Below are positions 1 to 64,000 of a stretch of DNA of 64,000 bases, one piece after another; the first letter of the stretch is position 1, and the number at the start of each line of letters is the position of its first letter. The DNA lies in IMG/VR virus record IMGVR_UViG_3300009826_000019, positions 43,941 to 107,940 of that record, one strand, 5' to 3'. Position numbers and translations under genes: made by a program. This DNA comes from a virus. Lineage: Duplodnaviria > Heunggongvirae > Uroviricota > Caudoviricetes. The notes under the pieces were generated by a model. That model ran no database searches. It had not been told where the DNA came from and worked only from the letters and a program-made list of their open reading frames with translations.

Positions 1-186
1 ATTTTTGACGTTTGGCGTGAGGGTTTGGTGTTGGAACGTGGCAAATATGATGCTCAGTGTATTGGTTTTCGTGATAGGGTTTATATGTTTATTTTCTCTA
101 TTGATGGCGAGGATATTGGTTCGGTATTAACATCGGAACGCAATTTAGCGTCTATGAATGGTTTTTTCAAGACGGTACAATTATAA

Positions 187-200
187 TACTCAAATGAGTA
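187..200 (+). promoter_or_regulatory. TACTCAAATGAGTA inverted-repeat motif
   Basis: 6-bp arms with an AA spacer; 11 identical copies, all in this orientation. Confidence 0.5.
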
Positions 201-239
201 TATTAAAAAAATAATCAATAACAATTAAAAAAAAAGAAA

Positions 240-536
240 ATGGGTTTTGTGAGATTAAATACTATTAAAAACAGTGGGTTTGAGCATACGATTACAGCCA
301 TATATGAGAATGATAGGTTTGTAAAAAATGAGGTTGTTGTTAGTGGTTTATTTAGGAATAAAATGCTTTCGGTTGTGCTTCATGTGTATCAAAACAGGGG
401 TAGTTTGGGTAATTTTGAATGGTGTCATTTTAATTGTGTGCGTGATAATTACGGCGTTGAGAGTGATAGACCGTCTTCCGTTCAAAACAATTTAAAGAAA
501 AAAATCCATAAAAGTATCAATCGAATATTGCAATAG
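240..536 (+). CDS. hypothetical early protein (98 aa)
   Basis: ORF track; A-rich leader before the ATG; the TACTCAAATGAGTA motif lies 40 nt upstream. Confidence 0.55.
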   Translation: MGFVRLNTIKNSGFEHTITAIYENDRFVKNEVVVSGLFRNKMLSVVLHVYQNRGSLGNFEWCHFNCVRDNYGVESDRPSSVQNNLKKKIHKSINRILQ

Positions 537-576
537 CATCGGAATAATATTTTAACATTATATTTAGGATAAATAA
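537..576 (+). promoter_or_regulatory. PeSL-like early promoter element P1
   Basis: CATCGGAATAATATTTTAACATTATATTTAGGATAAATAA; ATG at 612. Confidence 0.55.
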
Positions 577-611
577 AGATAACAATAACAATTAAAAATA
601 GATAAAATGCG

Positions 612-839
612 ATGGTGGTAGAATTTAACGTAGAGGATTGTCCTTTGTGTTTTGAAAAGGATGCGGGTTGGAGTAACAGTTGTTCGTATTGTGGTCAGCC
701 TGACCCACGATTTAATGATAATAATAATGATTGTCCTTTGTGTGGAGCCGAGGGGGAGGGTTTTACAAACAGTTGTATGTATTGTAGGGGTTGCGACCCA
801 CGATTGAAGCCCATTTTTGAATGTGAAGCATCGGAATAA
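612..839 (+). CDS. small protein with two tandem CPLC...SC.YC zinc-ribbon repeats
   Basis: ORF track; internal duplication DCPLCF..NSCSYCG / DCPLCG..NSCMYCRGC; element P1 upstream; ends ...ASE* inside the next element. Confidence 0.6.
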   Translation: MVVEFNVEDCPLCFEKDAGWSNSCSYCGQPDPRFNDNNNDCPLCGAEGEGFTNSCMYCRGCDPRLKPIFECEASE

Positions 840-868
840 CATTAAGATATTATATTTGATAGTATAGT
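829..868 (+). promoter_or_regulatory. PeSL-like element P2
   Basis: CATCGGAATAACATTAAGATATTATATTTGATAGTATAG; supplies the stop (ASE*) of 612..839. Confidence 0.55.
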
Positions 869-899
869 AAATAACAATAACAATTAAAACGATAAAAAA

Positions 900-1100
900 A
901 TGAGTGTATTTGTTGGGTGGTATGAGAGTACGAATGTACACAGTGTTGAAAAGCAATATAAAGAGCGTTGTGAGGCGTTGGGTGTGGAGTTTTCGAGGTA
1001 CGATTTTGAAGACTTTTTAGAGATTTGCGAAAGCAATTTTAGTGAATGGTTGGGTTTTCAGATTGAGAATTTTCACAGAGGCGAACCTCGAAAAGTTTAA
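900..1100 (+). CDS. hypothetical early protein
   Basis: ORF track; element at 829 upstream. Confidence 0.55.
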   Translation: MSVFVGWYESTNVHSVEKQYKERCEALGVEFSRYDFEDFLEICESNFSEWLGFQIENFHRGEPRKV

Positions 1101-1144
1101 AAAAAAAATATTATATTAGTATTTATTGCAGTGAATATTGATAT

Positions 1145-1218
1145 GTGCGCGTACCCAAAATGGTTAAGGGGGCAGTCTGCAAAACTGTTTTGTGCAGGTT
1201 CGAGTCCTGTCGCGCACT
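1145..1218 (+). tRNA. tRNA-Cys (GCA)
   Basis: Manual fold: acceptor GTGCGCG/CGCGCAC; anticodon stem GCAGT/ACTGT; loop CTGCAAA; T-arm GCAGG-TTCGAGT-CCTGT. Confidence 0.65.
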
Positions 1219-1317
1219 CTATAAAAACCGTATAAAATAATCGTATTAACATTAACGTTTCTGAATTTGGTTATATGCGGTTTTTTTCTTTTGATAACAA
1301 TAACAAATAAAAACATA

Positions 1318-1602
1318 ATGAAAAACATATTAAATACGGATACTGTTTCGGTTAAGGTATTATTTACGGGTGATGATAGTACATTTTCGTTTGATATACC
1401 ATTAGATGCTATTTTAGTGGGATTGGAAGCGGAGACTATAGAGTGGCGTGAATACGACCCTGTTTACTTTGAAAGTCAAGTTAGGGTTGAGGCGGTAAGT
1501 TTGGCAATGGATTTGTTTTGGGATAAAACAAAGAATTGGGATAACTTTGATATAAATGATTTCGAGGCAAGTTTTACATATATTCAAAGCGCAGGAAAAT
1601 GA
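1318..1602 (+). CDS. hypothetical protein (start moved to the ATG after the A-rich leader)
   Basis: ORF track 1267..1602; the ATG at 1318 follows the aacaataacaaataaaaacata leader seen at other starts. Confidence 0.5.
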   Translation: MKNILNTDTVSVKVLFTGDDSTFSFDIPLDAILVGLEAETIEWREYDPVYFESQVRVEAVSLAMDLFWDKTKNWDNFDINDFEASFTYIQSAGK

Positions 1603-1805
1603 AAATACCGATTGAAAATATTGCGATAGGGGAGACTTTTAAGTTTGTGCGTACTGCTAAAAACCCGTCTTCTCCTGTATGGCAAATAGTGGAAAAATAT
1701 GGATGGGGAGGTGTTTTAATTAAACAATTTGCTCAATATGTGGGAAATAAACCCAAAACCCGAATAATTGAGGGTTGTACTGTAGTTGTTTTAGATTTTG
1801 ATTGA
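1599..1805 (+). CDS. hypothetical protein
   Basis: ORF track; ATGA overlap with the upstream gene. Confidence 0.45.
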   Translation: MKIPIENIAIGETFKFVRTAKNPSSPVWQIVEKYGWGGVLIKQFAQYVGNKPKTRIIEGCTVVVLDFD

Positions 1806-1817
1806 ATTTCGGTATAG

Positions 1818-1857
1818 CATCGGAATAATATCTTAACATTATATTTAGGATATAATC
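1818..1857 (+). promoter_or_regulatory. PeSL-like element P3
   Basis: CATCGGAATAATATCTTAACATTATATTTAGGATATAAT. Confidence 0.55.
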
Positions 1858-1874
1858 AATTAAATATTTTAGAA

Positions 1875-2384
1875 ATGAAAATAAAAGATTTTATAGGCAC
1901 GTGTGGTTTGAGTTGGAGTGAGCATGAGCGCGACTTTGTAACTAAACTAATGGAAAAAGAGGGTTTTACCTTTGATGAGTGGGCTTACGTTGAGTTTGTT
2001 CGTGAAGACTTATCATTCATTAAGAAGTTGCCGAATGTAATGTTTCAAGGTGTTCACAAAAGTTGGTACACAAACAATCGCGAAATACAATTTAAGGCTA
2101 TTCCGCGTTACATACGTATAACGTTTTGTAAAAAGGAGGGTTTTATTCAGTTTCAACCAAAAGAAGACATAACACAGCAATATAGTTGTTTTGTTAAATT
2201 GGTTGGTGGGTTTGCCTACAAAGGAACGCACAGACAAGATGAGCAACAAGACGAATATAATGATATTCATAGTGATTATCATTATGATACGGAGTTGGAT
2301 ATTATAGTTGGCGAGGGGATTGAATCAGCGGCGACTATGGTGTTAAAAACAAAAAATTACGCAAAGAAACGGGGTTGGAAATAA
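1875..2384 (+). CDS. hypothetical early protein (169 aa)
   Basis: ORF track; element at 1818. Confidence 0.6.
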   Translation: MKIKDFIGTCGLSWSEHERDFVTKLMEKEGFTFDEWAYVEFVREDLSFIKKLPNVMFQGVHKSWYTNNREIQFKAIPRYIRITFCKKEGFIQFQPKEDITQQYSCFVKLVGGFAYKGTHRQDEQQDEYNDIHSDYHYDTELDIIVGEGIESAATMVLKTKNYAKKRGWK

Positions 2385-2400
2385 CCCCTTTTTTTCATAG

Positions 2401-2440
2401 CATCGGAATAACATTTCAATTTTATATTTAGGGTATAATA
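2401..2440 (+). promoter_or_regulatory. PeSL-like element P4
   Basis: CATCGGAATAACATTTCAATTTTATATTTAGGGTATAAT. Confidence 0.55.
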
Positions 2441-2463
2441 ATAACAATACAATATTAAACAAA

Positions 2464-3066
2464 ATGGTTAAGTTAGTAAAAGAGATTGAGGGTTTTACCT
2501 TTAGTGAGTTGAATAGTGATGCACAGCATACCGCAAAGGGTTGTGTTTTGGAATATGAGCGTGAGGCGGATTGGTTTTCCGAAGACATTGTAAACGATTT
2601 GTTGGAAAGTTTTGGGATAAGTGAATTGACTCCATATTTTTCTCTATCGTATTCACAGGGTGACGGTTTGTGTTTAAGTGGTTCGATTTCATTTAATGAT
2701 TTGTTGAATGAGAAGTTTAGAAAAATTGCTTTTGCTGGTATTCACCACACACAGATAAAAAGTATTGCACAGTATCTTTTTAGAGTTGAATTTTTGCACA
2801 GCGGCAATTATTATTATTCAAGTTCGGTTAATATTACCGATATGTGTGATAATGATGTACCCGATAACCAGGAGGCGATAATTGAAAAAGTTATTGCCAA
2901 CATTAAAAAATGGTATGCGGATTTTTGTCGGCAGTGGGAAAAGCGGGGTTATATGTATTTTTACGAAATTTCGGATGACGAAATGGTTGAAATTTGTGAA
3001 GACCGCGAGTGGTTTTTCACAGACAAGGGAAAAATCATAGGTTCGGATTTTCGACAAGTGGGTTAA
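2464..3066 (+). CDS. hypothetical protein, paralogue family A (with 15967..16611)
   Basis: Shared block TFSELN...LTPYFSLSYSQGDGLCLSGSISFNDLLNE vs LEPSFSLSHKQGDGLCLHGYISIDDILENE; element at 2401. Confidence 0.65.
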   Translation: MVKLVKEIEGFTFSELNSDAQHTAKGCVLEYEREADWFSEDIVNDLLESFGISELTPYFSLSYSQGDGLCLSGSISFNDLLNEKFRKIAFAGIHHTQIKSIAQYLFRVEFLHSGNYYYSSSVNITDMCDNDVPDNQEAIIEKVIANIKKWYADFCRQWEKRGYMYFYEISDDEMVEICEDREWFFTDKGKIIGSDFRQVG

Positions 3067-3103
3067 GAAAGTTTTTTGATTGATTATTATATGGTTTGGA
3101 GTT

Positions 3104-3135
3104 CCGCTGCCCCCGAAAACTTGGGGCGGCGTTTC
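3104..3135 (+). terminator. terminator hairpin
   Basis: CGCTGCCCC-CGAAAACTT-GGGGCGGCG followed by TTTCTCT. Confidence 0.55.
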
Positions 3136-3142
3136 TCTATTA

Positions 3143-3156
3143 TACTCAAATGAGTA
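3143..3156 (+). promoter_or_regulatory. TACTCAAATGAGTA motif
   Basis: Lies between terminator hairpin 3104..3130 and element P5. Confidence 0.5.
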
Positions 3157-3168
3157 TTGGTGGGATAG

Positions 3169-3208
3169 CATCGGAATAACATTTTACTTTTATATTTAGG
3201 ATATAATA
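3169..3208 (+). promoter_or_regulatory. PeSL-like element P5
   Basis: Consensus copy after terminator hairpin 3104..3130 and the TACTCAAATGAGTA motif. Confidence 0.55.
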
Positions 3209-3225
3209 ATTAAATAACAATAACA

Positions 3226-3462
3226 ATGAATTTTTATTACATAGTTAATTTTGACAATAAGTTTGTGGGTTGCGGGTTGTGTACTATGCAACAAATAAAT
3301 GATATTTGTAGTAATATACGTGGCGATAGAAACATAATTGTTTGTAAAGACGCAAATGATTATGAGCGCGCACAGGATGCGGTAAGGTATAGTTTGGGAT
3401 TACCTTTTTATAAATTGATTTCAATTATAAATGGTCAGTTCAATTTAATGCAAGTGAAATAA
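3226..3462 (+). CDS. hypothetical protein
   Basis: ORF track; element at 3169. Confidence 0.55.
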   Translation: MNFYYIVNFDNKFVGCGLCTMQQINDICSNIRGDRNIIVCKDANDYERAQDAVRYSLGLPFYKLISIINGQFNLMQVK

Positions 3463-3482
3463 CGATAAAAACAGACAATAAA

Positions 3483-3728
3483 ATGACTAAAAAAGAAGCA
3501 AAGGTTGTAGCCCTTACGATAATTAGGGATATGGAAAATAGATTGTCCGAGGAGTTGTACGGTGGTATGGGTCAGATTGACACAGAAACTAAAGAAAGGC
3601 GTTGGTATAACATGAATGAAACGGATATGATACAAAAGCAAATGACCGCTATATTTCATAAAATGGGAGTTGAGGTAACAAAGTTGGAAAACGAATTAGG
3701 TAGTTCCATAATTGTATTTGGCGGATAG
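3483..3728 (+). CDS. hypothetical protein
   Basis: ORF track. Confidence 0.5.
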   Translation: MTKKEAKVVALTIIRDMENRLSEELYGGMGQIDTETKERRWYNMNETDMIQKQMTAIFHKMGVEVTKLENELGSSIIVFGG

Positions 3729-3778
3729 TAAAATATTATGTGGTATGTAAGTAAGATTTACGTACCATATTTTTATTA

Positions 3779-3818
3779 CATCGGAATAATATTTTACTTT
3801 TATATTTAGGATATAATA
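3779..3818 (+). promoter_or_regulatory. PeSL-like element P6
   Basis: Consensus copy. Confidence 0.55.
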
Positions 3819-3841
3819 ATAACAATTAAAATTTTCATAAG

Positions 3842-4258
3842 ATGACAAAGACAGAGGTTAAACTTTTATATAATACATTACAGAGACAGGTTGAATTTGT
3901 AACTGAATTGGTGGACTCGGTAGACCAACACGTTGATATTTTGGGTTTGCCGTCATTTGCGGCGCAGTATTATAAAATGGTGGGTATGCGGCAAATGTTG
4001 GGTTTGACTGAAATTGCGAACAACAAAAGGCGGTTTTTTCTCTATGAGATAGATTTGCAGATAAATTACATTGAGCTACGTATTGCGTTGGATATGGTGG
4101 CAAAGGCCGAGGTTATTGAGGTAAAATGTGATTGTTGTGGCGGTTTAATGGATATTCATTCTGCGCACTATCCATGTGAAAATAACACAGACGTTGTTTT
4201 ATGTTACAGTTGTTTTTTAAGGTCGAATAACATATTTAGTAACAAAAATAAAGTATAA
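3842..4258 (+). CDS. hypothetical protein with Cys-rich C-terminus (CDCCGG...CYSC)
   Basis: ORF track; element at 3779. Confidence 0.55.
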   Translation: MTKTEVKLLYNTLQRQVEFVTELVDSVDQHVDILGLPSFAAQYYKMVGMRQMLGLTEIANNKRRFFLYEIDLQINYIELRIALDMVAKAEVIEVKCDCCGGLMDIHSAHYPCENNTDVVLCYSCFLRSNNIFSNKNKV

Positions 4259-4264
4259 AAAACA

Positions 4265-4453
4265 ATGGCAGCAGTTAGAAAATTACGTAAAGATCATGGT
4301 ATTCAATTAAGTGAATTAGGTTATGCAAACTTTCATTATACGGGTTCCATTAAGGGTATGAAAGCGAAATATTACGGTCGTAATGCGTTGTTGGTCAGAC
4401 AAGGTAGTTGGATTTACAATGTGGATGAGTATATTTATAACATAGCGTATTAA
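4265..4453 (+). CDS. hypothetical small protein
   Basis: ORF track. Confidence 0.4.
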   Translation: MAAVRKLRKDHGIQLSELGYANFHYTGSIKGMKAKYYGRNALLVRQGSWIYNVDEYIYNIAY

Positions 4454-4458
4454 AGAAA

Positions 4459-4755
4459 ATGAAAACAAAAATAGAAATAGGTCGCGGTGACGTTGTTAAG
4501 TACAAATTGAAGGGACAAAAAGTAACTTTTGGGTTTGTTTTATGTACGTTGGAATTTGGCGAAATACGTACCGAAACAGACGGCGTTATATGTGAGAGCG
4601 ATGTTATTAAGGTTTATAAAGATAAAAACGGTTTCGGTCGGGATTTAGCGGATTTGTACCACAAACGAGATACGAGTTCGTATGATATTGCGATAACATT
4701 ATTAAAAACCATGCAATTTTACAAAGACCTTTTAACAGCGAAAGTTCGGAAATAG
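4459..4755 (+). CDS. hypothetical protein, paralogue family B (with 19726..20013)
   Basis: GDVVKYK...DVIKVYKDKNGFG shared with 19726..20013. Confidence 0.6.
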   Translation: MKTKIEIGRGDVVKYKLKGQKVTFGFVLCTLEFGEIRTETDGVICESDVIKVYKDKNGFGRDLADLYHKRDTSSYDIAITLLKTMQFYKDLLTAKVRK

Positions 4756-4795
4756 CATCGGAATAATATTCTAATGTTATATTTGGGGTATAAGT
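4756..4795 (+). promoter_or_regulatory. PeSL-like element P7
   Basis: Consensus copy. Confidence 0.55.
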
Positions 4796-4821
4796 TAATA
4801 ACAATAATAACAATAAATAAT

Positions 4822-5034
4822 ATGGCACGATTTGTTTTAGATATAGCGAATTTGAGTGAGCAGGAAACCGAAGACATTATGCTTCGTATTCTCAATGATG
4901 AGGTGATTTCAAAAACGGTTGTAACAATATCTTGTATTGATACCACTAATGATAATCAGTTTCACGAGGATGGTGCGGACAATGTATTTTCCGAGCGTCA
5001 GATTGAGAAATTTCGGGAGTTGATGAGTGATTAA
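4822..5034 (+). CDS. hypothetical protein (start moved downstream of the element)
   Basis: ORF 4774..5034 begins inside the promoter-like element; the ATG at 4822 follows the AATAACAATAA leader. Confidence 0.5.
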   Translation: MARFVLDIANLSEQETEDIMLRILNDEVISKTVVTISCIDTTNDNQFHEDGADNVFSERQIEKFRELMSD

Positions 5035-5061
5035 AGTGATTAACATTTGATATTAAATAAA

Positions 5062-5226
5062 ATGAGAACGTTTATATTAAACAAATATGATTTTAGAAAA
5101 TCAAATTTTCCGTTGAAAGTAGAATATGTTGAGTTTGATTCGTTGTTTGCGGCGGAAATTTACGTATCCAGGCGTAATATGCGATTAAAGCATCATAAGT
5201 GGCAGGTTGGCGGTAGTATGCGATAG
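5062..5226 (+). CDS. hypothetical small protein (54 aa)
   Basis: Manual ORF; fills a gap before the element at 5228. Confidence 0.35.
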   Translation: MRTFILNKYDFRKSNFPLKVEYVEFDSLFAAEIYVSRRNMRLKHHKWQVGGSMR

Positions 5227-5227
5227 G

Positions 5228-5267
5228 CATCGGAATAATATCCTAATTTTATATTGAGGGTATAACA
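5228..5267 (+). promoter_or_regulatory. PeSL-like element P8
   Basis: CATCGGAATAATATCCTAATTTTATATTGAGGGTATAAC. Confidence 0.55.
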
Positions 5268-5291
5268 ATAACATAATAATAAATAATAATA

Positions 5292-5582
5292 ATGAAGACA
5301 GTAGGTTTAAAAGCGGCGATTAGCGCAGTATTTCCAGGTGCAACAAACATTGATGTACAATGTAGTTATCGTTATCGCAGTTGTTGGTTTGATTGGAATG
5401 GCGAAACGTGGAACCTTTTTACGAACAAAGTAGGTTGGCAGAGAAACAACGATGTAACTTATCGTGTTGTTGAACACAGAAAAGATTACTACGGCGGGGC
5501 TAATCAGTGGGGTTTTTTACGTACATTGGAACAACTGAAAATGCAGTTATATGTTTCGATTAAGAATTGCGATAAAATGTAG
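5292..5582 (+). CDS. hypothetical protein
   Basis: ORF track; element at 5228. Confidence 0.6.
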   Translation: MKTVGLKAAISAVFPGATNIDVQCSYRYRSCWFDWNGETWNLFTNKVGWQRNNDVTYRVVEHRKDYYGGANQWGFLRTLEQLKMQLYVSIKNCDKM

Positions 5583-5588
5583 GGTTAG

Positions 5589-5628
5589 CATCGGAATAAT
5601 ATCCTAATTTTATATTGAGGGTATAATA
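5589..5628 (+). promoter_or_regulatory. PeSL-like element P9
   Basis: Identical to P8 over 38 nt. Confidence 0.55.
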
Positions 5629-5645
5629 ATAAAAACAACAAAACA

Positions 5646-5903
5646 ATGCAAATAGAAATTGGTAAGAGTTACGGAGTAAAACATTACGGCGGTATATTTT
5701 TCGCAGGTGCGGAGGTTTGCCACCGTTACATATACAATGAGGCACGAAATGATTATTCGTGGTCGGCGACCGATAAACAGGATTTGCCGAGAATACCTGC
5801 CGCTTTACTTGACGTTCATATTAAGCAGATATATGCGGGAAAGGGTGCAAACATTATTGAATTAACACAGCGTCAAATAGACGTACATTCATTTAACTTT
5901 TAA
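5646..5903 (+). CDS. hypothetical protein
   Basis: ORF track; element at 5589. Confidence 0.6.
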   Translation: MQIEIGKSYGVKHYGGIFFAGAEVCHRYIYNEARNDYSWSATDKQDLPRIPAALLDVHIKQIYAGKGANIIELTQRQIDVHSFNF

Positions 5904-5915
5904 AAACAAACAGAC

Positions 5916-6143
5916 ATGACTAATAGATTAACGGGGGTAGTGGAATTGTTGGAAGAGCATTTATGGAATTACCACACTAACGATGACGTTGCGAGGCTTG
6001 ATGACCTATCGAAACATTTATCGGGAGAGGAAATTATCGAAGGTTTATCCACAAAAGATGCGTTTCACGAGTTTTTGGATATACAAGACGATTTGGTTCA
6101 AAAGGCGTTGTGGGGTATGCAATGTACGCATGATAGATTTTAA
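5916..6143 (+). CDS. hypothetical protein
   Basis: ORF track. Confidence 0.5.
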   Translation: MTNRLTGVVELLEEHLWNYHTNDDVARLDDLSKHLSGEEIIEGLSTKDAFHEFLDIQDDLVQKALWGMQCTHDRF

Positions 6144-6200
6144 AATAGATATTGATTGATTATTGTTATATAATATTTCCTGAGGCGGGAAATGTTTAAT

Positions 6201-6241
6201 GTGGTGGTTCCTGTTGTGAAACACGTTACCACCACTTTTTA
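6201..6241 (+). terminator. rho-independent terminator
   Basis: GTGGTGG...CCACCAC hairpin followed by T5. Confidence 0.6.
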
Positions 6242-6244
6242 TTA

Positions 6245-6258
6245 TACTCAAATGAGTA
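6245..6258 (+). promoter_or_regulatory. TACTCAAATGAGTA motif
   Basis: After hairpin 6201..6235. Confidence 0.5.
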
Positions 6259-6263
6259 TGAAG

Positions 6264-6303
6264 GATCGGATAACAATAGTATCTTTATATTACATATCAT
6301 ATA
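6264..6303 (+). promoter_or_regulatory. PeSL-like element, divergent variant
   Basis: GATCGGATAACAATAGTATCTTTATATTACATATCATA. Confidence 0.35.
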
Positions 6304-6322
6304 ATAATAAAAACAATAAAAA

Positions 6323-6880
6323 ATGACAGAAAATAAAAGAAAAATATTTGAGAAAATTACCGATGTGTTGTTTTCTTGTGAAACAAAAGAGCATTTTCAA
6401 ACGTACAAAGGGTGGATTGAGAGATTACGTTGTAGTGGTACATTCGACACAAATGATATGATACTTATTTCAACTTTGAATGAGAAAAAGTTGGAGGCGG
6501 ATATAAAAATATTGTCGGCAAAGAAAACAATTATTGAGGAGTTGGAACGAGGTGCTATGTTTGTGGAAAGTTTAACAACACTTGAAAAAAGAGAGGTTAT
6601 TCGCGGTTTTGGAGACTTTATTTTAAGGTTTTTCAATAATAGAAACGAACAAAAACATTATTGCGTACACAATTTACCGTTGGGTATCAATTTATTGGAC
6701 TTCACGTTTGAAGATTATGTACCAACGTTGAAAATATATTTACAGCGACCAGGTCTTTTGATTGGTAAGGCTGGCGAAACGATTGACAGTTTGACAGAGG
6801 GTTTGAGAGAATTTTCAAAACAACCCAATTTACAAATTTCGATTGTAGAAACATTTGGATACAAAGATTACGATTGGTAG
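6323..6880 (+). CDS. hypothetical protein with C-terminal KH-like motif (GLLIGKAGETIDSL)
   Basis: GxxGxxG-type KH signature near the C-terminus; variant element at 6264. Confidence 0.55.
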   Translation: MTENKRKIFEKITDVLFSCETKEHFQTYKGWIERLRCSGTFDTNDMILISTLNEKKLEADIKILSAKKTIIEELERGAMFVESLTTLEKREVIRGFGDFILRFFNNRNEQKHYCVHNLPLGINLLDFTFEDYVPTLKIYLQRPGLLIGKAGETIDSLTEGLREFSKQPNLQISIVETFGYKDYDW

Positions 6881-6974
6881 TTAATACCATTAAGAAATAA
6901 GTTATTTTTATTTATTGTTGTTGTTGTGAGCGGGGGCGTGTTTTATTCACTTCCGCTTTTTCTACATGAAATAA

Positions 6975-7014
6975 CATCGGAATAATATTATAACATTATA
7001 TTTTGGATATAATA
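6975..7014 (+). promoter_or_regulatory. PeSL-like element P10
   Basis: Consensus copy. Confidence 0.55.
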
Positions 7015-7037
7015 ATAACAAATAAAAACTTAAAAAA

Positions 7038-7379
7038 ATGGATATAGATAACAATGTAAAATTTTTATACAAACTCAAGGCGTTATTGAATGAATTTGAC
7101 GTTTCAATGCAATTTAATTGTGATGAGAGTTCCGATATGGGCGGAGTATATGATGCGCGGATTGAATTTGTTGATAACCATACGCACAAACCAATTTTCC
7201 GAACAAACTCGTCATTAGAAATAAATGCTTCGGATATAACGTTTGAAAATGAGGCGGAGGTACAAGGCGAGGTTATATACAGTGATTGTGATGCGTGGCA
7301 GTGTGAAATGTGTAACAGTGATTGTGCGCAGTACAAATATATGCGTAGGCAAATGGAGGGGCATCGGAATAATATGTAG
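7038..7379 (+). CDS. hypothetical protein
   Basis: ORF track; element at 6975; the C-terminus ...GHRNNM* is encoded by the next element. Confidence 0.55.
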   Translation: MDIDNNVKFLYKLKALLNEFDVSMQFNCDESSDMGGVYDARIEFVDNHTHKPIFRTNSSLEINASDITFENEAEVQGEVIYSDCDAWQCEMCNSDCAQYKYMRRQMEGHRNNM

Positions 7380-7401
7380 GAATTATATTTAAAGAAAATA
7401 A
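7362..7401 (+). promoter_or_regulatory. PeSL-like element P11 (degenerate 3' half)
   Basis: CATCGGAATAATATGTAGGAATTATATTTAAAG. Confidence 0.4.
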
Positions 7402-7540
7402 AAAAATTATCATTTTACTATGCAAATTTTGTTTCTTATCTTTATACCATTGATAAGGGATAACAGGAGGAAACCGCCAAGGGTATGGTGTGTCGAGAGT
7501 TGTAAGTAAAATGATAGTTTTTTAAATAAAAACAAAAAAA

Positions 7541-7750
7541 ATGACAGATAGAGAAATAAGAATGTGGGGCGAATTAAACGCCGCTAGTATGACCAAAAGA
7601 GAATACTTTATTAGTGTCGCAATAAGCGGCATATTATCGAGTGGGAATTGGGTTTCGCCTCAACGTGTTAATAGTATGGCGATACAAATTGCTGATGACC
7701 TTGTATTGAAAATGCAGGAACGTTACACTAACGCCGAAGCATCGGAATAA
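7541..7750 (+). CDS. hypothetical protein
   Basis: ORF track; ends ...EASE* within the element. Confidence 0.5.
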   Translation: MTDREIRMWGELNAASMTKREYFISVAISGILSSGNWVSPQRVNSMAIQIADDLVLKMQERYTNAEASE

Positions 7751-7779
7751 TATCCTAATTTTATATTGAGGGTATAGTA
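7740..7779 (+). promoter_or_regulatory. PeSL-like element P12
   Basis: Consensus copy. Confidence 0.55.
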
Positions 7780-7805
7780 AATAACAATAATAAACAACAA
7801 AAAAA

Positions 7806-8150
7806 ATGAATAGAATTGAAACAAACAGAGCGGTTGCTCAACTAAAGGAACAAATTTTGGTAGGAGCCGAATTGATTTACAACAACATTAGAAGTTTGTG
7901 TGACAGTTACGGCGGCGAAATTAGGGTATTTGAAATAACCATTGACAAGGGTATTGACCCAATTTCACTTTCGGATTACGAATGTGGCGTTATTTATCCA
8001 CAGGAATTATATGTGGATGAGGTAGACGGCGAAACTGTTTATCTTAGAGGTTATGACTCCGATGGAAACGACATTGGTAGTATGGATATCGGAGTTTTAT
8101 CTATCGAAGTTTTGATTGATTTTTATGAGTTTCTGTATAAAATCGTTTGA
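7806..8150 (+). CDS. hypothetical protein
   Basis: ORF track; element at 7740. Confidence 0.6.
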   Translation: MNRIETNRAVAQLKEQILVGAELIYNNIRSLCDSYGGEIRVFEITIDKGIDPISLSDYECGVIYPQELYVDEVDGETVYLRGYDSDGNDIGSMDIGVLSIEVLIDFYEFLYKIV

Positions 8151-8211
8151 TAGATCGGATAAAAAAGTTCTATTTATATTTATACAGTATAATTTATAAA
8201 AGAGTTAATCA

Positions 8212-8646
8212 ATGGAAAGTAGAAAAATTGTGTGGACAGGTTGTCAACTAATTGGAAAACTTATTGTAAAAGAATTTTCCACAGTATTTCCCGAATTTAA
8301 GATTAGCACTAAAGAGGAACAATATAATAGTAATGTGCAAAGACAAATTGTTATTGTAATGGAGTTCAATGGTGTGGACACTACGGATGGACTTATGGTT
8401 TTAACAGTTCAACAGCGATTAAATGAAGACAAACCCTTTGTTTATATGGATAGCATAGGTATCCCCGAAGCGATACGGGGTAATGGTTTAAGTAGAAAAA
8501 TATTGGATTGTTTTTGTAAAATGGTGCAGGCGGGGGTTTTCAATCACCTCAATATAAAAGATTGGAGTGACGGATATTGGGGTCATGTTAAAAAAGATTT
8601 CCCCTTTGTACGTGATAAATACACTAATGGTTGGTTAGCAGGTTAA
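8212..8646 (+). CDS. hypothetical protein, possibly a GNAT-like acetyltransferase (weak)
   Basis: IRGNGLSRKIL resembles GNAT motif A; weak. Confidence 0.45.
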   Translation: MESRKIVWTGCQLIGKLIVKEFSTVFPEFKISTKEEQYNSNVQRQIVIVMEFNGVDTTDGLMVLTVQQRLNEDKPFVYMDSIGIPEAIRGNGLSRKILDCFCKMVQAGVFNHLNIKDWSDGYWGHVKKDFPFVRDKYTNGWLAG

Positions 8647-8899
8647 ATTAGTGTATATTTAAAAAGTAATTTATTCATAGTTGTTAAGATAGTAATTTGG
8701 GGGTCGCATGGCGGCTATTCGGATAAAAAAAACATATTAGGCGATAGTATCAGTACCAATGTGCCTTCAGCAAGCACTACCCAGCTTTAATTGTTTTTCC
8801 CAAGCGGTAACAATGACCCCCGATTACTTTTTTGAGAATGGGCATGGAACGATAGAATCCTTGTTCGTTCTCTTTTTTTTTAATTTCTATCCACAATAA

Positions 8900-8939
8900 C
8901 ATCGGAATAATATGTTGTGATTATATTAAGAGTATAATT
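8900..8939 (+). promoter_or_regulatory. PeSL-like element P13
   Basis: Consensus copy. Confidence 0.5.
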
Positions 8940-8952
8940 AAAAATAATAACA

Positions 8953-9192
8953 ATGGACAAAAATAAAATTTCAGTAATACAGAGGTTTGCGCAGGAGGTT
9001 TATGATAATCTTTTGAAGTTATACCCCGAAAAAAGTGATTACACGTTGGAACATAATTTTCACTACCTATGTGGTGTGGATATGCTTGTATGTTCGGTGA
9101 TATGGGATGATGATAGGTGTTTATTCCAATTTTTTGATTACACGATAGAGAATTTTAACGCAATTAAAGACGGAGGTTTTCCATGCGAATGA
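8953..9192 (+). CDS. hypothetical protein
   Basis: ORF track; element at 8900. Confidence 0.55.
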   Translation: MDKNKISVIQRFAQEVYDNLLKLYPEKSDYTLEHNFHYLCGVDMLVCSVIWDDDRCLFQFFDYTIENFNAIKDGGFPCE

Positions 9193-9599
9193 CAGAAAAA
9201 CAGATAAAAAAAGGCGAACAACTTGCAAAAAGGTTTGAGGGTCTTATGTTAAAGGGTGTTATCGTAGCAAACACGTTTGAATTTTGGGATGCCATTATTG
9301 TTGACCCCAACAGATTTTTGAAAGGGTTTATTGATACAGAGGGTTTGAGGTCGTATGTTTATTACGATGGGTTTGACGATATTCTTGTCAGTAGCGATGC
9401 TCTTGCAGGGTTTAATTTCAGTGCATTGCAGGAAATTATGAAGTCGGTAAATGATTTCGTTACATACCTCAATTATCTTACGTGGTTGTTGTATAAGGAT
9501 TTACTCCACAATTACAGATACCACCACACAGGATTTGAATTGTTTGATATTTTCAGAACGGATGGGTTGTTCCTACGTTTGAAGTTATCGTATAAATAA
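9183..9599 (+). CDS. hypothetical protein
   Basis: ORF track; the stop abuts the TACTCAAATGAGTA motif. Confidence 0.5.
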   Translation: MRMTEKQIKKGEQLAKRFEGLMLKGVIVANTFEFWDAIIVDPNRFLKGFIDTEGLRSYVYYDGFDDILVSSDALAGFNFSALQEIMKSVNDFVTYLNYLTWLLYKDLLHNYRYHHTGFELFDIFRTDGLFLRLKLSYK

Positions 9600-9613
9600 T
9601 ACTCAAATGAGTA
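9600..9613 (+). promoter_or_regulatory. TACTCAAATGAGTA motif
   Basis: Abuts the stop codon of 9183..9599. Confidence 0.5.
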
Positions 9614-9654
9614 CAAATAAAAGATTTTTTGAAAAAAATTTACAATAAAATAAA

Positions 9655-9939
9655 ATGACAACAAAAGATATTAAGTTTATAGATACTTTGTTAAGACACG
9701 TTAGGGATGTCGATCAAATTATATGTGTTGCAGAGGGCAAAGATTACGATATGAAAACCTTTGCAGACGTTCCGAATGGTTGGGGCAAAGAAAAGGTAGA
9801 TAAGGGGTTCTATGTGTATGGTAGTGCGTTGGATAGCGATATTTTTCTTCAATTTCCTTGCACAATATCATTTCCTTTGTCGGATACAGACGAACAATTA
9901 TATTATTGGGATACGGATAATATCGTTGAACGGTTTTAA
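9655..9939 (+). CDS. hypothetical protein
   Basis: ORF track. Confidence 0.5.
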   Translation: MTTKDIKFIDTLLRHVRDVDQIICVAEGKDYDMKTFADVPNGWGKEKVDKGFYVYGSALDSDIFLQFPCTISFPLSDTDEQLYYWDTDNIVERF

Positions 9940-9980
9940 GTAAATAAAATAAGTTAATAACAATAATAAACAATAAAAAA

Positions 9981-10229
9981 ATGTACAAAGTAATATATTT
10001 AGGTTGGATGGTTGGTTGCACAGGTGCAAGCGAGCGCGACGTGGTTTTATCGGAAAAAGTTAAAACTTTAAAAGCGGCGATTGAAATGTGTAATTTACAC
10101 ACAGAAAAAGTAACAGGACACTCCCCGTATGTGTCGAATGGTGTGAAATTTAAAAGTGGTGGCAGAGGTCGCAATAATGTAATCGTAACAGGTTCGATAT
10201 TGTGTTATGAAATTCACAAAATTAAGTGA
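9981..10229 (+). CDS. hypothetical protein
   Basis: ORF track. Confidence 0.5.
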   Translation: MYKVIYLGWMVGCTGASERDVVLSEKVKTLKAAIEMCNLHTEKVTGHSPYVSNGVKFKSGGRGRNNVIVTGSILCYEIHKIK

Positions 10230-10232
10230 TAG

Positions 10233-10272
10233 CATCGGAATAATATCTTAATATTATATTTAGGGTATAAAC
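10233..10272 (+). promoter_or_regulatory. PeSL-like element P14
   Basis: Consensus copy. Confidence 0.55.
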
Positions 10273-10297
10273 AATAACAATTTAAAAAAGTTTTACA

Positions 10298-10534
10298 ATG
10301 GATAGAATACATGAATTTGACAATGGTGACGTGTGCATTTTGCGTGAATACTTTGACGCAGACGACGACGAACAAGGAATTGAAGTTTGGGATGAGGCGG
10401 ACACAGAATGTTTGTGTTACGTACCAATGGCGGAGTTTTTAGACGAAGATGACCCCGATGCAGCCGAATGGAATCCCAAAGAATTGGCGTATATTCAAGA
10501 AGTTTATTACGACCAGGGGTACAACAAAAAATAG
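10298..10534 (+). CDS. hypothetical acidic protein
   Basis: ORF track; element at 10233. Confidence 0.55.
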   Translation: MDRIHEFDNGDVCILREYFDADDDEQGIEVWDEADTECLCYVPMAEFLDEDDPDAAEWNPKELAYIQEVYYDQGYNKK

Positions 10535-10564
10535 AGGTTTAACAATTAAAAAACAATAACACAA

Positions 10565-10981
10565 ATGGAATTAAAAGAATACGTAGAATATTGTAGGGAT
10601 TTTATCATAGATAACATCCGCGATTTTGAGGGCGAAGAAACCCCAGCCGAAGATTTTGGTGCGAGAATGTGTGCAGGTCCTCACATGGATGGTAGTCTTA
10701 CATATAGCAGGTATGACGCGGAAAAATACATTATACATTGGTGGGGCGAATGTGGTGACTATATGGAATACCTTAAAGAAGCGTTTGGTTCGGAATGTGT
10801 TATAAACCCATTCAATGAAACAGAAAAATTTATGGTTTCAATGGTCTGTGACGGTGTGAACCAATTACTTTACAAGTCATTTGATATGCTTGAAATTGAG
10901 GGTGGCGACCACGTAGAAATAACCCCCGAATTGATTGAAAAAATATTGTTGGATTTAGATTCTTTCGACATACGGTTTTGA
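10565..10981 (+). CDS. hypothetical protein
   Basis: ORF track. Confidence 0.55.
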   Translation: MELKEYVEYCRDFIIDNIRDFEGEETPAEDFGARMCAGPHMDGSLTYSRYDAEKYIIHWWGECGDYMEYLKEAFGSECVINPFNETEKFMVSMVCDGVNQLLYKSFDMLEIEGGDHVEITPELIEKILLDLDSFDIRF

Positions 10982-11041
10982 GATTTTTGTTGATTATTAT
11001 TATAATTTGGGTTGAGGTTTTTATCTCAACCCATTTTTATA

Positions 11042-11081
11042 CATCGGAATAATATCTCAATTTTATATTTAGGGCATATAA
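11042..11081 (+). promoter_or_regulatory. PeSL-like element P15
   Basis: Consensus copy after hairpin GGGTTGAGG...CTCAACCC. Confidence 0.55.
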
Positions 11082-11111
11082 AAAAAAATAACAATAATTA
11101 AATTTAAAGAT

Positions 11112-11345
11112 ATGGAATACAAGGGTAAAGAAATAAGTTGTGAGGCTGAGGCGTTACGAATGATTGAGGTTGGTGACGAACTTTTGATTGGTTATTATGG
11201 TTCGGGCGGCGTTTTTGTAGAGTTTGACCGTTTTACCAACGAATTAGAAGCGGAGGAGGCGTTTGACGAAATTTACGGTACTCTATCCTATGAGGAGGAT
11301 GAGTTGTGGGAACCTAATGAGGATTGGGAGGAGGAAGCCGAATAG
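11112..11345 (+). CDS. hypothetical protein, paralogue family C (with 20893..21111)
   Basis: Shared IGYYG(S/A)G..FV..D pattern with 20893..21111; element at 11042. Confidence 0.6.
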   Translation: MEYKGKEISCEAEALRMIEVGDELLIGYYGSGGVFVEFDRFTNELEAEEAFDEIYGTLSYEEDELWEPNEDWEEEAE

Positions 11346-11385
11346 CATCGGAATAATATCCTAATTTTATATTTGATAGTATAGT
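11346..11385 (+). promoter_or_regulatory. PeSL-like element P16
   Basis: Consensus copy. Confidence 0.55.
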
Positions 11386-11412
11386 AATAACAAACAATAA
11401 TAGTTAAATAAT

Positions 11413-11724
11413 ATGAAAACAGTATTTCATGGTTTCTTTGCAGAAGACGACAATTTTATTCTAATGCAGGGACAGGGAAACGGATACGGTGATAACAACG
11501 TGTATATTGCTTTCACAAAGGAAATTGGTGGTAGGCGTTTTGCACGTTTCGCCAAAAAGGAAATAACCAACGCAGCAAAAGAAGCGTTCAACTACGGTTT
11601 TAGGACTTCATATCCTAATTTGAGTGACGCGGTTAATGACAAATTGAGAGGGCGCAATGTGTATTACAGTGAGTTGTTGCTTCGCACAATCGGACAAAAC
11701 ACGTTAAATATGATAGTTGGATAG
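11413..11724 (+). CDS. hypothetical protein
   Basis: ORF track; element at 11346. Confidence 0.55.
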   Translation: MKTVFHGFFAEDDNFILMQGQGNGYGDNNVYIAFTKEIGGRRFARFAKKEITNAAKEAFNYGFRTSYPNLSDAVNDKLRGRNVYYSELLLRTIGQNTLNMIVG

Positions 11725-11750
11725 TAATAACAATAAAAACAATAACACAA

Positions 11751-12140
11751 ATGAAAAATATAAAAGCAGAAAATTTTACCTCGTGGAGTGATTTATGGAA
11801 CGCGGGGGTTGCAAACAGTGAGGTTTATAAAAACATACGCTACTTTATGATTGGCGGCGAAACCTACTTTTTCAACGAACATGACGTAGAATGTAAGCAC
11901 AGTTTTTACAGATTACTTCATTTTCGCACAGAGAGTGAAATAGAAGCGTGGATTAGTGATAATTTAGTGTTTTTACAGAAACTGAATGAAAAAACCGTTA
12001 TCGGTAATTTGGAACGCAGATTAGAGGCTATCGGACAGGAAAAAGAAGCGTTGAATATGGAGGCTACTGAAATTTATATTCTCTTATCTAAAATTTATGA
12101 AAAGAGAGTAGACCAAGTAGAAACATTTTTTGGAAACTAA
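11751..12140 (+). CDS. hypothetical protein
   Basis: ORF track. Confidence 0.55.
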   Translation: MKNIKAENFTSWSDLWNAGVANSEVYKNIRYFMIGGETYFFNEHDVECKHSFYRLLHFRTESEIEAWISDNLVFLQKLNEKTVIGNLERRLEAIGQEKEALNMEATEIYILLSKIYEKRVDQVETFFGN

Positions 12141-12156
12141 AAAAAAGTGGGTAGCG

Positions 12157-12196
12157 CATCGGATTACTACCCTCTTTTTATATTAAGAATATAAAA
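12157..12196 (+). promoter_or_regulatory. PeSL-like element P17, variant embedded in terminator hairpin 12149..12172
   Basis: GGGTAG-CGCATCGGATTA-CTACCC then TCTTTTTATATTAAGAATATAA. Confidence 0.5.
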
Positions 12197-12219
12197 TAAC
12201 AATAAAAAATAAAATACAA

Positions 12220-12798
12220 ATGAATACAATAATTGTAAATGGAAAACAGAAAATCGTTTTGAGACAGGTGTGGATTGGCGATTTGTGTTATGTTAGTAGT
12301 GACGAAAAATGGTCGCAAATGTGCGATACAATGCAAAAAAACGATAATTGGGATGAGTTACTTGTACCAGGTGAATCGGCGTTACATGGCACTGCCCACG
12401 GTGACGGTAGATATTTTGGTCTTGAAGACCCACGTAGTCTTGAAGAACTACGTCTTGAAAATGATGACATTGATACTTCGCCATATTTGTATGGTGTGGA
12501 TAGCGGTACGTTGGGTGTGATTTGGTTTGACAAAATAACCAAACCCGAAGGTATACCATTTGGGCAAATATTTGACGTAGAATATGACGAAGATGAGGGG
12601 GAACCTCTATTGTCAGTTGCCTATGATTTGGGAATAATTGATTTCTACATTGGTACGGATTTGATTGAACAAATTGATACAAGCGGTGATGACGATTGGT
12701 CTGAATACGATTTTGAAGACGAAGACGGATTTTTGAAGACCGATTATGATGACGGGGATAACGAAGACGAAGACGGATTTCTTAAATGTAAGCAATAA
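12220..12798 (+). CDS. hypothetical protein with acidic C-terminus and EDEDGFLK repeat
   Basis: ORF track; element at 12157; overlapping ORFs in the other frames are rejected. Confidence 0.6.
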   Translation: MNTIIVNGKQKIVLRQVWIGDLCYVSSDEKWSQMCDTMQKNDNWDELLVPGESALHGTAHGDGRYFGLEDPRSLEELRLENDDIDTSPYLYGVDSGTLGVIWFDKITKPEGIPFGQIFDVEYDEDEGEPLLSVAYDLGIIDFYIGTDLIEQIDTSGDDDWSEYDFEDEDGFLKTDYDDGDNEDEDGFLKCKQ

Positions 12799-12814
12799 AA
12801 AAAAATGGGGGTAG

Positions 12815-12854
12815 CATCGGATTACTACCCCCTTTTTATATTTAGAATATAACA
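12815..12854 (+). promoter_or_regulatory. PeSL-like element P18, variant embedded in hairpin 12807..12832
   Basis: GGGGGTAG-CATCGGATTA-CTACCCCC then TTTTTATATTTAGAATATAA. Confidence 0.5.
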
Positions 12855-12873
12855 ATAATAAAACTAATAAAAA

Positions 12874-13158
12874 ATGGATTACATAAACATTAAAGAAATA
12901 AAAAGAAATTTATCGTGGTATCGCGATGAACTTTACAATCAGCTTGCCATTATTGTAAAAGAAAATGGGGGTCGAATGTATTTTGAGTGCAGTGGGTATA
13001 TTTTGTGGGAGTATAAACCAACAAAACTTTTTTTCCACAAAGAAAAATTGGCAGTAGGATTTGAGGAGCCCGATGGTCATGATAATTGGACTGTTGCTAC
13101 TAATTTGGGTGTTGAGGATTTGGTTAAAATATATGATGTTGTGGCAGCATCGGAATAA
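12874..13158 (+). CDS. hypothetical protein
   Basis: ORF track; element at 12815. Confidence 0.55.
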   Translation: MDYINIKEIKRNLSWYRDELYNQLAIIVKENGGRMYFECSGYILWEYKPTKLFFHKEKLAVGFEEPDGHDNWTVATNLGVEDLVKIYDVVAASE

Positions 13159-13187
13159 TATCCTAATGTTATATTGAGAGTATATAA
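13148..13187 (+). promoter_or_regulatory. PeSL-like element P19
   Basis: Consensus copy. Confidence 0.55.
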
Positions 13188-13223
13188 AAAACATAACAAT
13201 AACAAACAATAAAAATAAATACA

Positions 13224-13859
13224 ATGAGAGTATTAGAATTAAGTAACGATTTTTTTGGTAAAATGTTGTTGTACGGACATATTGATACGTACAGTGGTGA
13301 CTTAAACCCCGATTACTTTGATAACAGAGATTGGGATGAGGATGAAGATTCGGAATTTGATTACGAGGAGTTTCTTTCAGACGTTAACGATGAAATTGAT
13401 TATTGGTTTGCCGATACGGTTTTCGAGAGATATTTCAAACCATTGGGTTTCGCGGAAATTAGAAACTCCGAATTACAAAGACCAAAATATTACAATTACA
13501 CAGGCGACAAAGTAACATTTCAATTACTTTATGACCCCGCAAAGTTTGGTGGATTGTTTTTCACTTCGTTTGAAGACTGGGCAATCTCAATTTTAGAAGG
13601 TGTTGGGGGTAAGTTTCGCAGTGATATGGAAGCGTTTTTGGCGGAGGAATTTTCTTCACAACCAGGGTTTGTTTCCTGGACGCCTAATAACATTAAGGAT
13701 TTGAAAAAAGCGTTAGCAGATGACCACAATATTTTTCACGCAATTAACGCCTTTGTAGCAGCCTTTTTACACGCAAAAATAGCAGCGGGTGAAATTGAAA
13801 TATTAACCCCAAACGATTTTAATGAGATTGTTGAACGAATGAACAACAGGTACTACTAA
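13224..13859 (+). CDS. hypothetical protein (211 aa)
   Basis: ORF track; element at 13148. Confidence 0.6.
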   Translation: MRVLELSNDFFGKMLLYGHIDTYSGDLNPDYFDNRDWDEDEDSEFDYEEFLSDVNDEIDYWFADTVFERYFKPLGFAEIRNSELQRPKYYNYTGDKVTFQLLYDPAKFGGLFFTSFEDWAISILEGVGGKFRSDMEAFLAEEFSSQPGFVSWTPNNIKDLKKALADDHNIFHAINAFVAAFLHAKIAAGEIEILTPNDFNEIVERMNNRYY

Positions 13860-13873
13860 TACTCAAATGAGTA
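13860..13873 (+). promoter_or_regulatory. TACTCAAATGAGTA motif
   Basis: Abuts the stop codon of 13224..13859. Confidence 0.5.
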
Positions 13874-13893
13874 ACAAAGAATAATAGGGGTAG

Positions 13894-13933
13894 GATCGGA
13901 ATAATATCCTACCCATATATTTAGAATATAACA
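13894..13933 (+). promoter_or_regulatory. PeSL-like element P20 (hairpin GTAGGAT..ATCCTAC)
   Basis: The CGGAATAAT core lies in the loop of a 7-bp stem. Confidence 0.5.
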
Positions 13934-13957
13934 ATAACAAATAATAATTAAATAAAA

Positions 13958-14266
13958 ATGAAAAGATTTGATATAGCGGAAGCGCAAAAACAAGTTAATA
14001 AAGTAAGAAGCCAGGCGATAGATTTTATTCGCCATAGTATTCTTGAACAACACAGCGGACATCACGTTTTGTGTAACGAAAGTGAAACATTTATTGAATC
14101 ACCGTTTGAAGACGACGACGCTTGGAAAGTTGTTGAAATAAAAGTAGACGGCAAAGATGACGGTGTTTATTACACACACAGTAATCCATACGATGAGTAC
14201 GATTGGCATTACATTGGTGGTATGTGTATTGAAGACCTCCTTTACGTAGCGGGTTTATACTCGTAG
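13958..14266 (+). CDS. hypothetical protein
   Basis: ORF track; element at 13894. Confidence 0.55.
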   Translation: MKRFDIAEAQKQVNKVRSQAIDFIRHSILEQHSGHHVLCNESETFIESPFEDDDAWKVVEIKVDGKDDGVYYTHSNPYDEYDWHYIGGMCIEDLLYVAGLYS

Positions 14267-14358
14267 TTGAAAAAGATAAAAGCTTATTGTTTTTTTATTA
14301 TTGTGCGGGTTGTATGGGGATAGTAAATGTATTATCCCCACGCAATACCATTCCACAG

Positions 14359-14398
14359 CATCGGAATAATATTGCACAATTATATTAAAAGTATAACA
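14359..14398 (+). promoter_or_regulatory. PeSL-like element P21
   Basis: Consensus copy after hairpin 14316..14342. Confidence 0.55.
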
Positions 14399-14414
14399 AA
14401 TAAAATAAAACACT

Positions 14415-15179
14415 ATGTATTTAGCAGTTGATAGTAAAAACAAGGAATATCGTTTTTCATATTCACCATATAGAGTGTGGGTTGATAGAAACGATAAAAG
14501 TAAGGGTGGTGTTTGGCGACCATTAAAGTCTAATGACAGGTGGTTTAACCTTGAACCAGGTACGATTAAAAAATGGTCGGGTAAAGAATTAACATGGGCA
14601 GAATCGCCCATAAAAATTTCACAGGCGGAAATTAACACGAGATTATTATTCATTGCCCCGCAGGGATTGTTAGAGGTTTTGAGAAACGAAACAAACGATT
14701 TAAAAATTTTGTTTTTGGAAAAAACTAAAACCTATGCTCAAAGTGAATTTGATAAAGCAAAAGAAATATATCAAAGGACTGCAAAAGATTGGTGTGAAAT
14801 TTTTGAAATAGAACCTATGGTAGACGGCGATTACGTTGGATTTCCGAACAACTTTTGGAAAACGGATAACGGTCGCTATTATAGTAGTAAAAGTAGCGCA
14901 GCACGTGATATTGTGTGGAAAGGTAAGGATAAATTTGTTGCTGATGCTATTAAAAAAGCGGAACGCCATTATGTGAGTTCGTTACAAAAACTGATTGACC
15001 GATTGGTTAAAAAGGGTTTGACTGATACCAACTTTCAAATTATTGAAAAAAGTCTTGGTGTTAATTTTGATTTACTTCTCGAACATGAATTTGAGGGTCG
15101 CAAAATACAAACAAGGTGTTGGACTATCATAGCAGAGGGCGAAATACAAAAACCACACTATCGTTATTTAGTAAATTAA
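14415..15179 (+). CDS. hypothetical protein (254 aa)
   Basis: ORF track; element at 14359. Confidence 0.6.
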   Translation: MYLAVDSKNKEYRFSYSPYRVWVDRNDKSKGGVWRPLKSNDRWFNLEPGTIKKWSGKELTWAESPIKISQAEINTRLLFIAPQGLLEVLRNETNDLKILFLEKTKTYAQSEFDKAKEIYQRTAKDWCEIFEIEPMVDGDYVGFPNNFWKTDNGRYYSSKSSAARDIVWKGKDKFVADAIKKAERHYVSSLQKLIDRLVKKGLTDTNFQIIEKSLGVNFDLLLEHEFEGRKIQTRCWTIIAEGEIQKPHYRYLVN

Positions 15180-15349
15180 AAAACAAAAGATATGATAATG
15201 TTTTATGAAATATTAAATTATGTTTTGCTTGGTATGGTCATATTTTGGTCTATTTGGGGGGTTGCTTTGTGTGTTGGATTGATTGGCGCAATTATCAAAT
15301 TTACAATCGAAGCGTTTACAGGAAAATAAAAAATGTTATTCCGACATAA

Positions 15350-15389
15350 CATCGGAATAACATTGAAAAATTATAATGAATAGTATAAG
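15350..15389 (+). promoter_or_regulatory. PeSL-like element P22 inside a perfect 12-bp inverted repeat
   Basis: ATGTTATTCCGA-CATAACA-TCGGAATAACAT. Confidence 0.5.
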
Positions 15390-15435
15390 AAATTTACATA
15401 AAAATAATAGTAATAACAATAAAAATATAATAAAA

Positions 15436-15846
15436 ATGAATAACGAAAAAGCGAGAACGTTGTTAAAAGAGGCTTTAGAAGACATGAATAGCCGTGATTT
15501 GGTACAATTACACAATGTATATTGCGACCTATGCAATATGTGTGATGACGAAATTCATGCGAATGACGAGGACTTTTTTGAAACGTTTTTTAACGGTTCG
15601 CCGTATGATTTGTATGCTGCGGTTGCACGTGGCGACTGTAATCCTAACCACGATTGGATACGTTTCAATGGTTACGGAAATTTGCAAACCTCTAATTGTG
15701 TGAGCGATTGGATTGACGAAAGCGATATCGTTGATTACATGATTGAGAATGACGAAGACTTGGAAAACGAAGACATTCGCGACATTCTGAATGATTGTGA
15801 AAACGAAGATGACGAAGACGATTTTGACGGCGAAGATGACGAGTAA
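15436..15846 (+). CDS. hypothetical acidic protein (start moved downstream of the element)
   Basis: ORF 15376..15846 begins inside the element; the in-frame ATG at 15436 follows the A-rich leader. Confidence 0.5.
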   Translation: MNNEKARTLLKEALEDMNSRDLVQLHNVYCDLCNMCDDEIHANDEDFFETFFNGSPYDLYAAVARGDCNPNHDWIRFNGYGNLQTSNCVSDWIDESDIVDYMIENDEDLENEDIRDILNDCENEDDEDDFDGEDDE

Positions 15847-15900
15847 AAAATATTTGGGTGTGGGATTAACCTGCACCCATTTTTCATTAAAAACTGTTAG

Positions 15901-15940
15901 CATCGGAATAATATGTTACTTTTATATTAAGAGTATAGTA
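15901..15940 (+). promoter_or_regulatory. PeSL-like element P23
   Basis: Consensus copy. Confidence 0.55.
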
Positions 15941-15966
15941 ATAACAATAATAAAACAAATAATAAA

Positions 15967-16611
15967 ATGAAGCAGTATAAAAGAGAACAAACGGTAAATA
16001 CTTACAGTTTTGATGAGTTGAATGAACGGGCAAAAGCAAACATACGCAATACGTTTGCAGACCATTGCATAGAACCCGAAGACTTTAAATTCGATGTTAT
16101 TCATTTTTTAACGGAGGATTGGGGTATTTCAACTTTGGAACCTTCTTTTTCTTTGTCGCACAAACAGGGTGACGGATTGTGCCTACATGGTTATATATCC
16201 ATTGACGATATTTTGGAAAACGAAAATATGTGTATGGCGATTATACCAGGTGTTAGTGTTGATAAGACGTTTTTGCGTCAAATTGTAAAAGGGTTTGATT
16301 TGAAAAAAACGGGGCGATATTCTCACGCTAGTTCGGTAGATATTGAGATTTTGTTTAACGATTACGATGTCAATGAACATGAGTTTTCTATAGAGGTGTG
16401 GAGTGATACCCTTACCATTATTGAGGAAAATTTTATAAGGTGGTATTGGGAACGTTGCACTTACTTTGTGAGGATGGGATACGAGTTCTTTTACGAATAT
16501 GAAGACAAAGTAGTAAAAGAATGGATTGACGAGGCTGGATATTTGTTAAATATCAATGGACAAATTATTGGAACCATTGACAGTAATGAAAATATTGAGT
16601 GGAATATCTGA
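15967..16611 (+). CDS. hypothetical protein, paralogue family A
   Basis: See 2464..3066; element at 15901. Confidence 0.65.
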   Translation: MKQYKREQTVNTYSFDELNERAKANIRNTFADHCIEPEDFKFDVIHFLTEDWGISTLEPSFSLSHKQGDGLCLHGYISIDDILENENMCMAIIPGVSVDKTFLRQIVKGFDLKKTGRYSHASSVDIEILFNDYDVNEHEFSIEVWSDTLTIIEENFIRWYWERCTYFVRMGYEFFYEYEDKVVKEWIDEAGYLLNINGQIIGTIDSNENIEWNI

Positions 16612-16615
16612 TTAG

Positions 16616-16655
16616 CATCGGATTAAAATACTAAAATTATATTACAAGTATTAAG
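16616..16655 (+). promoter_or_regulatory. PeSL-like element P24 (variant)
   Basis: CATCGGATTAAAATACTAAAATTATATTACAAGTATTAAG. Confidence 0.45.
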
Positions 16656-16678
16656 TAACAATAATAAAATTTAAACAA

Positions 16679-17083
16679 ATGACAAAAAATAATAATCCCT
16701 TGTATTTGGGAATGACAGTAGAATTTGGTGATGGTAGTCAAGATTATAGCACTACTATTGCAAATGGTAGAGTTGGTTGGTATACGCCGAGAACATATTT
16801 ACGTGAATTAGCCAACGTTGTACGTGCTGATTACATTGAAACAAGTAGTTCGGCGGGCGATTGGAGTGGTTGGTACGCGGTTCGCGTTGCCGAAGACAGA
16901 ATTGAAATTGTGTCTTTTGCACAGGAAAACCTTTTTCCACGAGCAACAGGATACGTTTTACAAACAGGCGATGCGCCGTTTGCAGTTGTAAGCAATGAAG
17001 CGGATATTGACGAAGCCGTAAATGATTATGTGCGTTACCTTTTTGGTGACTATGACGATGATTTTGACGGCGAAGACGAATAA
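16679..17083 (+). CDS. hypothetical protein with DYDDDFDGEDE tail
   Basis: ORF track; variant element at 16616. Confidence 0.55.
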   Translation: MTKNNNPLYLGMTVEFGDGSQDYSTTIANGRVGWYTPRTYLRELANVVRADYIETSSSAGDWSGWYAVRVAEDRIEIVSFAQENLFPRATGYVLQTGDAPFAVVSNEADIDEAVNDYVRYLFGDYDDDFDGEDE

Positions 17084-17176
17084 AACATAAAAAGGTGGGG
17101 ACAATCTCAATTACTATATGTAAATGACAATCTCCCCACTCTTTTATTTTAACATAACAAATAATAAATAAAGATA

Positions 17177-17398
17177 ATGCGAAGACAAGGAATTAGTTTA
17201 CAGCAAATGGATTTGAACCAATTTAATGACAATTTGTTAGCAACAGCGAATTATCGTGAGGTGCGAATTTGTCAGAATTGTAGGTTTTTTAAAAACCACG
17301 AATTTTCGGGTAGAATGTTTTGTAATGGTATCGGTTTAGATATCCAATTAAAAACCGCTCTTAACGTTTGTGATGAGCATAAATTTGAAACAGAATGA
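17177..17398 (+). CDS. hypothetical Cys-rich protein
   Basis: ORF track. Confidence 0.45.
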   Translation: MRRQGISLQQMDLNQFNDNLLATANYREVRICQNCRFFKNHEFSGRMFCNGIGLDIQLKTALNVCDEHKFETE

Positions 17399-17598
17399 CA
17401 ATTTATTACGTAGGTGATCAACAGTTTTTCAAGGCTTCCTCCGCTAAAAAATATATGCGGGAAACAGGATTAACAGGTTCCAAAGTAAAAGTTTATTCAA
17501 ATGGCGATTGGATACCAATGGGCGAAATAACCCTCAAAGGTAGCAATAAGTCGTTTATTGCAAACAGTCCCCGAAATATGAAAAAGTCGAATTATTGA
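17395..17598 (+). CDS. hypothetical protein
   Basis: ORF track; ATGA overlap. Confidence 0.45.
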   Translation: MTIYYVGDQQFFKASSAKKYMRETGLTGSKVKVYSNGDWIPMGEITLKGSNKSFIANSPRNMKKSNY

Positions 17599-17638
17599 CA
17601 TCGGAATAATATCTTAATTTTATATTAAGGGTATAGTA
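17599..17638 (+). promoter_or_regulatory. PeSL-like element P25
   Basis: Consensus copy. Confidence 0.55.
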
Positions 17639-17661
17639 ATAACAATAATAAAAAATATAAA

Positions 17662-18183
17662 ATGGAAAATACCATAATTGAAAAAGTAAAAAGTTTTATT
17701 GACGAAGATGGTCATATTGATTTGGCTTGGGCGTTGGGAACCTCTGATGAATACATGATAACAGAGTATTTTAAAGAAGACAACGACGGCGAAGAGCCTA
17801 ATGATGGTGATTGGGATGTCATTAACGATAGTATTGAAAATTTTGAAAGTACGTATCGTTCTATTTTGGAAGAATTTGTCAGCGGCGGTTCTCGTAATGA
17901 GGGTCATGACAGCGATAACGATTTGGTTGGTAGTTGTTGGGCAACATTGAGAGAGGTGGTTGAAATAATCAATGGTGGTGAGTCAAATAGCCACGGTGAG
18001 ATTATTTTCAATACATCAAGCGGGTCACTTTCTTGTGAAGAAGTGGATTTGTTGGAGGGTTGTGTAAATGCACATTTGTTGTTTTTCATTCCCGAAGACC
18101 TGTTTGACTTGTTGGATGCAATGAGTTTTGCAGAACAAAACGCCTTGGTAGCGGAATTAGAAGCCGAAGGCGAAAATGAATAA
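17662..18183 (+). CDS. hypothetical acidic protein
   Basis: ORF track; element at 17599. Confidence 0.6.
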   Translation: MENTIIEKVKSFIDEDGHIDLAWALGTSDEYMITEYFKEDNDGEEPNDGDWDVINDSIENFESTYRSILEEFVSGGSRNEGHDSDNDLVGSCWATLREVVEIINGGESNSHGEIIFNTSSGSLSCEEVDLLEGCVNAHLLFFIPEDLFDLLDAMSFAEQNALVAELEAEGENE

Positions 18184-18215
18184 GATTATTTGATTTGTAG
18201 TTTGTGTTTGTTGTT

Positions 18216-18251
18216 GCGCCGCCACCCTAAATATGTGTGGCGGCGTTTTTT
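18216..18251 (+). terminator. rho-independent terminator
   Basis: GCGCCGCCAC-CCTAAATATGT-GTGGCGGCG followed by T6. Confidence 0.7.
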
Positions 18252-18255
18252 ATAA

Positions 18256-18269
18256 TACTCAAATGAGTA
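18256..18269 (+). promoter_or_regulatory. TACTCAAATGAGTA motif
   Basis: After terminator hairpin 18216..18245. Confidence 0.5.
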
Positions 18270-18272
18270 TAG

Positions 18273-18312
18273 CATCGGATAAACAAATTACTTTTATATT
18301 ACAATCATAACA
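18273..18312 (+). promoter_or_regulatory. PeSL-like element P26 (variant)
   Basis: CATCGGATAAACAAATTACTTTTATATTACAATCATAAC. Confidence 0.45.
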
Positions 18313-18328
18313 ATAAAACAATAATAAG

Positions 18329-18712
18329 ATGACAATAGAAGAAGTTGTAGATTACGCTCACTTTATTGGGGCAGAGTTGAACGGAGAGTTGGGTAAAATT
18401 GGTATTTACGCTCAGGTAAACGAAACTTTTGGGAACTTTTTTGCGTTCTATATTGATACAATGTATCGGACAAAAGACGGTGGAAACCTATTTCAACACA
18501 AACAATTTAGAGTTGAGGGTGGTGTGGATAATGAAATATTGCGTGAGCGTTTGAAAGCAGTTTATCACGAAATACTTTGCGAATACTTTGTATTTTCAAA
18601 AGAAACATATCTGAATTGCCGCTGTGAATATTGCGGCAGGGAGTTTACTCCGAAACAAAATGAGAGTGAAAACTTTTGCAACGAATATTGTGAGAGAAAC
18701 GCTTACGTGTAG
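18329..18712 (+). CDS. hypothetical protein with C-terminal zinc ribbon (CRCEYCG...CNEYCERN)
   Basis: ORF track; variant element at 18273. Confidence 0.55.
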   Translation: MTIEEVVDYAHFIGAELNGELGKIGIYAQVNETFGNFFAFYIDTMYRTKDGGNLFQHKQFRVEGGVDNEILRERLKAVYHEILCEYFVFSKETYLNCRCEYCGREFTPKQNESENFCNEYCERNAYV

Positions 18713-18752
18713 ATCGGAATAATATCCTAATGTTATATTAAGAGTATTAATA
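18713..18752 (+). promoter_or_regulatory. PeSL-like element P27
   Basis: GATCGGAATAATATCCTAATGTTATATTAAGAGTATTAA. Confidence 0.55.
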
Positions 18753-18772
18753 ACAATAATAAAAATAATAAA

Positions 18773-19069
18773 ATGGCAAAAGCAATAGAGTGTTTTGAGG
18801 TTATAGTAATTAACCAAAACGATGTTACGGATTGGGTTGAGGGTAATGATTTGGAATTTACCCCCGATGCAGCAGATATTGGTAACAACGAAATAATGGC
18901 AAACATAGCGCAGGGAATGGTGGAATACCTTGTTGAATGTGGTGCTTATGACGATGCTATGCGATTTGTTTTAACAAATATGGGTATCGTTAAGGAAGTT
19001 GAAGACATTGAAGACGATGTTTTTCTGAATGACAGTGATATTTTGGCGGGATTAATAGAAATTTTTTAA
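18773..19069 (+). CDS. hypothetical protein
   Basis: ORF track; element at 18713. Confidence 0.55.
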   Translation: MAKAIECFEVIVINQNDVTDWVEGNDLEFTPDAADIGNNEIMANIAQGMVEYLVECGAYDDAMRFVLTNMGIVKEVEDIEDDVFLNDSDILAGLIEIF

Positions 19070-19080
19070 TCATATACATA

Positions 19081-19130
19081 ATTGTATATATACAAAAACG
19101 TATATATACAATTTTGCATATATACAAAAA
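19081..19130 (+). promoter_or_regulatory. three TATATATACAA direct repeats (first is the palindrome TTGTATATATACAA) upstream of the DUF262 gene
   Basis: tgtatatatacaaaaacgtatatatacaattttgcatatatacaaaaatg. Confidence 0.45.
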
Positions 19131-19140
19131 TGAATACATA

Positions 19141-19680
19141 ATGAAAACTTTAGAACAATTAAGATTACATAACCCCTACGAAACGCGAGAGATGGGGTCT
19201 TCGCTGAAATATTTGAATAGGCGGTATCATGAGGGTAAAATTGATTTCAACGTTTATCTTACCTCAATAGACCAAAATTTACAACGCCCATTTGTTTGGA
19301 CACTGCATCAGAAGCAGGAGTTGGTGCGTTCAGTGTTTTATAGGCGACCGATTACCGATTTGACGATTATCAATCGTTTTGACGATACATTGGAAATAAT
19401 TGACGGAAAACAAAGATTACATAGTCTTTTGTTGTTTTTAAATAACGATTTCGGTTTGTGGTTTGACGAAAATGAATATCATAAATTTGAAACATTACCT
19501 CCCGATTATCAAAAGGAATTTGAAAATTATGTGGTACGTTATACTGAAATACTTGAATGGACAACCCCAATCCCCGATTTGTTTAAAATACAGTTTTTTA
19601 ATCAAATAAATTTTGCGGGTACTCCGCAGGATAGGGATCATATTAAGAGTTTAATGAAATTGTCAGGTACATCGGAATAA
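19141..19680 (+). CDS. DUF262 (ParB/GmrSD-N-like) domain protein
   Basis: QRPFVW...IIDGKQRLHSLLLFL matches the DUF262 DGQQR-type motif; unusual upstream region of three TATATATACAA repeats instead of the PeSL element. Confidence 0.55.
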   Translation: MKTLEQLRLHNPYETREMGSSLKYLNRRYHEGKIDFNVYLTSIDQNLQRPFVWTLHQKQELVRSVFYRRPITDLTIINRFDDTLEIIDGKQRLHSLLLFLNNDFGLWFDENEYHKFETLPPDYQKEFENYVVRYTEILEWTTPIPDLFKIQFFNQINFAGTPQDRDHIKSLMKLSGTSE

Positions 19681-19709
19681 TATCTGAATGTTATATTAAG
19701 GGTATAACG
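19670..19709 (+). promoter_or_regulatory. PeSL-like element P28
   Basis: Consensus copy; supplies the TSE* stop of 19141..19680. Confidence 0.55.
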
Positions 19710-19725
19710 ATTAAAAAACAATAAA

Positions 19726-20013
19726 ATGAATAATGAAATTGAAGTTGGTGATGTTGTAAAATACAAGTCCCGAAGCGAAGACAAGCAATTTGATATTGGA
19801 TTTGTTTTAAGTGTCTATGAGGGCGGGGATATAAAAATTGACGTTGATGGTATTATACCAACTAGCGATGTCGTAAAAGTGTACAAGGACAAAAATGGGT
19901 TTGGTTTAACTTTGAAAGTGTTGTATAACAAATGTATTGATATTAATATGCGACCTTTCAACATTTTTGATTTAATGGAAGATTACAAAGATTTTTTATA
20001 CAGACAAAAATAA
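19726..20013 (+). CDS. hypothetical protein, paralogue family B
   Basis: See 4459..4755; element at 19670. Confidence 0.6.
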   Translation: MNNEIEVGDVVKYKSRSEDKQFDIGFVLSVYEGGDIKIDVDGIIPTSDVVKVYKDKNGFGLTLKVLYNKCIDINMRPFNIFDLMEDYKDFLYRQK

Positions 20014-20021
20014 AAACTGAT

Positions 20022-20264
20022 ATGACAAAAGTAGATTATAAAGTACAAGGTGTACGCGGTGGTAATCCACAGTACAAAGAAAATGTTGGTTATGTGTCAA
20101 TTTTTGCTGACAATTTAACAATAACTGCCGATGCTTTTGAGGGTTTTGGTAGTGATTACAAAAGGCGTGAGCAAACGCAAATAACCATACAAACTAATGA
20201 AGACGGAATTTTGTTTGAGGGTAGTATAGACGACCTTCGGAAAATTCTGAAAACATCGGAATAA
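20022..20264 (+). CDS. hypothetical protein
   Basis: ORF track; ends ...KTSE* inside the element. Confidence 0.5.
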   Translation: MTKVDYKVQGVRGGNPQYKENVGYVSIFADNLTITADAFEGFGSDYKRREQTQITIQTNEDGILFEGSIDDLRKILKTSE

Positions 20265-20293
20265 TATCCTAATATTATATTAAGGGTACATTA
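20254..20293 (+). promoter_or_regulatory. PeSL-like element P29
   Basis: Consensus copy. Confidence 0.55.
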
Positions 20294-20324
20294 AAAGTAG
20301 TAACAAACATAAAAATAAATAAAA

Positions 20325-20627
20325 ATGAGTAGATTAAAGGTTTTTGTAGAAGTGGGTTATTATGAAATAACCATTCGCCCAATGAGAGAGGGTGATAAAC
20401 CATTATATTACGCGGGTGCTGGTGGTCTTTTTGAAAACCACAGAAACGCCTTTGTAAGTTTTGAAACCGCAATGCGCCATATTGATCGCAAAAAGTTTGA
20501 CGACCATTTTAGCGTACATAAAAGTTTTAAAGACGAATATTTGGATTTTTGTGGTAACAACATTTGTACCCCAATTTCCGAAGAGGATATACGTTGGAGT
20601 GATTGCGGCGAATGGATGCTTAATTGA
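20325..20627 (+). CDS. hypothetical protein
   Basis: ORF track; element at 20254. Confidence 0.55.
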   Translation: MSRLKVFVEVGYYEITIRPMREGDKPLYYAGAGGLFENHRNAFVSFETAMRHIDRKKFDDHFSVHKSFKDEYLDFCGNNICTPISEEDIRWSDCGEWMLN

Positions 20628-20855
20628 TTTAGGTACGAAAGAAAAAATAAAAAGAGTATATTTATAAAAGTATTAAGGGGGTTATTCACCTGAGCCGTTT
20701 CGGTTAATGTGTTAAAAGCACAACCCTAAGCTAGGCCACCTTCGGGTATTGGGTTATGTGACTATCCCACACGTAAAACCCCTTTGGAAACTTGTGGCGA
20801 ATACTCCACCATTGAGCGTTAAGTTATTATAGTTATAGACGCTCTTTTTTTATTG

Positions 20856-20869
20856 TACTCAAATGAGTA
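20856..20869 (+). promoter_or_regulatory. TACTCAAATGAGTA motif
   Basis: After structured GC-rich region 20690..20830. Confidence 0.5.
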
Positions 20870-20892
20870 TTAATCATTAACAAATAACAGTA

Positions 20893-21111
20893 ATGCAATA
20901 TAGAGGACAAAATATAGATATTGATACCGACAAATTGTGTGTATTAAAAGAGAATAACGAATTTGTTATCGGTTATTATGGTGCGGGTAGTATCTTTGTT
21001 ACGATTGATAAAACAGAAAGTTTTGAGGAGGCGGATGCTATTTTTGATTTACTTTACGATGGTTTACTTCAAGAAGAAGAATTTGAACGGAAAGTATTTG
21101 CATCGGAATAA
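20893..21111 (+). CDS. hypothetical protein, paralogue family C
   Basis: See 11112..11345. Confidence 0.55.
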   Translation: MQYRGQNIDIDTDKLCVLKENNEFVIGYYGAGSIFVTIDKTESFEEADAIFDLLYDGLLQEEEFERKVFASE

Positions 21112-21140
21112 TATTTTACTTTTATATTAAGAGCATAACA
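21101..21140 (+). promoter_or_regulatory. PeSL-like element P30
   Basis: Consensus copy. Confidence 0.55.
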
Positions 21141-21155
21141 AATAACATAACACAA

Positions 21156-21470
21156 ATGAAAACAACAGAGTTTGATATTTTAATCAATGATGACAATACT
21201 TTTTTAGCAGTAAAAAATGAGGTTGGCAACATAATAAAAAATAATCGTTTAATAGACGATAGAATTAACCAACTAAAAGAGTTGGGAATAAATTGTATAA
21301 ACAGGGCGGTTGGTTCGGGTGGTGTTGGTACTGTTCGTATTCAACGTAATGGAGTTGTAACAATGCAAATTAGTTACGGAAAATCAAATTGGAATTACGC
21401 TTGGTTGGCAGAAATTGGTTATTTTCGTAAAAACGAAAACAATCCTATTCAACGCACGTATTTTCTTTAA
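21156..21470 (+). CDS. hypothetical protein
   Basis: ORF track; element at 21101. Confidence 0.55.
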   Translation: MKTTEFDILINDDNTFLAVKNEVGNIIKNNRLIDDRINQLKELGINCINRAVGSGGVGTVRIQRNGVVTMQISYGKSNWNYAWLAEIGYFRKNENNPIQRTYFL

Positions 21471-21479
21471 AAATAATAT

Positions 21480-21642
21480 GGGAGTAGTGGCGGAGTTGGT
21501 TTAACGCAGGGGGCGATAAGGGAAAGCGAATGTCTGATAAGAAGTTGGAATAGCAATGCGAACCGTAAAACCCGAAACCCCACGATAACAACTAATTCGA
21601 CTTGTATGTTATCTCGTAGGTTCAAATCCTACCTATTCCCCT
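21480..21642 (+). ncRNA. aberrant tRNA-like element (~160 nt)
   Basis: Acceptor-like GGAGTAG...CTATTCC pairing; D-loop-like AGTTGGTTTAA; perfect T-arm GTAGG-TTCAAAT-CCTAC; ~85 nt inserted where the anticodon arm should be. Confidence 0.4.
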
Positions 21643-21654
21643 AATAAACAAACA

Positions 21655-21834
21655 ATGGATAATACTGAATGGAATCCTGGATATTCTCCTTGTTCAAATT
21701 GTTCGGAAACATATCGAAAAAGACCTCGTTGTAAAAAATTGGGGTGTCCTGTTTATGTGGAAATTGAACGTAAAGCAGATGATTTACTTGAAAAATACTC
21801 AAATGAGTATAGTATTAAAAGAAGATCGGAATAA
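21655..21834 (+). CDS. small Cys-rich (zinc-ribbon-like) protein, 59 aa
   Basis: Manual ORF; CSNCSE...CKKLGC; the stop is supplied by the next PeSL-like element (RSE*). Confidence 0.4.
   Translation: MDNTEWNPGYSPCSNCSETYRKRPRCKKLGCPVYVEIERKADDLLEKYSNEYSIKRRSE
21796..21809 (+). promoter_or_regulatory. TACTCAAATGAGTA motif
   Basis: Inside small ORF 21655..21834, where it encodes YSNEY. Confidence 0.5.
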
Positions 21835-21863
21835 TATTGTATTTTTATATTAAGAACATAACA
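21824..21863 (+). promoter_or_regulatory. PeSL-like element P31
   Basis: GATCGGAATAATATTGTATTTTTATATTAAGAACATAAC. Confidence 0.5.
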
Positions 21864-21881
21864 AAAATAATAATAATAAAA

Positions 21882-22103
21882 ATGGCAACAAAAATAGGAC
21901 AAACATTAGCAAACGCATCAAATAGACTTTTTGAATTGAGGTCTGATCGTATGTATTATGTGTGTGAACAAAGAAAGCAAATATACGCTGCATGGGCTAA
22001 TATGTATGCAGTAAAAATTGCGCTATGTGATCAAAACATATCATGGTATCAAAATACATTTAATAACCTTATAACAAGAGTAAGAAATGGAAAAACAGTT
22101 TAA
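21882..22103 (+). CDS. hypothetical protein (start moved downstream of the element)
   Basis: ORF 21837..22103 begins inside the element; ATG at 21882. Confidence 0.5.
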   Translation: MATKIGQTLANASNRLFELRSDRMYYVCEQRKQIYAAWANMYAVKIALCDQNISWYQNTFNNLITRVRNGKTV

Positions 22104-22623
22104 TTTCAAATTGGTAGAAAAGGATGGTATCCTTAGAAAAACCCTAAAAGTTAATGTGGAATTAGGTGGCGACGATACTGATCAACCACGTTTTTCGGCA
22201 AGTGGTTCTATACCACGAGTAACAGCAGGACAAATTTTGGACAGAGTAACTGACCACTATAATTTTCTCAACAAAAAAGATGGGGAAAAGTTTAATGTAA
22301 TTCGGTCTTTGTGGGAAAAATATCATTTGAACGATATGAACGCAGGAACTTTGAAACAGGAGGAGGCGTTAATAGTAGAATTTGGTAATACCCATGCAAA
22401 CGATTTTATGACACACTGTGAATATTTGAAATCCATTGGTTTGTATGAAGACGAAGGGTATAAATATGGGTCGGGTTGGTTGTATCGTGCAATTCCCGAA
22501 GATGATTTGAACGTTATTAAGGCGTTGATAACTTCCACTTCAAGACAAATATCGGAATCAATGGTTGAATATATGCAACGTCAAGGGGTTTCGGTTAATC
22601 ACGAAAACACAGATACAATATGA
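22087..22623 (+). CDS. hypothetical protein (178 aa)
   Basis: ORF track. Confidence 0.55.
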   Translation: MEKQFNFKLVEKDGILRKTLKVNVELGGDDTDQPRFSASGSIPRVTAGQILDRVTDHYNFLNKKDGEKFNVIRSLWEKYHLNDMNAGTLKQEEALIVEFGNTHANDFMTHCEYLKSIGLYEDEGYKYGSGWLYRAIPEDDLNVIKALITSTSRQISESMVEYMQRQGVSVNHENTDTI

Positions 22624-22814
22624 TAACCCTAAAAACAAAACTTATAAAGGGGGAAAAATACCTACTCGATGAAGGAACCACTTGTCAGAATAAGGTTATT
22701 TTGCTTGAATTTGGTAGAATTTACGGATTAGTTACCCCCGCTTCGCCAACTATGTATGCGGCAAATAGGGATACTTGGGAGGTGATGTTGAACCGATTAA
22801 CAAGGGTAATTTGA
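22620..22814 (+). CDS. hypothetical protein
   Basis: ORF track. Confidence 0.45.
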   Translation: MITLKTKLIKGEKYLLDEGTTCQNKVILLEFGRIYGLVTPASPTMYAANRDTWEVMLNRLTRVI

Positions 22815-22819
22815 TTAAG

Positions 22820-22859
22820 GATCGGATTACCTTTTTACATTTATATTAAGGGTATAGAA
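22820..22859 (+). promoter_or_regulatory. PeSL-like element P32 (variant)
   Basis: GATCGGATTACCTTTTTACATTTATATTAAGGGTATAGA. Confidence 0.45.
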
Positions 22860-22861
22860 AA

Positions 22862-22897
<36 letters not shown>

Positions 22898-22899
22898 CA

Positions 22900-23628
22900 A
22901 TGAAACAGTATACGGATTTTTATAAAACAATGATTGGAAATACCCAATTTGAAGAAATATTGGCGAACACAACATTTGGTGGTTCTACTGCAATAGATAA
23001 TTTGCATAAAATTTGTATGGAGTATGTTCTCGGACAAACACAAAGTCCTAAAGAGGTTGTGTATTGGAAAAAGGGTGGACCTAAAAACATAGAATTTCGC
23101 CCCGCTTATTTAAGTGAGGAGTACCGTAAAAAATGGAATGTGTCTAAAAGTTTGAAATATCTTGAAATATGGATGGATGGTCGTAAAATTGACAACAAGT
23201 TATACCGTTTTGGTTGGAATGATGAGTGGAGTGAGGGGTATATCTCTATACTTCAAGCAAGGGAAGCGTATTACGAATCTCATATTACAAAAAAAATAAA
23301 GGAACAACGTCATTTGGCTGAACACAAAACTATATTGAACGATCAAGGTAAAATTGTGTTTGTTAATGAAGAAAACTATCTTCGAGATGAACTATCACAA
23401 GTAAAGGGGTTTATTTGGAAACGTGGTAAAACGGTATTTAATATCGAAACCAACTTTATTTACACAAATTTCGGCGACAAATTTTTTACCAGCGATAGAT
23501 ATGCGTTTATTGAAATTGCGTATGCAGGTAACAAATATAACAACTCGGAAAACGAAGAAAATGGTGTTTTACAAATAGACTGTGTGTCGGGTGGTTCAAC
23601 GTTGTTTGTTCGGTCGGGGCGTAGATAA
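22900..23628 (+). CDS. hypothetical protein (242 aa)
   Basis: ORF track; variant element at 22820. Confidence 0.6.
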   Translation: MKQYTDFYKTMIGNTQFEEILANTTFGGSTAIDNLHKICMEYVLGQTQSPKEVVYWKKGGPKNIEFRPAYLSEEYRKKWNVSKSLKYLEIWMDGRKIDNKLYRFGWNDEWSEGYISILQAREAYYESHITKKIKEQRHLAEHKTILNDQGKIVFVNEENYLRDELSQVKGFIWKRGKTVFNIETNFIYTNFGDKFFTSDRYAFIEIAYAGNKYNNSENEENGVLQIDCVSGGSTLFVRSGRR

Positions 23629-23631
23629 CAA

Positions 23632-23645
23632 TACTCAAATGAGTA
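23632..23645 (+). promoter_or_regulatory. TACTCAAATGAGTA motif
   Basis: Three nt after the stop of 22900..23628. Confidence 0.5.
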
Positions 23646-23660
23646 TAAATACCCAATAAA

Positions 23661-23927
23661 ATGGTTGAGAAAGAAATAAAATGGATTGAAGTAAAAGATG
23701 GTGAGGGGTTTTTTAATAAACCCCCACACACTTTAGGTGTTTGTAAAAAATGTGGTGAGTCTGCGTGGATTATAAATGCTTGGGTTGAAGGTGCTGACCC
23801 CTGTACAAAATGTGGTGGGGTTATGGAACTTAAAAATGTTTTCGGTGGTAAATGTGATACTGCCATAAAAATACTTACAAATGGTTGCTTCGGAAGCCCA
23901 TTTATTATAAACAAAAATAAAATTTAA
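23661..23927 (+). CDS. zinc-ribbon protein (CKKCG...CTKCGG)
   Basis: ORF track. Confidence 0.5.
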   Translation: MVEKEIKWIEVKDGEGFFNKPPHTLGVCKKCGESAWIINAWVEGADPCTKCGGVMELKNVFGGKCDTAIKILTNGCFGSPFIINKNKI

Positions 23928-23933
23928 AATAAT

Positions 23934-24077
23934 ATGAAAATAGTAGAATGGATAGACAGTAGTATTACCTTATTTCCAGGTAATAATTGGATTTTAATAA
24001 CCCTTGCAGTATGGTTAGTCATTAGAGGAATATTATCCCTGTGGGGATACGCAAAACTCGTTAAAAAAATAAGATAA
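23934..24077 (+). CDS. small membrane protein (47 aa)
   Basis: Manual ORF; hydrophobic core WILITLAVWLVIRGIL. Confidence 0.35.
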   Translation: MKIVEWIDSSITLFPGNNWILITLAVWLVIRGILSLWGYAKLVKKIR

Positions 24078-24078
24078 A

Positions 24079-24249
24079 ATGACAACAGAAGAAATTAAAA
24101 AATGGTTGCAATCGGAAATTGATTTGATTGAAAAGGATTGGGATCAATTTCCACCACAATATTGTGGGGCTGTTGAAGCAGCGATTCAAACACGAGAAAA
24201 AGATGCTAAAATTGAATTATTGTATAGATTAATAAGTAATTTGGAGTAA
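24079..24249 (+). CDS. hypothetical small protein
   Basis: Manual ORF. Confidence 0.35.
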   Translation: MTTEEIKKWLQSEIDLIEKDWDQFPPQYCGAVEAAIQTREKDAKIELLYRLISNLE

Positions 24250-24250
24250 A

Positions 24251-24469
24251 ATGACAAAAAAACAAAGAGAATATAGCGAAGCTCGTGCTATCGGACAATA
24301 TGGTCTGAATAAAAGAGATTACTTTGCCGCATTAGCAATGCAGGGGATGATAGCAAACCCAACTTATCTTCACCCCACTATACTTGCAGAAAGAAGTGTT
24401 GAATACGCTGATGCTGTGATAAAAAGATTAGTAGAAACCGAACCATTCCCGATATATGATGAAGATTAA
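24251..24469 (+). CDS. hypothetical protein
   Basis: ORF track. Confidence 0.5.
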   Translation: MTKKQREYSEARAIGQYGLNKRDYFAALAMQGMIANPTYLHPTILAERSVEYADAVIKRLVETEPFPIYDED

Positions 24470-24737
24470 AAAACATTTATACGTAAAATACGGTCTTATA
24501 ACCTTTAAAGACGTTATGCGCATGTTATTTGGTGTGAAAAAGTATTTCTATTTGGAACCCTTCATATACATTAATGGTTGGGGGAAACCCTGTGAAACTC
24601 ACGAAATGAGTAGCGTGGTGCGTTGGTTGGATAAGAAAACTGTTTCTGAATACAGCGAAGTACGTGCTATGAGGTATTGGAATAATATTTTAACGGAAAA
24701 ATACAAACTCCAAAATTCAGCAATATATTATTTTTAA
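24456..24737 (+). CDS. hypothetical protein
   Basis: ORF track. Confidence 0.45.
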   Translation: MMKIKKHLYVKYGLITFKDVMRMLFGVKKYFYLEPFIYINGWGKPCETHEMSSVVRWLDKKTVSEYSEVRAMRYWNNILTEKYKLQNSAIYYF

Positions 24738-24805
24738 ATCATAATGTATAATATCCCGAACATTATCCTAATACAATGTTTAATATTTTGAACATTGTAT
24801 TGTAG

Positions 24806-24845
24806 GATCGGATTATGATATTAGAATTATATTTTGGTTTAAACT
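24806..24845 (+). promoter_or_regulatory. PeSL-like element P33 (variant)
   Basis: GATCGGATTATGATATTAGAATTATATTTTGG. Confidence 0.4.
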
Positions 24846-24861
24846 AAAAAAACAATTAAAA

Positions 24862-25437
24862 ATGAAATCTGAATATAAGTTATCAAAGGATGCGCGAACG
24901 CGTCATGTAAATAGTAAGGAACCTGATTTTTTACCTTATTCGACTTTGTGTGTAAAACCAAGTGAATATTGGCATAAAACCGTTCAAATGGAGGGGTTTG
25001 CTGAACAAATAGAAAATATGTGGAATAGCGAAAATAGTAGTTATACGGAGTTTATCCTAAAATTACCTATGCGTTTTCCGTATCGAATGATGCCCACAAT
25101 AATAAGGGTACATAAAGTTTTCGGTATTGTTAGGGGGGAAGATATTTTTACTAACCGTAAAGTAAATCATTTGGAAGTTGAAATTTTGTTTGACTGCGCT
25201 GTTACAAGTGTTGTTCGCTTTTCAATTCACATGTACGATTTAAAGGGAAATTTGAATACACGCGAACTCCTCGAATTGTATATTACAATGGGGTTTGAAC
25301 AATTTAACAATATATGGGAAGAAACAAATAAACACTTAAACAACGATTATCAAACCGCTCGTAGAGGTGGTAATGCTATCACAGACGTAAATTACACTAA
25401 AGAGGAATTATTGGTGTTACTCAAAGAGTATTTGTAG
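24862..25437 (+). CDS. hypothetical protein (191 aa)
   Basis: ORF track; variant element at 24806. Confidence 0.55.
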   Translation: MKSEYKLSKDARTRHVNSKEPDFLPYSTLCVKPSEYWHKTVQMEGFAEQIENMWNSENSSYTEFILKLPMRFPYRMMPTIIRVHKVFGIVRGEDIFTNRKVNHLEVEILFDCAVTSVVRFSIHMYDLKGNLNTRELLELYITMGFEQFNNIWEETNKHLNNDYQTARRGGNAITDVNYTKEELLVLLKEYL

Positions 25438-25491
25438 ATTGGATAAAAAAGTTGTTAATTTATTAGACAGTAAAAATTTTAATTAAAATAA

Positions 25492-25662
25492 ATGCAAATG
25501 GATAATATGTTCAAAGTAGTGGCAGTAGAGGATGACGGTAAGGTTAATAACCACTATTATCCCACGTTAAAAACAGCGATAAATGCTGCTGACGCAATTA
25601 GCGAGTTCTTTTCAGATGCTGTCGAGGTATTTGATAAAGAAGGCAAGCGTGTTCATTATTAG
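25492..25662 (+). CDS. hypothetical small protein
   Basis: Manual ORF followed by terminator hairpin 25673..25698. Confidence 0.35.
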   Translation: MQMDNMFKVVAVEDDGKVNNHYYPTLKTAINAADAISEFFSDAVEVFDKEGKRVHY

Positions 25663-25672
25663 TGATGGTACA

Positions 25673-25704
25673 TCCACCCGATTAAGTTTGGGTGGGTGTT
25701 TTTT
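25673..25704 (+). terminator. rho-independent terminator
   Basis: ATCCACCCG-ATTAAGTTT-GGGTGGGTG followed by T6. Confidence 0.65.
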
Positions 25705-25722
25705 CCATTAAATTCCGAATAG

Positions 25723-25762
25723 CATCGGAATAATATTATAAGATTATATTAGATAACAGTAT
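25723..25762 (+). promoter_or_regulatory. PeSL-like element P34 with flanking 7-bp inverted repeat ATTCCGA/TCGGAAT
   Basis: Last + strand copy. Confidence 0.5.
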
Positions 25763-25778
25763 TAACAAAAAAATAAGA

Positions 25779-26210
25779 ATGGTTAAGAGAAGCGTAAAAG
25801 AAATATTAGATAATTTATTGGCAGAAACTCGATTTGAGTTTGCTGTGCTTCATTATTCTGACGGCTGCGGTTATGTGCAGTGTGCAAAATTCGGGGCAGT
25901 AAATGTGGTGGCAACAAAAGACGGTAACATTGAAGTTGTCGTTGATAAACCATGCTCCAGGATAGGCGACAACGATTTATTAATAAATCAGTTGTTCGCT
26001 TTTTTTGCGTTGAAATATCCTGAATACAAAGGTCATGTTGGTATGGGTTTTCACTCACAAAAAGGGGTTATAACCCTGAAAGTACCTGAAAAAGCAAAAA
26101 TAAACAACATAGTTAGAATACTCCGAGAGAGTTTTGACGACAAAATAGATGGTTATTGTTGGAAGACCGAATATTTGGAGTTGGTGGCAAAAAGAATATT
26201 AAACAGTTAG
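25779..26210 (+). CDS. hypothetical protein
   Basis: ORF track; element at 25723. Confidence 0.6.
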   Translation: MVKRSVKEILDNLLAETRFEFAVLHYSDGCGYVQCAKFGAVNVVATKDGNIEVVVDKPCSRIGDNDLLINQLFAFFALKYPEYKGHVGMGFHSQKGVITLKVPEKAKINNIVRILRESFDDKIDGYCWKTEYLELVAKRILNS

Positions 26211-26212
26211 AT

Positions 26213-26452
26213 ATGCACTATTTTTGTATTAATGATACGTTGTATCGAATGACCGAAAAAAACTTTAAACGGTTATGTAAGAAATATCCTATGAAAAAGT
26301 ATCCGAATGATTATGAAACGGAACAATCATATATTCATAAAATAGGACAAGCCACTAGGTTTGATGAAGGTTCTACTCATGAGGAATGTTTAGATTGGAT
26401 TATTGATAATTCAAAATTAGTGAATCAAGTTGTTCATGTTCATAATTATTAA
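26213..26452 (+). CDS. hypothetical protein (start moved to the first ATG after the upstream stop)
   Basis: ORF 26156..26452 overlaps the upstream gene; in-frame ATG at 26213. Confidence 0.5.
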   Translation: MHYFCINDTLYRMTEKNFKRLCKKYPMKKYPNDYETEQSYIHKIGQATRFDEGSTHEECLDWIIDNSKLVNQVVHVHNY

Positions 26453-26469
26453 TTTAAAACCAAAATAAT

Positions 26470-26688
26470 ATGCCGATAGTTGAACAAGCACCATTAGTAG
26501 TGTGTGATATATGTGAAAAAAAGGAAGTGATGACGACTAATTCCTATATGTATCAATTTTGGAAAATAAGTCTGAAACAAATGTATTGTTCGGGAAAAAC
26601 CCGACAGTATCATAATGACGAATGGGGTATTCAAAAGGATTATATCCTGTGTACCGATTGTAAAAACAAACTAATAAATTTGAAGTAA
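26470..26688 (+). CDS. hypothetical Cys-rich protein
   Basis: ORF track. Confidence 0.5.
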   Translation: MPIVEQAPLVVCDICEKKEVMTTNSYMYQFWKISLKQMYCSGKTRQYHNDEWGIQKDYILCTDCKNKLINLK

Positions 26689-26854
26689 TGGATACAAAAA
26701 ATTTGTTTTCATCAACTAGTTTTTTGGTGTGTGGAATTACCAACACAGTGTTTCTACATTTAACACAACAATTTTTCTTTGTTGGTGTTGTTGCGTTTTT
26801 TCTATTGATGCTTTATCTCCAAGTACATTTTAAGAATAAACCTTGATTGTACTA

Positions 26855-26868
26855 TACTCAAATGAGTA
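26855..26868 (+). promoter_or_regulatory. TACTCAAATGAGTA motif
   Basis: At the 5' end of 26862..27068. Confidence 0.5.
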
Positions 26869-27068
26869 CATATATGAAGTTAGAAAACATAGAAACAGAA
26901 AAATATAAAGTAAAGAAACTCGGTCGAAACGAAGCATGTATCGGTGGATTACTTGTTAAAGTTGTTGAGAATAAAATCTCACCAACCAACACTTTTAAAG
27001 ACGCTGAAATTGGTTCGGTACTTGACCTATGGGGTAAATTGAACGGAGTAAGATTAATTTTAACATAA
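26862..27068 (+). CDS. hypothetical protein (start uncertain: 26862 or 26874)
   Basis: The ORF track begins at a TTG at 26847; the first ATG lies inside the TACTCAAATGAGTA motif. Confidence 0.4.
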   Translation: MSTYMKLENIETEKYKVKKLGRNEACIGGLLVKVVENKISPTNTFKDAEIGSVLDLWGKLNGVRLILT

Positions 27069-27079
27069 AAATAAAGAAA

Positions 27080-27301
27080 ATGTTTGTAATTGAAAAAATT
27101 GAAAATTTATATACCGATATTCTTGAAAAAGAAATTATTGGTTACGCTGATTCGGAAGCGCAAGCATGTGTTTCACTTTTACGCCTAAAACGTGAACAAG
27201 TAATGGGTGGAAAAACCTATGTGGGTGGAAATGGGGAAGATTATCCTCAATATAATTATTATACAATTCCCCATATAGATCAGATTCGTATTTATCATTA
27301 A
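27080..27301 (+). CDS. hypothetical protein
   Basis: ORF track. Confidence 0.5.
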   Translation: MFVIEKIENLYTDILEKEIIGYADSEAQACVSLLRLKREQVMGGKTYVGGNGEDYPQYNYYTIPHIDQIRIYH

Positions 27302-27313
27302 ACAAAAAATAAA

Positions 27314-27688
27314 ATGAAAGTAGAAGTTGAAATAAAAACACAACTCACTGTTGAGTTTGACGAAAACTCCAAAGAATTTTTGGAATTATACAAAAAATAT
27401 TGGAGTAAAGATACTGAAAATATTAAAGATAAGGATTATCGGTATTTCGCTGAAAGTATGGCTGAAAAACTTATGCTTGGCAATGTAGATAATTTTTATC
27501 AATTCATTGAACTTGATGCTGGTGGAAATGAAACCGGTTGTTTAAAAATAAATGGGGAAGCAGTTGGTTATAGTGAAGACGAGGAAATACCCAATTCCCC
27601 CATTAATTTTATTATCCCACAATTTGATAGGGGGGGTAGTGATGTTTTTCTTCATTGGGATACCGATTCATATATCATAGAAGAATAA
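27314..27688 (+). CDS. hypothetical protein
   Basis: ORF track; last gene of the + strand array. Confidence 0.55.
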   Translation: MKVEVEIKTQLTVEFDENSKEFLELYKKYWSKDTENIKDKDYRYFAESMAEKLMLGNVDNFYQFIELDAGGNETGCLKINGEAVGYSEDEEIPNSPINFIIPQFDRGGSDVFLHWDTDSYIIEE

Positions 27689-27722
27689 TATGATAATAGA
27701 ATGGTAGAAGGCATTGGTAATA

Positions 27723-27736
27723 ATACTCAAATGAGT
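27723..27736 (+). promoter_or_regulatory. TACTCAAATGAGTA motif
   Basis: Last copy, at the end of the + strand array. Confidence 0.5.
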
Positions 27737-27740
27737 ACTA

Positions 27741-28034
27741 TTACAATTTGAGTGTTGAACCTAGTGAACGTTTTATTGTGGATACTTCTTGATCGTTTAG
27801 AGCGATTTCACCCCTAACTTTTTTGGATAGGAGGCTTCGAGCGGTGTCTTCATCCATACCCGACCACACGGTTTTAATTAAAGCACGAGCAACTTCTGCT
27901 TGATTTATACCAGGTTGTTTAAGTTGGGCAATAAGTTTTGCTCTTTCACCGGTTGCTTCACCTTCGGTTAGTGCTTGTCTAACCTTACTTTCTATGATTT
28001 GTTTTAATTGACTTTCTGTTATTTGAACTTTCAT
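27741..28034 (-). CDS. hypothetical protein (convergent; start at MKVQITESQL)
   Basis: ORF track 27741..28100 trimmed to an internal Met. Confidence 0.45.
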   Translation of the reverse strand: MKVQITESQLKQIIESKVRQALTEGEATGERAKLIAQLKQPGINQAEVARALIKTVWSGMDEDTARSLLSKKVRGEIALNDQEVSTIKRSLGSTLKL

Positions 28035-28129
28035 GACGATTAATTGTTTAATATAAATAGAACTATTTGTGAAATCGAAACTGAAATAGTATCTTTCCAT
28101 TAAATAAAACTCTTAAAATAATAGGTGTT

Positions 28130-28321
28130 ATGGATGATATTCAAATAGTAGTCAAATTTCAAAGGAACAAGGGTGTTTACGTTAATTTTGAGAGCGTGAA
28201 CAAGAAGAAAGTAGATTGGGATAGTATAACTGACGAACAGTATATTAATATGATGGAAGTTGCTATCACAACAATTGCTGATTGGCGTGAGAAATATATA
28301 GCAATACCGGAAGTAGCATGA
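28130..28321 (+). CDS. hypothetical protein
   Basis: ORF track. Confidence 0.45.
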   Translation: MDDIQIVVKFQRNKGVYVNFESVNKKKVDWDSITDEQYINMMEVAITTIADWREKYIAIPEVA

Positions 28322-28500
28322 CAATGGATGTTGAAACCTTTGAAGGTATGGCGCGTGATAGTTTGGTGGAGTTTAAAAATCGTTGGTTGAACGCTGTTAA
28401 ATTTAACGATACTATTTATCCAATAGAATTACCGAGTTTTCCCGATTGGTTAGATATTTTCAAACATTGGTGCGAAACAGACGAAATATGTCTTACATAG
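28318..28500 (+). CDS. hypothetical protein
   Basis: ORF track. Confidence 0.45.
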   Translation: MTMDVETFEGMARDSLVEFKNRWLNAVKFNDTIYPIELPSFPDWLDIFKHWCETDEICLT

Positions 28501-28572
28501 AGCGGTGTATTTCAATGGTTAGAATGACGGTCTCCAAAACCGTAGATGGGAGTTCGAGTCTCTCCACCGCTG
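28501..28572 (+). tRNA. tRNA-Trp (CCA)
   Basis: Acceptor AGCGGTG/CACCGCT; anticodon arm ACGGT-CTCCAAA-ACCGT; T-arm GGGAG-TTCGAGT-CTCTC; discriminator G then an encoded CCA. Confidence 0.75.
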
Positions 28573-28617
28573 CCAAGTGGGTTTAACACCCCCTGTTATT
28601 CATATTTTTTAAGAAAA

Positions 28618-28648
28618 AACCCCACTCAATATGAATGGGGTTTTGTTT
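28618..28648. terminator. bidirectional rho-independent terminator
   Basis: Hairpin ACCCCACTCAATATGAATGGGGT flanked by an A-run and a T-run. Confidence 0.7.
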
Positions 28649-28705
28649 TTTCTCATAATTAACCCAAGGTGAAAAAAAAATAAATAAGAAGTTTTTTGAC
28701 AAACT

Positions 28706-29845
28706 TTATTTTTTGGGTTGTAATAGTTGTTTTGTTTTGTTACGTAAATCTTTTTGAATTGACGATTCGTTTATCGTGCTTCCACCGACCGCTTTTCTTG
28801 TGTCATATTCCCACAAATTTTTCATTCTTTCCAAATCTTTTCTTGCTTTTACAACATTCTTGTATTCAAGAACAAGTGCTTGTTTGTTAATATCACACTC
28901 TATTAGATATTCGTTACCGGCGTTGTCAATCATAACAAATTTGTTGCCGGGTGTTTTGTATTGTTCAGCTATCAACGATTTAGCGTGATTTTCATTAATG
29001 AAAGTGAGTTTCTTGAAGATAAGACGTTTGGTTTTATTTTCAGACACTTCCTTTTTATCTTCCTTTTCTTCGGTAGTAACAGCATCAACCACTTTTTTAC
29101 CTGCTTCATCTCCTGCCGAAGCAGCAGCAGATGTTGCCATTTGTTTTGCCATAGGTGCAGCGGCTCTTGCGCCGGCAGCAACTAATGGTGCAACTTCTGT
29201 AAGCATTTCAGCACCTTGTCTCACCATTTTATCTTCTTTAACAACTTGTTTGAATTTTGAAACCGCCAAAGAATATTTTTTACCTGACTCATCTATAAAA
29301 TTGATACGCGTTTTGTCTTCGTTCAATCCTGTAACTTTTAAGTTCAGATTGTCTTTTACGAAAATATCACCAACTTTGACTTTACCTTCGGTTGCAAATT
29401 GTGGTTTGGATTTAGGTGGGTGAGCAATCCTATCATTTATTTGTGTTGCACCCGATATTTCAGCATACTTTTTATTGTCCGCTGCCATTTTATCGAAAAA
29501 CTTCTCATTTCCCTTTGCGTCAACGCCAGCCGCTGTAACATCAATATCCGCCTGTTCAGGGGATGCTTTACCTTGAACCAATGCTTTTACCCTTTCTTGA
29601 TATTTTTTATCAATTCGGTCATAGTTCAAATTCAATGCGTTTCTACCTGACGGTGGTTGTTCACCTCTATAACCGTCTATCTGTGTAGAACTTTTTGTGG
29701 GCGTTGAATCGTCAATGCGTTCTTCGGCATCCTTTTCAACATTTTTACTCTCTTTCTCATTTTCAGAACGAATATCAGTAAAAAGTTTTTCTTCCACAGC
29801 CTCATTAACCAAGGCTTTCAAATCTGCTAAACTAATTGTAGCCAT
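28706..29845 (-). CDS. Ala/Glu-rich low-complexity protein, putative head/scaffold-associated; N-domain paralogous to 46444..46851
   Basis: ORF track trimmed to M22 (MATISL...) because a late-motif-like GCTATTTATAATAAA lies 26 nt upstream; KVGDIFV..NLNLKVTGLNEDKTR block shared with 46444. Confidence 0.5.
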   Translation of the reverse strand: MATISLADLKALVNEAVEEKLFTDIRSENEKESKNVEKDAEERIDDSTPTKSSTQIDGYRGEQPPSGRNALNLNYDRIDKKYQERVKALVQGKASPEQADIDVTAAGVDAKGNEKFFDKMAADNKKYAEISGATQINDRIAHPPKSKPQFATEGKVKVGDIFVKDNLNLKVTGLNEDKTRINFIDESGKKYSLAVSKFKQVVKEDKMVRQGAEMLTEVAPLVAAGARAAAPMAKQMATSAAASAGDEAGKKVVDAVTTEEKEDKKEVSENKTKRLIFKKLTFINENHAKSLIAEQYKTPGNKFVMIDNAGNEYLIECDINKQALVLEYKNVVKARKDLERMKNLWEYDTRKAVGGSTINESSIQKDLRNKTKQLLQPKK

Positions 29846-29869
29846 ACTCTTATTTTTTTTTAGTGATAA

Positions 29870-29884
29870 TTTATTATAAATAGC
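29870..29884 (-). promoter_or_regulatory. late-motif variant GCTATTTATAATAAA (minus strand)
   Basis: Lies 26 nt upstream of the MATISL start of 28706..29845. Confidence 0.3.
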
Positions 29885-29965
29885 AGTGTTTTCAAATAAT
29901 AACTGCAAACCAATAAAAAAGGACTCACTAATAAGTGAATCCTTTGTTTTCGCATTGTTCCGGGA

Positions 29966-30253
29966 TTATCCTTCGTCTTCTTCCTCTTCTTCGTAATCGA
30001 GATATGAGTCGAAAATGATTTCGTCGCTAAGGATTTCAGGCTTACCGCAAGAAATAACCACTACTTCTTTTTCTGTTGTGCCGCAATGGTTAGTTAAACT
30101 AAACGTTACAGGAAATTCACCATATTCAGTAGGATTACCGAATAATTCACCTGTTGCTTCGTCTAATTGTACGCCAGCTGGTAATACACCACTAACAAGT
30201 TTCCACTCACCAGGGGAGCCTCTAAACAATATTTGTTCTCTTTGTTCTTCCAT
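29966..30253 (-). CDS. Ig-like (He_PIG-type) domain protein
   Basis: G.PGEW...GVLP.G.QL.E.TGEL.G.P....FPVT motif shared with 45132..45821. Confidence 0.5.
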   Translation of the reverse strand: MEEQREQILFRGSPGEWKLVSGVLPAGVQLDEATGELFGNPTEYGEFPVTFSLTNHCGTTEKEVVVISCGKPEILSDEIIFDSYLDYEEEEEDEG

Positions 30254-30463
30254 GACTGTAATTTATTATAAGATTATTATTATATTATTTTTTACAATAA
30301 TAAATAGTGGAAAAAAAACAATTAATTATTGGTGGTGGTAAAATTCGGAAAGATTTTTTCTTCATGTTGTTTGTCATTAAAAAACGTTGTTTGTCAAAAT
30401 ATATCTAAAAAACTATTTTATGTAAATATTTATACTCGGTAATAATAAATAAATTTAAACAAA

Positions 30464-31534
30464 ATGAAAAGATTTTTTATGTATTTGGTAGCAGTAATGG
30501 TATTATTTACTGCGTGTGCGAAGGATGCTTTGCAGGATGAATCAGCTTTGAAAAGTGCGCAAAACATTGCAAAGGCTGTTGATGTGAAAACAATACTTTC
30601 AACTCATGGTGAGTGTATTGCGGATTTTAACGACATTGGTTATGACCAACAATGGTTTAACAAATTCGGAAAACAATTGAACGGTTCGGGTTTCCACAAA
30701 GTGGATAACGGAGTTAATTTTGAAAAGAAGGGTAACGATACGTGGTTACATTTTGATGAAGAAAACGAAGCGGGTATAGTAACCGTTGCTTATAAGAATG
30801 GTAATTATTTTGCGTTCTTCAATTTTGACGCACAGTGTTTAGCGGGTCAATCGGTGTATTTTGACGGTAAGATTTACAGTGTATTAAAATGGGATTATGA
30901 TGCGGAAGGAAGTTTTGCGAAAATTGAATGTCCTTATCCTGATACCGATTTCACTGAGTTGTTTGATAATATTGTGTTCGTACAAGAAATGGGGTTAGTA
31001 AATGGACAAGCGTGTTATACAGAAGATTCGTGGGCAACATTGTGGTTAGCACTTCAAACCGCTGCTGCTTTAACAACTGAAATATGTGTATCACAAGAAG
31101 ACGTTGACGCTGCTGCAAAGGATTTAATGGATGCGTTTGACGCTTTAATTTACAAGGTAACTGCTGACGCTTTCTTCATTAATTTGAATAACCTTACAAA
31201 TCAGGTTTCCCAATCCATTAAAGAAACGTATGTATATCCATTCTTCCCTGATATGACCGATGATGAAATTGAATCGAAATATGGTGGTGGTGCACAAAGA
31301 ACGTTGGTTGTATTAACCTTATTCAATGATTGTTTATACACACCATTCGGAACAGTAAAATCATGGCTTGCAGAGGGCACACAAGGCGACAGCGGTACAA
31401 CGGGTGTGAACACCTTTGCTGATGACAATGTAATTGTAACCGTTAATCATAGCGCACGTTCAGGTGAACAAGTATTTTCTTGTACCTACGGTTCTTTTGT
31501 TTATAAAGGAAATCCGGTTGTAACTTTGAAGTAA
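30464..31534 (+). CDS. lipoprotein (356 aa)
   Basis: N-terminal signal with lipobox LFTAC; direct repeat TTGTTTGTCA x2 upstream. Confidence 0.6.
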   Translation: MKRFFMYLVAVMVLFTACAKDALQDESALKSAQNIAKAVDVKTILSTHGECIADFNDIGYDQQWFNKFGKQLNGSGFHKVDNGVNFEKKGNDTWLHFDEENEAGIVTVAYKNGNYFAFFNFDAQCLAGQSVYFDGKIYSVLKWDYDAEGSFAKIECPYPDTDFTELFDNIVFVQEMGLVNGQACYTEDSWATLWLALQTAAALTTEICVSQEDVDAAAKDLMDAFDALIYKVTADAFFINLNNLTNQVSQSIKETYVYPFFPDMTDDEIESKYGGGAQRTLVVLTLFNDCLYTPFGTVKSWLAEGTQGDSGTTGVNTFADDNVIVTVNHSARSGEQVFSCTYGSFVYKGNPVVTLK

Positions 31535-31549
31535 TTTCTTACATTCATA

Positions 31550-31580
31550 TAAACAAAAAATCCGATATATTTCATATCGG
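31550..31580. terminator. bidirectional rho-independent terminator
   Basis: Hairpin AATCCGATATATTTCATATCGGATT between an A-run and a T-run, between convergent genes. Confidence 0.75.
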
Positions 31581-31606
31581 ATTTTTTTTGTTACTCTACA
31601 TAGTAT

Positions 31607-31987
31607 TTAATATACTATTTCAATGAAATTAAACTTTAATTTAATGATAAAGGCATACTCCTCTCCCGATTCTAACATATCGTCATCATCGTGTTCATAA
31701 AACCAATTGATTGTTACACCCTTGTTGGTTTCATTAACTTTTTCCAATTTCTTGAAAACATCTAACAAACATTTGGAAGTACCTGTATTAAAGTATTCCA
31801 ATTTTATGTTGACGATTGTTTCCGGTTTTGCTGTTTTAACATAACCGTCTATCCATTCGACCAGGGGTATGAAAAAATCAATTGAATTTTCAAGAAGTGA
31901 CCTTCCTTTAATTTCAAGTAATCCCTGTTCAGCATCAAATACAATAGTCGGGGTTCGTGCCGTTCCTTCTAATATTAGTGTGTCCAT
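31607..31987 (-). CDS. DUF1987 (SiaC-like) protein
   Basis: Recalled family signature: LEGT..TPTIVFDAE.G.LEIKGRS...FNTGTSKCLLDVFKKL...INWFYEHDDDDMLESGEEY. Confidence 0.6.
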   Translation of the reverse strand: MDTLILEGTARTPTIVFDAEQGLLEIKGRSLLENSIDFFIPLVEWIDGYVKTAKPETIVNIKLEYFNTGTSKCLLDVFKKLEKVNETNKGVTINWFYEHDDDDMLESGEEYAFIIKLKFNFIEIVY

Positions 31988-32037
31988 GTTGTTAAAAATA
32001 ATTCTGAATTAATTTCTTATAAATAGAATCATTTTAC

Positions 32038-32253
32038 CTACACAAGTCCCAAATTCTTCAAATAGTTATATTCATCGCTTCCCTCTTCAACGGTTTCTAT
32101 TTGATAGTTTTGAAGGCGTTTGGCAACGTGTTTTAAATATTCTAACTCTTCCTCACCCATTGCACAGTTGGGGATACAAGTATTAAGGTGCGACAATAAC
32201 CTTGTGGCAAAGGTTTTATCACCCCAAACTAATCTATCATTCTTTTCTATCAT
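32038..32253 (-). CDS. hypothetical protein
   Basis: ORF track; within a minus-strand operon. Confidence 0.45.
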   Translation of the reverse strand: MIEKNDRLVWGDKTFATRLLSHLNTCIPNCAMGEEELEYLKHVAKRLQNYQIETVEEGSDEYNYLKNLGLV

Positions 32254-32265
32254 TTTATTTATGTT

Positions 32266-32721
32266 TTAAATTTTCACACCCATTTTTAATAAACAAACTT
32301 TTAAATAGTTAAGTTCTTCGTTGATTTCTTCCACTATGTGCGGAATGAACTTATTGCGTAGTCGTTTAAAAGATAAATTTTGTACAGTGTCGTGTCCAAA
32401 TTTTGGGGCATCATGCATTGAATACTTATATGTATTTCCCTTTTCAAGAGTACCCCCATTTTCAGGATATTTCAACACAAACCCTATAAAACCATTATAG
32501 TTCATTTTTGGAGTTCCAAGTAGATTTTCTTTAATTTCGTTGAGAACATCCATCTGCTTCTTAACCTCTATCAACATATCAATATCTTCGTATTTCACAG
32601 TTGGTATGTTGGCAATTTTCTCACGCAATTCGTTTTTTTCTTGTATGTGTTGATCCTCGTCAAAGTTCGGTCCGGGATTCATTATTGACCGATATACCCC
32701 GCTTTCATCCATATATCCCAT
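32266..32721 (-). CDS. hypothetical protein
   Basis: ORF track. Confidence 0.5.
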   Translation of the reverse strand: MGYMDESGVYRSIMNPGPNFDEDQHIQEKNELREKIANIPTVKYEDIDMLIEVKKQMDVLNEIKENLLGTPKMNYNGFIGFVLKYPENGGTLEKGNTYKYSMHDAPKFGHDTVQNLSFKRLRNKFIPHIVEEINEELNYLKVCLLKMGVKI

Positions 32722-32725
32722 ATTC

Positions 32726-33772
32726 TTAAATATTTTTATTATTAATTATCACTTGTCTATATACACCCGCCATGGTTGCTACATTTACGGTTGATTCTCC
32801 CCAATGTATTATTGTATTTTCTTCCACATATTTATTAACCAACCCATTAAAATTTTCTGCTATAATACCACTATTTTTTAAATCATCAAAAAACTTGGTT
32901 CCATACATATTTTCATATTCAGCGATTGTTCGACCCCTCCAATATGAACCATATAATCCCCCCCATGAAAACCTTGTTGCCGCTTTTAACCAATCAACCA
33001 TAACTCCTTTATCACCAATGTTGGGGTTTTCCAAATGACAATCATGACATAAGAGAACAATGTTATCAGGAGTATTAGTGCCTCCCAATGCTTTGGGAAC
33101 TATATGACACTCTGTTAATCTTCTTTTTTCACTACAACGCCAACACCGCTCATGCGCATCAGACCAATCCACATTTAGTTCACCCTCATATATTTGTTGT
33201 TCCCAATACCTCACAATTTGTTCACGCCTTGTTGATAAGTCTTTTGTATAATAATGGGTTTCGGGGGATATTTCGTTCTTTGTATAGTTTTGTTCTTCAA
33301 ACACTTCACCCATTTTATTTTTAGTGGGTTGCAATATTATTTTTAATACATTATTCAAATATCTTTTACTTTTGAAAAAATTTTCCGCACGTCTAATTAA
33401 TCCATTTACAATTTCTTTTGTTTGATATTTGGGTTTTGGTATTATAATAATCATTTTACCGTATTCTTTATCATTGAAAAGGTGTGTTTCTTTACCCATT
33501 GCTACAAACCCCAAAATTATTCCTTCCGGTGTAGCGTCATCTAAACTTGTTTCTGCTTTCACCACTTCAATATCATAGTTATCTATTAGAAATTGATCTT
33601 TTCCAAAATATTTATTACCAATTTGAATAATTTCTTTTATATCTGTTTTGGATTTTTTATTTAATGTTTTTATTTCACATATTAAGGGATATTTTTCACC
33701 CTTTTCATGTATATAACCACCAACTTTTAATGCTTTCATTATATTAATTGTTTTAAACTTTCTATATTCCAA
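32726..33772 (-). CDS. HNH endonuclease-domain fusion protein
   Basis: CWRCSEKRRLTECHIVPKALGGTNTPDNIVLLCHDCH is an HNH motif, flanked by unknown N- and C-terminal domains. Confidence 0.65.
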   Translation of the reverse strand: MEYRKFKTINIMKALKVGGYIHEKGEKYPLICEIKTLNKKSKTDIKEIIQIGNKYFGKDQFLIDNYDIEVVKAETSLDDATPEGIILGFVAMGKETHLFNDKEYGKMIIIIPKPKYQTKEIVNGLIRRAENFFKSKRYLNNVLKIILQPTKNKMGEVFEEQNYTKNEISPETHYYTKDLSTRREQIVRYWEQQIYEGELNVDWSDAHERCWRCSEKRRLTECHIVPKALGGTNTPDNIVLLCHDCHLENPNIGDKGVMVDWLKAATRFSWGGLYGSYWRGRTIAEYENMYGTKFFDDLKNSGIIAENFNGLVNKYVEENTIIHWGESTVNVATMAGVYRQVIINNKNI

Positions 33773-34416
33773 GCGTCTTCATACAATTTTTTGATTGCTG
33801 CTAACGCTACTTTTTTAAGGTCATCACCAACATAGTCTTTGTTATCAACCCATTCATTGGTGGTTTTATCTTTTACTTGATATTTCTGAATAGAGCGTGA
33901 ACCTATACCCGCAAAATTCGTAAATAATAACGGTGTGTCGTGAAATCGTTGAAACCCTTCCATCTTGTTTACCCAAACATACCAACTTTCTTGACTAAAA
34001 TCAAAAACATAAACCAACTTATTTAATGATATTGCGTATTGAACAGCGTAATTTGTTCCACCCCTCACGCCTTGAAAATCAGGTTTCATTTCAGCAACAG
34101 CGTAGATTGCTTGTGCGTGTTTAACCTGATAATAGTTTCGTGCTTTGAGGTCGTCTGCATACGTTCTCTTAACTGTTTTTAACTTTTTTTTATCAAAACA
34201 TTGTGCCATGAACTTATAACACTCTTCCATTTGAATATTATCCATAATGGTAGGGTGGATATTAAATTCTTTCAGTTGTTTAGATACATTGGGGTTTTCT
34301 TCCGGTCTGAAATGAAATTGTCTATCAGGAGTAATACCATACTTCAAACCATACACACCAAATGCTGTATCTGCGCCGTATGCGCCACCACTATATAATT
34401 TGTGATTTGTTAACAT
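33739..34416 (-). CDS. SLOG-superfamily (DprA/YpsA/LOG-like) Rossmann-fold protein
   Basis: N-terminal YSGGAYGADTAFG glycine-rich nucleotide-binding motif. Confidence 0.45.
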   Translation of the reverse strand: MLTNHKLYSGGAYGADTAFGVYGLKYGITPDRQFHFRPEENPNVSKQLKEFNIHPTIMDNIQMEECYKFMAQCFDKKKLKTVKRTYADDLKARNYYQVKHAQAIYAVAEMKPDFQGVRGGTNYAVQYAISLNKLVYVFDFSQESWYVWVNKMEGFQRFHDTPLLFTNFAGIGSRSIQKYQVKDKTTNEWVDNKDYVGDDLKKVALAAIKKLYEDAWNIESLKQLI

Positions 34417-34709
34417 GGTATGGGGTTTTTATGATATTTACTTTCATATAACGAAGAAAGATTTTCATCCAAAGTACCTGTTATACCTGCGGTAAAATCT
34501 AATATTTCCCAATCCTTTTCTTCCCACGTTTTTTCTTCAATGCGTTCCAAATATTCTTTAAAACAACTTATCCACTCGTGAACCGTAAATTCTGTTGGGT
34601 GATTTTCATCCTTTTCTATATCGTCTGCTACACCCAAGATATATTGGTCTAAACCCCTTTGAGCAAATTTAGCAAACCCCTCTAACGTTAATTGTCTTTC
34701 CTGTATCAT
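34410..34709 (-). CDS. hypothetical protein (first gene of the minus-strand operon)
   Basis: ORF track. Confidence 0.45.
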   Translation of the reverse strand: MIQERQLTLEGFAKFAQRGLDQYILGVADDIEKDENHPTEFTVHEWISCFKEYLERIEEKTWEEKDWEILDFTAGITGTLDENLSSLYESKYHKNPIPC

Positions 34710-34749
34710 ATTATTTTAAATGTTTCTATGTCGTAAATTTACATTTAAT

Positions 34750-34765
34750 TCTATTTATATTAAAA
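34750..34765 (+). promoter_or_regulatory. candidate late promoter motif TCTATTTATATTAAAA
   Basis: Lies 11 nt upstream of the gp21-like protease ATG. Confidence 0.4.
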
Positions 34766-34776
34766 TTTAATGGTGT

Positions 34777-35496
34777 ATGAATAATATTCAACAACAATTA
34801 CTAAAAGAGGTTAAGCGTGGTCAATCAGGTTACGGATTTCTATTTGAGAATGACGGATTTGTTGATCCTACTAACCAAAAACATATGTTAAATGAAGACA
34901 GAGATAGAAGTGAATGGTATATACCATTTCCTTATATTATCCACGCCGTCTTTCAAAAAGCGGATACCCCAAACGCCAACGGTAGAATATACCCAAGACC
35001 AATATTAGAAAGAGAACTTATAAAATATCAACTAAAAATCAGTGAAAGAAGGGCTTATGGTGAAAGTGACCACCCCGAATCAACCATTATATCCACAAAG
35101 GGTATTTCAATGAACATTATTAAATTATGGTGGGAAGGAAAAACTATTGTGGGTGATTTGGAAGTACCACTATCACATGGATTTGTGAAGAATGGTATTT
35201 GTAGCACTCCGGGAGATATTATTGCGAATAATATTTATTATAATAGGTTGAAACTTGGTGTTTCTTCGAGAGGTGTGGGTTCCGTGGAAGCAGGAAAAAA
35301 CAATATTAATGTTGTTGGAGACGATTTTGAACTTTTGTGTTGGGATTGGGTGACTGACCCTTCAACACCGGGTGCTTGGACAGCAAAAGATATGAGTGAT
35401 TTGAAACCTTATATTGAAAACACAGAAATCAAAACTTGTGAAAAGAAAATATTCATCATTGAAAAAGTTGATAAAGTATTACAAATTATAAAATAA
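34777..35496 (+). CDS. prohead core protease, T4 gp21-like
   Basis: Recalled T4 gp21 blocks: GRIYPRPILERE~KRLYPKRILEKA, GESDHP~GELNHP, IIKLWWEG~IIEDMWWKG, GVSSRGVGS~GVSSRGLGS, DPSTPGAWT~GPSAPDAWV. Confidence 0.8.
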   Translation: MNNIQQQLLKEVKRGQSGYGFLFENDGFVDPTNQKHMLNEDRDRSEWYIPFPYIIHAVFQKADTPNANGRIYPRPILERELIKYQLKISERRAYGESDHPESTIISTKGISMNIIKLWWEGKTIVGDLEVPLSHGFVKNGICSTPGDIIANNIYYNRLKLGVSSRGVGSVEAGKNNINVVGDDFELLCWDWVTDPSTPGAWTAKDMSDLKPYIENTEIKTCEKKIFIIEKVDKVLQIIK

Positions 35497-35500
35497 AGTT

Positions 35501-36076
35501 ATGTTAGATTTTTTTTCCAATTTTCATTTGTCGTGGCTGTTTTACATGTCATTTACCGTTCTCTTCGGTTGGGTTGGAGTACTGTTATTTAAAATTAAGG
35601 GTATCCCTGTAAGTCTTAGTGAAACAAGATATTTAGTTAATCACCGAAAAGTTGGACACCTTCTATGGTATCTTATGTGTACCTTAACCGCAATACCATT
35701 AATGATAGTATGGATATACTATTTGAATAAGTATGAAATGGAAGGACAAATACTTGCTTATTTGACCTGTTTGGCTTTGGTTGGTGTCGGAATTGCGGGT
35801 GATTTCAAAGACGCTGGGTGGAAGTTTTTTATTCATTGTTTGTTTGCTTTAATTAGTGCCGGTGCGTGTGTTGTGTGGATTTGTCTATATTCACCACTTG
35901 CTTTTATTATCATACCGATTGCAATATTCTTTACATTGGTAGGATTGTGGACAGGTGGTCGGTCAGCAGAAAACCGTGTGGGAAAACCAAAGAGAAACGC
36001 TATTGTATTTTATCTCGAATTTGTTTGTTTTTTAGCAATTTACCTCTGTATCTACGGTTTGATTATTGGTATCTGA
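35501..36076 (+). CDS. polytopic membrane protein
   Basis: Five to six hydrophobic helices. Confidence 0.55.
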   Translation: MLDFFSNFHLSWLFYMSFTVLFGWVGVLLFKIKGIPVSLSETRYLVNHRKVGHLLWYLMCTLTAIPLMIVWIYYLNKYEMEGQILAYLTCLALVGVGIAGDFKDAGWKFFIHCLFALISAGACVVWICLYSPLAFIIIPIAIFFTLVGLWTGGRSAENRVGKPKRNAIVFYLEFVCFLAIYLCIYGLIIGI

Positions 36077-36292
36077 ATCGGTGATACAATAACTTAACAT
36101 TTGAAGTCGCTTCTGTTTTGCTGTCTGACATTTTGGACAAAGGTGTTTGAATTTTCTACCTTTTGGGTCACTATACCAACCATGTTCCAAAAACCGTTTA
36201 AGGAGTTCTTCCCAACTACTACCCCAAACATCACTATTACAACATTTGTCACAATGTGCTTCAAAAATTACATTACCTATACTCTTAATCAT
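36032..36292 (-). CDS. small Cys-rich zinc-binding protein
   Basis: HCDKCCN...CPKCQ. Confidence 0.45.
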   Translation of the reverse strand: MIKSIGNVIFEAHCDKCCNSDVWGSSWEELLKRFLEHGWYSDPKGRKFKHLCPKCQTAKQKRLQMLSYCITDSDTNNQTVDTEVNC

Positions 36293-36330
36293 ATTATTTA
36301 CCTATTATTTGATCAGTTACCTATGTTGGG

Positions 36331-36372
36331 TAACTGTGTTAAAAAAAATAACACCCCCAAAGTTATGAGGGT
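36331..36372 (-). terminator. rho-independent terminator (minus strand) ending the SPFH operon
   Basis: Minus-strand hairpin AACACCCTCATAACTTTGGGGGTGTT followed by T8. Confidence 0.65.
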
Positions 36373-36387
36373 GTTAAAAATTATAAT

Positions 36388-36660
36388 TTAATTACTTAAA
36401 TACCGGTTGAGTTTTGTGTCTTTCATTTTCACTCTTGGGGTGTCGGATACACCGCAGTCAAAAGAGTTGAACATTAATACAAGTATATACACCGCACCTG
36501 CAACTATGTTCACAACCGGTACTAATCCCAAGACAAGAAGTAAGAGTATAAAACCTTTTGGTATTGGTTTATCTTTCCACAATAAGTGCCTTCTTGAAAA
36601 CCACGCCGCTATTAAACATATAGTGAATGGTATTAAAATTAATCCCAAATTAAGTCCCAT
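36388..36660 (-). CDS. small two-helix membrane protein, possible NfeD-like SPFH partner
   Basis: Two TM helices; immediately downstream of the SPFH gene. Confidence 0.45.
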   Translation of the reverse strand: MGLNLGLILIPFTICLIAAWFSRRHLLWKDKPIPKGFILLLLVLGLVPVVNIVAGAVYILVLMFNSFDCGVSDTPRVKMKDTKLNRYLSN

Positions 36661-36665
36661 AATGC

Positions 36666-37499
36666 TTACCTCCCCACTTGTGGTAAATTAATCAAAGGTA
36701 CACCGGAACCACCACTATACATAGGGAGTTTTCCATCCCACTTTTCGATAGCGTATTGTTGAACGAGTAACATATTAAGTGATGCTGCAACAACCCTGTT
36801 GTAGTATGCTTCGCCGTCACCCTTAATTTTCAAGGCTTCCGCTTCACCACGCGCTTTAGTTACTTCGATTTCCGCTTGTGCTCTTGCACGAGCGACCTCA
36901 TTTTCCGCCCTCATCGCTTCCTGTACCATTCGGTTTCTTGAATCAATCGCCTCTACCAAACTTGCCGGTGGTGCAATCGCAGCCGTAAATTCAACAACCT
37001 GAAAACCTTGACTACCTAACGATTGTTCGAGCATTTCTCGGACTTGTGCCTCAAACTCACCACGCTTCGCCATTAATTCATCGGATGTGAAGAGGTTCCC
37101 AACAGTTCGATAAGCGTCAAACACACAGGTTAGAATAAATCCTTGTTCGATTTCCTTTATGGGTCTACGATATGTTAAAAACACATCAATCGCCTTATCG
37201 GGATTCAAACGGTACGCCAAGTTTGGTGTGATACGGAAAATTGCCGCATCCTTCGCATTAACGGTGATTTCACCATACGAAACTCGTTGTACGTACACCG
37301 GATACTGATGTACACTCTGTGTAAAGGGGTTAAACCACACAAAACCACGTACAGTTCCCATTACACCACCTTGTTTCTCTTCCGAAACACTCCACTTGTG
37401 GAATTTAATACCAACCGAGGTCGAATCGACCGTGGTACAACTTTGGGCGAACATCATAATCGCCACTAAACTCAAAATCCAAAAACTTCCTTTCTTCAT
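36666..37499 (-). CDS. SPFH/band-7 (stomatin/prohibitin/HflC-like) lipoprotein
   Basis: Signal with lipobox MFAQSC; SPFH core plus coiled-coil EAMRAENEVARARAQAEIEVTKARGEAEA. Confidence 0.75.
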   Translation of the reverse strand: MKKGSFWILSLVAIMMFAQSCTTVDSTSVGIKFHKWSVSEEKQGGVMGTVRGFVWFNPFTQSVHQYPVYVQRVSYGEITVNAKDAAIFRITPNLAYRLNPDKAIDVFLTYRRPIKEIEQGFILTCVFDAYRTVGNLFTSDELMAKRGEFEAQVREMLEQSLGSQGFQVVEFTAAIAPPASLVEAIDSRNRMVQEAMRAENEVARARAQAEIEVTKARGEAEALKIKGDGEAYYNRVVAASLNMLLVQQYAIEKWDGKLPMYSGGSGVPLINLPQVGR

Positions 37500-37563
37500 C
37501 TGTTCTAAAAAAATTTAATGTTAAAAACTTATTTTACTTATCAAATATACATAATATATTTCA

Positions 37564-38562
37564 TTACTTAAAAACGTTACGATTTTCCCTAAAGAATTTC
37601 AATAACGTGGTTTCAGACCAACTAACCCTTTCGTCTGAACGAGAGGTTGGGGCAAACTTTTGTTCTATCGCGTCAATATACATTGTGTGAGAAAAATCAT
37701 CACCTTGATAATTTTCTTCCCAATATTTCGGCGGAATCTTGTTTTCCATATCCAACTGCTCAATAGAGAGGTTGTCGAAACTGATAACATTGGTGTAAGA
37801 TACAATTTTAATAATATTCCGATCCCATTCCACAATATTATTCTTAATATCCTCTGAATAAGATTTATAGTAATCTAATCCTCTACCAAACTCTTTATAA
37901 CCAAGCAATAGAAACTTTCGTAATCCGAAGCGGTCTCTTAACTGTGTTATAATTTCCGGTGTGTGTAGACCTATAATAAGGTGCGCAACTGTGTGTTCAT
38001 ACTTCAAAAAATACTCTTCGTCTGCTGAACACTTATCAATACCTTCTATTGGAATTGATACACCTAACCCATAAATCAATTTTTCTTCCATATAACGTTT
38101 CAATTCAACCGCATTACTTCCATGTAAGTGGTGAAAATTAACCGTCAAACTAGGGAATATCTTTTTTGTTTGACAGAATTGAAGAAGTAGTGGGAGGTCG
38201 GGATGTGATAATGGATTACCGCCGCCGACTGCCATTTCCTGTCCACCTGGTAACACATCCAAAACTTCTATCAACGCATTTATATCAGCGTGTTTTCCGT
38301 GAAAATGTGATTTTTCATGACAAAAAGCACAGGGTTTAAAATCACCCATACCATATTTAGATGGTATGCCCACACATTGGTTTGTGATTTTTATATCCAT
38401 ACTGTTCGGATAGTCAAACACAACAGGTTTGGTTTCGTCAAACTCCATTATTCGTGTACCATCTTCAAAAAGTTGGACTTTTACATTACCGTTTTGGTAG
38501 TTTATTATTTCTTTCATTGTGTTTTTTAAATTAACAATCATTTCCGAATTTTCCAAAAGCAA
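37564..38562 (-). CDS. radical SAM-like enzyme with non-canonical Cx14CxxC cluster motif
   Basis: NQC-VGIPSKYGMGDFKP-C-AF-C (C-x14-C-x2-C) followed by GGGNPLSHPDL, a GGEP-like SAM motif. Confidence 0.5.
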   Translation of the reverse strand: MLLENSEMIVNLKNTMKEIINYQNGNVKVQLFEDGTRIMEFDETKPVVFDYPNSMDIKITNQCVGIPSKYGMGDFKPCAFCHEKSHFHGKHADINALIEVLDVLPGGQEMAVGGGNPLSHPDLPLLLQFCQTKKIFPSLTVNFHHLHGSNAVELKRYMEEKLIYGLGVSIPIEGIDKCSADEEYFLKYEHTVAHLIIGLHTPEIITQLRDRFGLRKFLLLGYKEFGRGLDYYKSYSEDIKNNIVEWDRNIIKIVSYTNVISFDNLSIEQLDMENKIPPKYWEENYQGDDFSHTMYIDAIEQKFAPTSRSDERVSWSETTLLKFFRENRNVFK

Positions 38563-38869
38563 CTATTTTATCACCGCTCGGGGTGGTGTGATCCATTTCA
38601 AAACATTCTAAACACTCATCTTCCAACCACTCCTCATAGGTTTGAATGTTTTCATTTTGATATTCTTCAAAAGAATCATAATAAGTCCTTTCGTCATTAT
38701 CTTCAAACTCTTTCTGAAATTGTGTTAGTGTTCCCAACGTTTCTTCATCACGATTGAAAACTAACATACCGTCTTTCCACAAATCAAATTCTGATCTCGC
38801 CACTATCGTTAGTGTGTGGGTCGAAGAAGAATTGGTTTCAAAAACCCCTAATCTACATACCTGTTTCAT
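38531..38869 (-). CDS. GVFETNSSSxH-motif protein, paralogue 1
   Basis: N-terminus MKQVCRLGVFETNSSSTHT matches the N-terminus of 39251..39802. Confidence 0.5.
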   Translation of the reverse strand: MKQVCRLGVFETNSSSTHTLTIVARSEFDLWKDGMLVFNRDEETLGTLTQFQKEFEDNDERTYYDSFEEYQNENIQTYEEWLEDECLECFEMDHTTPSGDKIVAFGKFGNDC

Positions 38870-38890
38870 ATTATTTACATTTAATTTATA

Positions 38891-39250
38891 TTATTTTACT
38901 AATTTATCTACCATTTCAATCACATCCCCGTGTAACAACATTTCTGCTTCCGATATTTCCTTAACCACAACGGGTTTAGGTTTGGGTTTCTGAAACACAT
39001 CAAATAGTCTTTTTATCCATCCAACCCCACTATCAACGGGGGTTGATTCAATGTTCACTTCTTGTTCACGAATAAATATTCTGTGTCCTACCCGCGCTGC
39101 TTCTTCTTGTTGTCGTCTTTGCATTTCTTCAAGACGTTGTTGGAACTTCGACTTTCGTGGTGGTATATCTGTTACGATAAAACGACCATTACCTTCTTGT
39201 AAACGCGCTTGCATTTCTTCAAGGCGTTGTTGAAATTTTGACTTTCTCAT
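38891..39250 (-). CDS. coiled-coil protein with internal 30-aa duplication (RKSKFQQRLEEMQ x2)
   Basis: Direct repeat visible in the protein and in DNA 39120..39250. Confidence 0.5.
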   Translation of the reverse strand: MRKSKFQQRLEEMQARLQEGNGRFIVTDIPPRKSKFQQRLEEMQRRQQEEAARVGHRIFIREQEVNIESTPVDSGVGWIKRLFDVFQKPKPKPVVVKEISEAEMLLHGDVIEMVDKLVK

Positions 39251-39802
39251 TTAATTTCTCCCCTGTCTTACTAAAATATATTTAGTTTCATCTTTGATAA
39301 CTTCCAAGAATGGATCAATTATCTTTTCCATAATTTCGTCAAATGAAAAATTCATTGTGTTCGTAAACTCTTCAATAAAACTAAATGTTACTTCACCCCT
39401 ATCTTCGTAAATAGAAATAGAGGTATCTTCGAGTACAACGTCATTATATGGTAAGTTCATTTTAATATAATGTATTGCTTTATAAACAATATCTTTGTCA
39501 AGACACAAATATCTTTGAACTGTACCATCACAATCACGTTTCATTTCATTCATATACAACATTAATAATGCCGCCTTTTCGTCAAATGTGTAAGCCACCC
39601 ATTGTTTTCCATTATAAAGGTCCCCACCACATTGGGTTTCGGTTGGTTCAGTGTATGTGTGATAGAAAACACTTGGGTATAAAATGTTTTTCTCAACCAA
39701 ACCCATTTTCTTCAAAGGAATTTTGGATTTCAGTTGAACTACCATTGTGTGAACTGAACTAGAATTTGTTTCAAATACACCTCTTCTAATAACTTTCTTC
39801 AT
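39251..39802 (-). CDS. GVFETNSSSxH-motif protein, paralogue 2
   Basis: N-terminus MKKVIRRGVFETNSSSVHT. Confidence 0.5.
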   Translation of the reverse strand: MKKVIRRGVFETNSSSVHTMVVQLKSKIPLKKMGLVEKNILYPSVFYHTYTEPTETQCGGDLYNGKQWVAYTFDEKAALLMLYMNEMKRDCDGTVQRYLCLDKDIVYKAIHYIKMNLPYNDVVLEDTSISIYEDRGEVTFSFIEEFTNTMNFSFDEIMEKIIDPFLEVIKDETKYILVRQGRN

Positions 39803-39892
39803 TTCAATTATTTTTTACGTTAAAAACTAATTCAAAAATACAATTAGAAATCATAGAAAACAAATGTATATTTGGGGTAACAAAAATTTAAT

Positions 39893-40579
39893 ATGATGGT
39901 AAACATAAAAAAATTGTACAAGTATGGTTACTTGGAAATAGAAGGTGATAGTGAAAATATATGGTTCACATCGGACTTACACTTATATCACAAAAACATT
40001 ATCAAACTTTGTAATAGACCATTTGCTGACGTTGAGGAAATGTCAAATACATTGGTCGAAAATTGGAATAGTGTGGTTAAAGAAGATGATTTGGTATTCA
40101 ATCTTGGGGATTTCTGTTGGTCAGAATGTTCTATCGTTTGGTCAAAACTCATAGATAAACTTAATGGTCGTCAAATTTTGATAAAAGGAAACCACGATCA
40201 CCCCAAAACATTACAAAAATTATCCGATAAATATTCTCTTATTGAAGTTTGGAAACCAGGGTCTAATTTCCCAATTAAGAATTTGAATAAGTTATTTATG
40301 ATAAGAGAAAGTTTAGAGGTGCGCCACAACGGGGAACGCTTTCTACTTAATCATTACCCACAAGCACATTATGTTGGACAATATCATTCCGTTAGACAAA
40401 TATTTGGGCACACCCATGAAAAATCATGTGCATATTCACCCAATCATTACAACGTTTGTGTTGAGCGAAACCTGTATCGCCCTGTATCATTGGAAGAGGT
40501 GGGAATGTTGCTGACAATGCAGTGTCGGGATAACGAAACAAATTATTTTTTAGAAGACCTACTATATAAAGAAACATAA
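39893..40579 (+). CDS. calcineurin-like metallophosphoesterase
   Basis: TSDLHLYH ... LGDFCW ... KGNHDHP metallophosphatase motifs. Confidence 0.7.
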   Translation: MMVNIKKLYKYGYLEIEGDSENIWFTSDLHLYHKNIIKLCNRPFADVEEMSNTLVENWNSVVKEDDLVFNLGDFCWSECSIVWSKLIDKLNGRQILIKGNHDHPKTLQKLSDKYSLIEVWKPGSNFPIKNLNKLFMIRESLEVRHNGERFLLNHYPQAHYVGQYHSVRQIFGHTHEKSCAYSPNHYNVCVERNLYRPVSLEEVGMLLTMQCRDNETNYFLEDLLYKET

Positions 40580-40619
40580 AAACATTTATCTCCTATTTAT
40601 TTATAAAAAAGGAGATATA

Positions 40620-41108
40620 ATGGAAGCGTTAGATTTTAGATTGACCGATATATTTGCCATTTTATCATCATTGGTTGTGGTGGTAACGGCATTAGCAGCA
40701 CTGTTCAAAAAACTACGAACCAATCTTGTGACCAATATGGCTTCACTGATTGATGTGGATAGTTTGAATAGAAATTCTTCTTTGTATAAAACATTGGAGA
40801 TTAACAACCAAATATTGGATCAAGTGAACAATATTAATATGAAAAACATTGATGCGTTTGATAAAATAAACGACCAATTTTCCAATATTAATAAATCGCT
40901 GCTGCGGTTGGAAATTTTATCACTTATGGATCACAGGTCGAATGACATGGCAACTATCTATAAGATATATGAAGATTACAAAGAAAATGGTGGAAATTCA
41001 TATATAGATAAGTTGATAAAAGATTGGGAGAAGGGTAACTATCCTTCTGTTGATAAAATAGTCGAAAAAATACTCGAAGAAAAAGAGAGAGAAAAGAATA
41101 TTAAATAA
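40620..41108 (+). CDS. bitopic membrane protein (N-terminal TM + coiled-coil)
   Basis: Hydrophobic segment DIFAILSSLVVVVTALAALF. Confidence 0.5.
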   Translation: MEALDFRLTDIFAILSSLVVVVTALAALFKKLRTNLVTNMASLIDVDSLNRNSSLYKTLEINNQILDQVNNINMKNIDAFDKINDQFSNINKSLLRLEILSLMDHRSNDMATIYKIYEDYKENGGNSYIDKLIKDWEKGNYPSVDKIVEKILEEKEREKNIK

Positions 41109-41109
41109 T

Positions 41110-41490
41110 ATGGTACATACAATTATAATCGGTGTTTGGATGACATTGTTATTTATAACATTGTCTGTTGTTTTCGTATATATGTTTAAGAAACCAAAAC
41201 ATAATATAAACGAGGTTTTTGAACAAATATTTAAGAAACAAGTTGATTTGTTAAAAAAAATTGACGAAGAAAACACAATGCAAGTAGAGGTGTTTGATAA
41301 ACTTAACCATAATATTGTAGAGAATTATCGCATACTATTGCAAATACAAATAAAAGAATCTATTAAACACAACCCCTTTGAAACAGAACATATTCTAAAA
41401 TTATATAACGATTACATTGGTATTGCCAAATATCCGAACACAGTTTTAGATGATGCGGTTAATGAGTGGAGAAACCTATACGGTTATTAA
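41110..41490 (+). CDS. bitopic membrane protein
   Basis: Hydrophobic segment IIIGVWMTLLFITLSVVFVYMF. Confidence 0.5.
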   Translation: MVHTIIIGVWMTLLFITLSVVFVYMFKKPKHNINEVFEQIFKKQVDLLKKIDEENTMQVEVFDKLNHNIVENYRILLQIQIKESIKHNPFETEHILKLYNDYIGIAKYPNTVLDDAVNEWRNLYGY

Positions 41491-42086
41491 CAAATAAATT
41501 CCACCATACCACTATCCAAATAGAGATATGCGCCAACAATTTTTATATCACCATTTTTTTCCTTTTCACGTAAAAAACGATATTCCCGAATTGTATTTAC
41601 AGATTGTTGAACATTTGTTCGACACACCAAATCAAAGAAACCAGGATTAGACGATACGGTTTCACCACCATAAATAATATCCGCACTTGCTCGTACCGCC
41701 GGTAGTATTGGGCGAAGTTTTCCTAACAAACCCCAATCCTTTTCCTCTGTATCAATAACACGTTTGACAGCAGCACAATTATCATGTCCCAAAACCATTA
41801 CCAAATTCACGGAAGGAAAACTACAAGCAAATACCAAATCAAATAAAATTTCATTGGTAATAACATTCCCCGATGTGCGAATTGTAATAACATCACCCGC
41901 ACCCAATTTAAAAATATCTTCAACCACAATACGAGAATCTATACAAGTTACTATCACCGCTTTCGGTGTTTGTTCCTTAATACTATGGGGTTTGTCGTTA
42001 ACATATTCTTTGTTACGACATTTTAAAACTTCAAGTGTCGGGTGAGGCACTTCTTCTTTCTTTTTGAATTTAAAAAAATCTTCCAT
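41487..42086 (-). CDS. beta-class carbonic anhydrase
   Basis: CIDSR...GDVITIRTSGN...VLGHDNCAAV carries the Cys/His/Cys zinc-ligand pattern. Confidence 0.75.
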   Translation of the reverse strand: MEDFFKFKKKEEVPHPTLEVLKCRNKEYVNDKPHSIKEQTPKAVIVTCIDSRIVVEDIFKLGAGDVITIRTSGNVITNEILFDLVFACSFPSVNLVMVLGHDNCAAVKRVIDTEEKDWGLLGKLRPILPAVRASADIIYGGETVSSNPGFFDLVCRTNVQQSVNTIREYRFLREKEKNGDIKIVGAYLYLDSGMVEFIC

Positions 42087-42093
42087 TTTGATA

Positions 42094-42918
42094 TTATTTA
42101 AGGTTTTCAGTTTCGAGTTGTAATATTTCTTTCTCCAACGATGCTGTTATTTTCATAAGTGTTTTTAAATAAAACGTGTTTATAATCCACTTGTTTAAGT
42201 GTCGCCACCTGCGCTTATCCCAATCAGCCAATGGTGTATAAAACCCCAATAGTGTGGAACGATTATAAGCAGTAGGTGTATTAAGAAATGATTTACGAAA
42301 AGATAAAAAACTCCGCAATTCCCTAAACATAGCATGAAACACGGTGGCGCGACAAATTGTTCCACCACAATTTTTATCACGATACAATCCCTTGAATTTT
42401 ATCCAACGTTTTAAGACTTCACCCATATAATTTGCTTTGTATTTAAACTCTGCAACAATACCCCAATTGAAGAAAAACCATTTTGGTTCAATCCTAAACA
42501 AATGGTCTCTTACACCCATTTTGTATATTTCAACATTCGACTGACGGCGAATAGAATTAAACGGTGCCGGATTTTGACCAATAGCAAGATTACTCCAATC
42601 GCCAAAGAACATTTTGTTTTTACGCTCACCCCAATCACCCATAAAATAATAATCTCCGTAAGTGTCATATTGATAATCTGCTGAAGGACAATCTGTCATT
42701 GGACAACGATACATGTCTTCTATCGAACCATTCCCATTAGGATCAGTTACATGATCTAACGACGTTTCAACCCGTGCCTCACCAACATATTCAAGCCGCA
42801 CACGAGGTCCACAAAACGCACAACGAAAATCTTCTTTCTGACCATCTATTCTATTATCACATACCCCATAGGTTGGGGATTCATTCATACTTTCCATTTT
42901 CATATTTATTTTAAACAT
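42094..42918 (-). CDS. hypothetical protein (274 aa), co-transcribed with the carbonic anhydrase
   Basis: ORF track; minus-strand PeSL-like element upstream. Confidence 0.55.
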   Translation of the reverse strand: MFKINMKMESMNESPTYGVCDNRIDGQKEDFRCAFCGPRVRLEYVGEARVETSLDHVTDPNGNGSIEDMYRCPMTDCPSADYQYDTYGDYYFMGDWGERKNKMFFGDWSNLAIGQNPAPFNSIRRQSNVEIYKMGVRDHLFRIEPKWFFFNWGIVAEFKYKANYMGEVLKRWIKFKGLYRDKNCGGTICRATVFHAMFRELRSFLSFRKSFLNTPTAYNRSTLLGFYTPLADWDKRRWRHLNKWIINTFYLKTLMKITASLEKEILQLETENLK

Positions 42919-42954
42919 TTATATCAAATATAATATCACAAAATTATTCCGATC
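42915..42954 (-). promoter_or_regulatory. PeSL-like early promoter element (minus strand)
   Basis: Minus strand reads TAGGATCGGAATAATTTTGTGATATTATATTTGATATAAATG...ATG of 42918. Confidence 0.5.
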
Positions 42955-43062
42955 CTATAAAGATATTATTCTGAATGAAATGTTTGTGTAACTAAAAATA
43001 CACTATTTTCCACTGTTTCCCAATTTATTTTATTTTTCTATTTATAAAAAATACAAAAAACC

Positions 43063-43827
43063 ATGAGTATTCAAGAAGAAGAAATAAAGAAATTGAAGGA
43101 GGAAAATGAGTTGTTGAAAAAGCGTTTGGATAACGCAAACAAACTCAAATCAACCTTTCTTGCTAATATGAGCCACGAAATTAGAACACCGTTAAACGCT
43201 ATTGTGGGGTTTTCTAATTTTTTAACCGAATGTGAAGAATTAACCGAAAGTGAGCGCAACGAATTTATTAACATTATTCAACAAAATAATGATTACTTAT
43301 TGAAAATCATTGACGATATTTTAGAACTCTCTAAAATTGAAAGAGATCAAGTCTTTATTAATAATGTTAAACTGAAACTAAATCAGTTTTTAGGTGGATT
43401 GATTAATGAGAATAAGAAAAAAATTAACCCCAATAGGAAAGTCGAATTAATATTAGACGATGTGGATTTTATTGAAAATTGTCTTATTGAAGTTGATGCC
43501 ATAAAATTAGAGCAGATACTTAATAATCTTATTGATAATGCTATTAGATTCACATTGAGTGGATATGTGTTAGTTGGGTATAAACAAATACCGGGTTTCA
43601 TTGAATTTTATGTTGAAGATAGTGGAGTTGGAATACCCAAAGAAAAATTAGAACACGTTTTTAATAGTTTTTACCAAATCAATAGTGCTATATGTCCCGA
43701 TTCGGGAATGGGCGTTGGGTTATTTATTTCAAAAAACTATGTTAAAAGAATGGGTGGTGTTATGGGTGTAAGTTCAGTCGAAGGTGAAGGTAGTAGATTT
43801 CATTTTACCATACCATATCTTGTATAA
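43063..43827 (+). CDS. orphan cytoplasmic histidine kinase (HisKA + HATPase_c, no TM, no receiver)
   Basis: H-box MSHEIRTPLNAI; N/G boxes LNNLIDNAIRF, DSGVGIP, GMGVGL, GGVMGV. Confidence 0.8.
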   Translation: MSIQEEEIKKLKEENELLKKRLDNANKLKSTFLANMSHEIRTPLNAIVGFSNFLTECEELTESERNEFINIIQQNNDYLLKIIDDILELSKIERDQVFINNVKLKLNQFLGGLINENKKKINPNRKVELILDDVDFIENCLIEVDAIKLEQILNNLIDNAIRFTLSGYVLVGYKQIPGFIEFYVEDSGVGIPKEKLEHVFNSFYQINSAICPDSGMGVGLFISKNYVKRMGGVMGVSSVEGEGSRFHFTIPYLV

Positions 43828-43903
43828 TAATTAAAACACAGATAAAAAATAAATATTTAACTATTTATTCATAAAGAATAAAAATAAATTATGATATAAT
43901 GCT

Positions 43904-44395
43904 ATGAGCGATTTATTGATTAAAATGCCGTTGGTTTACGAACCATTAAGACAAAATAGGTTTCTGTTGAGGTTTCCTTCTGATCTTGGAATACAAGAAT
44001 GGTGGGTAAAAGACACTGTTAGACCAACTTTGGAACTACCGTCAAAAGAAATTGAATTTATGAATACCTCAACTTGGATTACAGGAAGATACAAGTGGAA
44101 GGCAATGACTGTTAAGTTAAGAGATACTATTGGTCCTTCTACAAGTCAAGCTGTGATGGAGTGGGTACGTTTACATGCGGAATCTGTGACCGGCCGTATG
44201 GGTTACGCCGCTGGTTACAAACGTAATTGTGAATTGGAAATGTTAGACCCAACCGGTGTTGTTGTTCAAAAATGGATATTGGTGAATTGTATGTTATCAG
44301 GTGATATTAATTTCGGAAGTTTAAGTTATACATCGGAAGAAATTGCTGAAATAGATTTTTCTATACAACCCGACTATTGTGTATTAGCATACTAA
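43904..44395 (+). CDS. tail tube protein, T4 gp19-like
   Basis: 163 aa; recalled T4 gp19 ends F.RPN.F and LALDYWE resemble YEPLRQNRFLLRF and SIQPDYCVLAY. Confidence 0.6.
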   Translation: MSDLLIKMPLVYEPLRQNRFLLRFPSDLGIQEWWVKDTVRPTLELPSKEIEFMNTSTWITGRYKWKAMTVKLRDTIGPSTSQAVMEWVRLHAESVTGRMGYAAGYKRNCELEMLDPTGVVVQKWILVNCMLSGDINFGSLSYTSEEIAEIDFSIQPDYCVLAY

Positions 44396-44422
44396 TACAA
44401 CACAATATTTACAGAATACAAG

Positions 44423-44458
44423 CGAATTATGATGGTATTACCATCATATATTCGTTTT
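44423..44458. terminator. bidirectional terminator hairpin
   Basis: Near-perfect inverted repeat CGAATTATGATGGTA / TACCATCATATATTCG followed by TTTTGT. Confidence 0.65.
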
Positions 44459-44459
44459 G

Positions 44460-44660
44460 TTATTTGTATATGTATTGAATGTTCAACTCTTTTTCTGAAC
44501 GCACGTGTTCTCTCCAATTATCAAGACACTCCGCGCTTAATTCTTGTTTATCTGACGTGAACAAGTAATTTACGCCACCGTCATCGTCTATGATTTCTAA
44601 AAATTGAACGCCGTAGTGCATAACGTCATTTACTTTATCGTAAGCCTGTACTGTTAACAT
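44460..44660 (-). CDS. hypothetical protein
   Basis: ORF track. Confidence 0.4.
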   Translation of the reverse strand: MLTVQAYDKVNDVMHYGVQFLEIIDDDGGVNYLFTSDKQELSAECLDNWREHVRSEKELNIQYIYK

Positions 44661-44953
44661 TGTTTTAATATGGTATTATTAAGTTTATTACCCATCCATT
44701 CACAAAGTCGGATTAGGTGTTCTATTGTTAAATCTGTATCGTCTGTGTATTCTTGTAATTCACATGGGTCATCACAATACTTACCGAGACAACCTATTAG
44801 TTGTTTTCTTGGATACAACTCTTCGTTATTTGTCCAACCCTTTTCAATAAGGTCGAGTTCGTGGGTACAACCACCACAAACTTCTTGACATGATTTACAG
44901 ACAAAGTGTCCTCTTAATTTCCATTCTATATTATTCATATTACAAATATACAA
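44654..44953 (-). CDS. Cys-rich protein
   Basis: CKSCQEVCGGC...C..C. Confidence 0.45.
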   Translation of the reverse strand: MYICNMNNIEWKLRGHFVCKSCQEVCGGCTHELDLIEKGWTNNEELYPRKQLIGCLGKYCDDPCELQEYTDDTDLTIEHLIRLCEWMGNKLNNTILKQC

Positions 44954-45131
44954 TAAATGCTATTTATATAAAATTAGAATACGATATGAGTGAAAAGGAT
45001 ATTGAGAAATGGTTTAAGAAACAACTTGAAAGTCGTGATTTTGAAAAGACGATAAAAAAAATAATCTCCAAGAGTTTTGAAGATTATTTAACTATGATGT
45101 ATCAGCAACGTCATTTTCTCAAAAACCAACT

Positions 45132-45821
45132 TTAAACACAACTTATAACACGTAAGGTGTGTGTTGAACTATTTAACAAAGTACCTTGTGCTGTGTTCAT
45201 TTCCGTAACGGTTATTCTAAACTGATAAATTTCGCCAACTTGTGCGGTTGCGGGAATAGTAACAGAAATAACACTATTATTATTACCATTCAGATTGTAA
45301 TACGGACCCGCACTTCCGGTTAACCCCCTATCCCAAATTGTTAATAGACTTGGATTATTATAGATTGTTCCACTCGGATAACTTTCTTGTGCAAATGTTG
45401 TAACATTTCCTGTTATATTTGTGTCTTTTATTCCAAAAGCAATTGTTACCACATGTCGTGTACCATTACTTCTTCCTCTCCAACTACCACCTAAATAAAC
45501 TGTGGTTTGTTGTCCAGCACAAACACCTGTGATTTGTGGTGGGTTGGGGTTGTTTGTTCTTGGTGCTGTCAAATGGTAATTTATATTAGTACCGTTACTT
45601 ATATCCGGCGTATCCGGTGGTTTTAAGGTAATGATATTAATATCTTTTATTGCTTCGCCGCAGCGATTAGAAAACTTTATTGTAACGGGAAATACAGCAT
45701 CTTGTTCGGGAGTGCAGGATATTTCCCCTGTTCGCTCATTTAATTGTGAACCTGGGGGTAACACACCTTCTGTGATTTCCCAAAATCCTGGTATCCCTTT
45801 ATGTAAAATTTGTCGTATCAC
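45132..45821 (-). CDS. Ig-like (He_PIG-type) domain structural protein
   Basis: GIPGFWEITEGVLPPGSQLNERTGEISCTP...FPVT; GTG start. Confidence 0.5.
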   Translation of the reverse strand: MIRQILHKGIPGFWEITEGVLPPGSQLNERTGEISCTPEQDAVFPVTIKFSNRCGEAIKDINIITLKPPDTPDISNGTNINYHLTAPRTNNPNPPQITGVCAGQQTTVYLGGSWRGRSNGTRHVVTIAFGIKDTNITGNVTTFAQESYPSGTIYNNPSLLTIWDRGLTGSAGPYYNLNGNNNSVISVTIPATAQVGEIYQFRITVTEMNTAQGTLLNSSTHTLRVISCV

Positions 45822-45898
45822 AATTCTTGGTTTTTCTTATATGGATAAATATACGAAATTTTGAAATAATTCTAAAATTAAGTAAAATAATATTCCCA

Positions 45899-46243
45899 TT
45901 AGGATTTTTCTAACATTTCGATTGCAGCACCGATATTGGGTGTGATATTTAATATAGTATCAAGTTGTGATATAAAAATCAGGCGTTCCACCGCTTCGTT
46001 CAATCCACTGAGGATAAATTTACCACCGGCGTTTTTACACAACCTGTGGGCAACAAGAATTGCACCTAAGCCGGAAGAGTCACAGTATTTGCACATTTCC
46101 AAGTTCAAAATAATGTTCTTCTCACCATTCCCTGATATTAAGACTAATTCGGATTTGAGTGTTGGTGCAATATGTGTGTCTAATTTTTGTTGTTGTACAC
46201 TGATAACGGTGTGTGTAACGTTTTGGTCAATTTTTAAGTTCAT
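45899..46243 (-). CDS. STAS-domain protein (anti-sigma-factor antagonist-like)
   Basis: 114 aa; LDTHIAPTLKSEL...LEMCKYCDSSGLGAIL...GGKFILSGLNEAVERL has SpoIIAA-like topology. Confidence 0.65.
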   Translation of the reverse strand: MNLKIDQNVTHTVISVQQQKLDTHIAPTLKSELVLISGNGEKNIILNLEMCKYCDSSGLGAILVAHRLCKNAGGKFILSGLNEAVERLIFISQLDTILNITPNIGAAIEMLEKS

Positions 46244-46415
46244 TGCAATAAAATTTTTATAATAAATACTTATTTCTTTCTATAAATATACATGTTTTTC
46301 AAAAATAAACCCCTACAAATTTTATATGTAAGGGTTTAATGGAAAAATATAATGAACTACATTAGGACAAGAATGTAGGTAAGTCAAATATACTATTTTC
46401 GTTTTACATATTAAC

Positions 46416-46431
46416 TCTATTTATATTAAAA
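46416..46431 (+). promoter_or_regulatory. candidate late promoter motif TCTATTTATATTAAAA
   Basis: Lies 12 nt upstream of the ATG at 46444. Confidence 0.4.
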
Positions 46432-46443
46432 ATCGTATTTATC

Positions 46444-46851
46444 ATGAAAAAAATTAAAGTTGGAAGCGTATTGGTTGAAACAAAACGCAACTTACAATTA
46501 ACGTATGTTGGTTTGAATGAGGATAAGACACGAGCAAAGTTTGTGGGTGGAAATAATCAACAGTATTCAATGTCTAAACAAAATTTATTAAATGGTTTGA
46601 AGGAAGGAAGAATAATGGAAACAACTGAACCGATAGAAGAAGATGGTAGTGCAGCGGGTGGTGGGGCCATTTCGGGTGCTGGTGGTGGTGCGGGAGCAGG
46701 TGCTGCTTTTGGTGGAACGTATGACGCACCCGCTTTTGGTAAAGCACCCAAAAGTGTTATAAAGAAAAAACCATATACTATATGCGCCGAAGAAATTAAG
46801 AAAAACGTCATTCGCCCTATAGTAGAACAACACCTTAAAAAGTATTTTTAA
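46444..46851 (+). CDS. Gly/Ala-rich small protein; N-domain paralogous to 28706..29845
   Basis: KVGSVLVETKRNLQLTYVGLNEDKTRAKF; late motif 12 nt upstream. Confidence 0.5.
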   Translation: MKKIKVGSVLVETKRNLQLTYVGLNEDKTRAKFVGGNNQQYSMSKQNLLNGLKEGRIMETTEPIEEDGSAAGGGAISGAGGGAGAGAAFGGTYDAPAFGKAPKSVIKKKPYTICAEEIKKNVIRPIVEQHLKKYF

Positions 46852-46860
46852 TTTAATCTA

Positions 46861-46876
46861 CTATTTATTATTAAAA
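46861..46876 (+). promoter_or_regulatory. late-motif variant CTATTTATTATTAAAA
   Basis: Upstream of 46899. Confidence 0.3.
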
Positions 46877-46898
46877 TAAACGAATAATATAATTAATT

Positions 46899-48599
46899 AT
46901 GTACAAAAATAATTATGCAACCATAGAAGAGAGTATAGGTAGGATGCAGAAACTTATGGGCAACACCGCGCCGGTGGTTCGCACGGAACAAGTGCTTGGA
47001 AACATTGAAAAGGTGTATAGGGGTCATGATAATAATGCTTATGCTATTGTAAAAGAAAATTCACACTACTATTTAAAAGTATCAGGAAAAACATCAGATT
47101 TGTCTTTGAACGATTTTGAATATTTGGGTGGAAACAGACAATGTAAAAATCTGTATGAATATAGTTCCTTTGCCAATGCAGAGAAGTTCCTTAAAGAACA
47201 TTTAATTACCTTGAACCAACAGGTTAACAACCAAGAATTACTTAAAGAAGAAGCAAAACGTGTTGATACCAACCTTGAAAAAACCGCTACTTCAACAGCA
47301 ATGCGCAGTGAAATAGACCGTATTCGTGAGATTATGGAAAACACCAATAGAATTAATAAAGGTGGTAGTGCAAGTGTTGTTAAGAAATCTCTAAACGAAA
47401 AAGTAAATATCGCTAACGAAGAGAGTGGTATGATTACCGATAGTGTGAACGAAGAACCCGTAAACGAAATTATTAGCAATGCTATTAAAAATGTTGCTAG
47501 TGGAATTGGTAATATGGGTGCCGGTGTTATTCACGGTCAAACAACAGAAGGAAGCGAAGAACCTGTGAATGAATTTGTCAGTAACGCCATAAAAAACGTT
47601 GCTAGTGGAATTGGTAATATGGGTGCCGGTGTTATTCACGGTCAAACAACAGAAGGAAGCGAAGACGACGAACTTGAACTCGAATTAGACGGTGATGACG
47701 AATTTGATTTAGACGACGAATTTGACAGCGAAGAAGAAAATGAATTTGAAGAAGATTTGGAAGACGAATTTGACGGTGAAGAAGACGAAGAAATGTCAAT
47801 GCTAAATGCTTTAATGGATAAGTTGAATAGTATTGAAGAAAAATTAGACGGTGCTGACAGCGAAGAAGGTGAATTTGAAATAGATTTAGACGACGATAGC
47901 GAAGGTGAATTTGATTTAGACGAATGTGGTGTAGTTGGTGAAGGTGACGATATTGAAGAAGCGTTTCTATCTGACAAACTCAACGCAAAATATGGTACAT
48001 TACCAAAACAAGCCGATGAAGCAAAAGCAAATTTTGAAAGAGTTATCACATCTTGGTTGGAAAGAGACCGACCTGGTATGAGTCCAACAGAATTAGCAAA
48101 CGCACTTAAAGCAAAAATAGACGAAATAGTTGCCGAAGAAGAATCAGACGATATTGATAACCCACTGTTTGATGACCCCGATGACAGAATGACGGGTACT
48201 ATGGGTGAAGCCAATATGAAAAGAATGGTTCAAAAAATTATTAAAGAAACTATTAGTACAATCGCTTCTGATGTAACAAAAGATAATTTTGGATATACTA
48301 ACGCCGAACCGGATAGTAAAGGTAGAACGAGTTTTGATAACCCAAAAGCCGAAAAAGAAATTGGTTTAGGTAATCACCACGAAGATACACTTGATCAAAT
48401 TAAATCAACAACAGGAAATCATTCTAAACCTTCAACAGGTAGTACACCAGCAGGTAAAGTTGCTAACGTTATTGACGATATAGAAGTTGAAATCGTTGAT
48501 TGTTGTGAGTCAAAAAACAAAAAACCTCTCTACATTGTAGAACAAGACGGAACAGTTATTGGTAAAATTGCACGTGAAACGTTGAAGAAGCGTAAATAA
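46899..48599 (+). CDS. highly acidic low-complexity protein (566 aa) with 37-aa tandem duplication; putative scaffold/internal head protein
   Basis: EEPVNE(I/F)(I/V)SNAIKNVASGIGNMGAGVIHGQTTEGSE x2; long D/E tracts; antisense ORFs rejected. Confidence 0.55.
   Translation: MYKNNYATIEESIGRMQKLMGNTAPVVRTEQVLGNIEKVYRGHDNNAYAIVKENSHYYLKVSGKTSDLSLNDFEYLGGNRQCKNLYEYSSFANAEKFLKEHLITLNQQVNNQELLKEEAKRVDTNLEKTATSTAMRSEIDRIREIMENTNRINKGGSASVVKKSLNEKVNIANEESGMITDSVNEEPVNEIISNAIKNVASGIGNMGAGVIHGQTTEGSEEPVNEFVSNAIKNVASGIGNMGAGVIHGQTTEGSEDDELELELDGDDEFDLDDEFDSEEENEFEEDLEDEFDGEEDEEMSMLNALMDKLNSIEEKLDGADSEEGEFEIDLDDDSEGEFDLDECGVVGEGDDIEEAFLSDKLNAKYGTLPKQADEAKANFERVITSWLERDRPGMSPTELANALKAKIDEIVAEEESDDIDNPLFDDPDDRMTGTMGEANMKRMVQKIIKETISTIASDVTKDNFGYTNAEPDSKGRTSFDNPKAEKEIGLGNHHEDTLDQIKSTTGNHSKPSTGSTPAGKVANVIDDIEVEIVDCCESKNKKPLYIVEQDGTVIGKIARETLKKRK
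47449..47660 (+). repeat. 111-bp tandem duplication (two units) within 46899..48599
   Basis: The 3' ~65 bp of each unit are identical; the 5' halves differ at synonymous or conservative sites. Confidence 0.85.
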
Positions 48600-48621
48600 T
48601 ATCAATAATACATAAGGCGAT

Positions 48622-49047
48622 ATGGATAGAAATATATATGAAGCATTTCTTGAAATTAAACAAGAAATGAAAGAAGAAATATTAGAGGTGTTGGTTCCAA
48701 CGATCCAACAGGTCGCCGATTCGGTTCACAACAGTAATGTTAAAACTTTGGAGGCAATAACTGCTGAAAATAAAACATTAAAACAAGAACTTGATGGTTT
48801 ACGCCGTGTTGTAATAACTAAAAATCACTTAGGAATAATATACACAATATTATTTATGTTATTATTCACTGTTGGATTTTTATTTATTTCAAACAGACAA
48901 TTGGAACAACGTGAATTAACGTTGGAAAAGGAGTTTAGAGAATTAATGGTTAAATTGATAGATTATCGAATATTAGTTAATGACAGAGGTATTTATATCC
49001 CCGAACACAGTCCCAACTCAACTCCCGACCCAAATCCAAGAAGATAA
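48622..49047 (+). CDS. bitopic membrane protein
   Basis: TM segment LGIIYTILFMLLFTVGFLFI. Confidence 0.5.
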   Translation: MDRNIYEAFLEIKQEMKEEILEVLVPTIQQVADSVHNSNVKTLEAITAENKTLKQELDGLRRVVITKNHLGIIYTILFMLLFTVGFLFISNRQLEQRELTLEKEFRELMVKLIDYRILVNDRGIYIPEHSPNSTPDPNPRR

Positions 49048-49054
49048 AATAGGA

Positions 49055-49252
49055 ATGGAAGAAGAGGTTTTGTGTAAGATTAATCAACTTATTATGGAGA
49101 AAACCGGTAAAAGCATTGAGGATTTAGAATATGCGCCATTACCGGAAGAGGATCATAGATACAACACACAGCGTTTTGGTAGAGCGGAAGATATTCTAAC
49201 ACCAAGACAAGCAAATGAAAAAATACAAAAATTTCTATCATTAAAATTTTAA
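49055..49252 (+). CDS. hypothetical small protein
   Basis: In-frame ATG of ORF 48980..49252 lying after the upstream stop. Confidence 0.4.
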   Translation: MEEEVLCKINQLIMEKTGKSIEDLEYAPLPEEDHRYNTQRFGRAEDILTPRQANEKIQKFLSLKF

Positions 49253-49259
49253 AAAGAAA

Positions 49260-49290
49260 AATCCCATTCAAACTCGAATGGGATTTTTTA
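49260..49290. terminator. bidirectional terminator
   Basis: Hairpin ATCCCATTCAAACTCGAATGGGAT followed by T6. Confidence 0.75.
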
Positions 49291-49394
49291 TTTGGGGTGG
49301 GGTTTTTCTCAGGAAATGAATTTTACGTTGTGCACTACGTACCCCACAAAGCTTCACTTGACACTACTACTGTCTCTTCGTAACTCTTCCCAAT

Positions 49395-51311
49395 TTAATT
49401 AACTTCTTCCGCTTCCTGTGGTCCACCGGCGGTTGCTTTACTGAAATCAAAATCACCAAATGGGTTGTCCGCACCCATATTAGCAAACGGATTGCTTGGG
49501 TTTCCACCACCAGGGTTATTTGCCGCATACAATCTTGTTGAAATCGGTATCCACACCTCATCCATTTTCTTTGCTAACTCATCCACCTTTTCGTGGTTTT
49601 CGGTTTTAATAACTTCCTTCAATTCGTCAATCACCGTTTGGATTTTTATTTTTTCCTCATCGGTAATTTTATCACCCATTTCGTCAATTTGTTTTTCGGT
49701 TGAGAAAATTATGGAGTCCGCCTTATTCATAGCTAAAACCTTTTCCATTTTTTTCTTATCCGCTTCGGCGTTATCTTCTGCTTCACGTTTCATTCTTTCA
49801 ACCTCTTCTGACGATAATCCTGATGAAGATTGAATGGTGATATGTTGTTCTTTGTTTGTCCCTTTATCAGTTGCTTTAACAGACATAATACCGTTGGCAT
49901 CAATACTAAATGTTACCTCTATTTGTGGTGTACCGCGCCTTGCCGGTGGAATACCATCTAAATCAAATTGACCTAATAGTTTATTATCATTGAAAGAGGG
50001 GCGTTCACCTTGGGCTACGCGAATGGTTACTGCCGGTTGGTTATCAACTGCTGTGCTGAAAATTTGTGATTTTGAAACAGGGATTGTTGTGTTCGCATCA
50101 ATAAGTTTTGTGAACACACTACCCATAGTTTCGATACCTAATGAAAGTGGTGTGACATCTAAAAGTAGAACGTCTTGTGTTTCACCACTTAACACAGACC
50201 CTTGAACTGCTGCTCCAAGGGCAACAACTTGGTCGGGATGTACACTTTTGTTTGGTTTTCTCCCAAAAAACTTCTCAACAGCCTCTTGTACAGCGGGAAT
50301 ACGAGTACTACCACCAACAAGAATTACTTCGTCAATATCACTTGTGGTTATACCTGCGCTTTTCAATGCTGATTTACAAGGTTCGATTGTGCGTTTAACG
50401 ATAGTTTCTATCATTTGTTCAAATTTCGCACGTGTAATCGTTTGCACGAGGTGTTTTGGTACACCGTCAACCGGCATAATGTATGGAAGATTTATTTCTG
50501 TTTGAACTGAACTTGACAACTCAATTTTCGCCTTCTCAGCGGCTTCTTTCAGGCGTTGTAATGCCATTGGGTCTTTTTTCAAATCAATGGCGTATTCCTT
50601 ATTAAATTCGTCAGCAAGATAATTTATAATGACATGGTCAATATCATCACCCCCCAACCTTGTATCGCCGTCAGTGGATTTGACTTCAAACACACCACCA
50701 CCGAGTTCAAGTATTGATATATCGAATGTACCCCCACCGAAGTCAAATACAGCAATTTTCATATCGTCTTTCTTATCTAAACCAAAAGCCAATGCTGCTG
50801 CCGTAGGTTCATTAATTATACGAGCGACTTCTAATCCGGCTATTTCACCCGCTTCTTTGGTTGCTTGACGCTGTGAATCGGAAAAATAAGCCGGTACAGT
50901 GATAACTGCTTTAACCACCTCTGTTCCAAGAAAATCTTCCGCTGTTTTCCGCATTTTTTGCAGGATTATTGCTGAAATTTCTTGTGGGGAATATTCTTTA
51001 TTTTCAATTTTAACACGAATAGTGTCATTAGTACCACTTACAAGTTCGTATGCAACTTTATCCTTTTCGTTGTTGATTGAACTATATTTTTCACCCATAA
51101 AACGCTTTATGGAATAAACCGTTTTTGTTGGATTAGTTACCGATTGGCGTTTCGCGGAATCTCCCACAACACGCTCACCGTCTTTTATAAAACCAACAAT
51201 TGAGGGGGTGGTGTCCTTCCCCTCACCGTTTGGAATAACCATTGGCTTACCACCTTCTACTACTGAAACACAAGAGTTACTTGTGCCTAAATCTATACCT
51301 ATTATTTTCAT
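49395..51311 (-). CDS. dnaK: Hsp70 chaperone DnaK
   Basis: [17 protein letters not shown]...; full-length 638 aa with canonical ATPase and substrate-binding regions. Confidence 0.9.
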
Positions 51312-51328
51312 ATTAAATATTTATTTTT

Positions 51329-51796
51329 TCAATTTATATCAATTTTTCTAATTGTGGGTTGTTCGGTAGAACTCCACATTTTATCTATAACAATCTCCAA
51401 AATACCATCCACAATATGTGAAGTAGTAGTATCTAAATCACAATCTTTTGGAATGGTAAATGTTTCTTTACCGGGTTTTGTGTTGAAATGAAAACCATTA
51501 TCACGTGGTTTATACTCCACAGTTAGAGTATAATCTTGTAATGTGATTTCAATATCATTTTTTGATAATCCTGGAACCAACAATTCAATCGAATGAGTGT
51601 GTGCATCACTCTCGATATGACAGTTTGATCTACCTATACCGTATGATACAGTATAACTTGGTGGCGCAATTATGTCTTGCGCACGTGGGAGAATACCCCA
51701 CCATGGGCTTGTATCCTCACTTGGTAAAAAATCACCCACATGAAATCTATATGGATAATTACCTGTACCTGTTCTTATGTTACAACAACTTTTCAT
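51329..51796 (-). CDS. small heat-shock protein (Hsp20/alpha-crystallin family)
   Basis: 155 aa; ACD-like LLVPGLSKNDIEITLQDYTLTVE...GILEIVIDK. Confidence 0.75.
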   Translation of the reverse strand: MKSCCNIRTGTGNYPYRFHVGDFLPSEDTSPWWGILPRAQDIIAPPSYTVSYGIGRSNCHIESDAHTHSIELLVPGLSKNDIEITLQDYTLTVEYKPRDNGFHFNTKPGKETFTIPKDCDLDTTTSHIVDGILEIVIDKMWSSTEQPTIRKIDIN

Positions 51797-51908
51797 ATTA
51801 TATAATTATTATTATTATTTATTTTTACATTTACCACTATTCAAAGAGTGTGCCAAAGGATTTTTGTCACAAAAAAAGATGTTTTTTGTGACAAAATATG
51901 ACAGATTG

Positions 51909-52160
51909 TCATACTTGTCCTTCATCTACTGACACCTTTGCAGTATTGAACCGGCGTGAAATACGACCTCTTGTCAGATCGTATGGCGACATTTCTATTT
52001 CGACTTTATCACCAACTAAAATTTTAACGTAGTTTTTGCGTATTTTACCTGATATTACACACAGCACCATGTGTTCGTTTTCCAACTCAACGCGAAAGGT
52101 GGCGTTACCCAACGCTTCTGTAACTATACCTGTTTGGATTATAAGATTCTTTTTACCCAT
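51909..52160 (-). CDS. infA: translation initiation factor IF-1
   Basis: [57 protein letters not shown] nearly collinear with bacterial IF-1 as recalled. Confidence 0.85.
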
Positions 52161-52521
52161 TTTCTTTTTTTATAAATTGTTTTAAATATTTCATTTCGAT
52201 ATGTTTCTTAATAATATCCCCATGACATGACTTCGGCGCACAAAAACAACCAAGACATATGTTTTCACCACGTATATACATATCATATATTTCGTCTATT
52301 TTCTCTCTAAATGTGGGGTTATTTTCATAGTTTTCAAGAAAATATTCTTGGTATTTTGCAATTGCGGTTTCTCTATCTGATACCGTGTATTGCGCTAACG
52401 TTCCTGTTTTGGTACTATATGGATTACCCAATATGTTATTTTCTCTGTTTCTACCTATGTAGAAATACACACCATCGTTTGGGGTGTGTTTATTAATGTT
52501 TATTACTTCTATACTTCCCAC
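52153..52521 (-). CDS. DUF4326-family protein
   Basis: [15 protein letters not shown] ... [15 protein letters not shown] signature. Confidence 0.55.
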
Positions 52522-52709
52522 TATCTTATTACCATTACTGATTTTTCACCGATACCATTTTCTTCTTTGTGGTCTATATAATGACACACAACTTCTTCTG
52601 TAATAGATTCAATGTGGTCAAAACCCGTACCACTACAATTAACAATAAGAACTTCCATTGTTTTAGGAAGACCTTCCAACGCATTTTCTATATCAAGTAC
52701 TGTTAACAT
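52521..52709 (-). CDS. hypothetical protein
   Basis: ORF track. Confidence 0.4.
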   Translation of the reverse strand: MLTVLDIENALEGLPKTMEVLIVNCSGTGFDHIESITEEVVCHYIDHKEENGIGEKSVMVIR

Positions 52710-52750
52710 ATCAATTATTTTGTTTCAAATATACAAAAAATAACAAAAAT

Positions 52751-53758
52751 TTACAAGTATGTTGCTGTTTGAAGTAGTTTAATTACACCATCAATACCTC
52801 TTTCTCTATACAGGTCGGAAACGTCTTTACATTTCTCCGGCAGCGTTAATTTAGACCAATCTACTATGCGTATCCGCCCACACAATCTACCTACGTTCAA
52901 CGTTTCATAAATCTTTATCCAATCCTCATACGCTTTTTCTTCATAGTCGGGTATTAACAAAACACTGTTTGCTCTTTCCAACAATACGTTGAATAATCGG
53001 AAGTCGGAGTTTAATTTCTTTCCTAATATTGGAATAGCATTTGAAGGTAATGGAATAGCGTCTAAAACACCTTCGACTAATCTAACTTCACCGTCAAATT
53101 GTGTTTTATTGTATCCCCATATTATTTCACGTTTATCGTGATCTGATGGTAGAACAAATTTTGTTTGATATTTGTTTTCCTTATACAGACGACCAACAAA
53201 ATAATCTATGCTACCGAATGACCAATTAGTAAAGATTATTCGATTACGAATACTTTTTGTGTATTTACAACCGGTTGTGCATTTGTTACAAACATTTGTT
53301 GTGCAATGTATGTTATTTTTTTCGATTTCATAATCAACCAAACCACGATCAATCAAATAATTGTATGCGTCTTTATGTTCGGGTCGAAGTTTGTTTAATG
53401 GAACACAGCACTTGGGTAGTTTAAAGATGGGTTTTTCAAAACACTCTTCGTCAAAATGTAATAGGTACAAACGACTTTCCCTGATATTCTTAATCTCATC
53501 GAAATATTCTTTGTATATTCGTTCATTGCCGAATTGTTTGATTAAATAGGATAATCTACCTGATTGTTCGGGGCAACACCAAGAGTTGTATATACCTTTG
53601 GGAAAATTTACTTCCAAATTACCTTTACCCACACCCCCACAGTAGGGACAATCGTACTGCGACTGTCCATTTTCACTAACACCACGTTTAGTGCTACCTA
53701 AAAAGGATTCAAATATTCTTTCTAATTTGTTGTACATCAATCCATTTTTTGTGAACAC
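52751..53758 (-). CDS. DNA primase, T4 gp61-like (zinc finger + TOPRIM)
   Basis: CPYCGG zinc finger; blocks LPKCCVPLNKL, VRLVEGVLDAIPL and KDVSDLYRERG recall gp61. Confidence 0.7.
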   Translation of the reverse strand: MFTKNGLMYNKLERIFESFLGSTKRGVSENGQSQYDCPYCGGVGKGNLEVNFPKGIYNSWCCPEQSGRLSYLIKQFGNERIYKEYFDEIKNIRESRLYLLHFDEECFEKPIFKLPKCCVPLNKLRPEHKDAYNYLIDRGLVDYEIEKNNIHCTTNVCNKCTTGCKYTKSIRNRIIFTNWSFGSIDYFVGRLYKENKYQTKFVLPSDHDKREIIWGYNKTQFDGEVRLVEGVLDAIPLPSNAIPILGKKLNSDFRLFNVLLERANSVLLIPDYEEKAYEDWIKIYETLNVGRLCGRIRIVDWSKLTLPEKCKDVSDLYRERGIDGVIKLLQTATYL

Positions 53759-54036
53759 CTTTTACAATGCCCATATTCTTTTGCACAATCAATACACAAA
53801 TCATCGGTGTAGGTGCTTTCAAAATATAATTTTTTACCACAACAATCACAAGGTTTTGTTGTCATCGAAGCACCACCTATTTTAGAGGATACATATTTAC
53901 AATACTTACATAGACAATGTTCTCTACGTTCTTTTTTTTCTGTATCGTTGGTGTAATCTTCGATTGTTTTTTTATAACCGTCTATAACACGTTTATTTCG
54001 TGCTTTACTATCCAACGCTCTTGTTTTACTAACCAT
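53737..54036 (-). CDS. zinc-ribbon protein
   Basis: HCLCKYCKY...CDCCGKK...CIDCAKEYGHCKRC. Confidence 0.45.
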   Translation of the reverse strand: MVSKTRALDSKARNKRVIDGYKKTIEDYTNDTEKKERREHCLCKYCKYVSSKIGGASMTTKPCDCCGKKLYFESTYTDDLCIDCAKEYGHCKRCSQKMD

Positions 54037-54040
54037 ATAA

Positions 54041-54805
54041 TTACACTATATTTTGAATATTCCACTTCCTCGCTGACTTACAAAACTTTTTATATTCAGG
54101 ATATTCGTTATAAGAATGTTTCCAATACCATTCTCTGAACATATGTGGTGGGTGGTTGTTTGATAAGTCATAATAAATATCACACATACTAACGGTTACT
54201 TTACCTATTTTACAATCACCACCAATTCGGTTTTTAACCCATTTAACATCATCATGAAAAAGGTCGTGTTTATCACAAAAACACCTTACCATATTATCGC
54301 ACCACTCCTCATATTGTTCAACGGTGTTTCTAATTCTAGTATTCAACCACGTTTTTCTGTCCTCTACTTCGTCATCGTAATCTTCGAGAGAGGAAATCAT
54401 TTCCCTTTTTTCCTCATTGTAGAAATCCACATCAAACCTCAATTCATCTTCGGTATATATTAGGTCTTCCTCATATCTAGTGTCATTTGTTCTCAGGATA
54501 ACATATTTATTCTTAACAGCACCGTTGATTTCATACAGTGAAGTTGTGAAATTTGTTTCAGAATATATGTTCTCATATTCATAGATATAAGGGGCGTTGT
54601 TGTTTATTGGTGAGGATTTATCAACCAATTTCGCCTTATATAAATACATAGGGCAACCAACACCATCACACATTGCATATCTGTTTAATAATGTTAATGT
54701 ACCGTCATCGTTACCATAAATTTTACTTACACCCACCCTAGTTGTGGTAATTGCTATCAATTTTATTCCATTCATATTATTATATTTTTTTAATAAACCA
54801 ATCAT
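54041..54805 (-). CDS. hypothetical protein (254 aa)
   Basis: ORF track. Confidence 0.5.
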   Translation of the reverse strand: MIGLLKKYNNMNGIKLIAITTTRVGVSKIYGNDDGTLTLLNRYAMCDGVGCPMYLYKAKLVDKSSPINNNAPYIYEYENIYSETNFTTSLYEINGAVKNKYVILRTNDTRYEEDLIYTEDELRFDVDFYNEEKREMISSLEDYDDEVEDRKTWLNTRIRNTVEQYEEWCDNMVRCFCDKHDLFHDDVKWVKNRIGGDCKIGKVTVSMCDIYYDLSNNHPPHMFREWYWKHSYNEYPEYKKFCKSARKWNIQNIV

Positions 54806-54816
54806 ATCATTTTTTA

Positions 54817-55647
54817 CTAATTTAACCTTTCTTCTCTAAATTCACAAATATCCAACAAACAAAAGTCTATGTTATTTACCCTCGTTGTTTGTGTTGCATG
54901 AAAATGCCCATAATACCATTTTGATAATATTTTCTGATTATCTTTAATTTTATAGAAATTATTATCCATTGTTTTACGCTCTGTATCCACATCATATTTC
55001 AATTGCATATCCACCATTATCCAACTTTGGATACCGCTCTTTGTATATGGATAAACAAATGACGGTGCAGTATGTGATGCAATAATATCAATGTTATTCG
55101 GGAATTTTTTATTGATTTCATCTATCTTTGATTCATTATATATGGGCATTTCACCTTCCCAATAATATTTTCTACCGGGTTTTTCACGTTCCCACCTCCA
55201 ACGTTCAGTTCTATCAACACTCAATCCACCACCAATACATAATATATTTTTAGAAATGGTAAAGATTGGGGGTGCAAAATATAAAGAGTTGTCATCTTGT
55301 GGAAGTTCTCTTGTGTAAAATATTTCAATAACAGTGTAATCAGATACTAAATGAATGTTGGAATATGATTTGGAATATACGCCGTCAAAATATTTTGGGT
55401 CATCGTGATTTCCTCGAACTACAACAAGGTGATTCTTTTTCTTTTTTAGTTTGCTGTTGAGTTTCTTCAACTCCACTTTATTGTGTTCTTCGGAATGAAA
55501 ACCAATACCAAAATCACCAAGTTGAATGATTACATAGTTTTCCAATTGGTATTGTACACTTGCTTTGTGTGCAAGGGTACTCCATTGTCCGTGAACATCG
55601 CCAACAAAGGTTAATCCATTGGCATCATTAAATTTTATTGTATTCAT
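54817..55647 (-). CDS. metallophosphatase (PPP/ApaH-like)
   Basis: GDVHGQ ... GDFGIG ... RGNHD motifs. Confidence 0.65.
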   Translation of the reverse strand: MNTIKFNDANGLTFVGDVHGQWSTLAHKASVQYQLENYVIIQLGDFGIGFHSEEHNKVELKKLNSKLKKKKNHLVVVRGNHDDPKYFDGVYSKSYSNIHLVSDYTVIEIFYTRELPQDDNSLYFAPPIFTISKNILCIGGGLSVDRTERWRWEREKPGRKYYWEGEMPIYNESKIDEINKKFPNNIDIIASHTAPSFVYPYTKSGIQSWIMVDMQLKYDVDTERKTMDNNFYKIKDNQKILSKWYYGHFHATQTTRVNNIDFCLLDICEFREERLN

Positions 55648-55648
55648 T

Positions 55649-55975
55649 TTATCCGTTACTTAATGTTCTAACTCTTTTATTACCACCCATTTCAACAACT
55701 TTAATACCACTTGGATCAACAAATGGTTGTTGTTCAACCATCGGTTCAACAACAGGTGGAACAACTTCTTTTTCTAAAACTACATCATTTTTCGGAACTT
55801 CCAAAACGGAGGGTGTTACCTCTTTTGGTTTTACAAACGCCGGTTCTTCACCATACACATAGGATACGTGCACCTTTTCTATTAGTTCGTTAATATATTC
55901 ATTAACGTCTAAATCATTCGCAGCACAATATTCTTCAATAGATTTAATCAATCTTTTCTTAAAAACAAATTTCAT
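55649..55975 (-). CDS. hypothetical protein
   Basis: ORF track. Confidence 0.45.
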   Translation of the reverse strand: MKFVFKKRLIKSIEEYCAANDLDVNEYINELIEKVHVSYVYGEEPAFVKPKEVTPSVLEVPKNDVVLEKEVVPPVVEPMVEQQPFVDPSGIKVVEMGGNKRVRTLSNG

Positions 55976-56037
55976 ATAAGTTCAATTTTATTAAAAATAC
56001 TATTTATAATAAAATAAAACTAATTATATTAAAAGTC

Positions 56038-56508
56038 ATGGCGTTAATTAATGGTCAAAGTTGTCTTGAAAACATAGGTCTGGGTCACAGACCGGTTTTG
56101 TTGATGAAGAACGAATATCAAAAAGAAGAAGCATACGATGTCAATCACCCCAACGCTCTTGCTACCGGTGATGGGCGTGGTCGTGGTACGGCACATGGTG
56201 GTCATACACACTCAATACCTGATTGTACAAAAGCAGAATATATTGGTGAACATTTTCAATCACCTATTGAAGCACAAATAGATAGTAATATTGATTCAGG
56301 TCCGAACCAAACAGGTGCGGGAGATTGTGTTGACGTGAATGGTCGTCTTGGTTTAGCACACAGTGGGCGTAATGCTCTAATTGGAATAAATATTTATGAT
56401 CATATAAATACTTATGGTGCGCACTCTGTAAATACTGAATTGAACGTTAATGACGGTCAGTTCGTTGTTGGATATAACGAAAGAACACCGATTCTTTGTG
56501 CAACATAA
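56038..56508 (+). CDS. hypothetical protein
   Basis: ORF track. Confidence 0.5.
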   Translation: MALINGQSCLENIGLGHRPVLLMKNEYQKEEAYDVNHPNALATGDGRGRGTAHGGHTHSIPDCTKAEYIGEHFQSPIEAQIDSNIDSGPNQTGAGDCVDVNGRLGLAHSGRNALIGINIYDHINTYGAHSVNTELNVNDGQFVVGYNERTPILCAT

Positions 56509-56514
56509 CATATT

Positions 56515-56697
56515 ATGATTTGGTTTCTTATAATACCGATTATTGTAATTTTCATTTTATTTTGTTTTCCACAAAAAAGCAGAAGTGGAAGAGGTGCTGG
56601 TTGGTATAGCGATAGAAAAACTTCCGGTGGTCTCGCTTTTAACACTGAAACAGGTGAATTAGAAGCAGGTGCCGGCAAATTGATTTTACCGTTTTAA
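56515..56697 (+). CDS. small membrane peptide
   Basis: MIWFLIIPIIVIFILFCF. Confidence 0.35.
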   Translation: MIWFLIIPIIVIFILFCFPQKSRSGRGAGWYSDRKTSGGLAFNTETGELEAGAGKLILPF

Positions 56698-56715
56698 TAT
56701 TAAAAATGAAAAATA

Positions 56716-56898
56716 ATGAAGTACGCAGGAGGAATAATCTTATTGGCAGCAGCCTTTTGTTGTGTGTACATCTTTTGTGTATGTCTAATCTTCTTTGTAA
56801 GGACAATACAAAGTATGTTCGCACGAACAAGGTCTGTACACGACCGTATATTGAAGAACAAACGAATTAAACGTTTATTTAGAAGTAAACAAACATGA
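56716..56898 (+). CDS. small membrane peptide
   Basis: GGIILLAAAFCCVYIFCVCLIFF. Confidence 0.35.
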   Translation: MKYAGGIILLAAAFCCVYIFCVCLIFFVRTIQSMFARTRSVHDRILKNKRIKRLFRSKQT

Positions 56899-57008
56899 AT
56901 GTAGGTGGATTAATGTGTGTTATTTTTGCGTATTATATTGCAATATGTGTGTGGGCAGTATTTGCGTTTAGAGGTGCGGATGACGAAACCAATCACCATA
57001 ATCTCTGA
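56895..57008 (+). CDS. small membrane peptide (37 aa)
   Basis: Manual ORF MNVGGLMCVIFAYYIAICVWAVFAF; ATGA overlap with the previous gene. Confidence 0.3.
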   Translation: MNVGGLMCVIFAYYIAICVWAVFAFRGADDETNHHNL

Positions 57009-57313
57009 TTCCAACGTTTCTTAATCCAATTTCCCGATTTATTCGGCCAAGCAATTTGATTGTTTGCACTTGCTTCGGCAAAACTAATTATTAATAGAAG
57101 TAGTACCCAAGCAATATTAATTACCGGTATCCAACCAAATAAAATACCCAAAATAAGATGTTTGGTTTTGAAACCATATTTTTGTGGTATTTCATTACCA
57201 TTATCATCAAAGATTTTATCCTCTTTGGAAACCCATATATTTATTACACGTGCCCTGATAGCATAACCACACAACACCGCTAATATCCCTGCTATTCCAT
57301 ATATTATTGTCAT
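56993..57313 (-). CDS. membrane protein
   Basis: Two to three TM helices. Confidence 0.5.
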   Translation of the reverse strand: MTIIYGIAGILAVLCGYAIRARVINIWVSKEDKIFDDNGNEIPQKYGFKTKHLILGILFGWIPVINIAWVLLLLIISFAEASANNQIAWPNKSGNWIKKRWNQRLW

Positions 57314-57325
57314 ATCATTTGTATA

Positions 57326-57802
57326 TTATTCTTCCTCAAAATCACTTTCATCACCAACACGATGGTTAATTAAAACAGAATCTAATGGTATAGAAAGCGT
57401 ACACTCATATCTAATAGGGTCATCATTTACAAGATTAAACCCTGTAATATAATATGGTTGTCCGTCAATCATTATTTCCATTTGTCCTTTAAAATCAATG
57501 GTAGTACCCTCTTTGTGAAGGCGACACCACTCCATAAGTGCTTCGGATACGCTGGGTTCGGTGTCTTTTTCGGTAAATGTCATTTCAATATTACTCCAAT
57601 GTAATTCTTTATGATTATTCGCAATCTTATCCACAAGTTGTTCTTCCAAAGATATTTCACTTTCAAGTCGTTTTTTACATTCTTGAAGAACTTCTTGGAT
57701 AATATTATCTTCCGGCGTTACATATTCATATTTAGTAAACATTGGACTATCTACTTCCCCAATATTGAGAGGGGGTGTCATTTCATTACTTTCATTATTC
57801 AT
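57326..57802 (-). CDS. tail-tube-family paralogue (158 aa)
   Basis: ORF 57326..58111 trimmed because its N-terminus overlaps tRNA genes; EALMEWCRLHKEG resembles QAVMEWVRLHAES of 43904..44395. Confidence 0.45.
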   Translation of the reverse strand: MNNESNEMTPPLNIGEVDSPMFTKYEYVTPEDNIIQEVLQECKKRLESEISLEEQLVDKIANNHKELHWSNIEMTFTEKDTEPSVSEALMEWCRLHKEGTTIDFKGQMEIMIDGQPYYITGFNLVNDDPIRYECTLSIPLDSVLINHRVGDESDFEEE

Positions 57803-57855
57803 ATCATTTTTTCTATAAATATACAGTATTTTAAAATAACATTGAATTATATGTG

Positions 57856-57936
57856 AGCGGATAGTGGGACTCGAACCCACACGCCTTTCGGCACTAGTTC
57901 CTAAGACTAGCGCGTATACCATTCCGCCATATCCGC
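57856..57936 (-). tRNA. tRNA-Leu (TAG), class II
   Basis: Acceptor GCGGATA/TATCCGC; anticodon arm CTAGT-CTTAGGA-ACTAG; long variable arm GCC-GAAA-GGC; T-arm GTGGG-TTCGAGT-CCCAC. Confidence 0.8.
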
Positions 57937-58002
57937 ATATTATCACAAATATTTGCACTGTTATCATAGGTATTGATAATAGTGCAATTTTATTTGATAA
58001 TG

Positions 58003-58075
58003 TATGAGTGGAGGGATTCGAACCCCCGATTTCGTGGTCCCAAACCACGCGCCATACCAACTTGACCACACCCAT
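58003..58075 (-). tRNA. tRNA-Pro (TGG)
   Basis: Anticodon arm CGTGG-TTTGGGA-CCACG; acceptor ATGGGTG/CACTCAT with one G-U. Confidence 0.7.
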
Positions 58076-58082
58076 GTTGTTG

Positions 58083-58154
58083 ATGTTCCACCAGGACTTG
58101 AACCTGGACAAACAGATTCAAAATCTGTTGTGCTAACCATTACACAATGGAACA
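58083..58154 (-). tRNA. tRNA-Gln (TTG)
   Basis: Acceptor TGTTCCA/TGGAACA; anticodon arm ACAGA-TTTTGAA-TCTGT; T-arm CCAGG-TTCAAGT-CCTGG. Confidence 0.75.
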
Positions 58155-58160
58155 ATGTAG

Positions 58161-58233
58161 CTGGGATAGTAGGTCACGATCCTACGACCTGCGGATTAAC
58201 AGTCCGATGCTCTACCAACTGAGCTATATCCCA
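58161..58233 (-). tRNA. tRNA-Asn (GTT)
   Basis: Anticodon loop CTGTTAA; T-arm GTAGG-ATCGTGA-CCTAC has an unusual A54/T58; acceptor TGGGATA/TATCCCA. Confidence 0.6.
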
Positions 58234-58240
58234 ATTTTGC

Positions 58241-58311
58241 GGTCGATGTGGGATTCGAACCCCTCCTCTACCGTGACAGGGTAACGTGCTAACCATTACA
58301 CTACACCGACC
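58241..58311 (-). tRNA. tRNA-Asp (GTC), possibly non-canonical T-stem
   Basis: Anticodon arm TTACC-CTGTCAC-GGTAG; acceptor GGTCGGT/ATCGACC; T-stem has two mismatches. Confidence 0.5.
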
Positions 58312-58317
58312 ATTTTG

Positions 58318-58393
58318 GGTGAGAGAGGAGAATCGAACCCCCGACCTTCTGATCCACAATCAGACGCTCTAACCTACCTGAGCTACCCTCACC
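58318..58393 (-). tRNA. tRNA-His (GTG) with encoded G-1
   Basis: Extra 5' G pairs with discriminator C73; anticodon arm TCTGA-TTGTGGA-TCAGA. Confidence 0.75.
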
Positions 58394-58401
58394 ATATATT
58401 G

Positions 58402-58474
58402 TAGTCGGTACGGGACTCGAACCCGTTTCTCCACCTTGAAAGGGTGGTGTCCTGACCAATTAGACGAACCGACC
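58402..58474 (-). tRNA. tRNA-Glu (TTC)
   Basis: Anticodon arm CCACC-CTTTCAA-GGTGG; T-arm ACGGG-TTCGAGT-CCCGT. Confidence 0.8.
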
Positions 58475-58483
58475 ATATTTTTG

Positions 58484-58568
58484 TGGAAAGGGTAGGATTC
58501 GAACCTACGAAAGTCCGAAGACAGCGGAGTTACAGTCCGCCCCAATTGACCAACTATGGGACCTTTCC
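58484..58568 (-). tRNA. tRNA-Tyr (GTA), class II
   Basis: Acceptor GGAAAGG/CCTTTCC; anticodon arm GCGGA-CTGTAAC-TCCGC; variable arm GTC-TTCG-GAC; T-arm GTAGG-TTCGAAT-CCTAC. Confidence 0.75.
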
Positions 58569-58569
58569 A

Positions 58570-58609
58570 AACATTTTATCCAAAATAATATTCACATATT
58601 ATTCCGATC
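58570..58609 (-). promoter_or_regulatory. PeSL-like promoter element inside the tRNA cluster (minus strand)
   Basis: Minus strand reads AAGATCGGAATAATATGTGAATATTATTTTGGATAAAATG just upstream of tRNA-Tyr. Confidence 0.5.
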
Positions 58610-58614
58610 TTATG

Positions 58615-58687
<73 letters not shown>

Positions 58688-58774
58688 ATTATTTTTTCGT
58701 TTATACGTTGCTATTTTGTGGTATTTTTACCCACTTTTAGCAACCTATTTTATGTCAAAGAACTTCAAAAAAAA

Positions 58775-58807
58775 ACTCCCATTCATTCGGATAGAATTTA
58801 TGGGAGT
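58775..58807 (-). terminator. rho-independent terminator after the portal gene (minus strand)
   Basis: Hairpin ACTCCCAT...ATGGGAGT with a T9 run on the minus strand. Confidence 0.65.
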
Positions 58808-58970
58808 GTGAAAATATATGAGTTTTACAGAAATTACATAGAAATTCCTCCCAATGGTTTATTATCCTCTGGTTGATCATTATGATACGTTTCGGGTAGT
58901 CCCGCACTGTATGTAATATACTTTTTCATTTCTTTAAAAATAAATTCTATTATAAATAGACAGTTTTTTT

Positions 58971-60950
58971 TTAATTAACCAAAATTTTTTCACTATTTTC
59001 TAAATATTCATCAATTCGTACTATTAAACGTTCAAATTCTTCATTTATTACAGGAGAACCTGTTAAAGTTGGTTTATTTTGTACTACAATATTTTCTGTG
59101 ATAATTTTTTCTTTGTTATGTTTTTTATTTTCCATTGGTGCTGCTTCTGCTGCCCCAGCCTCTGCGCCACCCACATCGGGTGCACCACCTTCGGCAGGTG
59201 CTTCGCCACCACCTTCTTCTGCGCCGCCGCCCATATCATCCATACCCATATCGCCACCTGGTGCACCTCCACCGCCGCCACCGGCAGCCGCTTCTGCTTG
59301 TCCTATTTCAGTAGCACCATAATTATATTCTGCATTTGCTTCACCATATAATGTATCAACTCTATCAAAAAGACCTGTTTTCTTAATAATTTGTTGTGTT
59401 AATACTAATTCGGTTGCCAATGCTTTTTCAAGTCGAAGGTCTTCCAATATCTGATTAATTTCGCTTTCAGGGAATTTCATAATTTCCCTTAACGCTTTTC
59501 TCCACGAATATACTGCTAATCCACCACCCGGATCTGAAAGAGCATCTTTACAAACAAGAATCTTCTTCTGCATTTCTTCAATACGTTGAATTTCTGCTTG
59601 TGTTGAAGGATTGTTCATTGTTATTGTAAAGTTATTCAGTTCGTCTGTAAAACCTAACAAATAAAGATGTATGATAGCAATTTTATTTAGTTCAAGAATA
59701 ACACATTGTTGAATACGTGTAATTATTTTGGCAAATCTTACGTCAGTCATTGATAGTGTTCTACCTTCGGCTGGTGATGCTTCAAAATTTAAAAATACCT
59801 TTGGAATACCCAAGGCGGTGAGCATTTGCAAATGAAGATATTCTAAAATATCTTTAAATTTTTCAAATGCTGAACTACCACTTAACGCCTCGATTTTACT
59901 TGCGTCATTGTTACCTCTAACCGGGATAAAATAATCGTCTAAGGGTGACATTACGTTTTTAGATAAGTCAATATGACCTGTTTGTGGGTCAATTCGGGAA
60001 GTTCTTTTAAATCTGTTTGCTATTTCTTGTACGTATGGTTCAATGTCAGCATCGTCAATTAATCCAACGTCTATTTTGTATATTAATCTATCGTATGCTC
60101 TCTCCATCATATGTATTAACATATGATCTTCCGCCATCATTAATCTTCGCCATTGTTGTCTTGCACCATTAATATATGAACAACCATAGGGGGCGGCAAT
60201 CATATCATTCATTAGTCTGAAATGTCCCACTTGCCAACTATGAAATGTTTGTGGTGCACCTGCGCCAATATATTGAAAATGTGGTTGAAGTTGTGATACG
60301 TCATTGTTGGATACACTACCAGCGTTTTGTGGCATAACACCGTAGGGGTGTAAACTTTGAAATCTTCTCATTTCGACCACAGGTACGGAGTGCCACGCCA
60401 ATATACCGTTTTTAGATTGAATGTTTAACAGTTTATATTCGTTACCATATTTTACCATAGTACGGACTAGGGGTAATAGTTCCAAATGTATTTGAAGTCT
60501 ATTAACGAAAAGGTCTTCTAAAATAAACTTAATTCTATCTGATTTTGAGGTGATATTAATTAGTGAACCGTCAGGTCCTAAAGTACATGTTTCTGATGCT
60601 ACCAAATTTAAAGCCTGATATATTTCAGGTCTTTGGCACATATTTTCAATATCACGATACATTAAGTCAACATAACCCATTGACTGTAAATCACGCATAT
60701 TAGTACGTGCTTGGGTATGTATCCACGTTGAACTTAACCATTTGTCTTGTTTACCTTGAAGTAGTGCCGCATCATATTCCGCTTTATTCTTTGTTTTAAG
60801 AATAATATCGTTATTGTAATCATAGGTGCTCGGGTGAGATGACTGAACAGTGGTGTTGTACTGCCCTTTATCCCACCCTGTTAAAGTTTTTATCAGTGCG
60901 CTATATATACTTATAGGTTTTTCTTGTTTCTTATCCATTATCGAATACAT
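58971..60950 (-). CDS. portal protein, T4 gp20-like, with Gly/Ala/Glu-rich C-terminal extension
   Basis: 659 aa; LDDYFIPVRGNNDASKIEALSG region resembles gp20 [22 protein letters not shown] as recalled; late motif immediately upstream. Confidence 0.6.
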   Translation of the reverse strand: MYSIMDKKQEKPISIYSALIKTLTGWDKGQYNTTVQSSHPSTYDYNNDIILKTKNKAEYDAALLQGKQDKWLSSTWIHTQARTNMRDLQSMGYVDLMYRDIENMCQRPEIYQALNLVASETCTLGPDGSLINITSKSDRIKFILEDLFVNRLQIHLELLPLVRTMVKYGNEYKLLNIQSKNGILAWHSVPVVEMRRFQSLHPYGVMPQNAGSVSNNDVSQLQPHFQYIGAGAPQTFHSWQVGHFRLMNDMIAAPYGCSYINGARQQWRRLMMAEDHMLIHMMERAYDRLIYKIDVGLIDDADIEPYVQEIANRFKRTSRIDPQTGHIDLSKNVMSPLDDYFIPVRGNNDASKIEALSGSSAFEKFKDILEYLHLQMLTALGIPKVFLNFEASPAEGRTLSMTDVRFAKIITRIQQCVILELNKIAIIHLYLLGFTDELNNFTITMNNPSTQAEIQRIEEMQKKILVCKDALSDPGGGLAVYSWRKALREIMKFPESEINQILEDLRLEKALATELVLTQQIIKKTGLFDRVDTLYGEANAEYNYGATEIGQAEAAAGGGGGGAPGGDMGMDDMGGGAEEGGGEAPAEGGAPDVGGAEAGAAEAAPMENKKHNKEKIITENIVVQNKPTLTGSPVINEEFERLIVRIDEYLENSEKILVN

Positions 60951-60956
60951 TTAATA

Positions 60957-60971
60957 TTTAATATAAATAGA
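60957..60971 (-). promoter_or_regulatory. candidate late promoter motif TCTATTTATATTAAA (minus strand)
   Basis: Immediately upstream of the portal ATG. Confidence 0.4.
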
Positions 60972-61046
60972 TGTGGTAGTATTTCAAGATTTAACTATTG
61001 AAATTTTATATTGCAAGGTTATATTATCAATGTATTTAAAATTTAT

Positions 61047-61061
61047 TCTATTTATATAAAA
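61047..61061 (+). promoter_or_regulatory. candidate late promoter motif TCTATTTATATAAAA
   Basis: Lies 15 nt upstream of the ATG at 61077. Confidence 0.4.
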
Positions 61062-61076
61062 AACTGATTATTTAAT

Positions 61077-61907
61077 ATGAAACAGATAAGATCATTTAAT
61101 AAAATGCATGCTTTTTTTACCTCAAAAATCACTGATTTGTATGAAACAGTGGAAGGTAAGAAAATAATCGGCAATTATATAAAACTGTTGAAGGAAAACG
61201 CTATATTGCGAAGACAATTTGATTTATATACACAACTTGAAGAGGGTGTAACCAAATATATTAAGGAAAGTGGTAAAGAGGAATATGTCAATGAGATTTT
61301 AAAATCTTTTGACGGTATGACAAAAAAACAACTTACCGAGGCTAACAACAAACTCTTTTGGTTCTTGATTGAGAATGAGGTTATCACCGAAACTGAAAAT
61401 CCATGGGGAAAACGAAAAGGTGGTGTAATTTTAAAAGAAGGCAAAGAAACATTTGATTGGATATTTACCAAAACCCCTGTGGTTTTCAGGAGTGCCGACT
61501 ATTTGTTGTATGAAGGAAAAAAGGATTTATCCCTGTTTATTGAAAATAAGAAAAGACTTGGGGATAACCTAATTTTGAAAGAAAAAACAGTTAACGAAGA
61601 AGTTACTCCCGAACAACGAATAAAAAATTTCAACCAAAAATATCGTGGTAAATTGACTAACGAAGAAATGAATCTCGTTAGAGAATTGGTTAAAACAACC
61701 AAACCACAAGGTGTAATAGTTGAATATCAAAAGTCTGTAACCAATTCTATTAACGACTTAATCAAAGAAACAGAAGATTTTGAATTGAAAAACAAATTTC
61801 TTCAACTGAAAGAACAAGTTTTATTTGAAGATTATTCTAATCTTGATAAAGCAATGAAACTGTTTGAGATTAGACAGGTAATAGATGAAATTAAAACAAA
61901 TAAATAA
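61077..61907 (+). CDS. hypothetical late protein (276 aa), Lys/Glu-rich
   Basis: ORF track; late motif 15 nt upstream. Confidence 0.55.
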   Translation: MKQIRSFNKMHAFFTSKITDLYETVEGKKIIGNYIKLLKENAILRRQFDLYTQLEEGVTKYIKESGKEEYVNEILKSFDGMTKKQLTEANNKLFWFLIENEVITETENPWGKRKGGVILKEGKETFDWIFTKTPVVFRSADYLLYEGKKDLSLFIENKKRLGDNLILKEKTVNEEVTPEQRIKNFNQKYRGKLTNEEMNLVRELVKTTKPQGVIVEYQKSVTNSINDLIKETEDFELKNKFLQLKEQVLFEDYSNLDKAMKLFEIRQVIDEIKTNK

Positions 61908-61915
61908 TTAATAAT

Positions 61916-62149
61916 ATGTTACAAAGATTTAATAGAAAGCACATACATCACATGCCAAAATTGGTTTATCCTGCTCGAACAGTGTCTAATAAAACACCAA
62001 AAGTAGAAGTTGAAGAAGTTGTTGTACCACAACCAACAGGAAGACCAACTCAAACTGTTACAAGAACCGTTCAACCGGTTGTTGTACCTGTTGCCCCCGT
62101 AGTTACACCTGTACAAGAGGATGAAGAAATAACTATGGAAGTAGAATAA
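61916..62149 (+). CDS. hypothetical protein with Pro/Val-rich tail
   Basis: ORF track. Confidence 0.45.
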   Translation: MLQRFNRKHIHHMPKLVYPARTVSNKTPKVEVEEVVVPQPTGRPTQTVTRTVQPVVVPVAPVVTPVQEDEEITMEVE

Positions 62150-62166
62150 CGGAATAAAAAACAGAA

Positions 62167-62334
62167 ATGATGACAATACAAGAACAAAAGAATAAAATTG
62201 GTTCGCTGTTGGGTGAACCTGTTGTTAATAGGGTACAACCAATCAAAAAAAATGACGGTCTATTTGAAAAAAAGGCGACAACTTGTTCTAAAATTTTGAT
62301 TACAGAAGATAATAAATTATTATTAACCGACTAA
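62167..62334 (+). CDS. hypothetical small protein
   Basis: Manual ORF. Confidence 0.3.
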   Translation: MMTIQEQKNKIGSLLGEPVVNRVQPIKKNDGLFEKKATTCSKILITEDNKLLLTD

Positions 62335-62339
62335 TAATC

Positions 62340-63278
62340 ATGGCAAAATATAATAGAAAAATATATTCATACAAAGGATATAAAATAAAGGAAAACTTGG
62401 AAACAGGTGGTTTCGATATTTTTAAACCTTCGTGGGACCCGAACTATCCGGTTTTTGAAGAATTACCGGATTTGGAACACGCAAAGGTGTGGATCGAATC
62501 TGATAAAAAATCAGACGATGAGGAAAGAATTATGAAGGAAAACGCTGTCAGGAATTATGCACAAAGATTCAAAATAATATGCGAATATAATTTTAATACC
62601 CGACTTGAAGAGGAAGGTGAAGGAGACCCCAACGCCGACCCTAACGCCGCACCACCCGCCGATCCCAATGCAGCACCACCAGCTGACGCTGGTGTGGAAG
62701 GTGATCCAAATGCAGCACCACCGGCAGACCCCAACGCTGCACCACCAACAGACGCTGGTGTGGAAGGTGATCCAAATGCTATGCCAATGGAAGGGGAAGG
62801 TGATTTTGAGGATGTTGAAATGGATGAAGGTGGACTACAACCTGACGACAACGTAATAGACGTGTCTGAAATTACCGGTAATCAAGAACAGACCAATAGT
62901 GAAATGGAAGAGTTGAAAAGTAAATTTGAACAATTGGTTCAACTCAATGATAGAGTTACACAAACATTGGAAAAATTGGCACAGTCGGCAGAAAGTAGTC
63001 AGAGTGCCATTCAATCTGTAAAAGATGATTTAGCACAACGTGTTCCAACTGAAATTGAAAAGTTACAAGCAAGACCAACACAAAGCGGTCCCTTTGAACA
63101 CACAGTAGAAGATTATTGGAAAAACAGACCGGGTGGTGATAAATATGATATTTACCCCGATACCGAAGAAGATGGTGAACCTGAATATGTGTTGCGCAAA
63201 TCTGACATTGAAAATATCAACCCACAATCGGTTTATAACTCATTCAACCAAAAATTAAGAGATATTATCAATTTTTAA
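62340..63278 (+). CDS. protein with (A/T)DAGVEGDPNAAPPADPNAAPP tandem repeats and coiled-coil C-terminus
   Basis: ~60-nt DNA tandem repeat at 62625..62790. Confidence 0.55.
   Translation: MAKYNRKIYSYKGYKIKENLETGGFDIFKPSWDPNYPVFEELPDLEHAKVWIESDKKSDDEERIMKENAVRNYAQRFKIICEYNFNTRLEEEGEGDPNADPNAAPPADPNAAPPADAGVEGDPNAAPPADPNAAPPTDAGVEGDPNAMPMEGEGDFEDVEMDEGGLQPDDNVIDVSEITGNQEQTNSEMEELKSKFEQLVQLNDRVTQTLEKLAQSAESSQSAIQSVKDDLAQRVPTEIEKLQARPTQSGPFEHTVEDYWKNRPGGDKYDIYPDTEEDGEPEYVLRKSDIENINPQSVYNSFNQKLRDIINF
62625..62790 (+). repeat. ~60-bp tandem repeat (~2.5 units) encoding DPNAAPPAD.. repeats
   Basis: Read directly from the sequence. Confidence 0.8.
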
Positions 63279-63350
63279 TTGTTAAAATTCCTTAACATTT
63301 GTTAAATACAAAAATTTTATGTTATTTTATTGAAATAACATAATTTAAGT

Positions 63351-63926
63351 ATGATATCCCGCAAAGGTAAAACGGTCTCATTGGATATAAACAATAATTG
63401 GAAAATCAGTTATGGTACATTTGACGTTAAACATCCAATAACATTATATATTAAATTACAAACGTATGTAATACCATTAGAGGATAAAATAGATACGAAC
63501 ACTATTTTAAATTCTATTGGTGGTTATCAGATTCCATACAGCAGTATATTTTGTTCTCGATTTATTCATAAAACCACATTTGCCACAGCAAAGGTGAAAA
63601 AGAATAAACCGAGTTGTTTAGTGATAACACTAACCGTAAAACAAGAATACAAGGGTATGACACCGTTTGATTCCATACAAAAACATGTGGTTAATCTTGT
63701 AATTGATTTTATGGCAAAAATAACAACCCAATGGAATTTCAAATATAATTTATCAGTTGGTCGTCATCAGGTGGAAATATCACCTACCGACATTGAACTT
63801 GGTAGAGAATATAAGAAATTACTACATTTGGGTTGGGAACCGGAAGAGGTCGCTCAAAAAAACCACAAAACCGTGGAGTTTATAATGAATTGTATTACAA
63901 AATCAAATCAGACTTTGTTGGGGTAA
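63351..63926 (+). CDS. hypothetical protein (191 aa)
   Basis: ORF track. Confidence 0.5.
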   Translation: MISRKGKTVSLDINNNWKISYGTFDVKHPITLYIKLQTYVIPLEDKIDTNTILNSIGGYQIPYSSIFCSRFIHKTTFATAKVKKNKPSCLVITLTVKQEYKGMTPFDSIQKHVVNLVIDFMAKITTQWNFKYNLSVGRHQVEISPTDIELGREYKKLLHLGWEPEEVAQKNHKTVEFIMNCITKSNQTLLG

Positions 63927-64000
63927 AAATTACCGGGACCTGTTTTTCGGGGAAATTTAAGTTCACGTGCAGGTTTCATACTACCACTCGTTCCTGTAAA

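What the first reader, a model, noticed from the sequence alone, without database searches (positions are those of the whole stretch)
41487..42954. Beta-carbonic anhydrase in a phage, co-transcribed with an unknown 274-aa Cys-containing protein from a minus-strand PeSL-like promoter
41487..42086 has the beta-CA zinc-ligand arrangement (CIDSR … HDNCAAV). It is preceded by 42094..42918 (unknown; CAFCG…CPMTDC motifs), and both lie behind a minus-strand copy of the early element at 42915..42954. An early-expressed carbonic anhydrase suggests manipulation of bicarbonate, CO2 or pH, or supply to a carboxylation step, during infection. I am not aware of this as a described phage auxiliary function.
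Basis: partly seen in the sequence, partly recalled or inferred. Interest (0 to 1): 0.55.

Follow-up and report, generated by a model that had tools for sequence, protein, structure and literature searches.

The report
Beta-carbonic anhydrase in a jumbo phage
An uncultivated 368-kb T4-related phage carries an intact but highly diverged beta-carbonic anhydrase gene behind its own repeated promoter cassette; this is a clean example of a viral gene type already reported from virome surveys, not a new kind of system.

Summary
ORF 41487-42086(-) is a full-length beta-class carbonic anhydrase (CA): Pfam PF00484, E 5e-28. It has every catalytic residue (Q39, C48-x-D50-x-R52, H101-x-x-C104).

It lies 7 nt downstream of ORF 42094-42918(-). 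That ORF sits behind one of 31 copies of a repeated promoter-like element (TCGGAATAA core; 1.04 expected by chance).

The gene is truly phage-borne. Tail tube, prohead protease, portal and tRNA genes flank it, and identical DNA was assembled in at least 3 runs.

It is not a recent host insertion. Identity to anything in 5.8 billion proteins is at most 43%, its GC matches the phage, and 25 of 74 family-conserved positions have changed.

- The 274-aa partner is not an orphan. It belongs to an uncharacterised zinc-ribbon family seen so far only in large-phage contexts (114 representatives, no known fold). None of six other genomic contexts has a CA, so the pairing is incidental.
- Its true start is probably M8 or M11, because ATG 42918 lies inside the promoter element.
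- This copy has no stem-loop, so it is only the promoter half of a PeSL (promoter-early stem-loop cassette).
- A T4-late-like TATAAATAG motif also lies upstream, so expression need not be early only.
- Beta-CAs on viral contigs were already reported, though never assayed.

Likely role, inferred: cytoplasmic bicarbonate supply for host carboxylations during replication.

The parts
41487..42086 (-). Beta-class carbonic anhydrase, 199 aa, no signal peptide (predicted cytoplasmic)
   Evidence: Pfam PF00484 E 5.3e-28, full profile. Best solved relative is Rv3588c (1YM3/2A5V), E 7e-16. NCBIfam NF011765 scores 129 bits, below its 221-bit cut-off. Nearest homologues are 36-43% identical.
41931..41945 (-). 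C48-I-D50-S-R52: first zinc ligand plus the Asp-Arg dyad
   Evidence: C48, D50 and R52 are invariant columns in alignment A1.
41775..41786 (-). H101-D-N-C104: second and third zinc ligands. The following residue is Ala105, where at least 90% of the nearest homologues have Gly.
42094..42918 (-). 274-aa ORF (more likely 267 or 264 aa, starting at 42897 or 42888). Member of an uncharacterised zinc-ribbon protein family seen so far only in large-phage contexts.
   Evidence: 114 cluster representatives at E<=1e-3. Alignment A2 shows conserved C33, C36, H56, C72, C77, W84, G88, R125, E130, Y160, G166. None of the 50 members matches any PHROG, and Pfam gives only 1-2 members with sub-threshold hits to generic zinc-ribbon models. 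AF2 model pLDDT 86, pTM 0.74, with no fold match.
42688..42822 (-). Predicted zinc ribbon: C33-x2-C36 ... H56 ... C72-x4-C77
   Evidence: Invariant or nearly invariant columns in A2 and A3.
42915..42958 (-). Copy of the repeated early-type promoter-like element (ATAGGATCGGAATAATTTTGTGATATTATATTTGATATAAATGT)
   Evidence: Core occurs 31 times against 1.04 expected.
42957..42975 (-). Degenerate half-copy of the same element (TTCAGAATAATATCTTTAT, 15 of 19 matches to ATCGGAATAATATCCTAAT). It lies 22 nt upstream of, and in register with, the full copy.
   Evidence: Read; the 10-mer GAATAATATC occurs 15 times in the window. Possibly a scar of recombination between cassettes (inference).
43038..43046 (-). 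T4-late-promoter-like motif TATAAATAG, 120 nt upstream of ATG 42918 on the same strand
   Evidence: 12 copies against 1.75 expected, 0 of 100 shuffles reach 12. Eleven lie in 28-62 kb, including 98 nt upstream of the portal gene.

Best explanation
The window is part of an uncultivated, AT-rich, roughly 368-kb T4-related jumbo phage.

At some point well in the past its lineage captured a cytoplasmic beta-class carbonic anhydrase. The nearest relatives today are the 209-aa signal-less enzymes of Flavobacteriaceae. The gene now sits as the second gene of a two-gene minus-strand unit, in a stretch with no detectable synteny to other phages, between structural genes.

The unit carries one copy of the phage's highly repeated early-type promoter cassette. 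Further upstream it also carries a late-type TATAAATAG motif. The CA is therefore probably made with the upstream zinc-ribbon protein, early and possibly throughout infection.

The enzyme keeps every residue needed for zinc binding and catalysis, so it most likely still interconverts CO2 and bicarbonate in the infected cell's cytoplasm.

The most probable benefit is keeping bicarbonate available for the host's bicarbonate-dependent steps while a very large genome is replicated at ambient CO2. Those steps are carbamoyl-phosphate synthetase and the purine carboxylation step, acetyl-CoA carboxylase, and PEP or pyruvate carboxylase.

The upstream protein is an unrelated passenger of the same transcription unit, not a CA partner.

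Shown: family membership, an intact active site, phage residence, divergence, motif copies, and lack of linkage between the two families.
Inferred: catalytic activity, cytoplasmic location, co-transcription, timing, and the physiological role.
For: Family and active site:
- PF00484 E 5e-28, full length.
- Q39, C48, D50, R52, H101 and C104 align to Rv3588c and are invariant in A1.

Phage residence:
- Portal, gp19-like tail tube, an HNH endonuclease and 11 tRNAs are in the window, and a Peptidase_S77 prohead protease lies on the same contig.
- The same 20.6 kb is 100% identical in an independent ENA assembly, and the 2.9-kb region is identical in two Logan assemblies.
- The longest contig is 367,985 bp.

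Old acquisition, maintained:
- Best identity is 43% among 5.8 billion proteins.
- GC is 35.5% against 34.4% for the window.
- It differs at 25 of 74 columns that are at least 90% conserved in its 23 nearest homologues. Those homologues differ at 0-12 (median 2). All catalytic columns are kept.

Cytoplasmic location: no N-terminal signal or lipobox, unlike most homologues in A1.

Operon: 7-nt gap with no minus-strand terminator.

Promoter motifs.

No linkage with the partner family: six other contexts lack a CA.

Bicarbonate logic: CA is needed at ambient CO2 in several microbes because bicarbonate feeds the purine carboxylase, carbamoyl-phosphate synthetase, acetyl-CoA carboxylase, and PEP and pyruvate carboxylases (PMC6915039).
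Against: - There are no activity, expression or host data.
- The gene is a singleton. No related phage carries it, so conservation cannot be used to argue for selection. All available copies are nucleotide-identical, so no dN/dS estimate is possible.
- Several near-invariant non-ligand positions have changed: F67I in the hydrophobic pocket motif, G105A next to the zinc ligand, and G82F/S83D/E85V. These could lower or alter activity.
- No bicarbonate-consuming enzyme is encoded in the 64-kb window. The other roughly 300 kb of the genome was not seen.
- It scores below the NCBIfam subfamily cut-off.
Confidence: 0.45

Rival explanations
1. The enzyme is an active CA, but it serves pH or ion homeostasis of the infected cell, for example buffering after membrane depolarisation or during heavy nucleotide turnover, rather than feeding carboxylases.
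For: The same active-site evidence applies. A role of bacterial CAs in intracellular pH regulation is documented (PMC6915039). No carboxylase was found in the window.
Against: Nothing in the locus points to pH. No transporters or antiporters are nearby. This cannot be told apart from the bicarbonate-supply role by sequence alone.
Confidence: 0.2
2. The beta-CA fold has been repurposed. The protein could be a hydrolase of another small linear molecule (COS or CS2, as in COS hydrolase), or a poorly active or regulatory protein.
For: The branch is unusually long: 25 of 74 conserved columns have changed, including F67I and G105A near the active site. COS hydrolase 3VQJ is among the detectable PDB relatives, E 9e-5. 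The score is below the NCBIfam subfamily cut-off.
Against: All zinc ligands, the Asp-Arg dyad and Q39 are retained. The best matches are bona fide CAs, not COSase. The substitutions are conservative in size and hydrophobicity.
Confidence: 0.12
3. The 274-aa zinc-ribbon protein and the CA form a functional pair, for example as a zinc donor, a regulator or a scaffold.
For: The two are adjacent on the same strand with a 7-nt gap and a shared promoter region. The partner has a 4-Cys/His metal site.
Against: Six other contexts of the partner family lack any CA, by tblastn and by a PF00484-type profile: L089, L090/L091, L092, L093, L108, L109. None of the nearest CA homologues examined has such a neighbour. 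In L090 the family member sits beside a tail-tube gene with different neighbours.
Confidence: 0.07
4. The CA is a neutral passenger, a moron dropped into a variable region by cassette recombination with no selected role in infection.
For: It is a singleton. The region shares no synteny with 80 contigs carrying a 36-68% identical tail-tube gene. A half-copy of the promoter element next to the full copy suggests recombination at cassettes. PeSL cassettes are known to shuffle accessory genes (PMC2839356, PMC4122927).
Against: The ORF is intact, and every catalytic residue is kept despite more than 55% sequence divergence and full amelioration to phage GC. A neutral gene would not be expected to survive this.
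Confidence: 0.14
5. Assembly chimera or host contamination: the CA is not really in the phage genome.
For: In cultured-phage records, five of the six records hit by this CA are contigs several hundred kb long or carry cellular annotations (carbonate dehydratase, cynT, ychM), which suggests mislabelled bacterial DNA. The sixth is an unverified, unannotated scaffold. The one IMG/VR hit lies at the edge of a P2-like prophage contig.
Against: Here the gene is deep inside the contig with phage genes on both sides. Its GC is phage-like. It sits behind the phage's own promoter element. It was assembled identically in at least 3 independent assemblies.
Confidence: 0.01

Closest known systems
Mycobacterium tuberculosis beta-CA Rv3588c (CanB; PDB 1YM3, 2A5V)
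   Same: It is the best solved relative (E 7e-16, residues 37-194 aligned). It has the same Cys-His-Cys zinc site, Asp-Arg dyad and Gln.
   Different: The phage protein has a shorter N-terminal arm, CAAV instead of CGAV after the zinc ligand, and Ile instead of Phe in the G-D-x-F motif. Its activity is untested.
Signal-less 209-aa beta-CAs of Flavobacteriaceae and the PRK15219/NF011765 'carbonic anhydrase family protein' group
   Same: These are the nearest sequences overall, at 41-43% identity over 86-87% of the query. The best NCBIfam model is NF011765.
   Different: In the bacterial context examined, the gene lies next to a SulP/STAS transporter gene. Most members of the group carry a signal peptide or lipobox. 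The phage protein scores 129 bits against a 221-bit cut-off and has changed a third of the group's conserved positions.
vOTU-encoded beta-CAs reported from freshwater-sponge viromes (bioRxiv 10.64898/2026.01.21.700432) and the CA of temperate Nitrosospira phage roc1 (bioRxiv 10.64898/2026.05.02.722434)
   Same: They are beta-class CAs on viral contigs, proposed to act as auxiliary genes in carbon or pH metabolism, with conserved active sites and no assays.
   Different: Those are short vOTUs or temperate phages. Some are fused to sulphate-transporter domains, which suggests host-like genes. Here the gene is deep inside a 368-kb T4-related genome, strongly diverged from all cellular CAs, and wired to the phage's own promoter element. 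I could not compare the sequences directly.
PeSL (promoter-early stem-loop) cassettes of T4-type phages (Arbiol et al. 2010, PMC2839356; Comeau et al. 2014, PMC4122927)
   Same: It is a conserved, many-copy promoter-bearing motif in front of small variable genes. Some copies are preceded by a terminator hairpin. It is associated with accessory genes in variable regions.
   Different: The sequence is unrelated to the enterobacterial sigma-70 early promoters. Only about 8 of 31 copies have a strong upstream hairpin, and the copy at 42952 has none. Recombination at the motif cannot be shown without close relatives. Timing is unknown.
E. coli Can and other housekeeping beta-CAs required for growth in air
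   Same: This is the proposed physiological logic: catalysed CO2 hydration supplies bicarbonate to biosynthetic carboxylases (PMC6915039).
   Different: The relationship is only distant (NF007756, E 1e-4). Any requirement during phage infection is pure inference.

Membership tests
Beta-class carbonic anhydrase (Pfam PF00484 Pro_CA) | Significant full-length match above the curated threshold | tested here: met
   98.7 bits against a 25.7 cut-off, profile positions 1-156 of 156.
Beta-class carbonic anhydrase (Pfam PF00484 Pro_CA) | Zinc ligands: Cys (C-x-D-x-R) plus His-x-x-Cys | tested here: met
   C48, H101 and C104 align with the ligands of Rv3588c and are invariant in A1.
Beta-class carbonic anhydrase (Pfam PF00484 Pro_CA) | Asp-Arg dyad and the conserved Gln of the active site | tested here: met
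   D50, R52 and Q39 are invariant columns.
Beta-class carbonic anhydrase (Pfam PF00484 Pro_CA) | Zinc-dependent CO2 hydration activity | not testable with these tools
   Needs recombinant protein, or complementation of a can-deletion strain.
NCBIfam NF011765 (PRK15219) carbonic anhydrase subfamily | Score at or above the curated subfamily cut-off | tested here: not met
   129.2 bits against a cut-off of 221. It is related to this subfamily but is not a member.
PeSL (promoter-early stem-loop) cassette | Conserved multi-copy promoter motif upstream of ORFs, in the same orientation | tested here: met
   31 copies against 1.04 expected. Downstream ORF starts lie 51-74 nt away in nearly all copies.
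PeSL (promoter-early stem-loop) cassette | Stem-loop (terminator) immediately upstream of the promoter | tested here: not met
   The 48 nt upstream of the 42952 copy fold at only -1.3 kcal/mol. About 8 of 31 copies have hairpins of -13 kcal/mol or stronger.
PeSL (promoter-early stem-loop) cassette | Early transcription, and recombination at the motif between related genomes | not testable with these tools
   There is no transcriptome. No close relative was found in IMG/VR or the phage records. A half-copy at 42957-42975 is only suggestive.
Viral auxiliary metabolic gene | Metabolic gene inside a bona fide viral genome, with viral hallmark genes on both sides | tested here: met
   The tail tube lies 1 kb away on one side, and the portal and tRNA array lie beyond it. 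The prohead protease and HNH endonuclease lie on the other side.
Viral auxiliary metabolic gene | Conservation across related viruses | tested here: not met
   No related phage CA was found. Profile searches of 80 tail-tube loci were negative.

The most novel reading that the evidence does not exclude
The phage CA is a fully active cytoplasmic enzyme, expressed from tandem early- and late-type promoters. It relieves a bicarbonate bottleneck in de novo purine and pyrimidine (and lipid) synthesis while a 368-kb genome is replicated in a heterotrophic, probably Bacteroidota, host at ambient CO2. If so, this would be the first demonstrated case of a phage manipulating inorganic-carbon speciation to boost its own replication. 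A still bolder variant is not excluded but has no support: the CA feeds a CO2/bicarbonate signal into the phage's own sensor-less histidine kinase, STAS and SiaC signalling genes nearby.
Probability: 0.3. Interest if true: 0.6.

Novelty: new member of a known kind. Interest (0 to 1): 0.32.

Why it matters
Carbonic anhydrase shows up in lists of putative viral auxiliary genes. Most such cases are short contigs or prophage edges, where host contamination is hard to exclude, and none has been assayed.

This locus is a clean case. The gene is deep in a jumbo-phage genome. It has diverged far from every cellular CA while keeping the catalytic residues, and it is plugged into the phage's own promoter system. 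That makes it a good candidate for a first biochemical and genetic test of whether phages tune CO2/bicarbonate chemistry in heterotrophic hosts.

The work also defines an uncharacterised zinc-ribbon protein family, seen so far only in large-phage contexts, with a confident predicted structure and no known fold match. It further maps two over-represented regulatory motifs of an unstudied phage lineage.

Tried and rejected
- Nucleotide search of 39.5-47 kb against 50,697 phage records found no match.
- tblastn of the CA against phage records hit 6 records. Five are contigs several hundred kb long or carry cellular annotations (mislabelled bacterial DNA, by inference), and one is an unverified, unannotated scaffold.
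- IMG/VR scans with CA and partner peptides found nothing. The CA alignment gave one locus, at the edge of a P2-like prophage next to a Dam methylase.
- The word-indexed protein search made the partner look like an orphan. Exhaustive HMMER overturned that. Repeating the indexed search with the family profile added nothing useful.
- PHROGs, NCBIfam, PADLOC and a PDB sequence profile gave nothing for the partner family; Pfam gave only 1-2 members with sub-threshold hits to generic zinc-ribbon models.
- Synteny test: all 181 window ORFs of at least 70 aa were compared with 80 IMG/VR loci that carry a tail-tube homologue. Only the tube itself matched, plus the prohead protease once. Profile HMMs for both families were negative there too.
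- Searching for the promoter element elsewhere found no match in IMG/VR. Thirteen single matches in metagenome contigs turned out to be unrelated chance hits.
- The sigma-70 consensus scan of the region found no more than chance, 15 against 18.7 expected.
- Sample accessions were not found in the literature, so the habitat and host remain unknown.
- dN/dS is impossible because all copies are nucleotide-identical.
Full report
**What the window is**

The 64-kb window is AT-rich (34% GC) with strand-biased gene blocks. It encodes a T4-type portal, a gp19-like tail tube, an HNH endonuclease, DnaK- and HSP20-like chaperones, and 11 tRNAs; gene calls on an identical ENA contig add a Peptidase_S77 prohead protease. 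The proteins of the finding occur on a 367,985-bp contig.

The portal is only 33% identical to those of Microcystis phage Mel-JY01 and Flavobacterium 'immuto' phages. The DnaK is 62-66% identical to those of 630-735-kb uncultured 'huge phages'. There is no nucleotide match in 50,697 phage records. This is therefore a distant, unstudied T4-related jumbo phage. A Bacteroidota host is plausible, based on the nearest CA relatives and the TAnnTTTG-like box in the promoter element, but it is not shown.

ORF 41487-42086(-), 199 aa, matches Pfam Pro_CA end to end at E 5.3e-28. Its best solved relative is M. tuberculosis Rv3588c (1YM3/2A5V) at E 7e-16. VTCIDSR aligns on GCADSR, and GHDNCAAV aligns on GHDSCGAV.

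In an alignment with 23 of its nearest homologues, Q39, C48, D50, R52, G64, D65, R70, N74, H101 and C104 are invariant columns.

ORF 42094-42918(-) exists, with the quoted Cys motifs at C33/C36 and C72/C77. It ends 7 nt before the CA start, with no terminator-like site between them on that strand.

**The 'early element' is real**

TCGGAATAA occurs 31 times against 1.04 expected. The copies break down as follows:
- 28 on the + strand between 539 and 25725, each in front of a small + strand ORF;
- a head-to-head pair at 15336-15360;
- one inside the tRNA array (58599-58607, -);
- one at 42944-42952 (-), upstream of the 274-aa ORF.

The consensus is about atAgCATCGGAATAATATnnTAatnTTATATTnAGngtATAa, followed by an A-rich leader.

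**Corrections to the anatomy**

In the other copies the ORF start lies 51-74 nt after the T of TCGG. At this copy ATG 42918 lies at +34, inside the part of the element that is a TATAA-like box elsewhere. M8 (42897) is at +55 and M11 (42888) is at +64.

Family homologues begin at about residue 28-33 of the ORF, and residues 1-23 are disordered in the model. The protein therefore probably starts at 42897 or 42888.

Only about 8 of 31 copies are preceded by a strong hairpin, and this copy is not one of them, at -1.3 kcal/mol. It is the promoter half of a PeSL-type cassette, not a complete one (PeSL definition: PMC4122927).

A degenerate half-copy of the element lies 22 nt upstream at 42957-42975. 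It may be a scar of recombination between cassettes.

TATAAATAG, the T4 late-promoter core plus G, occurs 12 times against 1.75 expected, with 0 of 100 shuffles reaching 12. Eleven copies lie in 28-62 kb, including 98 nt upstream of the portal ORF and upstream of the STAS gene. One copy is at 43046-43038 on the minus strand, 120 nt upstream of ATG 42918. The unit therefore appears to carry tandem late-type and early-type signals. 'Early-expressed' is plausible but not exclusive, and all timing is inferred.

**Is the CA a recent host insertion or an artefact? No.**

- The same DNA is 100% identical over 20.6 kb in an ENA assembly and over the 2.9-kb region in two Logan assemblies.
- GC is 35.5% against 34.4% for the window.
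- The best identity to anything among 5.8 billion proteins is 43%.
- The nearest sequences are 209-aa signal-less CAs of Flavobacteriaceae, followed by lipoprotein or secreted CAs of Bacteroidota and Verrucomicrobiota.
- Three of these homologues were checked in context and sit in ordinary bacterial neighbourhoods. One lies next to a SulP/STAS transporter gene.
- The phage protein has changed 25 of the 74 columns that are at least 90% conserved among those relatives. The relatives themselves deviate at 0-12 (median 2). No catalytic column has changed.
- It scores 129 bits on NCBIfam NF011765, below the 221-bit cut-off.

This long branch with a preserved active site argues for an old capture kept under some functional constraint. 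Changes such as F67I and G105A leave room for altered kinetics or specificity. The protein has no signal peptide, so it should act in the cytoplasm.

**Is the pair a module? No.**

The indexed search made the 274-aa protein look like an orphan. Exhaustive HMMER found 114 cluster representatives at E<=1e-3, the best at 38-39% identity.

The family is about 200-240 aa. It has a conserved CxxC...H...Cx4C zinc ribbon, an APFGS..RK.NVEIYK motif, and Y160 and G166. None of the 50 members matches any PHROG, NCBIfam and PADLOC give nothing for the window protein, and Pfam gives only 1-2 members with sub-threshold hits to generic zinc-ribbon models.

Six other genomic contexts were examined: L089, L090/L091, L092, L093, L108 and L109. 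All are large-phage contigs carrying genes such as a gp44 clamp loader, dUTPase, Peptidase_S77, RNase H, NUDIX and an ADP-ribosyl glycohydrolase. None has a CA nearby, by tblastn or by profile. In L090 the family member lies about 1.3 kb from a tail-tube gene, as it does here, but with different genes between and after.

The simplest reading is that the zinc-ribbon gene is a more widespread phage gene and the CA is an add-on behind it.

**Distribution of the CA**

No phage relative of this CA was found:
- Nothing in IMG/VR by its own peptides.
- One distant hit at a P2-like prophage edge.
- Only likely bacterial contigs and one unverified scaffold in the phage records.
- None within 10 kb either side of the tail-tube gene in 80 contigs whose tube protein is 36-68% identical.

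Of all 181 window ORFs of at least 70 aa, only the tube itself has a homologue in those loci, plus the prohead protease once. This stretch has no detectable synteny with other phages. The 'recent host-derived' half of that criterion is not met.

**Mechanism**

Shown: an intact beta-CA gene in a phage transcription unit.

Inferred: it hydrates CO2 in the cytoplasm of the infected cell.

The best-supported physiological rationale comes from established microbiology. CA-deficient E. coli, Ralstonia, Corynebacterium and yeast cannot grow in air, because bicarbonate is the substrate of the purine carboxylase, carbamoyl-phosphate synthetase, acetyl-CoA carboxylase, and PEP and pyruvate carboxylases (PMC6915039). 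Replicating many copies of a 368-kb genome would raise exactly those demands.

My estimates are:
- about 0.95 that this is a genuine beta-CA family member;
- about 0.7 that it is an active CA;
- about 0.4-0.45 that bicarbonate supply is its main selected role.

pH buffering, a shifted substrate, or no selected role are the main alternatives. No carboxylase or transporter is encoded in the window, and the rest of the genome was not examined.

**Comparison with what is known**

Beta-CAs on viral contigs have been described. Nine vOTU-encoded CAs, all beta-class, come from freshwater-sponge viromes, and that preprint cites earlier marine and biofilm reports (10.64898/2026.01.21.700432). A temperate Nitrosospira phage also carries one (10.64898/2026.05.02.722434). 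A PHROG of unknown function (phrog_26042) also matches the CA core at E 9e-7. None has been assayed.

This locus is therefore a new member of a known kind. It is notable for how clearly it is phage-resident and how far it has diverged.

**Verdict**

Interest is modest at 0.32. The locus is a good experimental candidate, and it contributes a previously undefined phage protein family and two regulatory motifs, but it is not a new kind of system.

Noticed in passing
window 539-25733 (+), 15336-15360, 58599-58607 (-): There is an array of about 29 copies of the roughly 40-nt element ..CATCGGAATAATATnnTAAnnTTATATTnAGGGTATAA.., each in front of a small + strand ORF. A head-to-head palindromic pair lies at 15336-15360, and one copy lies inside the tRNA array. 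About 8 copies are preceded by strong hairpins with T-runs (terminator plus promoter, PeSL-like). The element is absent from IMG/VR as an exact pattern.
   Followed up: partly
window 8170, 28052, 29875, 32018, 34751, 43038, 44960, 46417, 56000, 58951, 60962, 61048: TATAAATAG (the T4 late-promoter core plus G) occurs 12 times against 1.75 expected, almost all in intergenic positions of the 28-62 kb block, including upstream of the portal gene. It is probably this phage's late promoter. No gp55-like sigma factor was looked for.
   Followed up: partly
window 43063-43827 (+), 45899-46243 (-), 31607-31987 (-): The phage encodes a set of bacterial signalling parts. One is a 254-aa histidine kinase core (HisKA plus HATPase_c) with no sensor or membrane domain, transcribed divergently from the CA unit. 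The others are a STAS anti-sigma-factor antagonist (TIGR00377) and a SiaC-family regulatory phosphoprotein (PF09345, E 4.5e-40). This could be a phage-run partner-switching or phosphorelay takeover of host regulation.
   Followed up: no
window 49395-51311 (-), 51329-51796 (-): There is a phage-encoded DnaK/HSP70 (phrog_22485, E 6.5e-246; 62-66% identical to those of 630-735-kb uncultured huge phages LR756501-3 and LR745206) with an adjacent HSP20 small heat-shock protein.
   Followed up: partly
window 43904-44395 (+): The gp19-like tail-tube gene sits alone among accessory genes. Apart from a single prohead-protease match, it is the only ORF of the window with homologues (36-68% identity) in 80 IMG/VR contigs, some of them 350-380 kb, and there is no shared synteny around it.
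   Followed up: partly
window 57855-58687 (-), 1145-1219 (+), 28501-28575 (+): There are eleven tRNA genes: a tight array of nine (Thr, Tyr, Glu, His, Asp, Asn, Gln, Pro, Leu) next to the portal gene, plus isolated Cys and Trp.
   Followed up: no
window 47447-47665, inside ORF 46899-48599 (+): An approximately 105-115-bp tandem duplication (about 90% identity between copies) lies inside a 566-aa ORF with no family match.
   Followed up: no
window 38891-39250 (-): A 119-aa ORF carries an internal near-perfect repeat (PRKSKFQQRLEEMQ twice).
   Followed up: no
L090/L091 4244-6681 (235,805-bp phage contig): In a distant phage, the homologue of the 274-aa zinc-ribbon protein also lies about 1.3 kb from, and divergent to, a tail-tube gene. 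A MYG1-like exonuclease sits between them instead of the histidine kinase, which hints at an old tube and zinc-ribbon neighbourhood with swappable inserts.
   Followed up: partly
window 37564-38562 (-), 36666-37499 (-), 52153-52521 (-): Other accessory genes are present: a radical-SAM/Fe-S oxidoreductase-like protein (phrog_16999), a Band_7/lipoprotein-like protein (phrog_200), and a DUF4326 protein.
   Followed up: no

Follow-up and report, generated by a model that had tools for sequence, protein, structure and literature searches.

The 64-kb stretch of viral DNA analyzed in this study (64,000 nucleotides; hereafter, the window) is part of the circularly permuted genome of a jumbo phage of approximately 367 kb and contains genes encoding a histidine kinase core, a STAS protein, and a SiaC-family protein. 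Judged from their sequences, the STAS and SiaC proteins are diverged copies of two Bacteroidales genes that belong to one conserved neighbourhood, rpsA-STAS-rnz ... siaB-siaC. The reading that we favor, with about even confidence, is that a Bacteroidales-infecting jumbo phage captured these three host-type signalling genes separately and kept them functional, so that their products serve as mimics of host signalling proteins. The features discussed below are as follows.

31607..31987, minus strand: SiaC-family (DUF1987) phospho-switch protein, 126 aa (Pfam SiaC)
39893..40579, plus strand: calcineurin-like phosphoesterase (phrog_547 'phosphoesterase', 2.1e-44)
43063..43827, plus strand: sensorless histidine kinase core, 254 aa (Pfam HisKA and HATPase_c)
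43904..44395, plus strand: tail tube gene (phrog_4542 tail tube, 7.7e-21)
45899..46243, minus strand: single-domain STAS protein of SpoIIAA/RsbV type, 114 aa (Pfam STAS, TIGR00377)
54817..55647, minus strand: calcineurin-like metallophosphoesterase (Pfam Metallophos, 3.5e-12, above the cut-off)

A sequence-only reading of the window had called five of these open reading frames, namely those of the kinase, the STAS and DUF1987 proteins, and the two phosphoesterases, and all five are present. The STAS protein matched Pfam PF01740 over residues 6-107 (2.6e-15, 56.5 bits, cut-off 22.6) and passed the NCBIfam model TIGR00377 'anti-sigma factor antagonist' (63 bits, cut-off 53.45), in agreement with its earlier description as a 114-aa protein of SpoIIAA/RsbV type. 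Its phospho-acceptor motif, D55-S56-S57-G58, aligned with the DSSG motif of SpoIIAA (PDB 1AUZ, 1.2e-12) and was invariant in 23 aligned STAS sequences; the variant in 1TID is DASG, with Ala at the first Ser position. The phage STAS shared 66.7-72.8% identity with Bacteroidales orthologues and kept 59 of the 65 columns invariant in bacteria. It was the most divergent member, with 69% identity to the bacterial proteins as against 82% among bacteria.

The SiaC-family protein matched Pfam PF09345 over residues 7-123 of 126 (4.5e-40, 136.5 bits, cut-off 24.5) as well as the SiaC chains 6KKO_C and 6K4F_U in the PDB (1.5e-14). PF09345, formerly DUF1987, is now named SiaC, so the earlier statement that this family includes SiaC was correct, and both the STAS and the DUF1987 assignments hold in profile searches. 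The score against NCBIfam NF038265 (84.7 bits) fell under the equivalog cut-off of 150, and the phage protein is therefore a member of the SiaC family rather than a strict SiaC equivalog. SiaC binds to its target and activates it when unphosphorylated, an effect that SiaB prevents by phosphorylating T68 (PMC8457831). Residues N67-T68 of the phage protein aligned with N67-T68 of the SiaC in 6KKO and 6K4F, showing that the phospho-acceptor T68 is kept. The neighbouring S69 is replaced by G and the C-terminus has diverged, which could alter the recognition of the kinase or the target. Identity to Bacteroidales orthologues was 55.6-63.2%, 46 of 60 bacterial-invariant columns were kept, and the phage SiaC was again the most divergent member (59% identity to bacterial proteins versus 75% among bacteria). 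The changes in STAS and SiaC, taken together, were mostly conservative.

The nearest homologues of both proteins were all from Bacteroidales/Bacteroidota MAGs. The best SiaC homologue was found in samples that share their accession series with the phage, where it lies behind siaB in a bacterial context. The STAS gene was located between rpsA and rnz in 79 of the 80 bacterial species examined, and a siaB-siaC pair followed 3.6-8.0 kb downstream of it in 44 of the 52 loci (species) long enough to tell, with siaB directly upstream of siaC in every pair (46/46). The DUF6272 protein of these pairs is a SiaB-family kinase (NF038262, 137 bits, cut-off 85; PDB 6KKO_A, 8.7e-10). The host loci carry siaB-siaC pairs only, not full SiaABCD systems, and no diguanylate cyclase was seen beside the siaC-lineage genes in the Bacteroidales loci inspected. 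A literature search found no report on what the STAS and SiaB-SiaC modules of Bacteroidales control. No SiaB match was obtained in the window by tblastn with host SiaB, and the phage appears to have acquired the switch substrates STAS and SiaC and to have left the SiaB kinase behind. The captured genes diverge by 27-54% from their nearest bacterial homologues and have the GC content of the phage. Together with the intact open reading frames and the conserved catalytic and phosphorylation sites, these features show that the genes were acquired long ago and have been under purifying selection.

The kinase matched Pfam HisKA (2.1e-19, 69.7 bits, cut-off 26.9) and HATPase_c (6.1e-24, 85 bits). Residues 1-28 form a charged coiled-coil-like linker, with nothing else before the DHp/HisKA domain (H38-E-I-R-T42), which is followed by a CA/HATPase_c domain with N, G1, F, and G2 boxes. 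The catalytic boxes (H38-E-x-x-T42, N155/N159, D186xG188xG190, F200/F203, and G215xG217xG219) were all kept with respect to bacterial homologues, and H38, E39, T42, N155, N159, D186, G188, G190, F200, F203, G215, G217, and G219 were invariant in comparison with 18 homologues. No PAS, GAF, HAMP, transmembrane, or REC segment was detected in the kinase by analysis of the reading frame and of Pfam and NCBIfam profiles, and upstream extension is impossible, with a 144-bp intergenic gap separating the gene from a divergent one. The earlier description of a soluble kinase with a coiled-coil N-terminus, intact H-box and N/G1/G2 boxes, and no sensor, transmembrane segment, or receiver is thus borne out by the profile matches, the reading-frame bounds, and the alignment.

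Among NCBIfam models, the kinase aligned only to the kinase cores of TorS, BarA, ArcB, and PnpS. The complete histidine kinase reading frames among the best 80 IMG/VR matches were all at least 355 aa long, compared with 254 aa here. Identity to PAS- and hybrid histidine kinases of Bacteroides and other Bacteroidales was 43-47%, and the bacterial homologues are orphan PAS-histidine kinases that are not linked to STAS or siaB-siaC. By its sequence, the phage protein is a two-component kinase of the HisKA type and not a Ser/Thr kinase of the RsbW/SpoIIAB/SiaB type, which phosphorylates STAS or SiaC. The tail tube gene, a late structural gene, begins 76 bp downstream on the same strand and is followed by a terminator-like hairpin (44428-44448), an arrangement that hints at possible co-transcription with the kinase.

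In line with the earlier statement that the window holds no cognate response regulator, a Pfam sweep over about 100 ORFs detected no Response_reg domain in it, and a CheY query gave no tblastn match. Nor was such a domain present in the precomputed Pfam annotation for the 10 kb on either side; a stand-alone, receiver-less OmpR-type wHTH protein (Trans_reg_C) is encoded 8.4 kb outside the window. The Pfam sweep identified no anti-sigma kinase (RsbW/SiaB type), PP2C, sigma factor, or diguanylate cyclase (GGDEF) in the window, and a complete SiaABCD-type system is accordingly absent from it, as SiaB, PP2C, and GGDEF are all missing there.

Partner-switch phosphatases (SpoIIE, RsbU, and SiaA) are PP2C enzymes. 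The two phosphoesterases of the window were rejected as candidates for this role because they are calcineurin-like (PF00149/PF12850) and not PP2C/SpoIIE-domain proteins. That at 39893..40579 scored 24.3 bits against Pfam Metallophos_2, under the cut-off of 27, and matched PDB 1XM7 (aq_1665, hypothetical) at 8.6e-13; that at 54817..55647 matched phrog_1649 'metallo-phosphoesterase' (5.9e-18) and gave no informative PDB sequence match. Since phrog_547 and phrog_1649 are common phage families, there is no reason to link either enzyme with the signalling genes, and the proposal that they belong to one kit with them is not upheld.

The phage setting, which had also been recognized from the sequence, was confirmed by genes encoding a T4-like portal, a tail tube, and an S77 prohead protease. 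The phage has 11 tRNAs, and both ends of a 367,985-bp contig (ena:ERZ27264051:k141_2927976) map within the window. Our inspection covered approximately 84 of the 367 kb, consisting of the window and 10 kb on each side. Identical proteins occur on 5-6 contigs from several samples.

Neither STAS nor SiaC has a PHROGs family or a tblastn match in 50,697 GenBank phage records. In IMG/VR, SiaC was found on one other contig and STAS on no other. The searches found no related phage with the kinase, STAS, or SiaC, and we found no papers on partner-switch phosphoproteins in phages. Host-derived regulators are known in phages, including sigma factors, anti-sigma factors, and quorum-sensing receptors. 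Histidine kinases have PHROGs families, and a 735-kb megaphage has a hybrid kinase. Novelty had been claimed for the whole set; the claim stands for the STAS and DUF1987 proteins, which are essentially undescribed in phages, and falls for the histidine kinase, which is not new there.

The partner-switch logic of SpoIIAA and SpoIIAB is well established. The phage STAS and SiaC keep Ser56 and Thr68, respectively, and come without a SiaB kinase, phosphatase, or output protein, and we infer that they act on host partners. The likeliest mechanism would be stoichiometric interference by extra unphosphorylated switch proteins made from the phage. Such a surplus would soak up host kinases, namely those of the SiaB family and whichever acts on STAS, and the phage proteins might also bind host output partners directly. 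In either case, the outputs of host partner switching would stay in the 'unphosphorylated switch' state regardless of what the host senses. The kinase is the bare DHp and CA core of a PAS or hybrid histidine kinase of Bacteroidales. Lacking a sensor, it should be signal-independent, and it may act as a kinase or, as the H-E-x-x-T motif is present, a phosphatase on a host receiver-domain protein. A fuller proposal, in which partner switching is hijacked by mimicry, with phage STAS and SiaC jamming or locking the conserved Bacteroidales module (rpsA-linked STAS plus SiaB-SiaC) alongside a constitutive sensorless kinase, is put forward tentatively, and we judge it somewhat more likely to be wrong than right.

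The sequence-only reading had instead seen one coordinated toolkit, with the kinase, STAS, and SiaC in a single pathway, for example with the kinase driving a host REC-PP2C that sets STAS/SiaC phosphorylation and with help from the metallophosphatases. We consider this unlikely. The three genes do lie within 15 kb of a genome that is otherwise mostly ORFans around them, and a single host neighbourhood is the source of both STAS and SiaC; however, the genes are separated by 11-14 kb, do not share one strand or one transcription unit, have structural and unrelated genes between them, and do not form an operon. The kinase is of the wrong class for direct phosphorylation of STAS or SiaC, and a link to them would need a host REC-PP2C intermediary, as in the bacterial histidine kinase to REC-PP2C to STAS cascade RsfS-RsfR-RsfB (PMC10950880), whereas its host homologues stand apart from STAS and siaB-siaC, the phosphoesterases are generic phage families, and no REC-PP2C was seen in the window. 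The kinase type, the dispersed genes, and the lack of an anti-sigma kinase, PP2C, sigma factor, diguanylate cyclase, or receiver in the window all argue against a single signalling kit. Similarly improbable is a circuit internal to the phage, in which STAS and/or SiaC would switch an anti-sigma kinase, sigma factor, or effector encoded elsewhere in the phage genome and so time phage expression, and the kinase would signal to a phage receiver. Much of the genome lies beyond the inspected part, the OmpR-type DNA-binding protein is encoded just outside the window, and transcription factors of their own are common in jumbo phages (PMC7824862). Nevertheless, no such partner was found in the 84 kb, and identities of up to 73% (STAS) and 63% (SiaC), with almost all host-invariant positions kept, fit host partners better.

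It is still less probable that the genes are functionless passengers, recently gained host DNA with no role in infection, or the product of a chimeric assembly. Jumbo phages accumulate host-like genes, and these genes were not found in phage relatives, but the same arrangement recurs on independent contigs, which come from several samples and were built by several assemblers, all three genes are bordered by phage genes and not by host genes, and their divergence, intact frames, conserved sites, and GC content are those of old genes under purifying selection. Finally, the phage STAS might be a counter-defence decoy, a surplus substrate or antagonist for CapK/CapS-type regulators that keeps antiphage operons repressed. 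We regard this as very improbable, because the 114-aa protein has no DNA-binding extension and copies the housekeeping-context protein of the rpsA-STAS-rnz locus rather than the DNA-binding CapS, and the host loci showed no CapK/CapS context.

Separate capture of host-signalling mimics is the reading that we retain. If partner switching is hijacked as proposed, it would be the first case of a virus taking over Ser/Thr partner-switch signalling, and the host module would stand out as one that matters to infection outcome. If the copies act on host partners, they would provide natural probes for a STAS and SiaB-SiaC module conserved across hundreds of Bacteroidales species and would add to the phage 'auxiliary regulatory genes' a new class whose products mimic substrates or antagonists. 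In studies of receiver specificity, the minimal kinase core of 254 aa could also serve as a compact signal-independent kinase or phosphatase. If the three genes are unrelated captures, they would extend the list of host-like genes in jumbo phages only modestly.

Compared with known systems, the phage STAS shares with SpoIIAA/RsbV the fold family as judged by sequence (PDB 1AUZ, 1.2e-12; 1TH8, 4.5e-12; RsbV 6M36, 3.6e-8), a length of about 115 aa, and the DSSG loop with its phospho-acceptor Ser. Unlike SpoIIAA/RsbV, it is encoded by a phage with no anti-sigma kinase, sigma factor, or PP2C beside it, and its bacterial orthologues lie between rpsA and rnz and not in a sigma-factor operon. The phage SiaC has the family and the N67-T68 positions in common with SiaC of the Pseudomonas aeruginosa SiaABCD system (PDB 6KKO, 6K4F, and 6KKP), which is paired with SiaB just as the Bacteroidales orthologue is paired with a SiaB-family kinase; in contrast to that system, the window lacks SiaA, SiaB, and SiaD, and S69 is replaced by G. 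The kinase shares the HisKA and HATPase_c core and catalytic boxes with PAS-histidine kinases and hybrid kinases of Bacteroides and other Bacteroidales. Its core is 40.6% identical to that of the hybrid PAS-HK-REC kinase of the 735-kb megaphage LR756501, which is a 737-aa protein with PAS and REC domains, whereas the 254-aa phage kinase has no input (PAS, GAF, or transmembrane) or receiver domain. The only documented wiring that joins a HisKA kinase and a STAS antagonist in one pathway is RsfS-RsfR-RsfB of Mycobacterium smegmatis (PMC10950880), and the resemblance is hypothetical; no REC-PP2C was found in the window. T4 AsiA, which has been discussed in connection with jumbo phages (PMC7824862), and other phage hijackers of signalling offer the precedent of a small phage protein that binds a host regulator, as predicted here. 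AsiA has a phage-specific fold and binds sigma-70 directly, whereas the phage STAS and SiaC are recognizable copies of host switch proteins that would act one or two steps upstream of the output.

The window comes from a jumbo phage genome, and this phage context is well supported; it harbored genes encoding a T4-like portal, a gp19-like tail tube, and an S77 prohead protease, and most of its ORFs had no family assignment.

Features of the window, and the SiaC gene of one other IMG/VR contig
43063-43827 (+), histidine kinase (HK), 254 aa; Pfam HisKA 2.1e-19 and HATPase_c 6.1e-24
45899-46243 (-), STAS protein, 114 aa; Pfam STAS 2.6e-15
31607-31987 (-), SiaC protein, 126 aa; Pfam PF09345 "SiaC family regulatory phosphoprotein", 4.5e-40
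58971-60950, T4-like portal
43904-44395 (+), gp19-like tail tube
34777-35496, S77 prohead protease
49395-52521 (-), region containing full-length Hsp70/DnaK, 638 aa; Pfam 3e-245
51329-51796 (-), Hsp20
51909-52160 (-), IF-1/eIF-1A-like protein
52153-52521 (-), DUF4326 protein
41487-42086 (-), beta-class carbonic anhydrase; Pro_CA 5.3e-28, NF011765 129 bits
36666-37499 (-), SPFH/Band-7 protein
37564-38562 (-), radical-SAM-like Fe-S oxidoreductase, phrog_16999, adjoining the SPFH/Band-7 gene
57855-58687 (-), 1145-1219 (+), and 28501-28575 (+), tRNA genes (n = 11), nine in one tight cluster
10001-10372 of IMGVR_UViG_3300022890_000011 (166.6 kb), SiaC gene

No DNA relatives of 10 kb of the window were found among GenBank phages by megablast, and the portal was at most 34% identical to the portals of Microcystis and Flavobacterium myoviruses and huge metagenomic phages. 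The HK, STAS, and SiaC proteins recurred in identical form on 5-6 contigs, which came from several samples and reached 367,985 bp in length. Since both ends of the longest, a public contig, map inside the window at 55335-56250 (coordinate arithmetic from two look-ups), with an overlap of about 0.9 kb within or beside gene 54817-55647, we infer an essentially complete phage genome of about 367 kb that is either circular or has terminal redundancy.

Several other properties of the window were observed. At positions 1-28000, about 45 small ORFs all lie on the plus strand; GC skew is strongly positive there (+0.2 to +0.34), and family matches were nearly lacking, the only ones being GmrSD_N, TerB_C, and KH_2. 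A host-like proteostasis/translation block was located at 49395-52521 (-), and the carbonic anhydrase gene lay two genes upstream of the kinase. The 566-aa product of 46899-48599 (+) is highly acidic, with long D/E-rich tracts; a segment of about 40 aa (…EEPVNE..SNAIKNVASGIGNMGAGVIHGQTTEGSE…) is duplicated almost exactly within it, and it had no family match. The mechanically called ORF 57326-58111 overlaps the tRNA cluster and therefore the real gene there is shorter, public gene calls giving 213 aa. An Rfam scan matched only tRNAs and no riboswitches, including c-di-GMP classes.

The ORFs named in the sequence-only reading were present as described, and HMM searches against Pfam confirmed its HisKA/HATPase_c, STAS, and DUF1987 (now SiaC) domains. 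By sequence comparison, the family assignments of the kinase, STAS, and SiaC proteins are secure. The STAS protein scored above the cut-off of the NCBIfam anti-sigma-factor-antagonist superfamily model and aligned with SpoIIAA structures (PDB 1AUZ, 1.2e-12). Its D55-S56-S57-G58 falls on the DSSG phospho-loop, with S56 at the Ser position where the 1TID crystal variant has Ala. The switch proteins of partner-switching systems are active as binders in their unphosphorylated form, and SpoIIAA/RsbV proteins sequester the anti-sigma kinase. The phage SiaC protein scored 84.7 bits, below the strict NCBIfam SiaC equivalog cut-off of 150 bits, and aligned with P. aeruginosa SiaC structures (1.5e-14), N67-T68 falling on N67-T68. 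In SiaC, SiaB phosphorylates T68, the patch that binds the target is made up of N67/T68/S69, and SiaC activates its target by binding until T68 is phosphorylated (PMC8457831). On that strand, the STAS gene is followed after 77 bp by a 229-aa GTG-start ORF (45132-45821, -) whose N-terminus resembles a He_PIG/Ig-like motif (GVLPPGSQLNERTGEISCTP). This ORF had no profile match, and its product is more probably a structural or adhesin-like protein than a partner in signalling.

The kinase was likewise as first described, with a coiled-coil-like N-terminus and intact H-box and ATPase boxes. Only 28 charged residues precede the H-box, with no space for an upstream extension, and H38-E-I-R-T42 and the N, G1, F, and G2 boxes are invariant in the alignment with 18 homologues. 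In NCBIfam, only the DHp and CA cores of TorS, BarA, ArcB, PnpS, and similar kinases aligned. The gene for the phage kinase, on the plus strand, immediately precedes the tail tube gene, which is followed by a terminator-like hairpin. A sigma-70 promoter scan gave no more matches than shuffled sequences. The kinase core shared 43-47% identity with PAS- and hybrid kinases of Bacteroides/Bacteroidales. The best non-self match (P0002) was a bacterial gene adjoining groES/groEL, and its high score was due to a duplicated kinase segment. The H-E-x-x-T motif is linked with phosphatase activity in HisKA kinases. With this motif the phage kinase could charge or drain a host receiver protein, and as it has no sensor, its activity would be expected to be signal-independent. 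No target can be proposed, because the bacterial homologues are orphan kinases with no adjoining regulator.

A host origin of the phage genes is well supported. Homologues from uncultured Bacteroidales/Bacteroidota were 66.7-72.8% identical to the phage STAS protein and 55.6-63.2% identical to the phage SiaC protein. The STAS gene was flanked by rpsA (encoding ribosomal protein S1) and rnz (encoding RNase Z) in 79 of 80 species-level genomes, and 44 of the 52 loci whose downstream sequence was long enough carried a same-strand gene pair 3.6-8.0 kb downstream, consisting of DUF6272 and, directly after it, the SiaC orthologue. DUF6272 belongs to the SiaB kinase family (NF038262 at 137 bits, cut-off 85; SiaB of PDB 6KKO, 8.7e-10). 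The closest SiaC homologue (62%) came from samples of the phage's own accession series and was located behind siaB on a clearly bacterial contig. The phage thus has its own copies of two switch proteins from one conserved host-lineage neighbourhood; it took the substrates and left the kinase. The conserved order in these 80 Bacteroidales/Bacteroidota genomes (L098-L177) was rpsA-STAS-rnz-guaA-(second SiaC-like gene, 131 aa)-S41 peptidase-rlmL-siaB-siaC.

Within their families, the phage STAS and SiaC proteins diverge most: identity between phage and bacteria was 69% for STAS and 59% for SiaC, versus 82% and 75% among the bacteria themselves. Of the positions invariant in bacteria, the phage kept 59 of 65 in STAS and 46 of 60 in SiaC, with mostly conservative changes, and the GC content of both genes was at the phage level. 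This pattern is consistent with old acquisitions under selection, rather than recent passengers or chimeras.

The sequence-only reading knew of no such kit in phages. STAS and SiaC had no PHROG family at E<=1e-3 and no tblastn match in 50,697 GenBank phage records. Motif-anchored scans of IMG/VR with exact conserved peptides, which distant STAS families could escape, found no STAS relatives and a single SiaC relative, on IMGVR_UViG_3300022890_000011. This protein was 55% identical to the window SiaC and 68% to the host SiaC, with the FNTSSS motif intact. Its gene also has no SiaB neighbour and adjoins a TnpB/IS605-type gene, ClpP, and a Dam methylase, on a contig that also carries a homing endonuclease gene. 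A distant homologue of the window oxidoreductase (37564-38562) was located at 2858-4117 of this contig, 6 kb from its SiaC gene.

The phage kinase was matched by seven PHROGs and 122 IMG/VR stretches, including contigs of 300-675 kb, and megaphage LR756501 (735 kb) encodes a 737-aa PAS-HisKA-HATPase_c-REC hybrid kinase. Histidine kinases are thus not rare in viral collections. The unusual feature here is the bare core, since complete HK ORFs in the best 80 viral loci were all at least 355 aa. We rejected GenBank MW462191 ("Bacteriophage sp.", L263) as a precedent, as its annotated "two-component sensor histidine kinase" lies among GlnE, aminopeptidase N, HigB, and ParS/CprR-like genes and the surroundings look bacterial. 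GenBank "phage" HK matches are therefore a weak precedent, some database "phage" kinases probably being contamination, and the LR756501 kinase is a better one.

Single-protein IMG/VR scans with HK, STAS, and SiaC found no close phage relative. With the tail tube as anchor, 80 IMG/VR loci were retrieved (up to 68% identity, contigs of 232-380 kb); they had no neighbouring gene in common with the window and were absent from the HK and SiaC result lists. Two IMG/VR loci with HK and Hsp70 (L206 and L207) shared only a DnaK-like gene with the window and were discarded as relatives. For each of the three proteins, a 5.8-billion-cluster protein collection gave bacterial proteins as the next-best homologues, and no relative of this phage with any of them was found there, among GenBank phages, or in IMG/VR. 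Nothing specific on phage STAS, SiaC, or HK was found in the literature.

A Pfam sweep of about 100 window ORFs detected no receiver, HATPase_c_2/RsbW-type kinase, SiaB, PP2C/SpoIIE, sigma-70, or GGDEF domain, and tblastn with host SiaB and CheY gave no match in the window, in agreement with the earlier statement that it encodes no response regulator. The 183-aa ORF 39251-39802, equal in length to host DUF6272, was considered as the missing SiaB and had neither a Pfam match nor a tblastn match to host SiaB. Phosphatases of partner-switching are PP2C enzymes. The two metallophosphatases previously counted as kit members (39893-40579, +; 54817-55647, -) are calcineurin-like proteins of the common phage families phrog_547 and phrog_1649, and so nothing links them with STAS or SiaC.

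The sequence-only reading combined these genes into a host-signalling toolkit, of which interference with host signalling is plausible, with about even chances judging from the sequences. Extra phage switch proteins with no kinase or phosphatase of their own would out-titrate host kinases and occupy host outputs, so that the pathway would be held in the "unphosphorylated" state whatever the host input; we infer this from the domain logic, the closeness to host orthologues, and the lack of cis partners. A single coordinated kit of three or five genes is unlikely: the kinase, STAS, and SiaC genes are 11-14 kb apart, with STAS and SiaC both on the minus strand in separate units. A link between the kinase and STAS/SiaC would require a host REC-PP2C phosphatase like the one in RsfS-RsfR-RsfB, which connects an HK and a STAS protein (PMC10950880), and no evidence of such an enzyme was found. 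It is similarly improbable that the genes form a phage-internal circuit with partners encoded in the other ~284 kb of the genome. The 10-kb flanks of the window added nothing relevant except a stand-alone 113-aa OmpR/PhoB-type winged-helix DNA-binding domain (L094, same phage, 1564-1905; Trans_reg_C 1.3e-13), about 8.4 kb left of the window start, which represents a response-regulator output half with no receiver.

The most interesting by-product of this analysis is that Bacteroidales conserve an unstudied arrangement, rpsA-STAS-rnz ... siaB-siaC, on which no literature was found; a partner-switch module set among housekeeping genes merits its own study. Compared with known systems, the phage genes are a variant of a known theme, namely host-derived regulatory genes in large phages.

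Follow-up and report, generated by a model that had tools for sequence, protein, structure and literature searches.

A small heat-shock protein and DnaK pair behind a sigma-54-type promoter-like element, beside IF-1, in a jumbo phage with a probable Bacteroidota host

Background

Why does a tailed phage carry a DnaK (Hsp70) chaperone, a small heat-shock protein (sHsp) and the translation initiation factor IF-1 side by side, and what controls them? The control and cooperation of translation and folding genes in huge phages are largely unknown, and the region analysed here is a conserved, compact case, with an sHsp-DnaK pair beside IF-1. Both IF-1 and chaperones have already been published in huge phages, and the gene inventory alone is ordinary for a jumbo phage. 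What looks new here, as far as the sequence can tell, is the regulation: the chaperone pair lies behind an apparent host-type sigma-54 heat-shock promoter. We read the locus as that of a jumbo phage with a probable Bacteroidota host, which has long kept two gene units, the chaperone pair being under host-type sigma-54 control; we give this reading a probability of about 0.6. The whole stretch of DNA analysed (64,000 nucleotides) is called the window throughout.

Results and discussion

A chaperone and IF-1 locus in a jumbo phage

The window is phage DNA: it holds a T4-like portal gene (PF07230 match, 2e-55), a T4-like prohead protease gene (PF03420 match) and 11 tRNAs. Exactly these DnaK, IF-1 and Hsp20 sequences are on record from a contig of 367,985 bp, which exceeds the 200 kb that, with phage hallmark genes, defines jumbo or huge phages. 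We read the source as a jumbo phage with a genome of roughly 368 kb and T4-like head genes. Its nearest portals in the phage collection, those of Microcystis phage Mel-JY01 and Flavobacterium phage immuto, are only 33-34% identical. Its host is most likely a member of the Bacteroidota. Relatives of it occur in higher-termite gut metagenomes, and two of them could be linked to termite guts: L071 (IMG 3300010369, a Labiotermes gut sample) and L001 (IMG 3300009784, an Embiratermes gut sample) (PMC7800795).

Three intact open reading frames, for DnaK, Hsp20 and IF-1, occupy the minus strand where an earlier note on this DNA had placed them (Table 1). They are separated by 17 nucleotides (Hsp20-DnaK) and 112 nucleotides (IF-1-Hsp20). 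We looked for truncation or pseudogenisation, which that note had named as a refuting outcome, and found no internal stop or truncation in any of the three genes. Their GC3 values (0.30, 0.21 and 0.35, vs 0.25-0.40 for other genes of the window) give the block a phage-like base composition. The bidirectional terminator that the note had seen near position 49260 is also there; it lies between a convergent plus-strand open reading frame (48980-49252) and dnaK, closing both the Hsp20-DnaK unit and the convergent plus-strand genes. At the same position after dnaK, the L064 and L073 loci have a G+C-containing hairpin with a T run. A search of positions 49000-52700 against Rfam returned no RNA family and no RNA thermometer.

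Table 1. Positions of the features of the locus in the window
Feature	Position	Strand	Evidence or remark
Palindromic bidirectional intrinsic terminator	49257..49288		14-bp stem AAAAATCCCATTCGAGTTTGAATGGGATTTTT, A and T runs on both sides
dnaK, 638 aa	49395..51311	-	PF00012 E=3e-245, model positions 1-598/599
Hsp20/alpha-crystallin small heat-shock protein, 155 aa	51329..51796	-	PF00011 44.4 bits (gathering score 20.8)
Sigma-54-type -24/-12 promoter-like element	51834..51858	-	Core TGGCAC-N5-TTGA at 51855-51840; ~44 nt before Hsp20 ATG
Second inverted repeat TTGTCACAAAAAACATCTTTTTTTGTGACAA	51864..51894		Between palindrome and -24 element; 14-bp hairpin fold
Palindrome TGACAATCTGTCA (TGACA-N3-TGTCA class)	51899..51911		Overlaps IF-1 stop codon; candidate activator/repressor site
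infA-like IF-1, 83 aa	51909..52160	-	TIGR00008 100.9 bits (cut-off 61.15); PF01176 81.7 bits
DUF4326 protein (rhodanese-phosphatase superfamily)	52153..52521	-	PF14216 E=7e-14
Upstream genes of the same leftward run: orf62, orf335, orf99, orf254, metallophosphoesterase, orf108	52521..55975	-	Open reading frame list and gene calls on identical contig L066
Metallophosphoesterase	54817-55647	-	PF00149 match

DnaK is full-length and under purifying selection

The description of this DnaK as full-length was borne out. The protein comprises the nucleotide-binding domain, the conserved linker, the substrate-binding domain, the helical lid and a C-terminal tail ending in AEEVN, and the solved chains of E. 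coli DnaK align with its residues 2-585. It scores above the NCBI equivalog cut-offs, with 947.5 bits for NF001413 (cut-off 648) and 915.8 bits for TIGR02350 (cut-off 822.55). The ATP-binding and catalytic motifs, including IGIDLGT, are present along with the linker, as are the equivalents of R167, N170 and T173, which we take to be the J-domain contact residues of E. coli DnaK. A dN/dS of 0.07-0.10 against its relatives shows that the gene is under purifying selection.

Its best cellular matches, at 64-70% identity, are all from Bacteroidota. In 90% of replicates the sampled Bacteroidota DnaKs are monophyletic; the DnaKs of the phages bearing this module lie outside that clade and form a monophyletic group with 100% neighbour-joining bootstrap. 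Bacteroidota DnaK has 340 columns with at least 95% conservation, and each of the five module phages retains the same 244 of them; 14 clade-specific replacements affect positions where Bacteroidota show almost no variation.

Searches by tblastn with E. coli queries detected neither DnaJ nor GrpE in the window or in the L064 and L073 loci. No ClpB gene was seen in the window, and none of the three lies within 10 kb of dnaK in L064. A full type-I dnaJ adjoins dnaK in the sister lineage L001, in Lak-A2 and in L011. We also ran a phage-DnaJ profile against metagenome contigs in search of the dnaJ of the window's phage, and there was no contig of the right size among the matches listed. Since no gene for DnaJ, GrpE or ClpB lies near dnaK, the phage DnaK depends on partners that we do not see.

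IF-1 belongs to a phage clade and follows a DUF4326 gene

The earlier note had called IF-1 near-bacterial and quoted a peptide, which is indeed present. The protein consists of a single S1-like OB domain, is 58% identical to E. coli IF1 and has solved IF-1 structures among its matches (E=1e-23). An alignment of 18 IF-1s from phages and cells has 27 invariant columns, including R70 (R69 in E. coli), H30 and R41. The best cellular matches are 65-68% identical and include Saprospiraceae, Chitinophagales and Bacteroidales. The only pair with unsaturated dS, formed by two relatives, gives a dN/dS of about 0.07.

The IF-1s of the phage clade (80-85 aa) have in common several substitutions and a C-terminal tail of about 11 residues that is specific to this clade. 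We rejected the idea that such a tail is general to phage IF-1s: it is absent in Lak, LR756511, LR756508 and MT835508, the latter a fecal 'Bacteriophage sp.' record, and the IF-1 of SJC03 has an N-terminal extension in place of the C-terminal tail. In the phylogenetic comparison between host-like and phage placement that had been suggested for these proteins, both DnaK and IF-1 form phage clades of their own beside Bacteroidota proteins, with 65-70% identity.

The DUF4326 open reading frame overlaps the IF-1 start by 8 nt, and the same 8-nt overlap is found in L249. In L073 and L249 the gene directly upstream of IF-1 is again DUF4326, whereas in L064 one gene stands between the two.

A very divergent Hsp20

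The assignment to the alpha-crystallin small heat-shock proteins stands, with a PF00011 score well above the gathering score (Table 1). The alpha-crystallin domain spans residues 61-155; in the PDB it comes closest to the corresponding domains of plant Hsp25.3 and Hsp21 (E=2.5e-4). It is preceded by an N-terminal region of about 60 aa bearing a conserved NPWWGI, a motif which, together with GIL-x-[IV] and the C-terminal I-x-I, is kept in four lineages. The last motif, which serves oligomer assembly in this protein family, reads KIDIN here, RIEIN in L064 and KIEIK in both L073 and L248. By sequence, this Hsp20 is very divergent: only 5 of 1.84 billion cluster representatives match it at E<=1e-10, and tblastn gave no match in the phage collection. 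The dN/dS of 0.47-0.68, obtained with saturated dS, is high and so points to weaker constraint on Hsp20.

Two separable units

The order DUF4326 - IF-1 - Hsp20 - DnaK recurs, together with a convergent orf566 homologue, in two further phage lineages, that of L064, L069, L070 and L071 (identities of 75% for DnaK, 69% for IF-1 and 34-41% for Hsp20) and that of L073. It is kept among lineages whose DnaKs differ by 25-30%. Further upstream, the Cys-rich, conserved orf335 is 73% identical to its L064 counterpart, and orf254 is 36% identical. On the convergent side, relatives have tail-fibre genes next to the block. All module-bearing relatives came from exact-protein look-ups, and the trio occurs together in none of the 63 IMG/VR loci that hold DnaK relatives.

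Is the block then one module, as the earlier note had it? A head-to-tail block it is, but a single unit it is not. L249 carries DUF4326 and IF-1, L248 carries Hsp20 and DnaK, and Hsp20-DnaK has a promoter-like element of its own: the block consists of two units, DUF4326 with IF-1 and Hsp20 with DnaK, both of them accessory and long kept by this phage lineage. Since IF-1 and Hsp20-DnaK lie apart in L248, L249 and L250, their juxtaposition may lack functional meaning.

A sigma-54-type element and a palindrome upstream of Hsp20

Sigma-54 promoters have a GG at -24 and a GC at -12, 10 nucleotides apart, need an enhancer-binding activator and start transcription about 12 nt past the -12 element. 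The element upstream of Hsp20 has the correct spacing, but its -12 part ends in A rather than C (TGGCAC-N5-TTGA, the canonical form being TGGCAC-N5-TTGC). This deviation is in fact the rule in cellular Bacteroidota: TGGC[AG][CT]-N5-TTG is found upstream of 73 of their 79 dnaK genes (background 0.003 per 200 nt), and TTGA or TTGT prevails among these sites. With a scoring matrix built from 67 Bacteroidota dnaK upstream sites, the element is the top site of the window on both strands (18.2 bits vs 9.0 for the next). The matrix score alone is weak, because 14 of 200 random windows reach at least 18.2 bits somewhere. It is position, conservation and the accompanying palindrome that argue for a promoter.

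The element is kept before Hsp20 in L064, L248 and L001, and scores poorly in L073. It also appears before Hsp20 or DnaK in LR756502, LR756501 and several IMG/VR huge-phage contigs. Apart from the palindrome, the whole window has no TG[AC]CA-N3-TGTCA site. In 51 of the 73 Bacteroidota dnaK regions, a site of this class precedes the -24 element by 25 or about 66 nt, an enrichment of about 400-fold upstream of bacterial dnaK -24 elements (background 0.0018 per 80 nt), and the class is also present in L064, L073, L248, L001, L002 and L014. The second inverted repeat is a candidate terminator of the upstream operon or a candidate operator; the two-hairpin intergenic RNA has a z of -3.8 vs shuffles.

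Other scans of the window gave little. A generic sigma-70 promoter scan was uninformative (35 sites vs 37 expected), a loose -24/-12 pattern showed no overall enrichment (19 sites vs 13 expected), and neither did the repeat arm TGTCACAAAAA. No activator gene and no rpoN was seen among the window proteins scanned.

In Flavobacterium psychrophilum, sigma-54 -24/-12 promoters drive dnaK, grpE-dnaJ, groES-EL, htpG, clpB and lon (PMC9723704), and sigma-54 sites are enriched in Bacteroidota before chaperone genes, including those for IbpA and DnaK (PMC12316311). The Hsp20-DnaK element looks like these published flavobacterial heat-shock promoters. Since the pair has the same cis elements as cellular Bacteroidota dnaK, it is probably transcribed by the host sigma-54 RNA polymerase, within the host protein-quality-control regulon. 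In the literature we met no account of viral genes that belong to a host sigma-54 stress regulon.

How the two units may work

We propose that the first unit is the tail end of a leftward operon, in which DUF4326 and IF-1 would be coupled translationally through their 8-nt overlap. Phage IF-1, with its S1/OB fold, would occupy the A site of the 30S subunit and add to or replace host IF-1 on phage mRNAs. Host sigma-54 polymerase would switch on the second unit once proteotoxic stress arises from the infection. If the cellular sHsp-Hsp70 network is a guide, the sHsp would then hold unfolding or unassembled proteins, and DnaK would refold or release these clients with a J-protein and GrpE that come from the host or are encoded at another place in the phage genome. 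Such a pair could support a very large output of virion and other phage protein. It is plausible that the phage supplements both proteostasis and translation initiation, as was first proposed from the letters alone, and this would be consistent with purifying selection.

A wider scenario, to which we give somewhat less than an even chance, is that huge phages of Bacteroidota captured chaperone genes together with the host sigma-54 heat-shock control region (-24/-12 element and palindrome). The sHsp and DnaK would then be phage-encoded members of the regulon, induced by infection stress, and in the termite-gut lineage they would have become fixed beside DUF4326-IF-1 as one make-and-fold cassette.

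Could the genes serve other ends? In counter-defence or takeover, DnaK, sHsp and IF-1 would stand in for, or protect, host factors on which defence systems keep watch or make attacks, for instance through chaperone-guarding sensors or translation-blocking toxins, and the task of DUF4326 would be to strip off modifications or signals derived from ADP-ribose. The predicted activity of DUF4326 is the processing of ADP-ribose-derived phosphates (PMC9503650) in virus-host conflicts (PMC9503650, PMC7824862), and its overlap with IF-1, here and in L249, is a tight link. A study of moraphages proposes such a function for phage chaperones, citing DnaJ-dependent sensing by bNACHT25 (PMC12619734), and the 14 clade-specific replacements in DnaK would fit as well. 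The link between DUF4326 and IF-1 is positional only, however, and DnaK and IF-1, which retain the residues that working enzymes have and score above equivalog cut-offs, do not look like decoys. PADLOC had no match for eight proteins from the block, though its library covers defence rather than anti-defence. We regard this explanation as unlikely. Still less probable is a role of DnaK in phage DNA replication or replisome remodelling rather than bulk folding, like that of host DnaK-DnaJ-GrpE for phage lambda. The block does come after conserved, possibly replication-related genes, among which orf335 combines a Cys cluster at its N-terminus with EG-x-x-D and D-x-E-E motifs that recall, on a reading of the alignment only, zinc-ribbon/Toprim primases. 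Yet orf335 has no match in Pfam, PHROGs or NCBIfam, a profile of three orthologues finds nothing in the PDB even at E=10, and the single-sequence structure model is unusable (pLDDT 34.5). The pairing with an sHsp and the heat-shock-type promoter point to proteostasis instead, and the tail-fibre genes on the convergent side in relatives do not speak for replication either.

That the genes are recent, functionless passengers from a host would agree with their closest cellular relatives all being Bacteroidota and with a host-type promoter having arrived along with them. Against this, identity to any cellular protein is only 65-70%, DnaK and IF-1 sit in phage-only clades, gene order has persisted across 25-30% DnaK divergence with dN/dS of about 0.07-0.10, and GC3 is phage-like; we consider passengers very improbable. 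To an assembly chimera with host DNA, or to a window that is not phage, we give practically no weight, having found no point in its support. The earlier note had dismissed a chimera on base composition, and stronger evidence now agrees: the same proteins lie on the 367,985-bp contig and gene order is identical in three independent assemblies from different samples (ENA, Logan and JGI), so the block is not a chimera. Synteny in diverged relatives concurs, as does the presence of portal, prohead protease and tRNA cluster on the same contig. The corresponding bacterial contexts are also quite different, with infA in a ribosomal-protein operon (L072) and dnaK beside gldB/gldC (L076).

Comparison with known systems

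The earlier note called the joint occurrence of DnaK and IF-1 rare in tailed phages, which overstates the case. Reports of IF-1 exist for Lak megaphages (bioRxiv 10.1101/356790) and for huge phages (PMC7162821), Jug phages have it among their core genes (PMC12880540), and moraphages, large aquatic phages of Bacteroidota with 25 published genomes, encode DnaK, DnaJ and HSP20 (PMC12619734). Moraphages resemble our phage in their size, in their predicted Bacteroidota hosts and in having both DnaK and Hsp20, with a DnaK related to that of Flavobacteriales. However, they are freshwater or marine, whereas the relatives found here come from termite guts; they encode DnaJ, whereas no dnaJ adjoins dnaK here; and 7 of 8 of their DnaKs are reported as nested inside Flavobacteriaceae, while our phage clade falls outside the sampled Bacteroidota. 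IF-1, which the window's phage carries, goes unmentioned in that study (PMC12619734).

Lak, Jug and the 480-735 kb huge phages share IF-1, tRNAs and chaperones with our phage. DnaK is found in Lak and the 480-735 kb phages, the Lak and LR7565xx proteins being 48-66% identical, and in LR756502 and LR756501 the promoter-like element directly precedes dnaK. None of these phages shows the order DUF4326 - IF-1 - Hsp20 - DnaK: IF-1 and DnaK are about 37 kb apart in Lak-A1, dnaK is followed by dnaJ in Lak-A2, and the IF-1 of Lak and huge phages has 72 aa and lacks the C-terminal tail. Other phages use different chaperone strategies, such as the Hsp20 of cyanophages and Atu_ph07, the J-domain proteins of jumbo phages and RB43, and the Hsp10 co-chaperonin subunit of jumbo phages (PMC7824862, PMC12619734). 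These are likewise phage-encoded folding helpers during infection, but they supply a co-chaperone or holdase that recruits the host Hsp70 or chaperonin, whereas the phage studied here supplies the Hsp70 itself.

The two protein families are those of the cellular sHsp-Hsp70 network (in E. coli, IbpA/B, DnaK-DnaJ-GrpE and ClpB), and the -24/-12 element with its upstream palindrome is that of cellular Bacteroidota dnaK, as in the flavobacterial sigma-54 protein-quality-control regulon (PMC9723704, PMC12316311). Here, in contrast, the system is virus-encoded, sHsp and DnaK are joined in a single unit in which 17 nt separate them, the sHsp shows extreme divergence, and DnaJ, GrpE and ClpB are not seen nearby.

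The locus yields a testable prediction about control, namely that a host-type sigma-54 heat-shock promoter, whose element also stands before dnaK in several other huge phages, drives the chaperone pair. If it is true, phages would use the host's own stress sensor to time their chaperone supply, and the combination of promoter and palindrome would serve well as a marker from which Bacteroidota hosts could be predicted. Our survey also yielded, as a side result, a control region upstream of dnaK whose conservation across Bacteroidota is very high.

Three intact genes in a phage genome

The genes for DnaK, Hsp20 and IF-1 are consecutive open reading frames on the minus strand, followed by a palindrome with flanking A and T runs, as expected from the earlier note, which had described a block bounded by a bidirectional terminator. 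DnaK is indeed full length: the Pfam HSP70 match runs end to end, both NCBI DnaK equivalog cut-offs are exceeded (947.5 against 648, and 915.8 against 822.55), residues 2-585 align with the solved E. coli DnaK, and the ATP-binding motifs and linker are retained. IF-1 shares 58% identity with E. coli IF1 and keeps 27 of 27 invariant columns in an 18-sequence alignment. The base composition was said to match the rest of the window, and the GC3 values of the three genes (0.30, 0.21 and 0.35) do fall inside the range of the remaining window genes.

Features of the window
Feature	Position	Strand	Length	Remarks
Block of mostly small ORFs	1-28000	+ (nearly all)	~120-250 aa (nearly all)	Strong positive GC skew (0.18-0.37); family matches for few ORFs
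tRNA gene	1145-1219	+		
GmrSD N-terminal domain protein	19114-19680	+		
tRNA gene	28501-28575	+		
HNH endonuclease	32726-33772	-		
T4-type prohead protease	34777-35496			
SPFH/Band-7 protein	36666-37499	-		Unusually high GC (0.445)
Radical-SAM/Fe-S oxidoreductase	37564-38562	-		phrog_16999
Beta-carbonic anhydrase	41487-42086	-		
Soluble histidine kinase	43063-43827	+	254 aa	HisKA and HATPase_c
STAS-domain protein	45899-46243	-		Anti-sigma-antagonist type
orf566	46899-48599	+		Convergent neighbour
Tandem repeat in orf566	~47445-47673		38-aa unit, twice	EEPVNE..SNAIKNVASGIGNMGAGVIHGQTTEGSE
Terminator	49257-49288			14-bp palindrome flanked by A and T runs; separates convergent genes
dnaK	49395-51311	-	638 aa	Pfam HSP70, E=3e-245, model positions 1-598 of 599
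Hsp20	51329-51796	-	155 aa	Pfam score 44.4 (gathering score 20.8)
Putative sigma-54 element	51858-51834	-		18.2 bits
Strict palindrome	51899-51911			Overlaps IF-1 stop codon
IF-1	51909-52160	-	83 aa	infA equivalog score 100.9 (cut-off 61.15)
orf335	52751-53758	-		
tRNA cluster	57855-58687	-		Nine genes
T4-like portal	58971-60950			PF07230, 2e-55

The window is phage DNA, with T4-like portal and prohead protease genes and 11 tRNA genes, none of them a suppressor; the nine clustered ones (Leu, Pro, Gln, Asn, Asp, His, Glu, Tyr and Thr) adjoin the portal gene. Many small ORFs in the window have no database match. The phage collection and IMG/VR contain no close relative, and the nearest portals in the phage collection are only 33-34% identical. 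Identical DnaK, IF-1 and Hsp20 proteins are on record for a 367,985-bp contig. Independent ENA and Logan assemblies show the same succession of genes, running from the portal past dnaK, which excludes a chimera with host DNA, as the earlier note had maintained.

Gene order in relatives

In one relative, recovered from three samples (L064, L069, L070 and L071), the order is orf335 - orf87 - DUF4326 - orf100 - IF-1 - Hsp20 - DUF723 - DnaK, followed by a convergent orf566 homologue. Identities of the L064 proteins to those of the window are 75% for DnaK, 69% for IF-1, 58% for DUF4326 and 34-41% for Hsp20. The dN/dS values (Nei-Gojobori) are 0.07-0.10 for DnaK, about 0.07 for IF-1, 0.13-0.29 for DUF4326 and 0.47-0.68 for Hsp20, all of them rough because dS is saturated or close to it. 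In a third lineage (L073) the genes run DUF4326 - IF-1 - Hsp20 - DnaK - DUF723.

Three short contigs break the block apart: L248 carries a Nudix gene, Hsp20 and DnaK without IF-1; L249 has DUF4326 and IF-1, overlapping by 8 nt just as they do in the window, then unrelated genes; and L250 has IF-1 in a further, different context. The block, which had been proposed as a single chaperone and translation module, is therefore made of two units. The chaperone unit tolerates insertions, as seen from the DUF723 gene (~340-370 aa), which lies between Hsp20 and DnaK in L064 (8913-9935) and after DnaK in L073 (5179-6285), and of which the window has no copy. This gene is possibly a mobile or homing-type element. 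In L001, a 360-kb termite-gut contig sister to the window lineage, the same chaperone genes are arranged otherwise: Hsp20 (4520-4933), DnaK (9995-11941) and a full type-I DnaJ (12871-13977) lie within 10 kb, with no IF-1 near them. L071 and L001 stem from samples of gut compartments of two higher termites, Labiotermes labralis and Embiratermes neotenicus, respectively (PMC7800795).

A putative host-type control region before Hsp20

The interest of the finding rests mainly on a regulatory prediction. The 112-nt spacer between IF-1 and Hsp20 can form two hairpins (z = -3.8), and comparison of the spacers of four lineages revealed a common element, TGGC-N6-TTTG(A/T)A, located some 40-48 nt ahead of the Hsp20 start. 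Upstream of cellular dnaK in 79 Bacteroidota genomes, TGGC[AG][CT]-N5-TTG occurs in 73 (background 0.003 per 200 nt), 46-126 nt, mostly 55-100 nt, before the start codon. The conserved form, TGGCA(C/T)-N5-TTG(A/T), is found in Flavobacteriales, Sphingobacteriales (Mucilaginibacter), Bacteroidales and other Bacteroidota. A palindrome, TG[ACT]CA-N3-TG[TG]CA, lies 25 or ~66 nt upstream of the element in 51 of the 73 (background 0.0018 per 80 nt); its form TGACA-N3-TGTCA may be where the regulator of the Bacteroidota heat-shock regulon binds.

A weight matrix was derived from the 67 distinct bacterial sites and applied to the entire window, both strands included; the spacer element came out on top and the runner-up reached 9.0 bits. 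The strict palindrome occurs once in the window. The matrix also finds a site before Hsp20 in L064 (20.6 bits), L248 (15.8) and L001 (21.1), and 52-71 nt before dnaK in the huge-phage genomes LR756502 (17.8) and LR756501 (13.4) and in several IMG/VR huge-phage contigs. Since 7% of random windows reach at least 18.2 bits somewhere, the argument lies in position, strand, conservation across lineages and the palindrome, not in the score alone.

Published chaperone promoters offer an explanation for the element. Transcription of groES-groEL, lon, dnaK, grpE-dnaJ, htpG and clpB in Flavobacterium psychrophilum begins at mapped starts that have a sigma-54 -24/-12 motif (PMC9723704), and a survey of Bacteroidota found predicted sigma-54 sites enriched before GroEL, IbpA, GroES, GrpE, DnaJ and DnaK (PMC12316311). 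Judged by its sequence, the Hsp20-DnaK unit of the phage appears to carry the heat-shock control region of the host.

Origins of the proteins

The best cellular matches of DnaK are all from Bacteroidota (64-70% identity); one of them, P0011, is encoded beside gldB and gldC, a bacterial setting. In the neighbour-joining tree (171 sequences), the phages with this block have DnaKs that make up one clade (100% bootstrap), and the DnaK of L001 groups with it at 82%. The sampled Bacteroidota are a clade of their own (90% bootstrap) that does not include these phage proteins; branches deeper in the tree are short and lack resolution. This DnaK is an old phage lineage rather than a recent acquisition.

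The closest relatives of IF-1 (80-85 aa, 69-76% identity, two of them located in the same module) share with it a charged C-terminal tail and several substitutions. Cellular IF-1s have 72 aa and at most 68% identity, named ones including Saprospiraceae, Chitinophagales and Bacteroidales; one 78-aa match lies in the ribosomal-protein operon, where a cellular gene would be expected. The tail is missing from the IF-1s of Lak megaphages, LR756511, LR756508 and Bacteroides phage SJC03, so phages captured IF-1 more than once. Hsp20 is very divergent: when all 1.84 billion cluster representatives were searched, only five matched at E<=1e-10. Its alpha-crystallin domain, G-I-L motif, terminal I-x-I and N-terminal NPWWGI are kept in four lineages.

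Proposed function and known systems

DUF4326 and IF-1 would form the end of a ~4-kb leftward operon, and the phage IF-1 is predicted to occupy the 30S A site as its cellular counterpart does, raising or replacing the host pool when phage proteins are made. A separate unit would consist of Hsp20 and DnaK, closed by the bidirectional terminator and transcribed in dependence on host sigma-54 polymerase and a stress-activated activator. The two would act like the cellular sHsp-Hsp70 network, with non-native proteins held by Hsp20 and then released and refolded by DnaK.

A full type-I dnaJ follows dnaK in L001, Lak-A2 and the locus L011; the 64-kb window has no dnaJ, grpE or clpB. DnaK retains the J-domain contact residues known from E. 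coli DnaK, and all five module phages have the Bacteroidota residue at 244 of the 340 nearly invariant DnaK columns (14 have clade-specific replacements). This conservation makes the use of host DnaJ and GrpE plausible.

The occurrence of DnaK with IF-1, which the earlier note considered rare, is unsurprising in a huge phage. Lak megaphages (bioRxiv 10.1101/356790) and huge phages of many ecosystems (PMC7162821) are reported to encode IF-1, which belongs to the core genes of Jug phages (PMC12880540); DnaK, DnaJ and HSP20 were reported in moraphages, with predicted Bacteroidota hosts (PMC12619734), and Hsp20 and J-domain proteins in other jumbo phages (PMC7824862). DnaK and IF-1 also match existing PHROG families (phrog_22485 and phrog_30201, respectively). 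Lak phages share IF-1 with the window phage but lack the tail of its clade, and Lak-A2 has dnaJ after dnaK, whereas here DnaK is paired with an sHsp. The earlier observation stands, and its interpretation holds in part. What is new is a lineage from termite guts, a gene order (DUF4326 - IF-1 - Hsp20 - DnaK) that recurs between lineages, a DnaK that has an sHsp instead of DnaJ beside it, a group of IF-1s found in phages only and marked by their C-terminal tail and, apparently, a sigma-54 control region of host type.

Neighbouring genes

The histidine kinase, STAS-protein and carbonic anhydrase genes are within a few kb of the chaperone block, and the first two could be a phage-encoded signalling or partner-switching pair. 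The product of orf566 has no family match and is 47% identical in L064; its tandem repeat is followed by a long Asp/Glu-rich stretch, and its homologues adjoin tail-fibre genes in relatives. That of orf335 is well conserved (73% and 62% identity in two relatives) and has no match in databases or the PDB; a cluster of Cys residues near its N-terminus, together with the motifs EG-x-x-D and D-x-E-E, is reminiscent of zinc-ribbon/Toprim primases. The first 28 kb of the window looks like a long, unidirectionally transcribed block of unknown genes.
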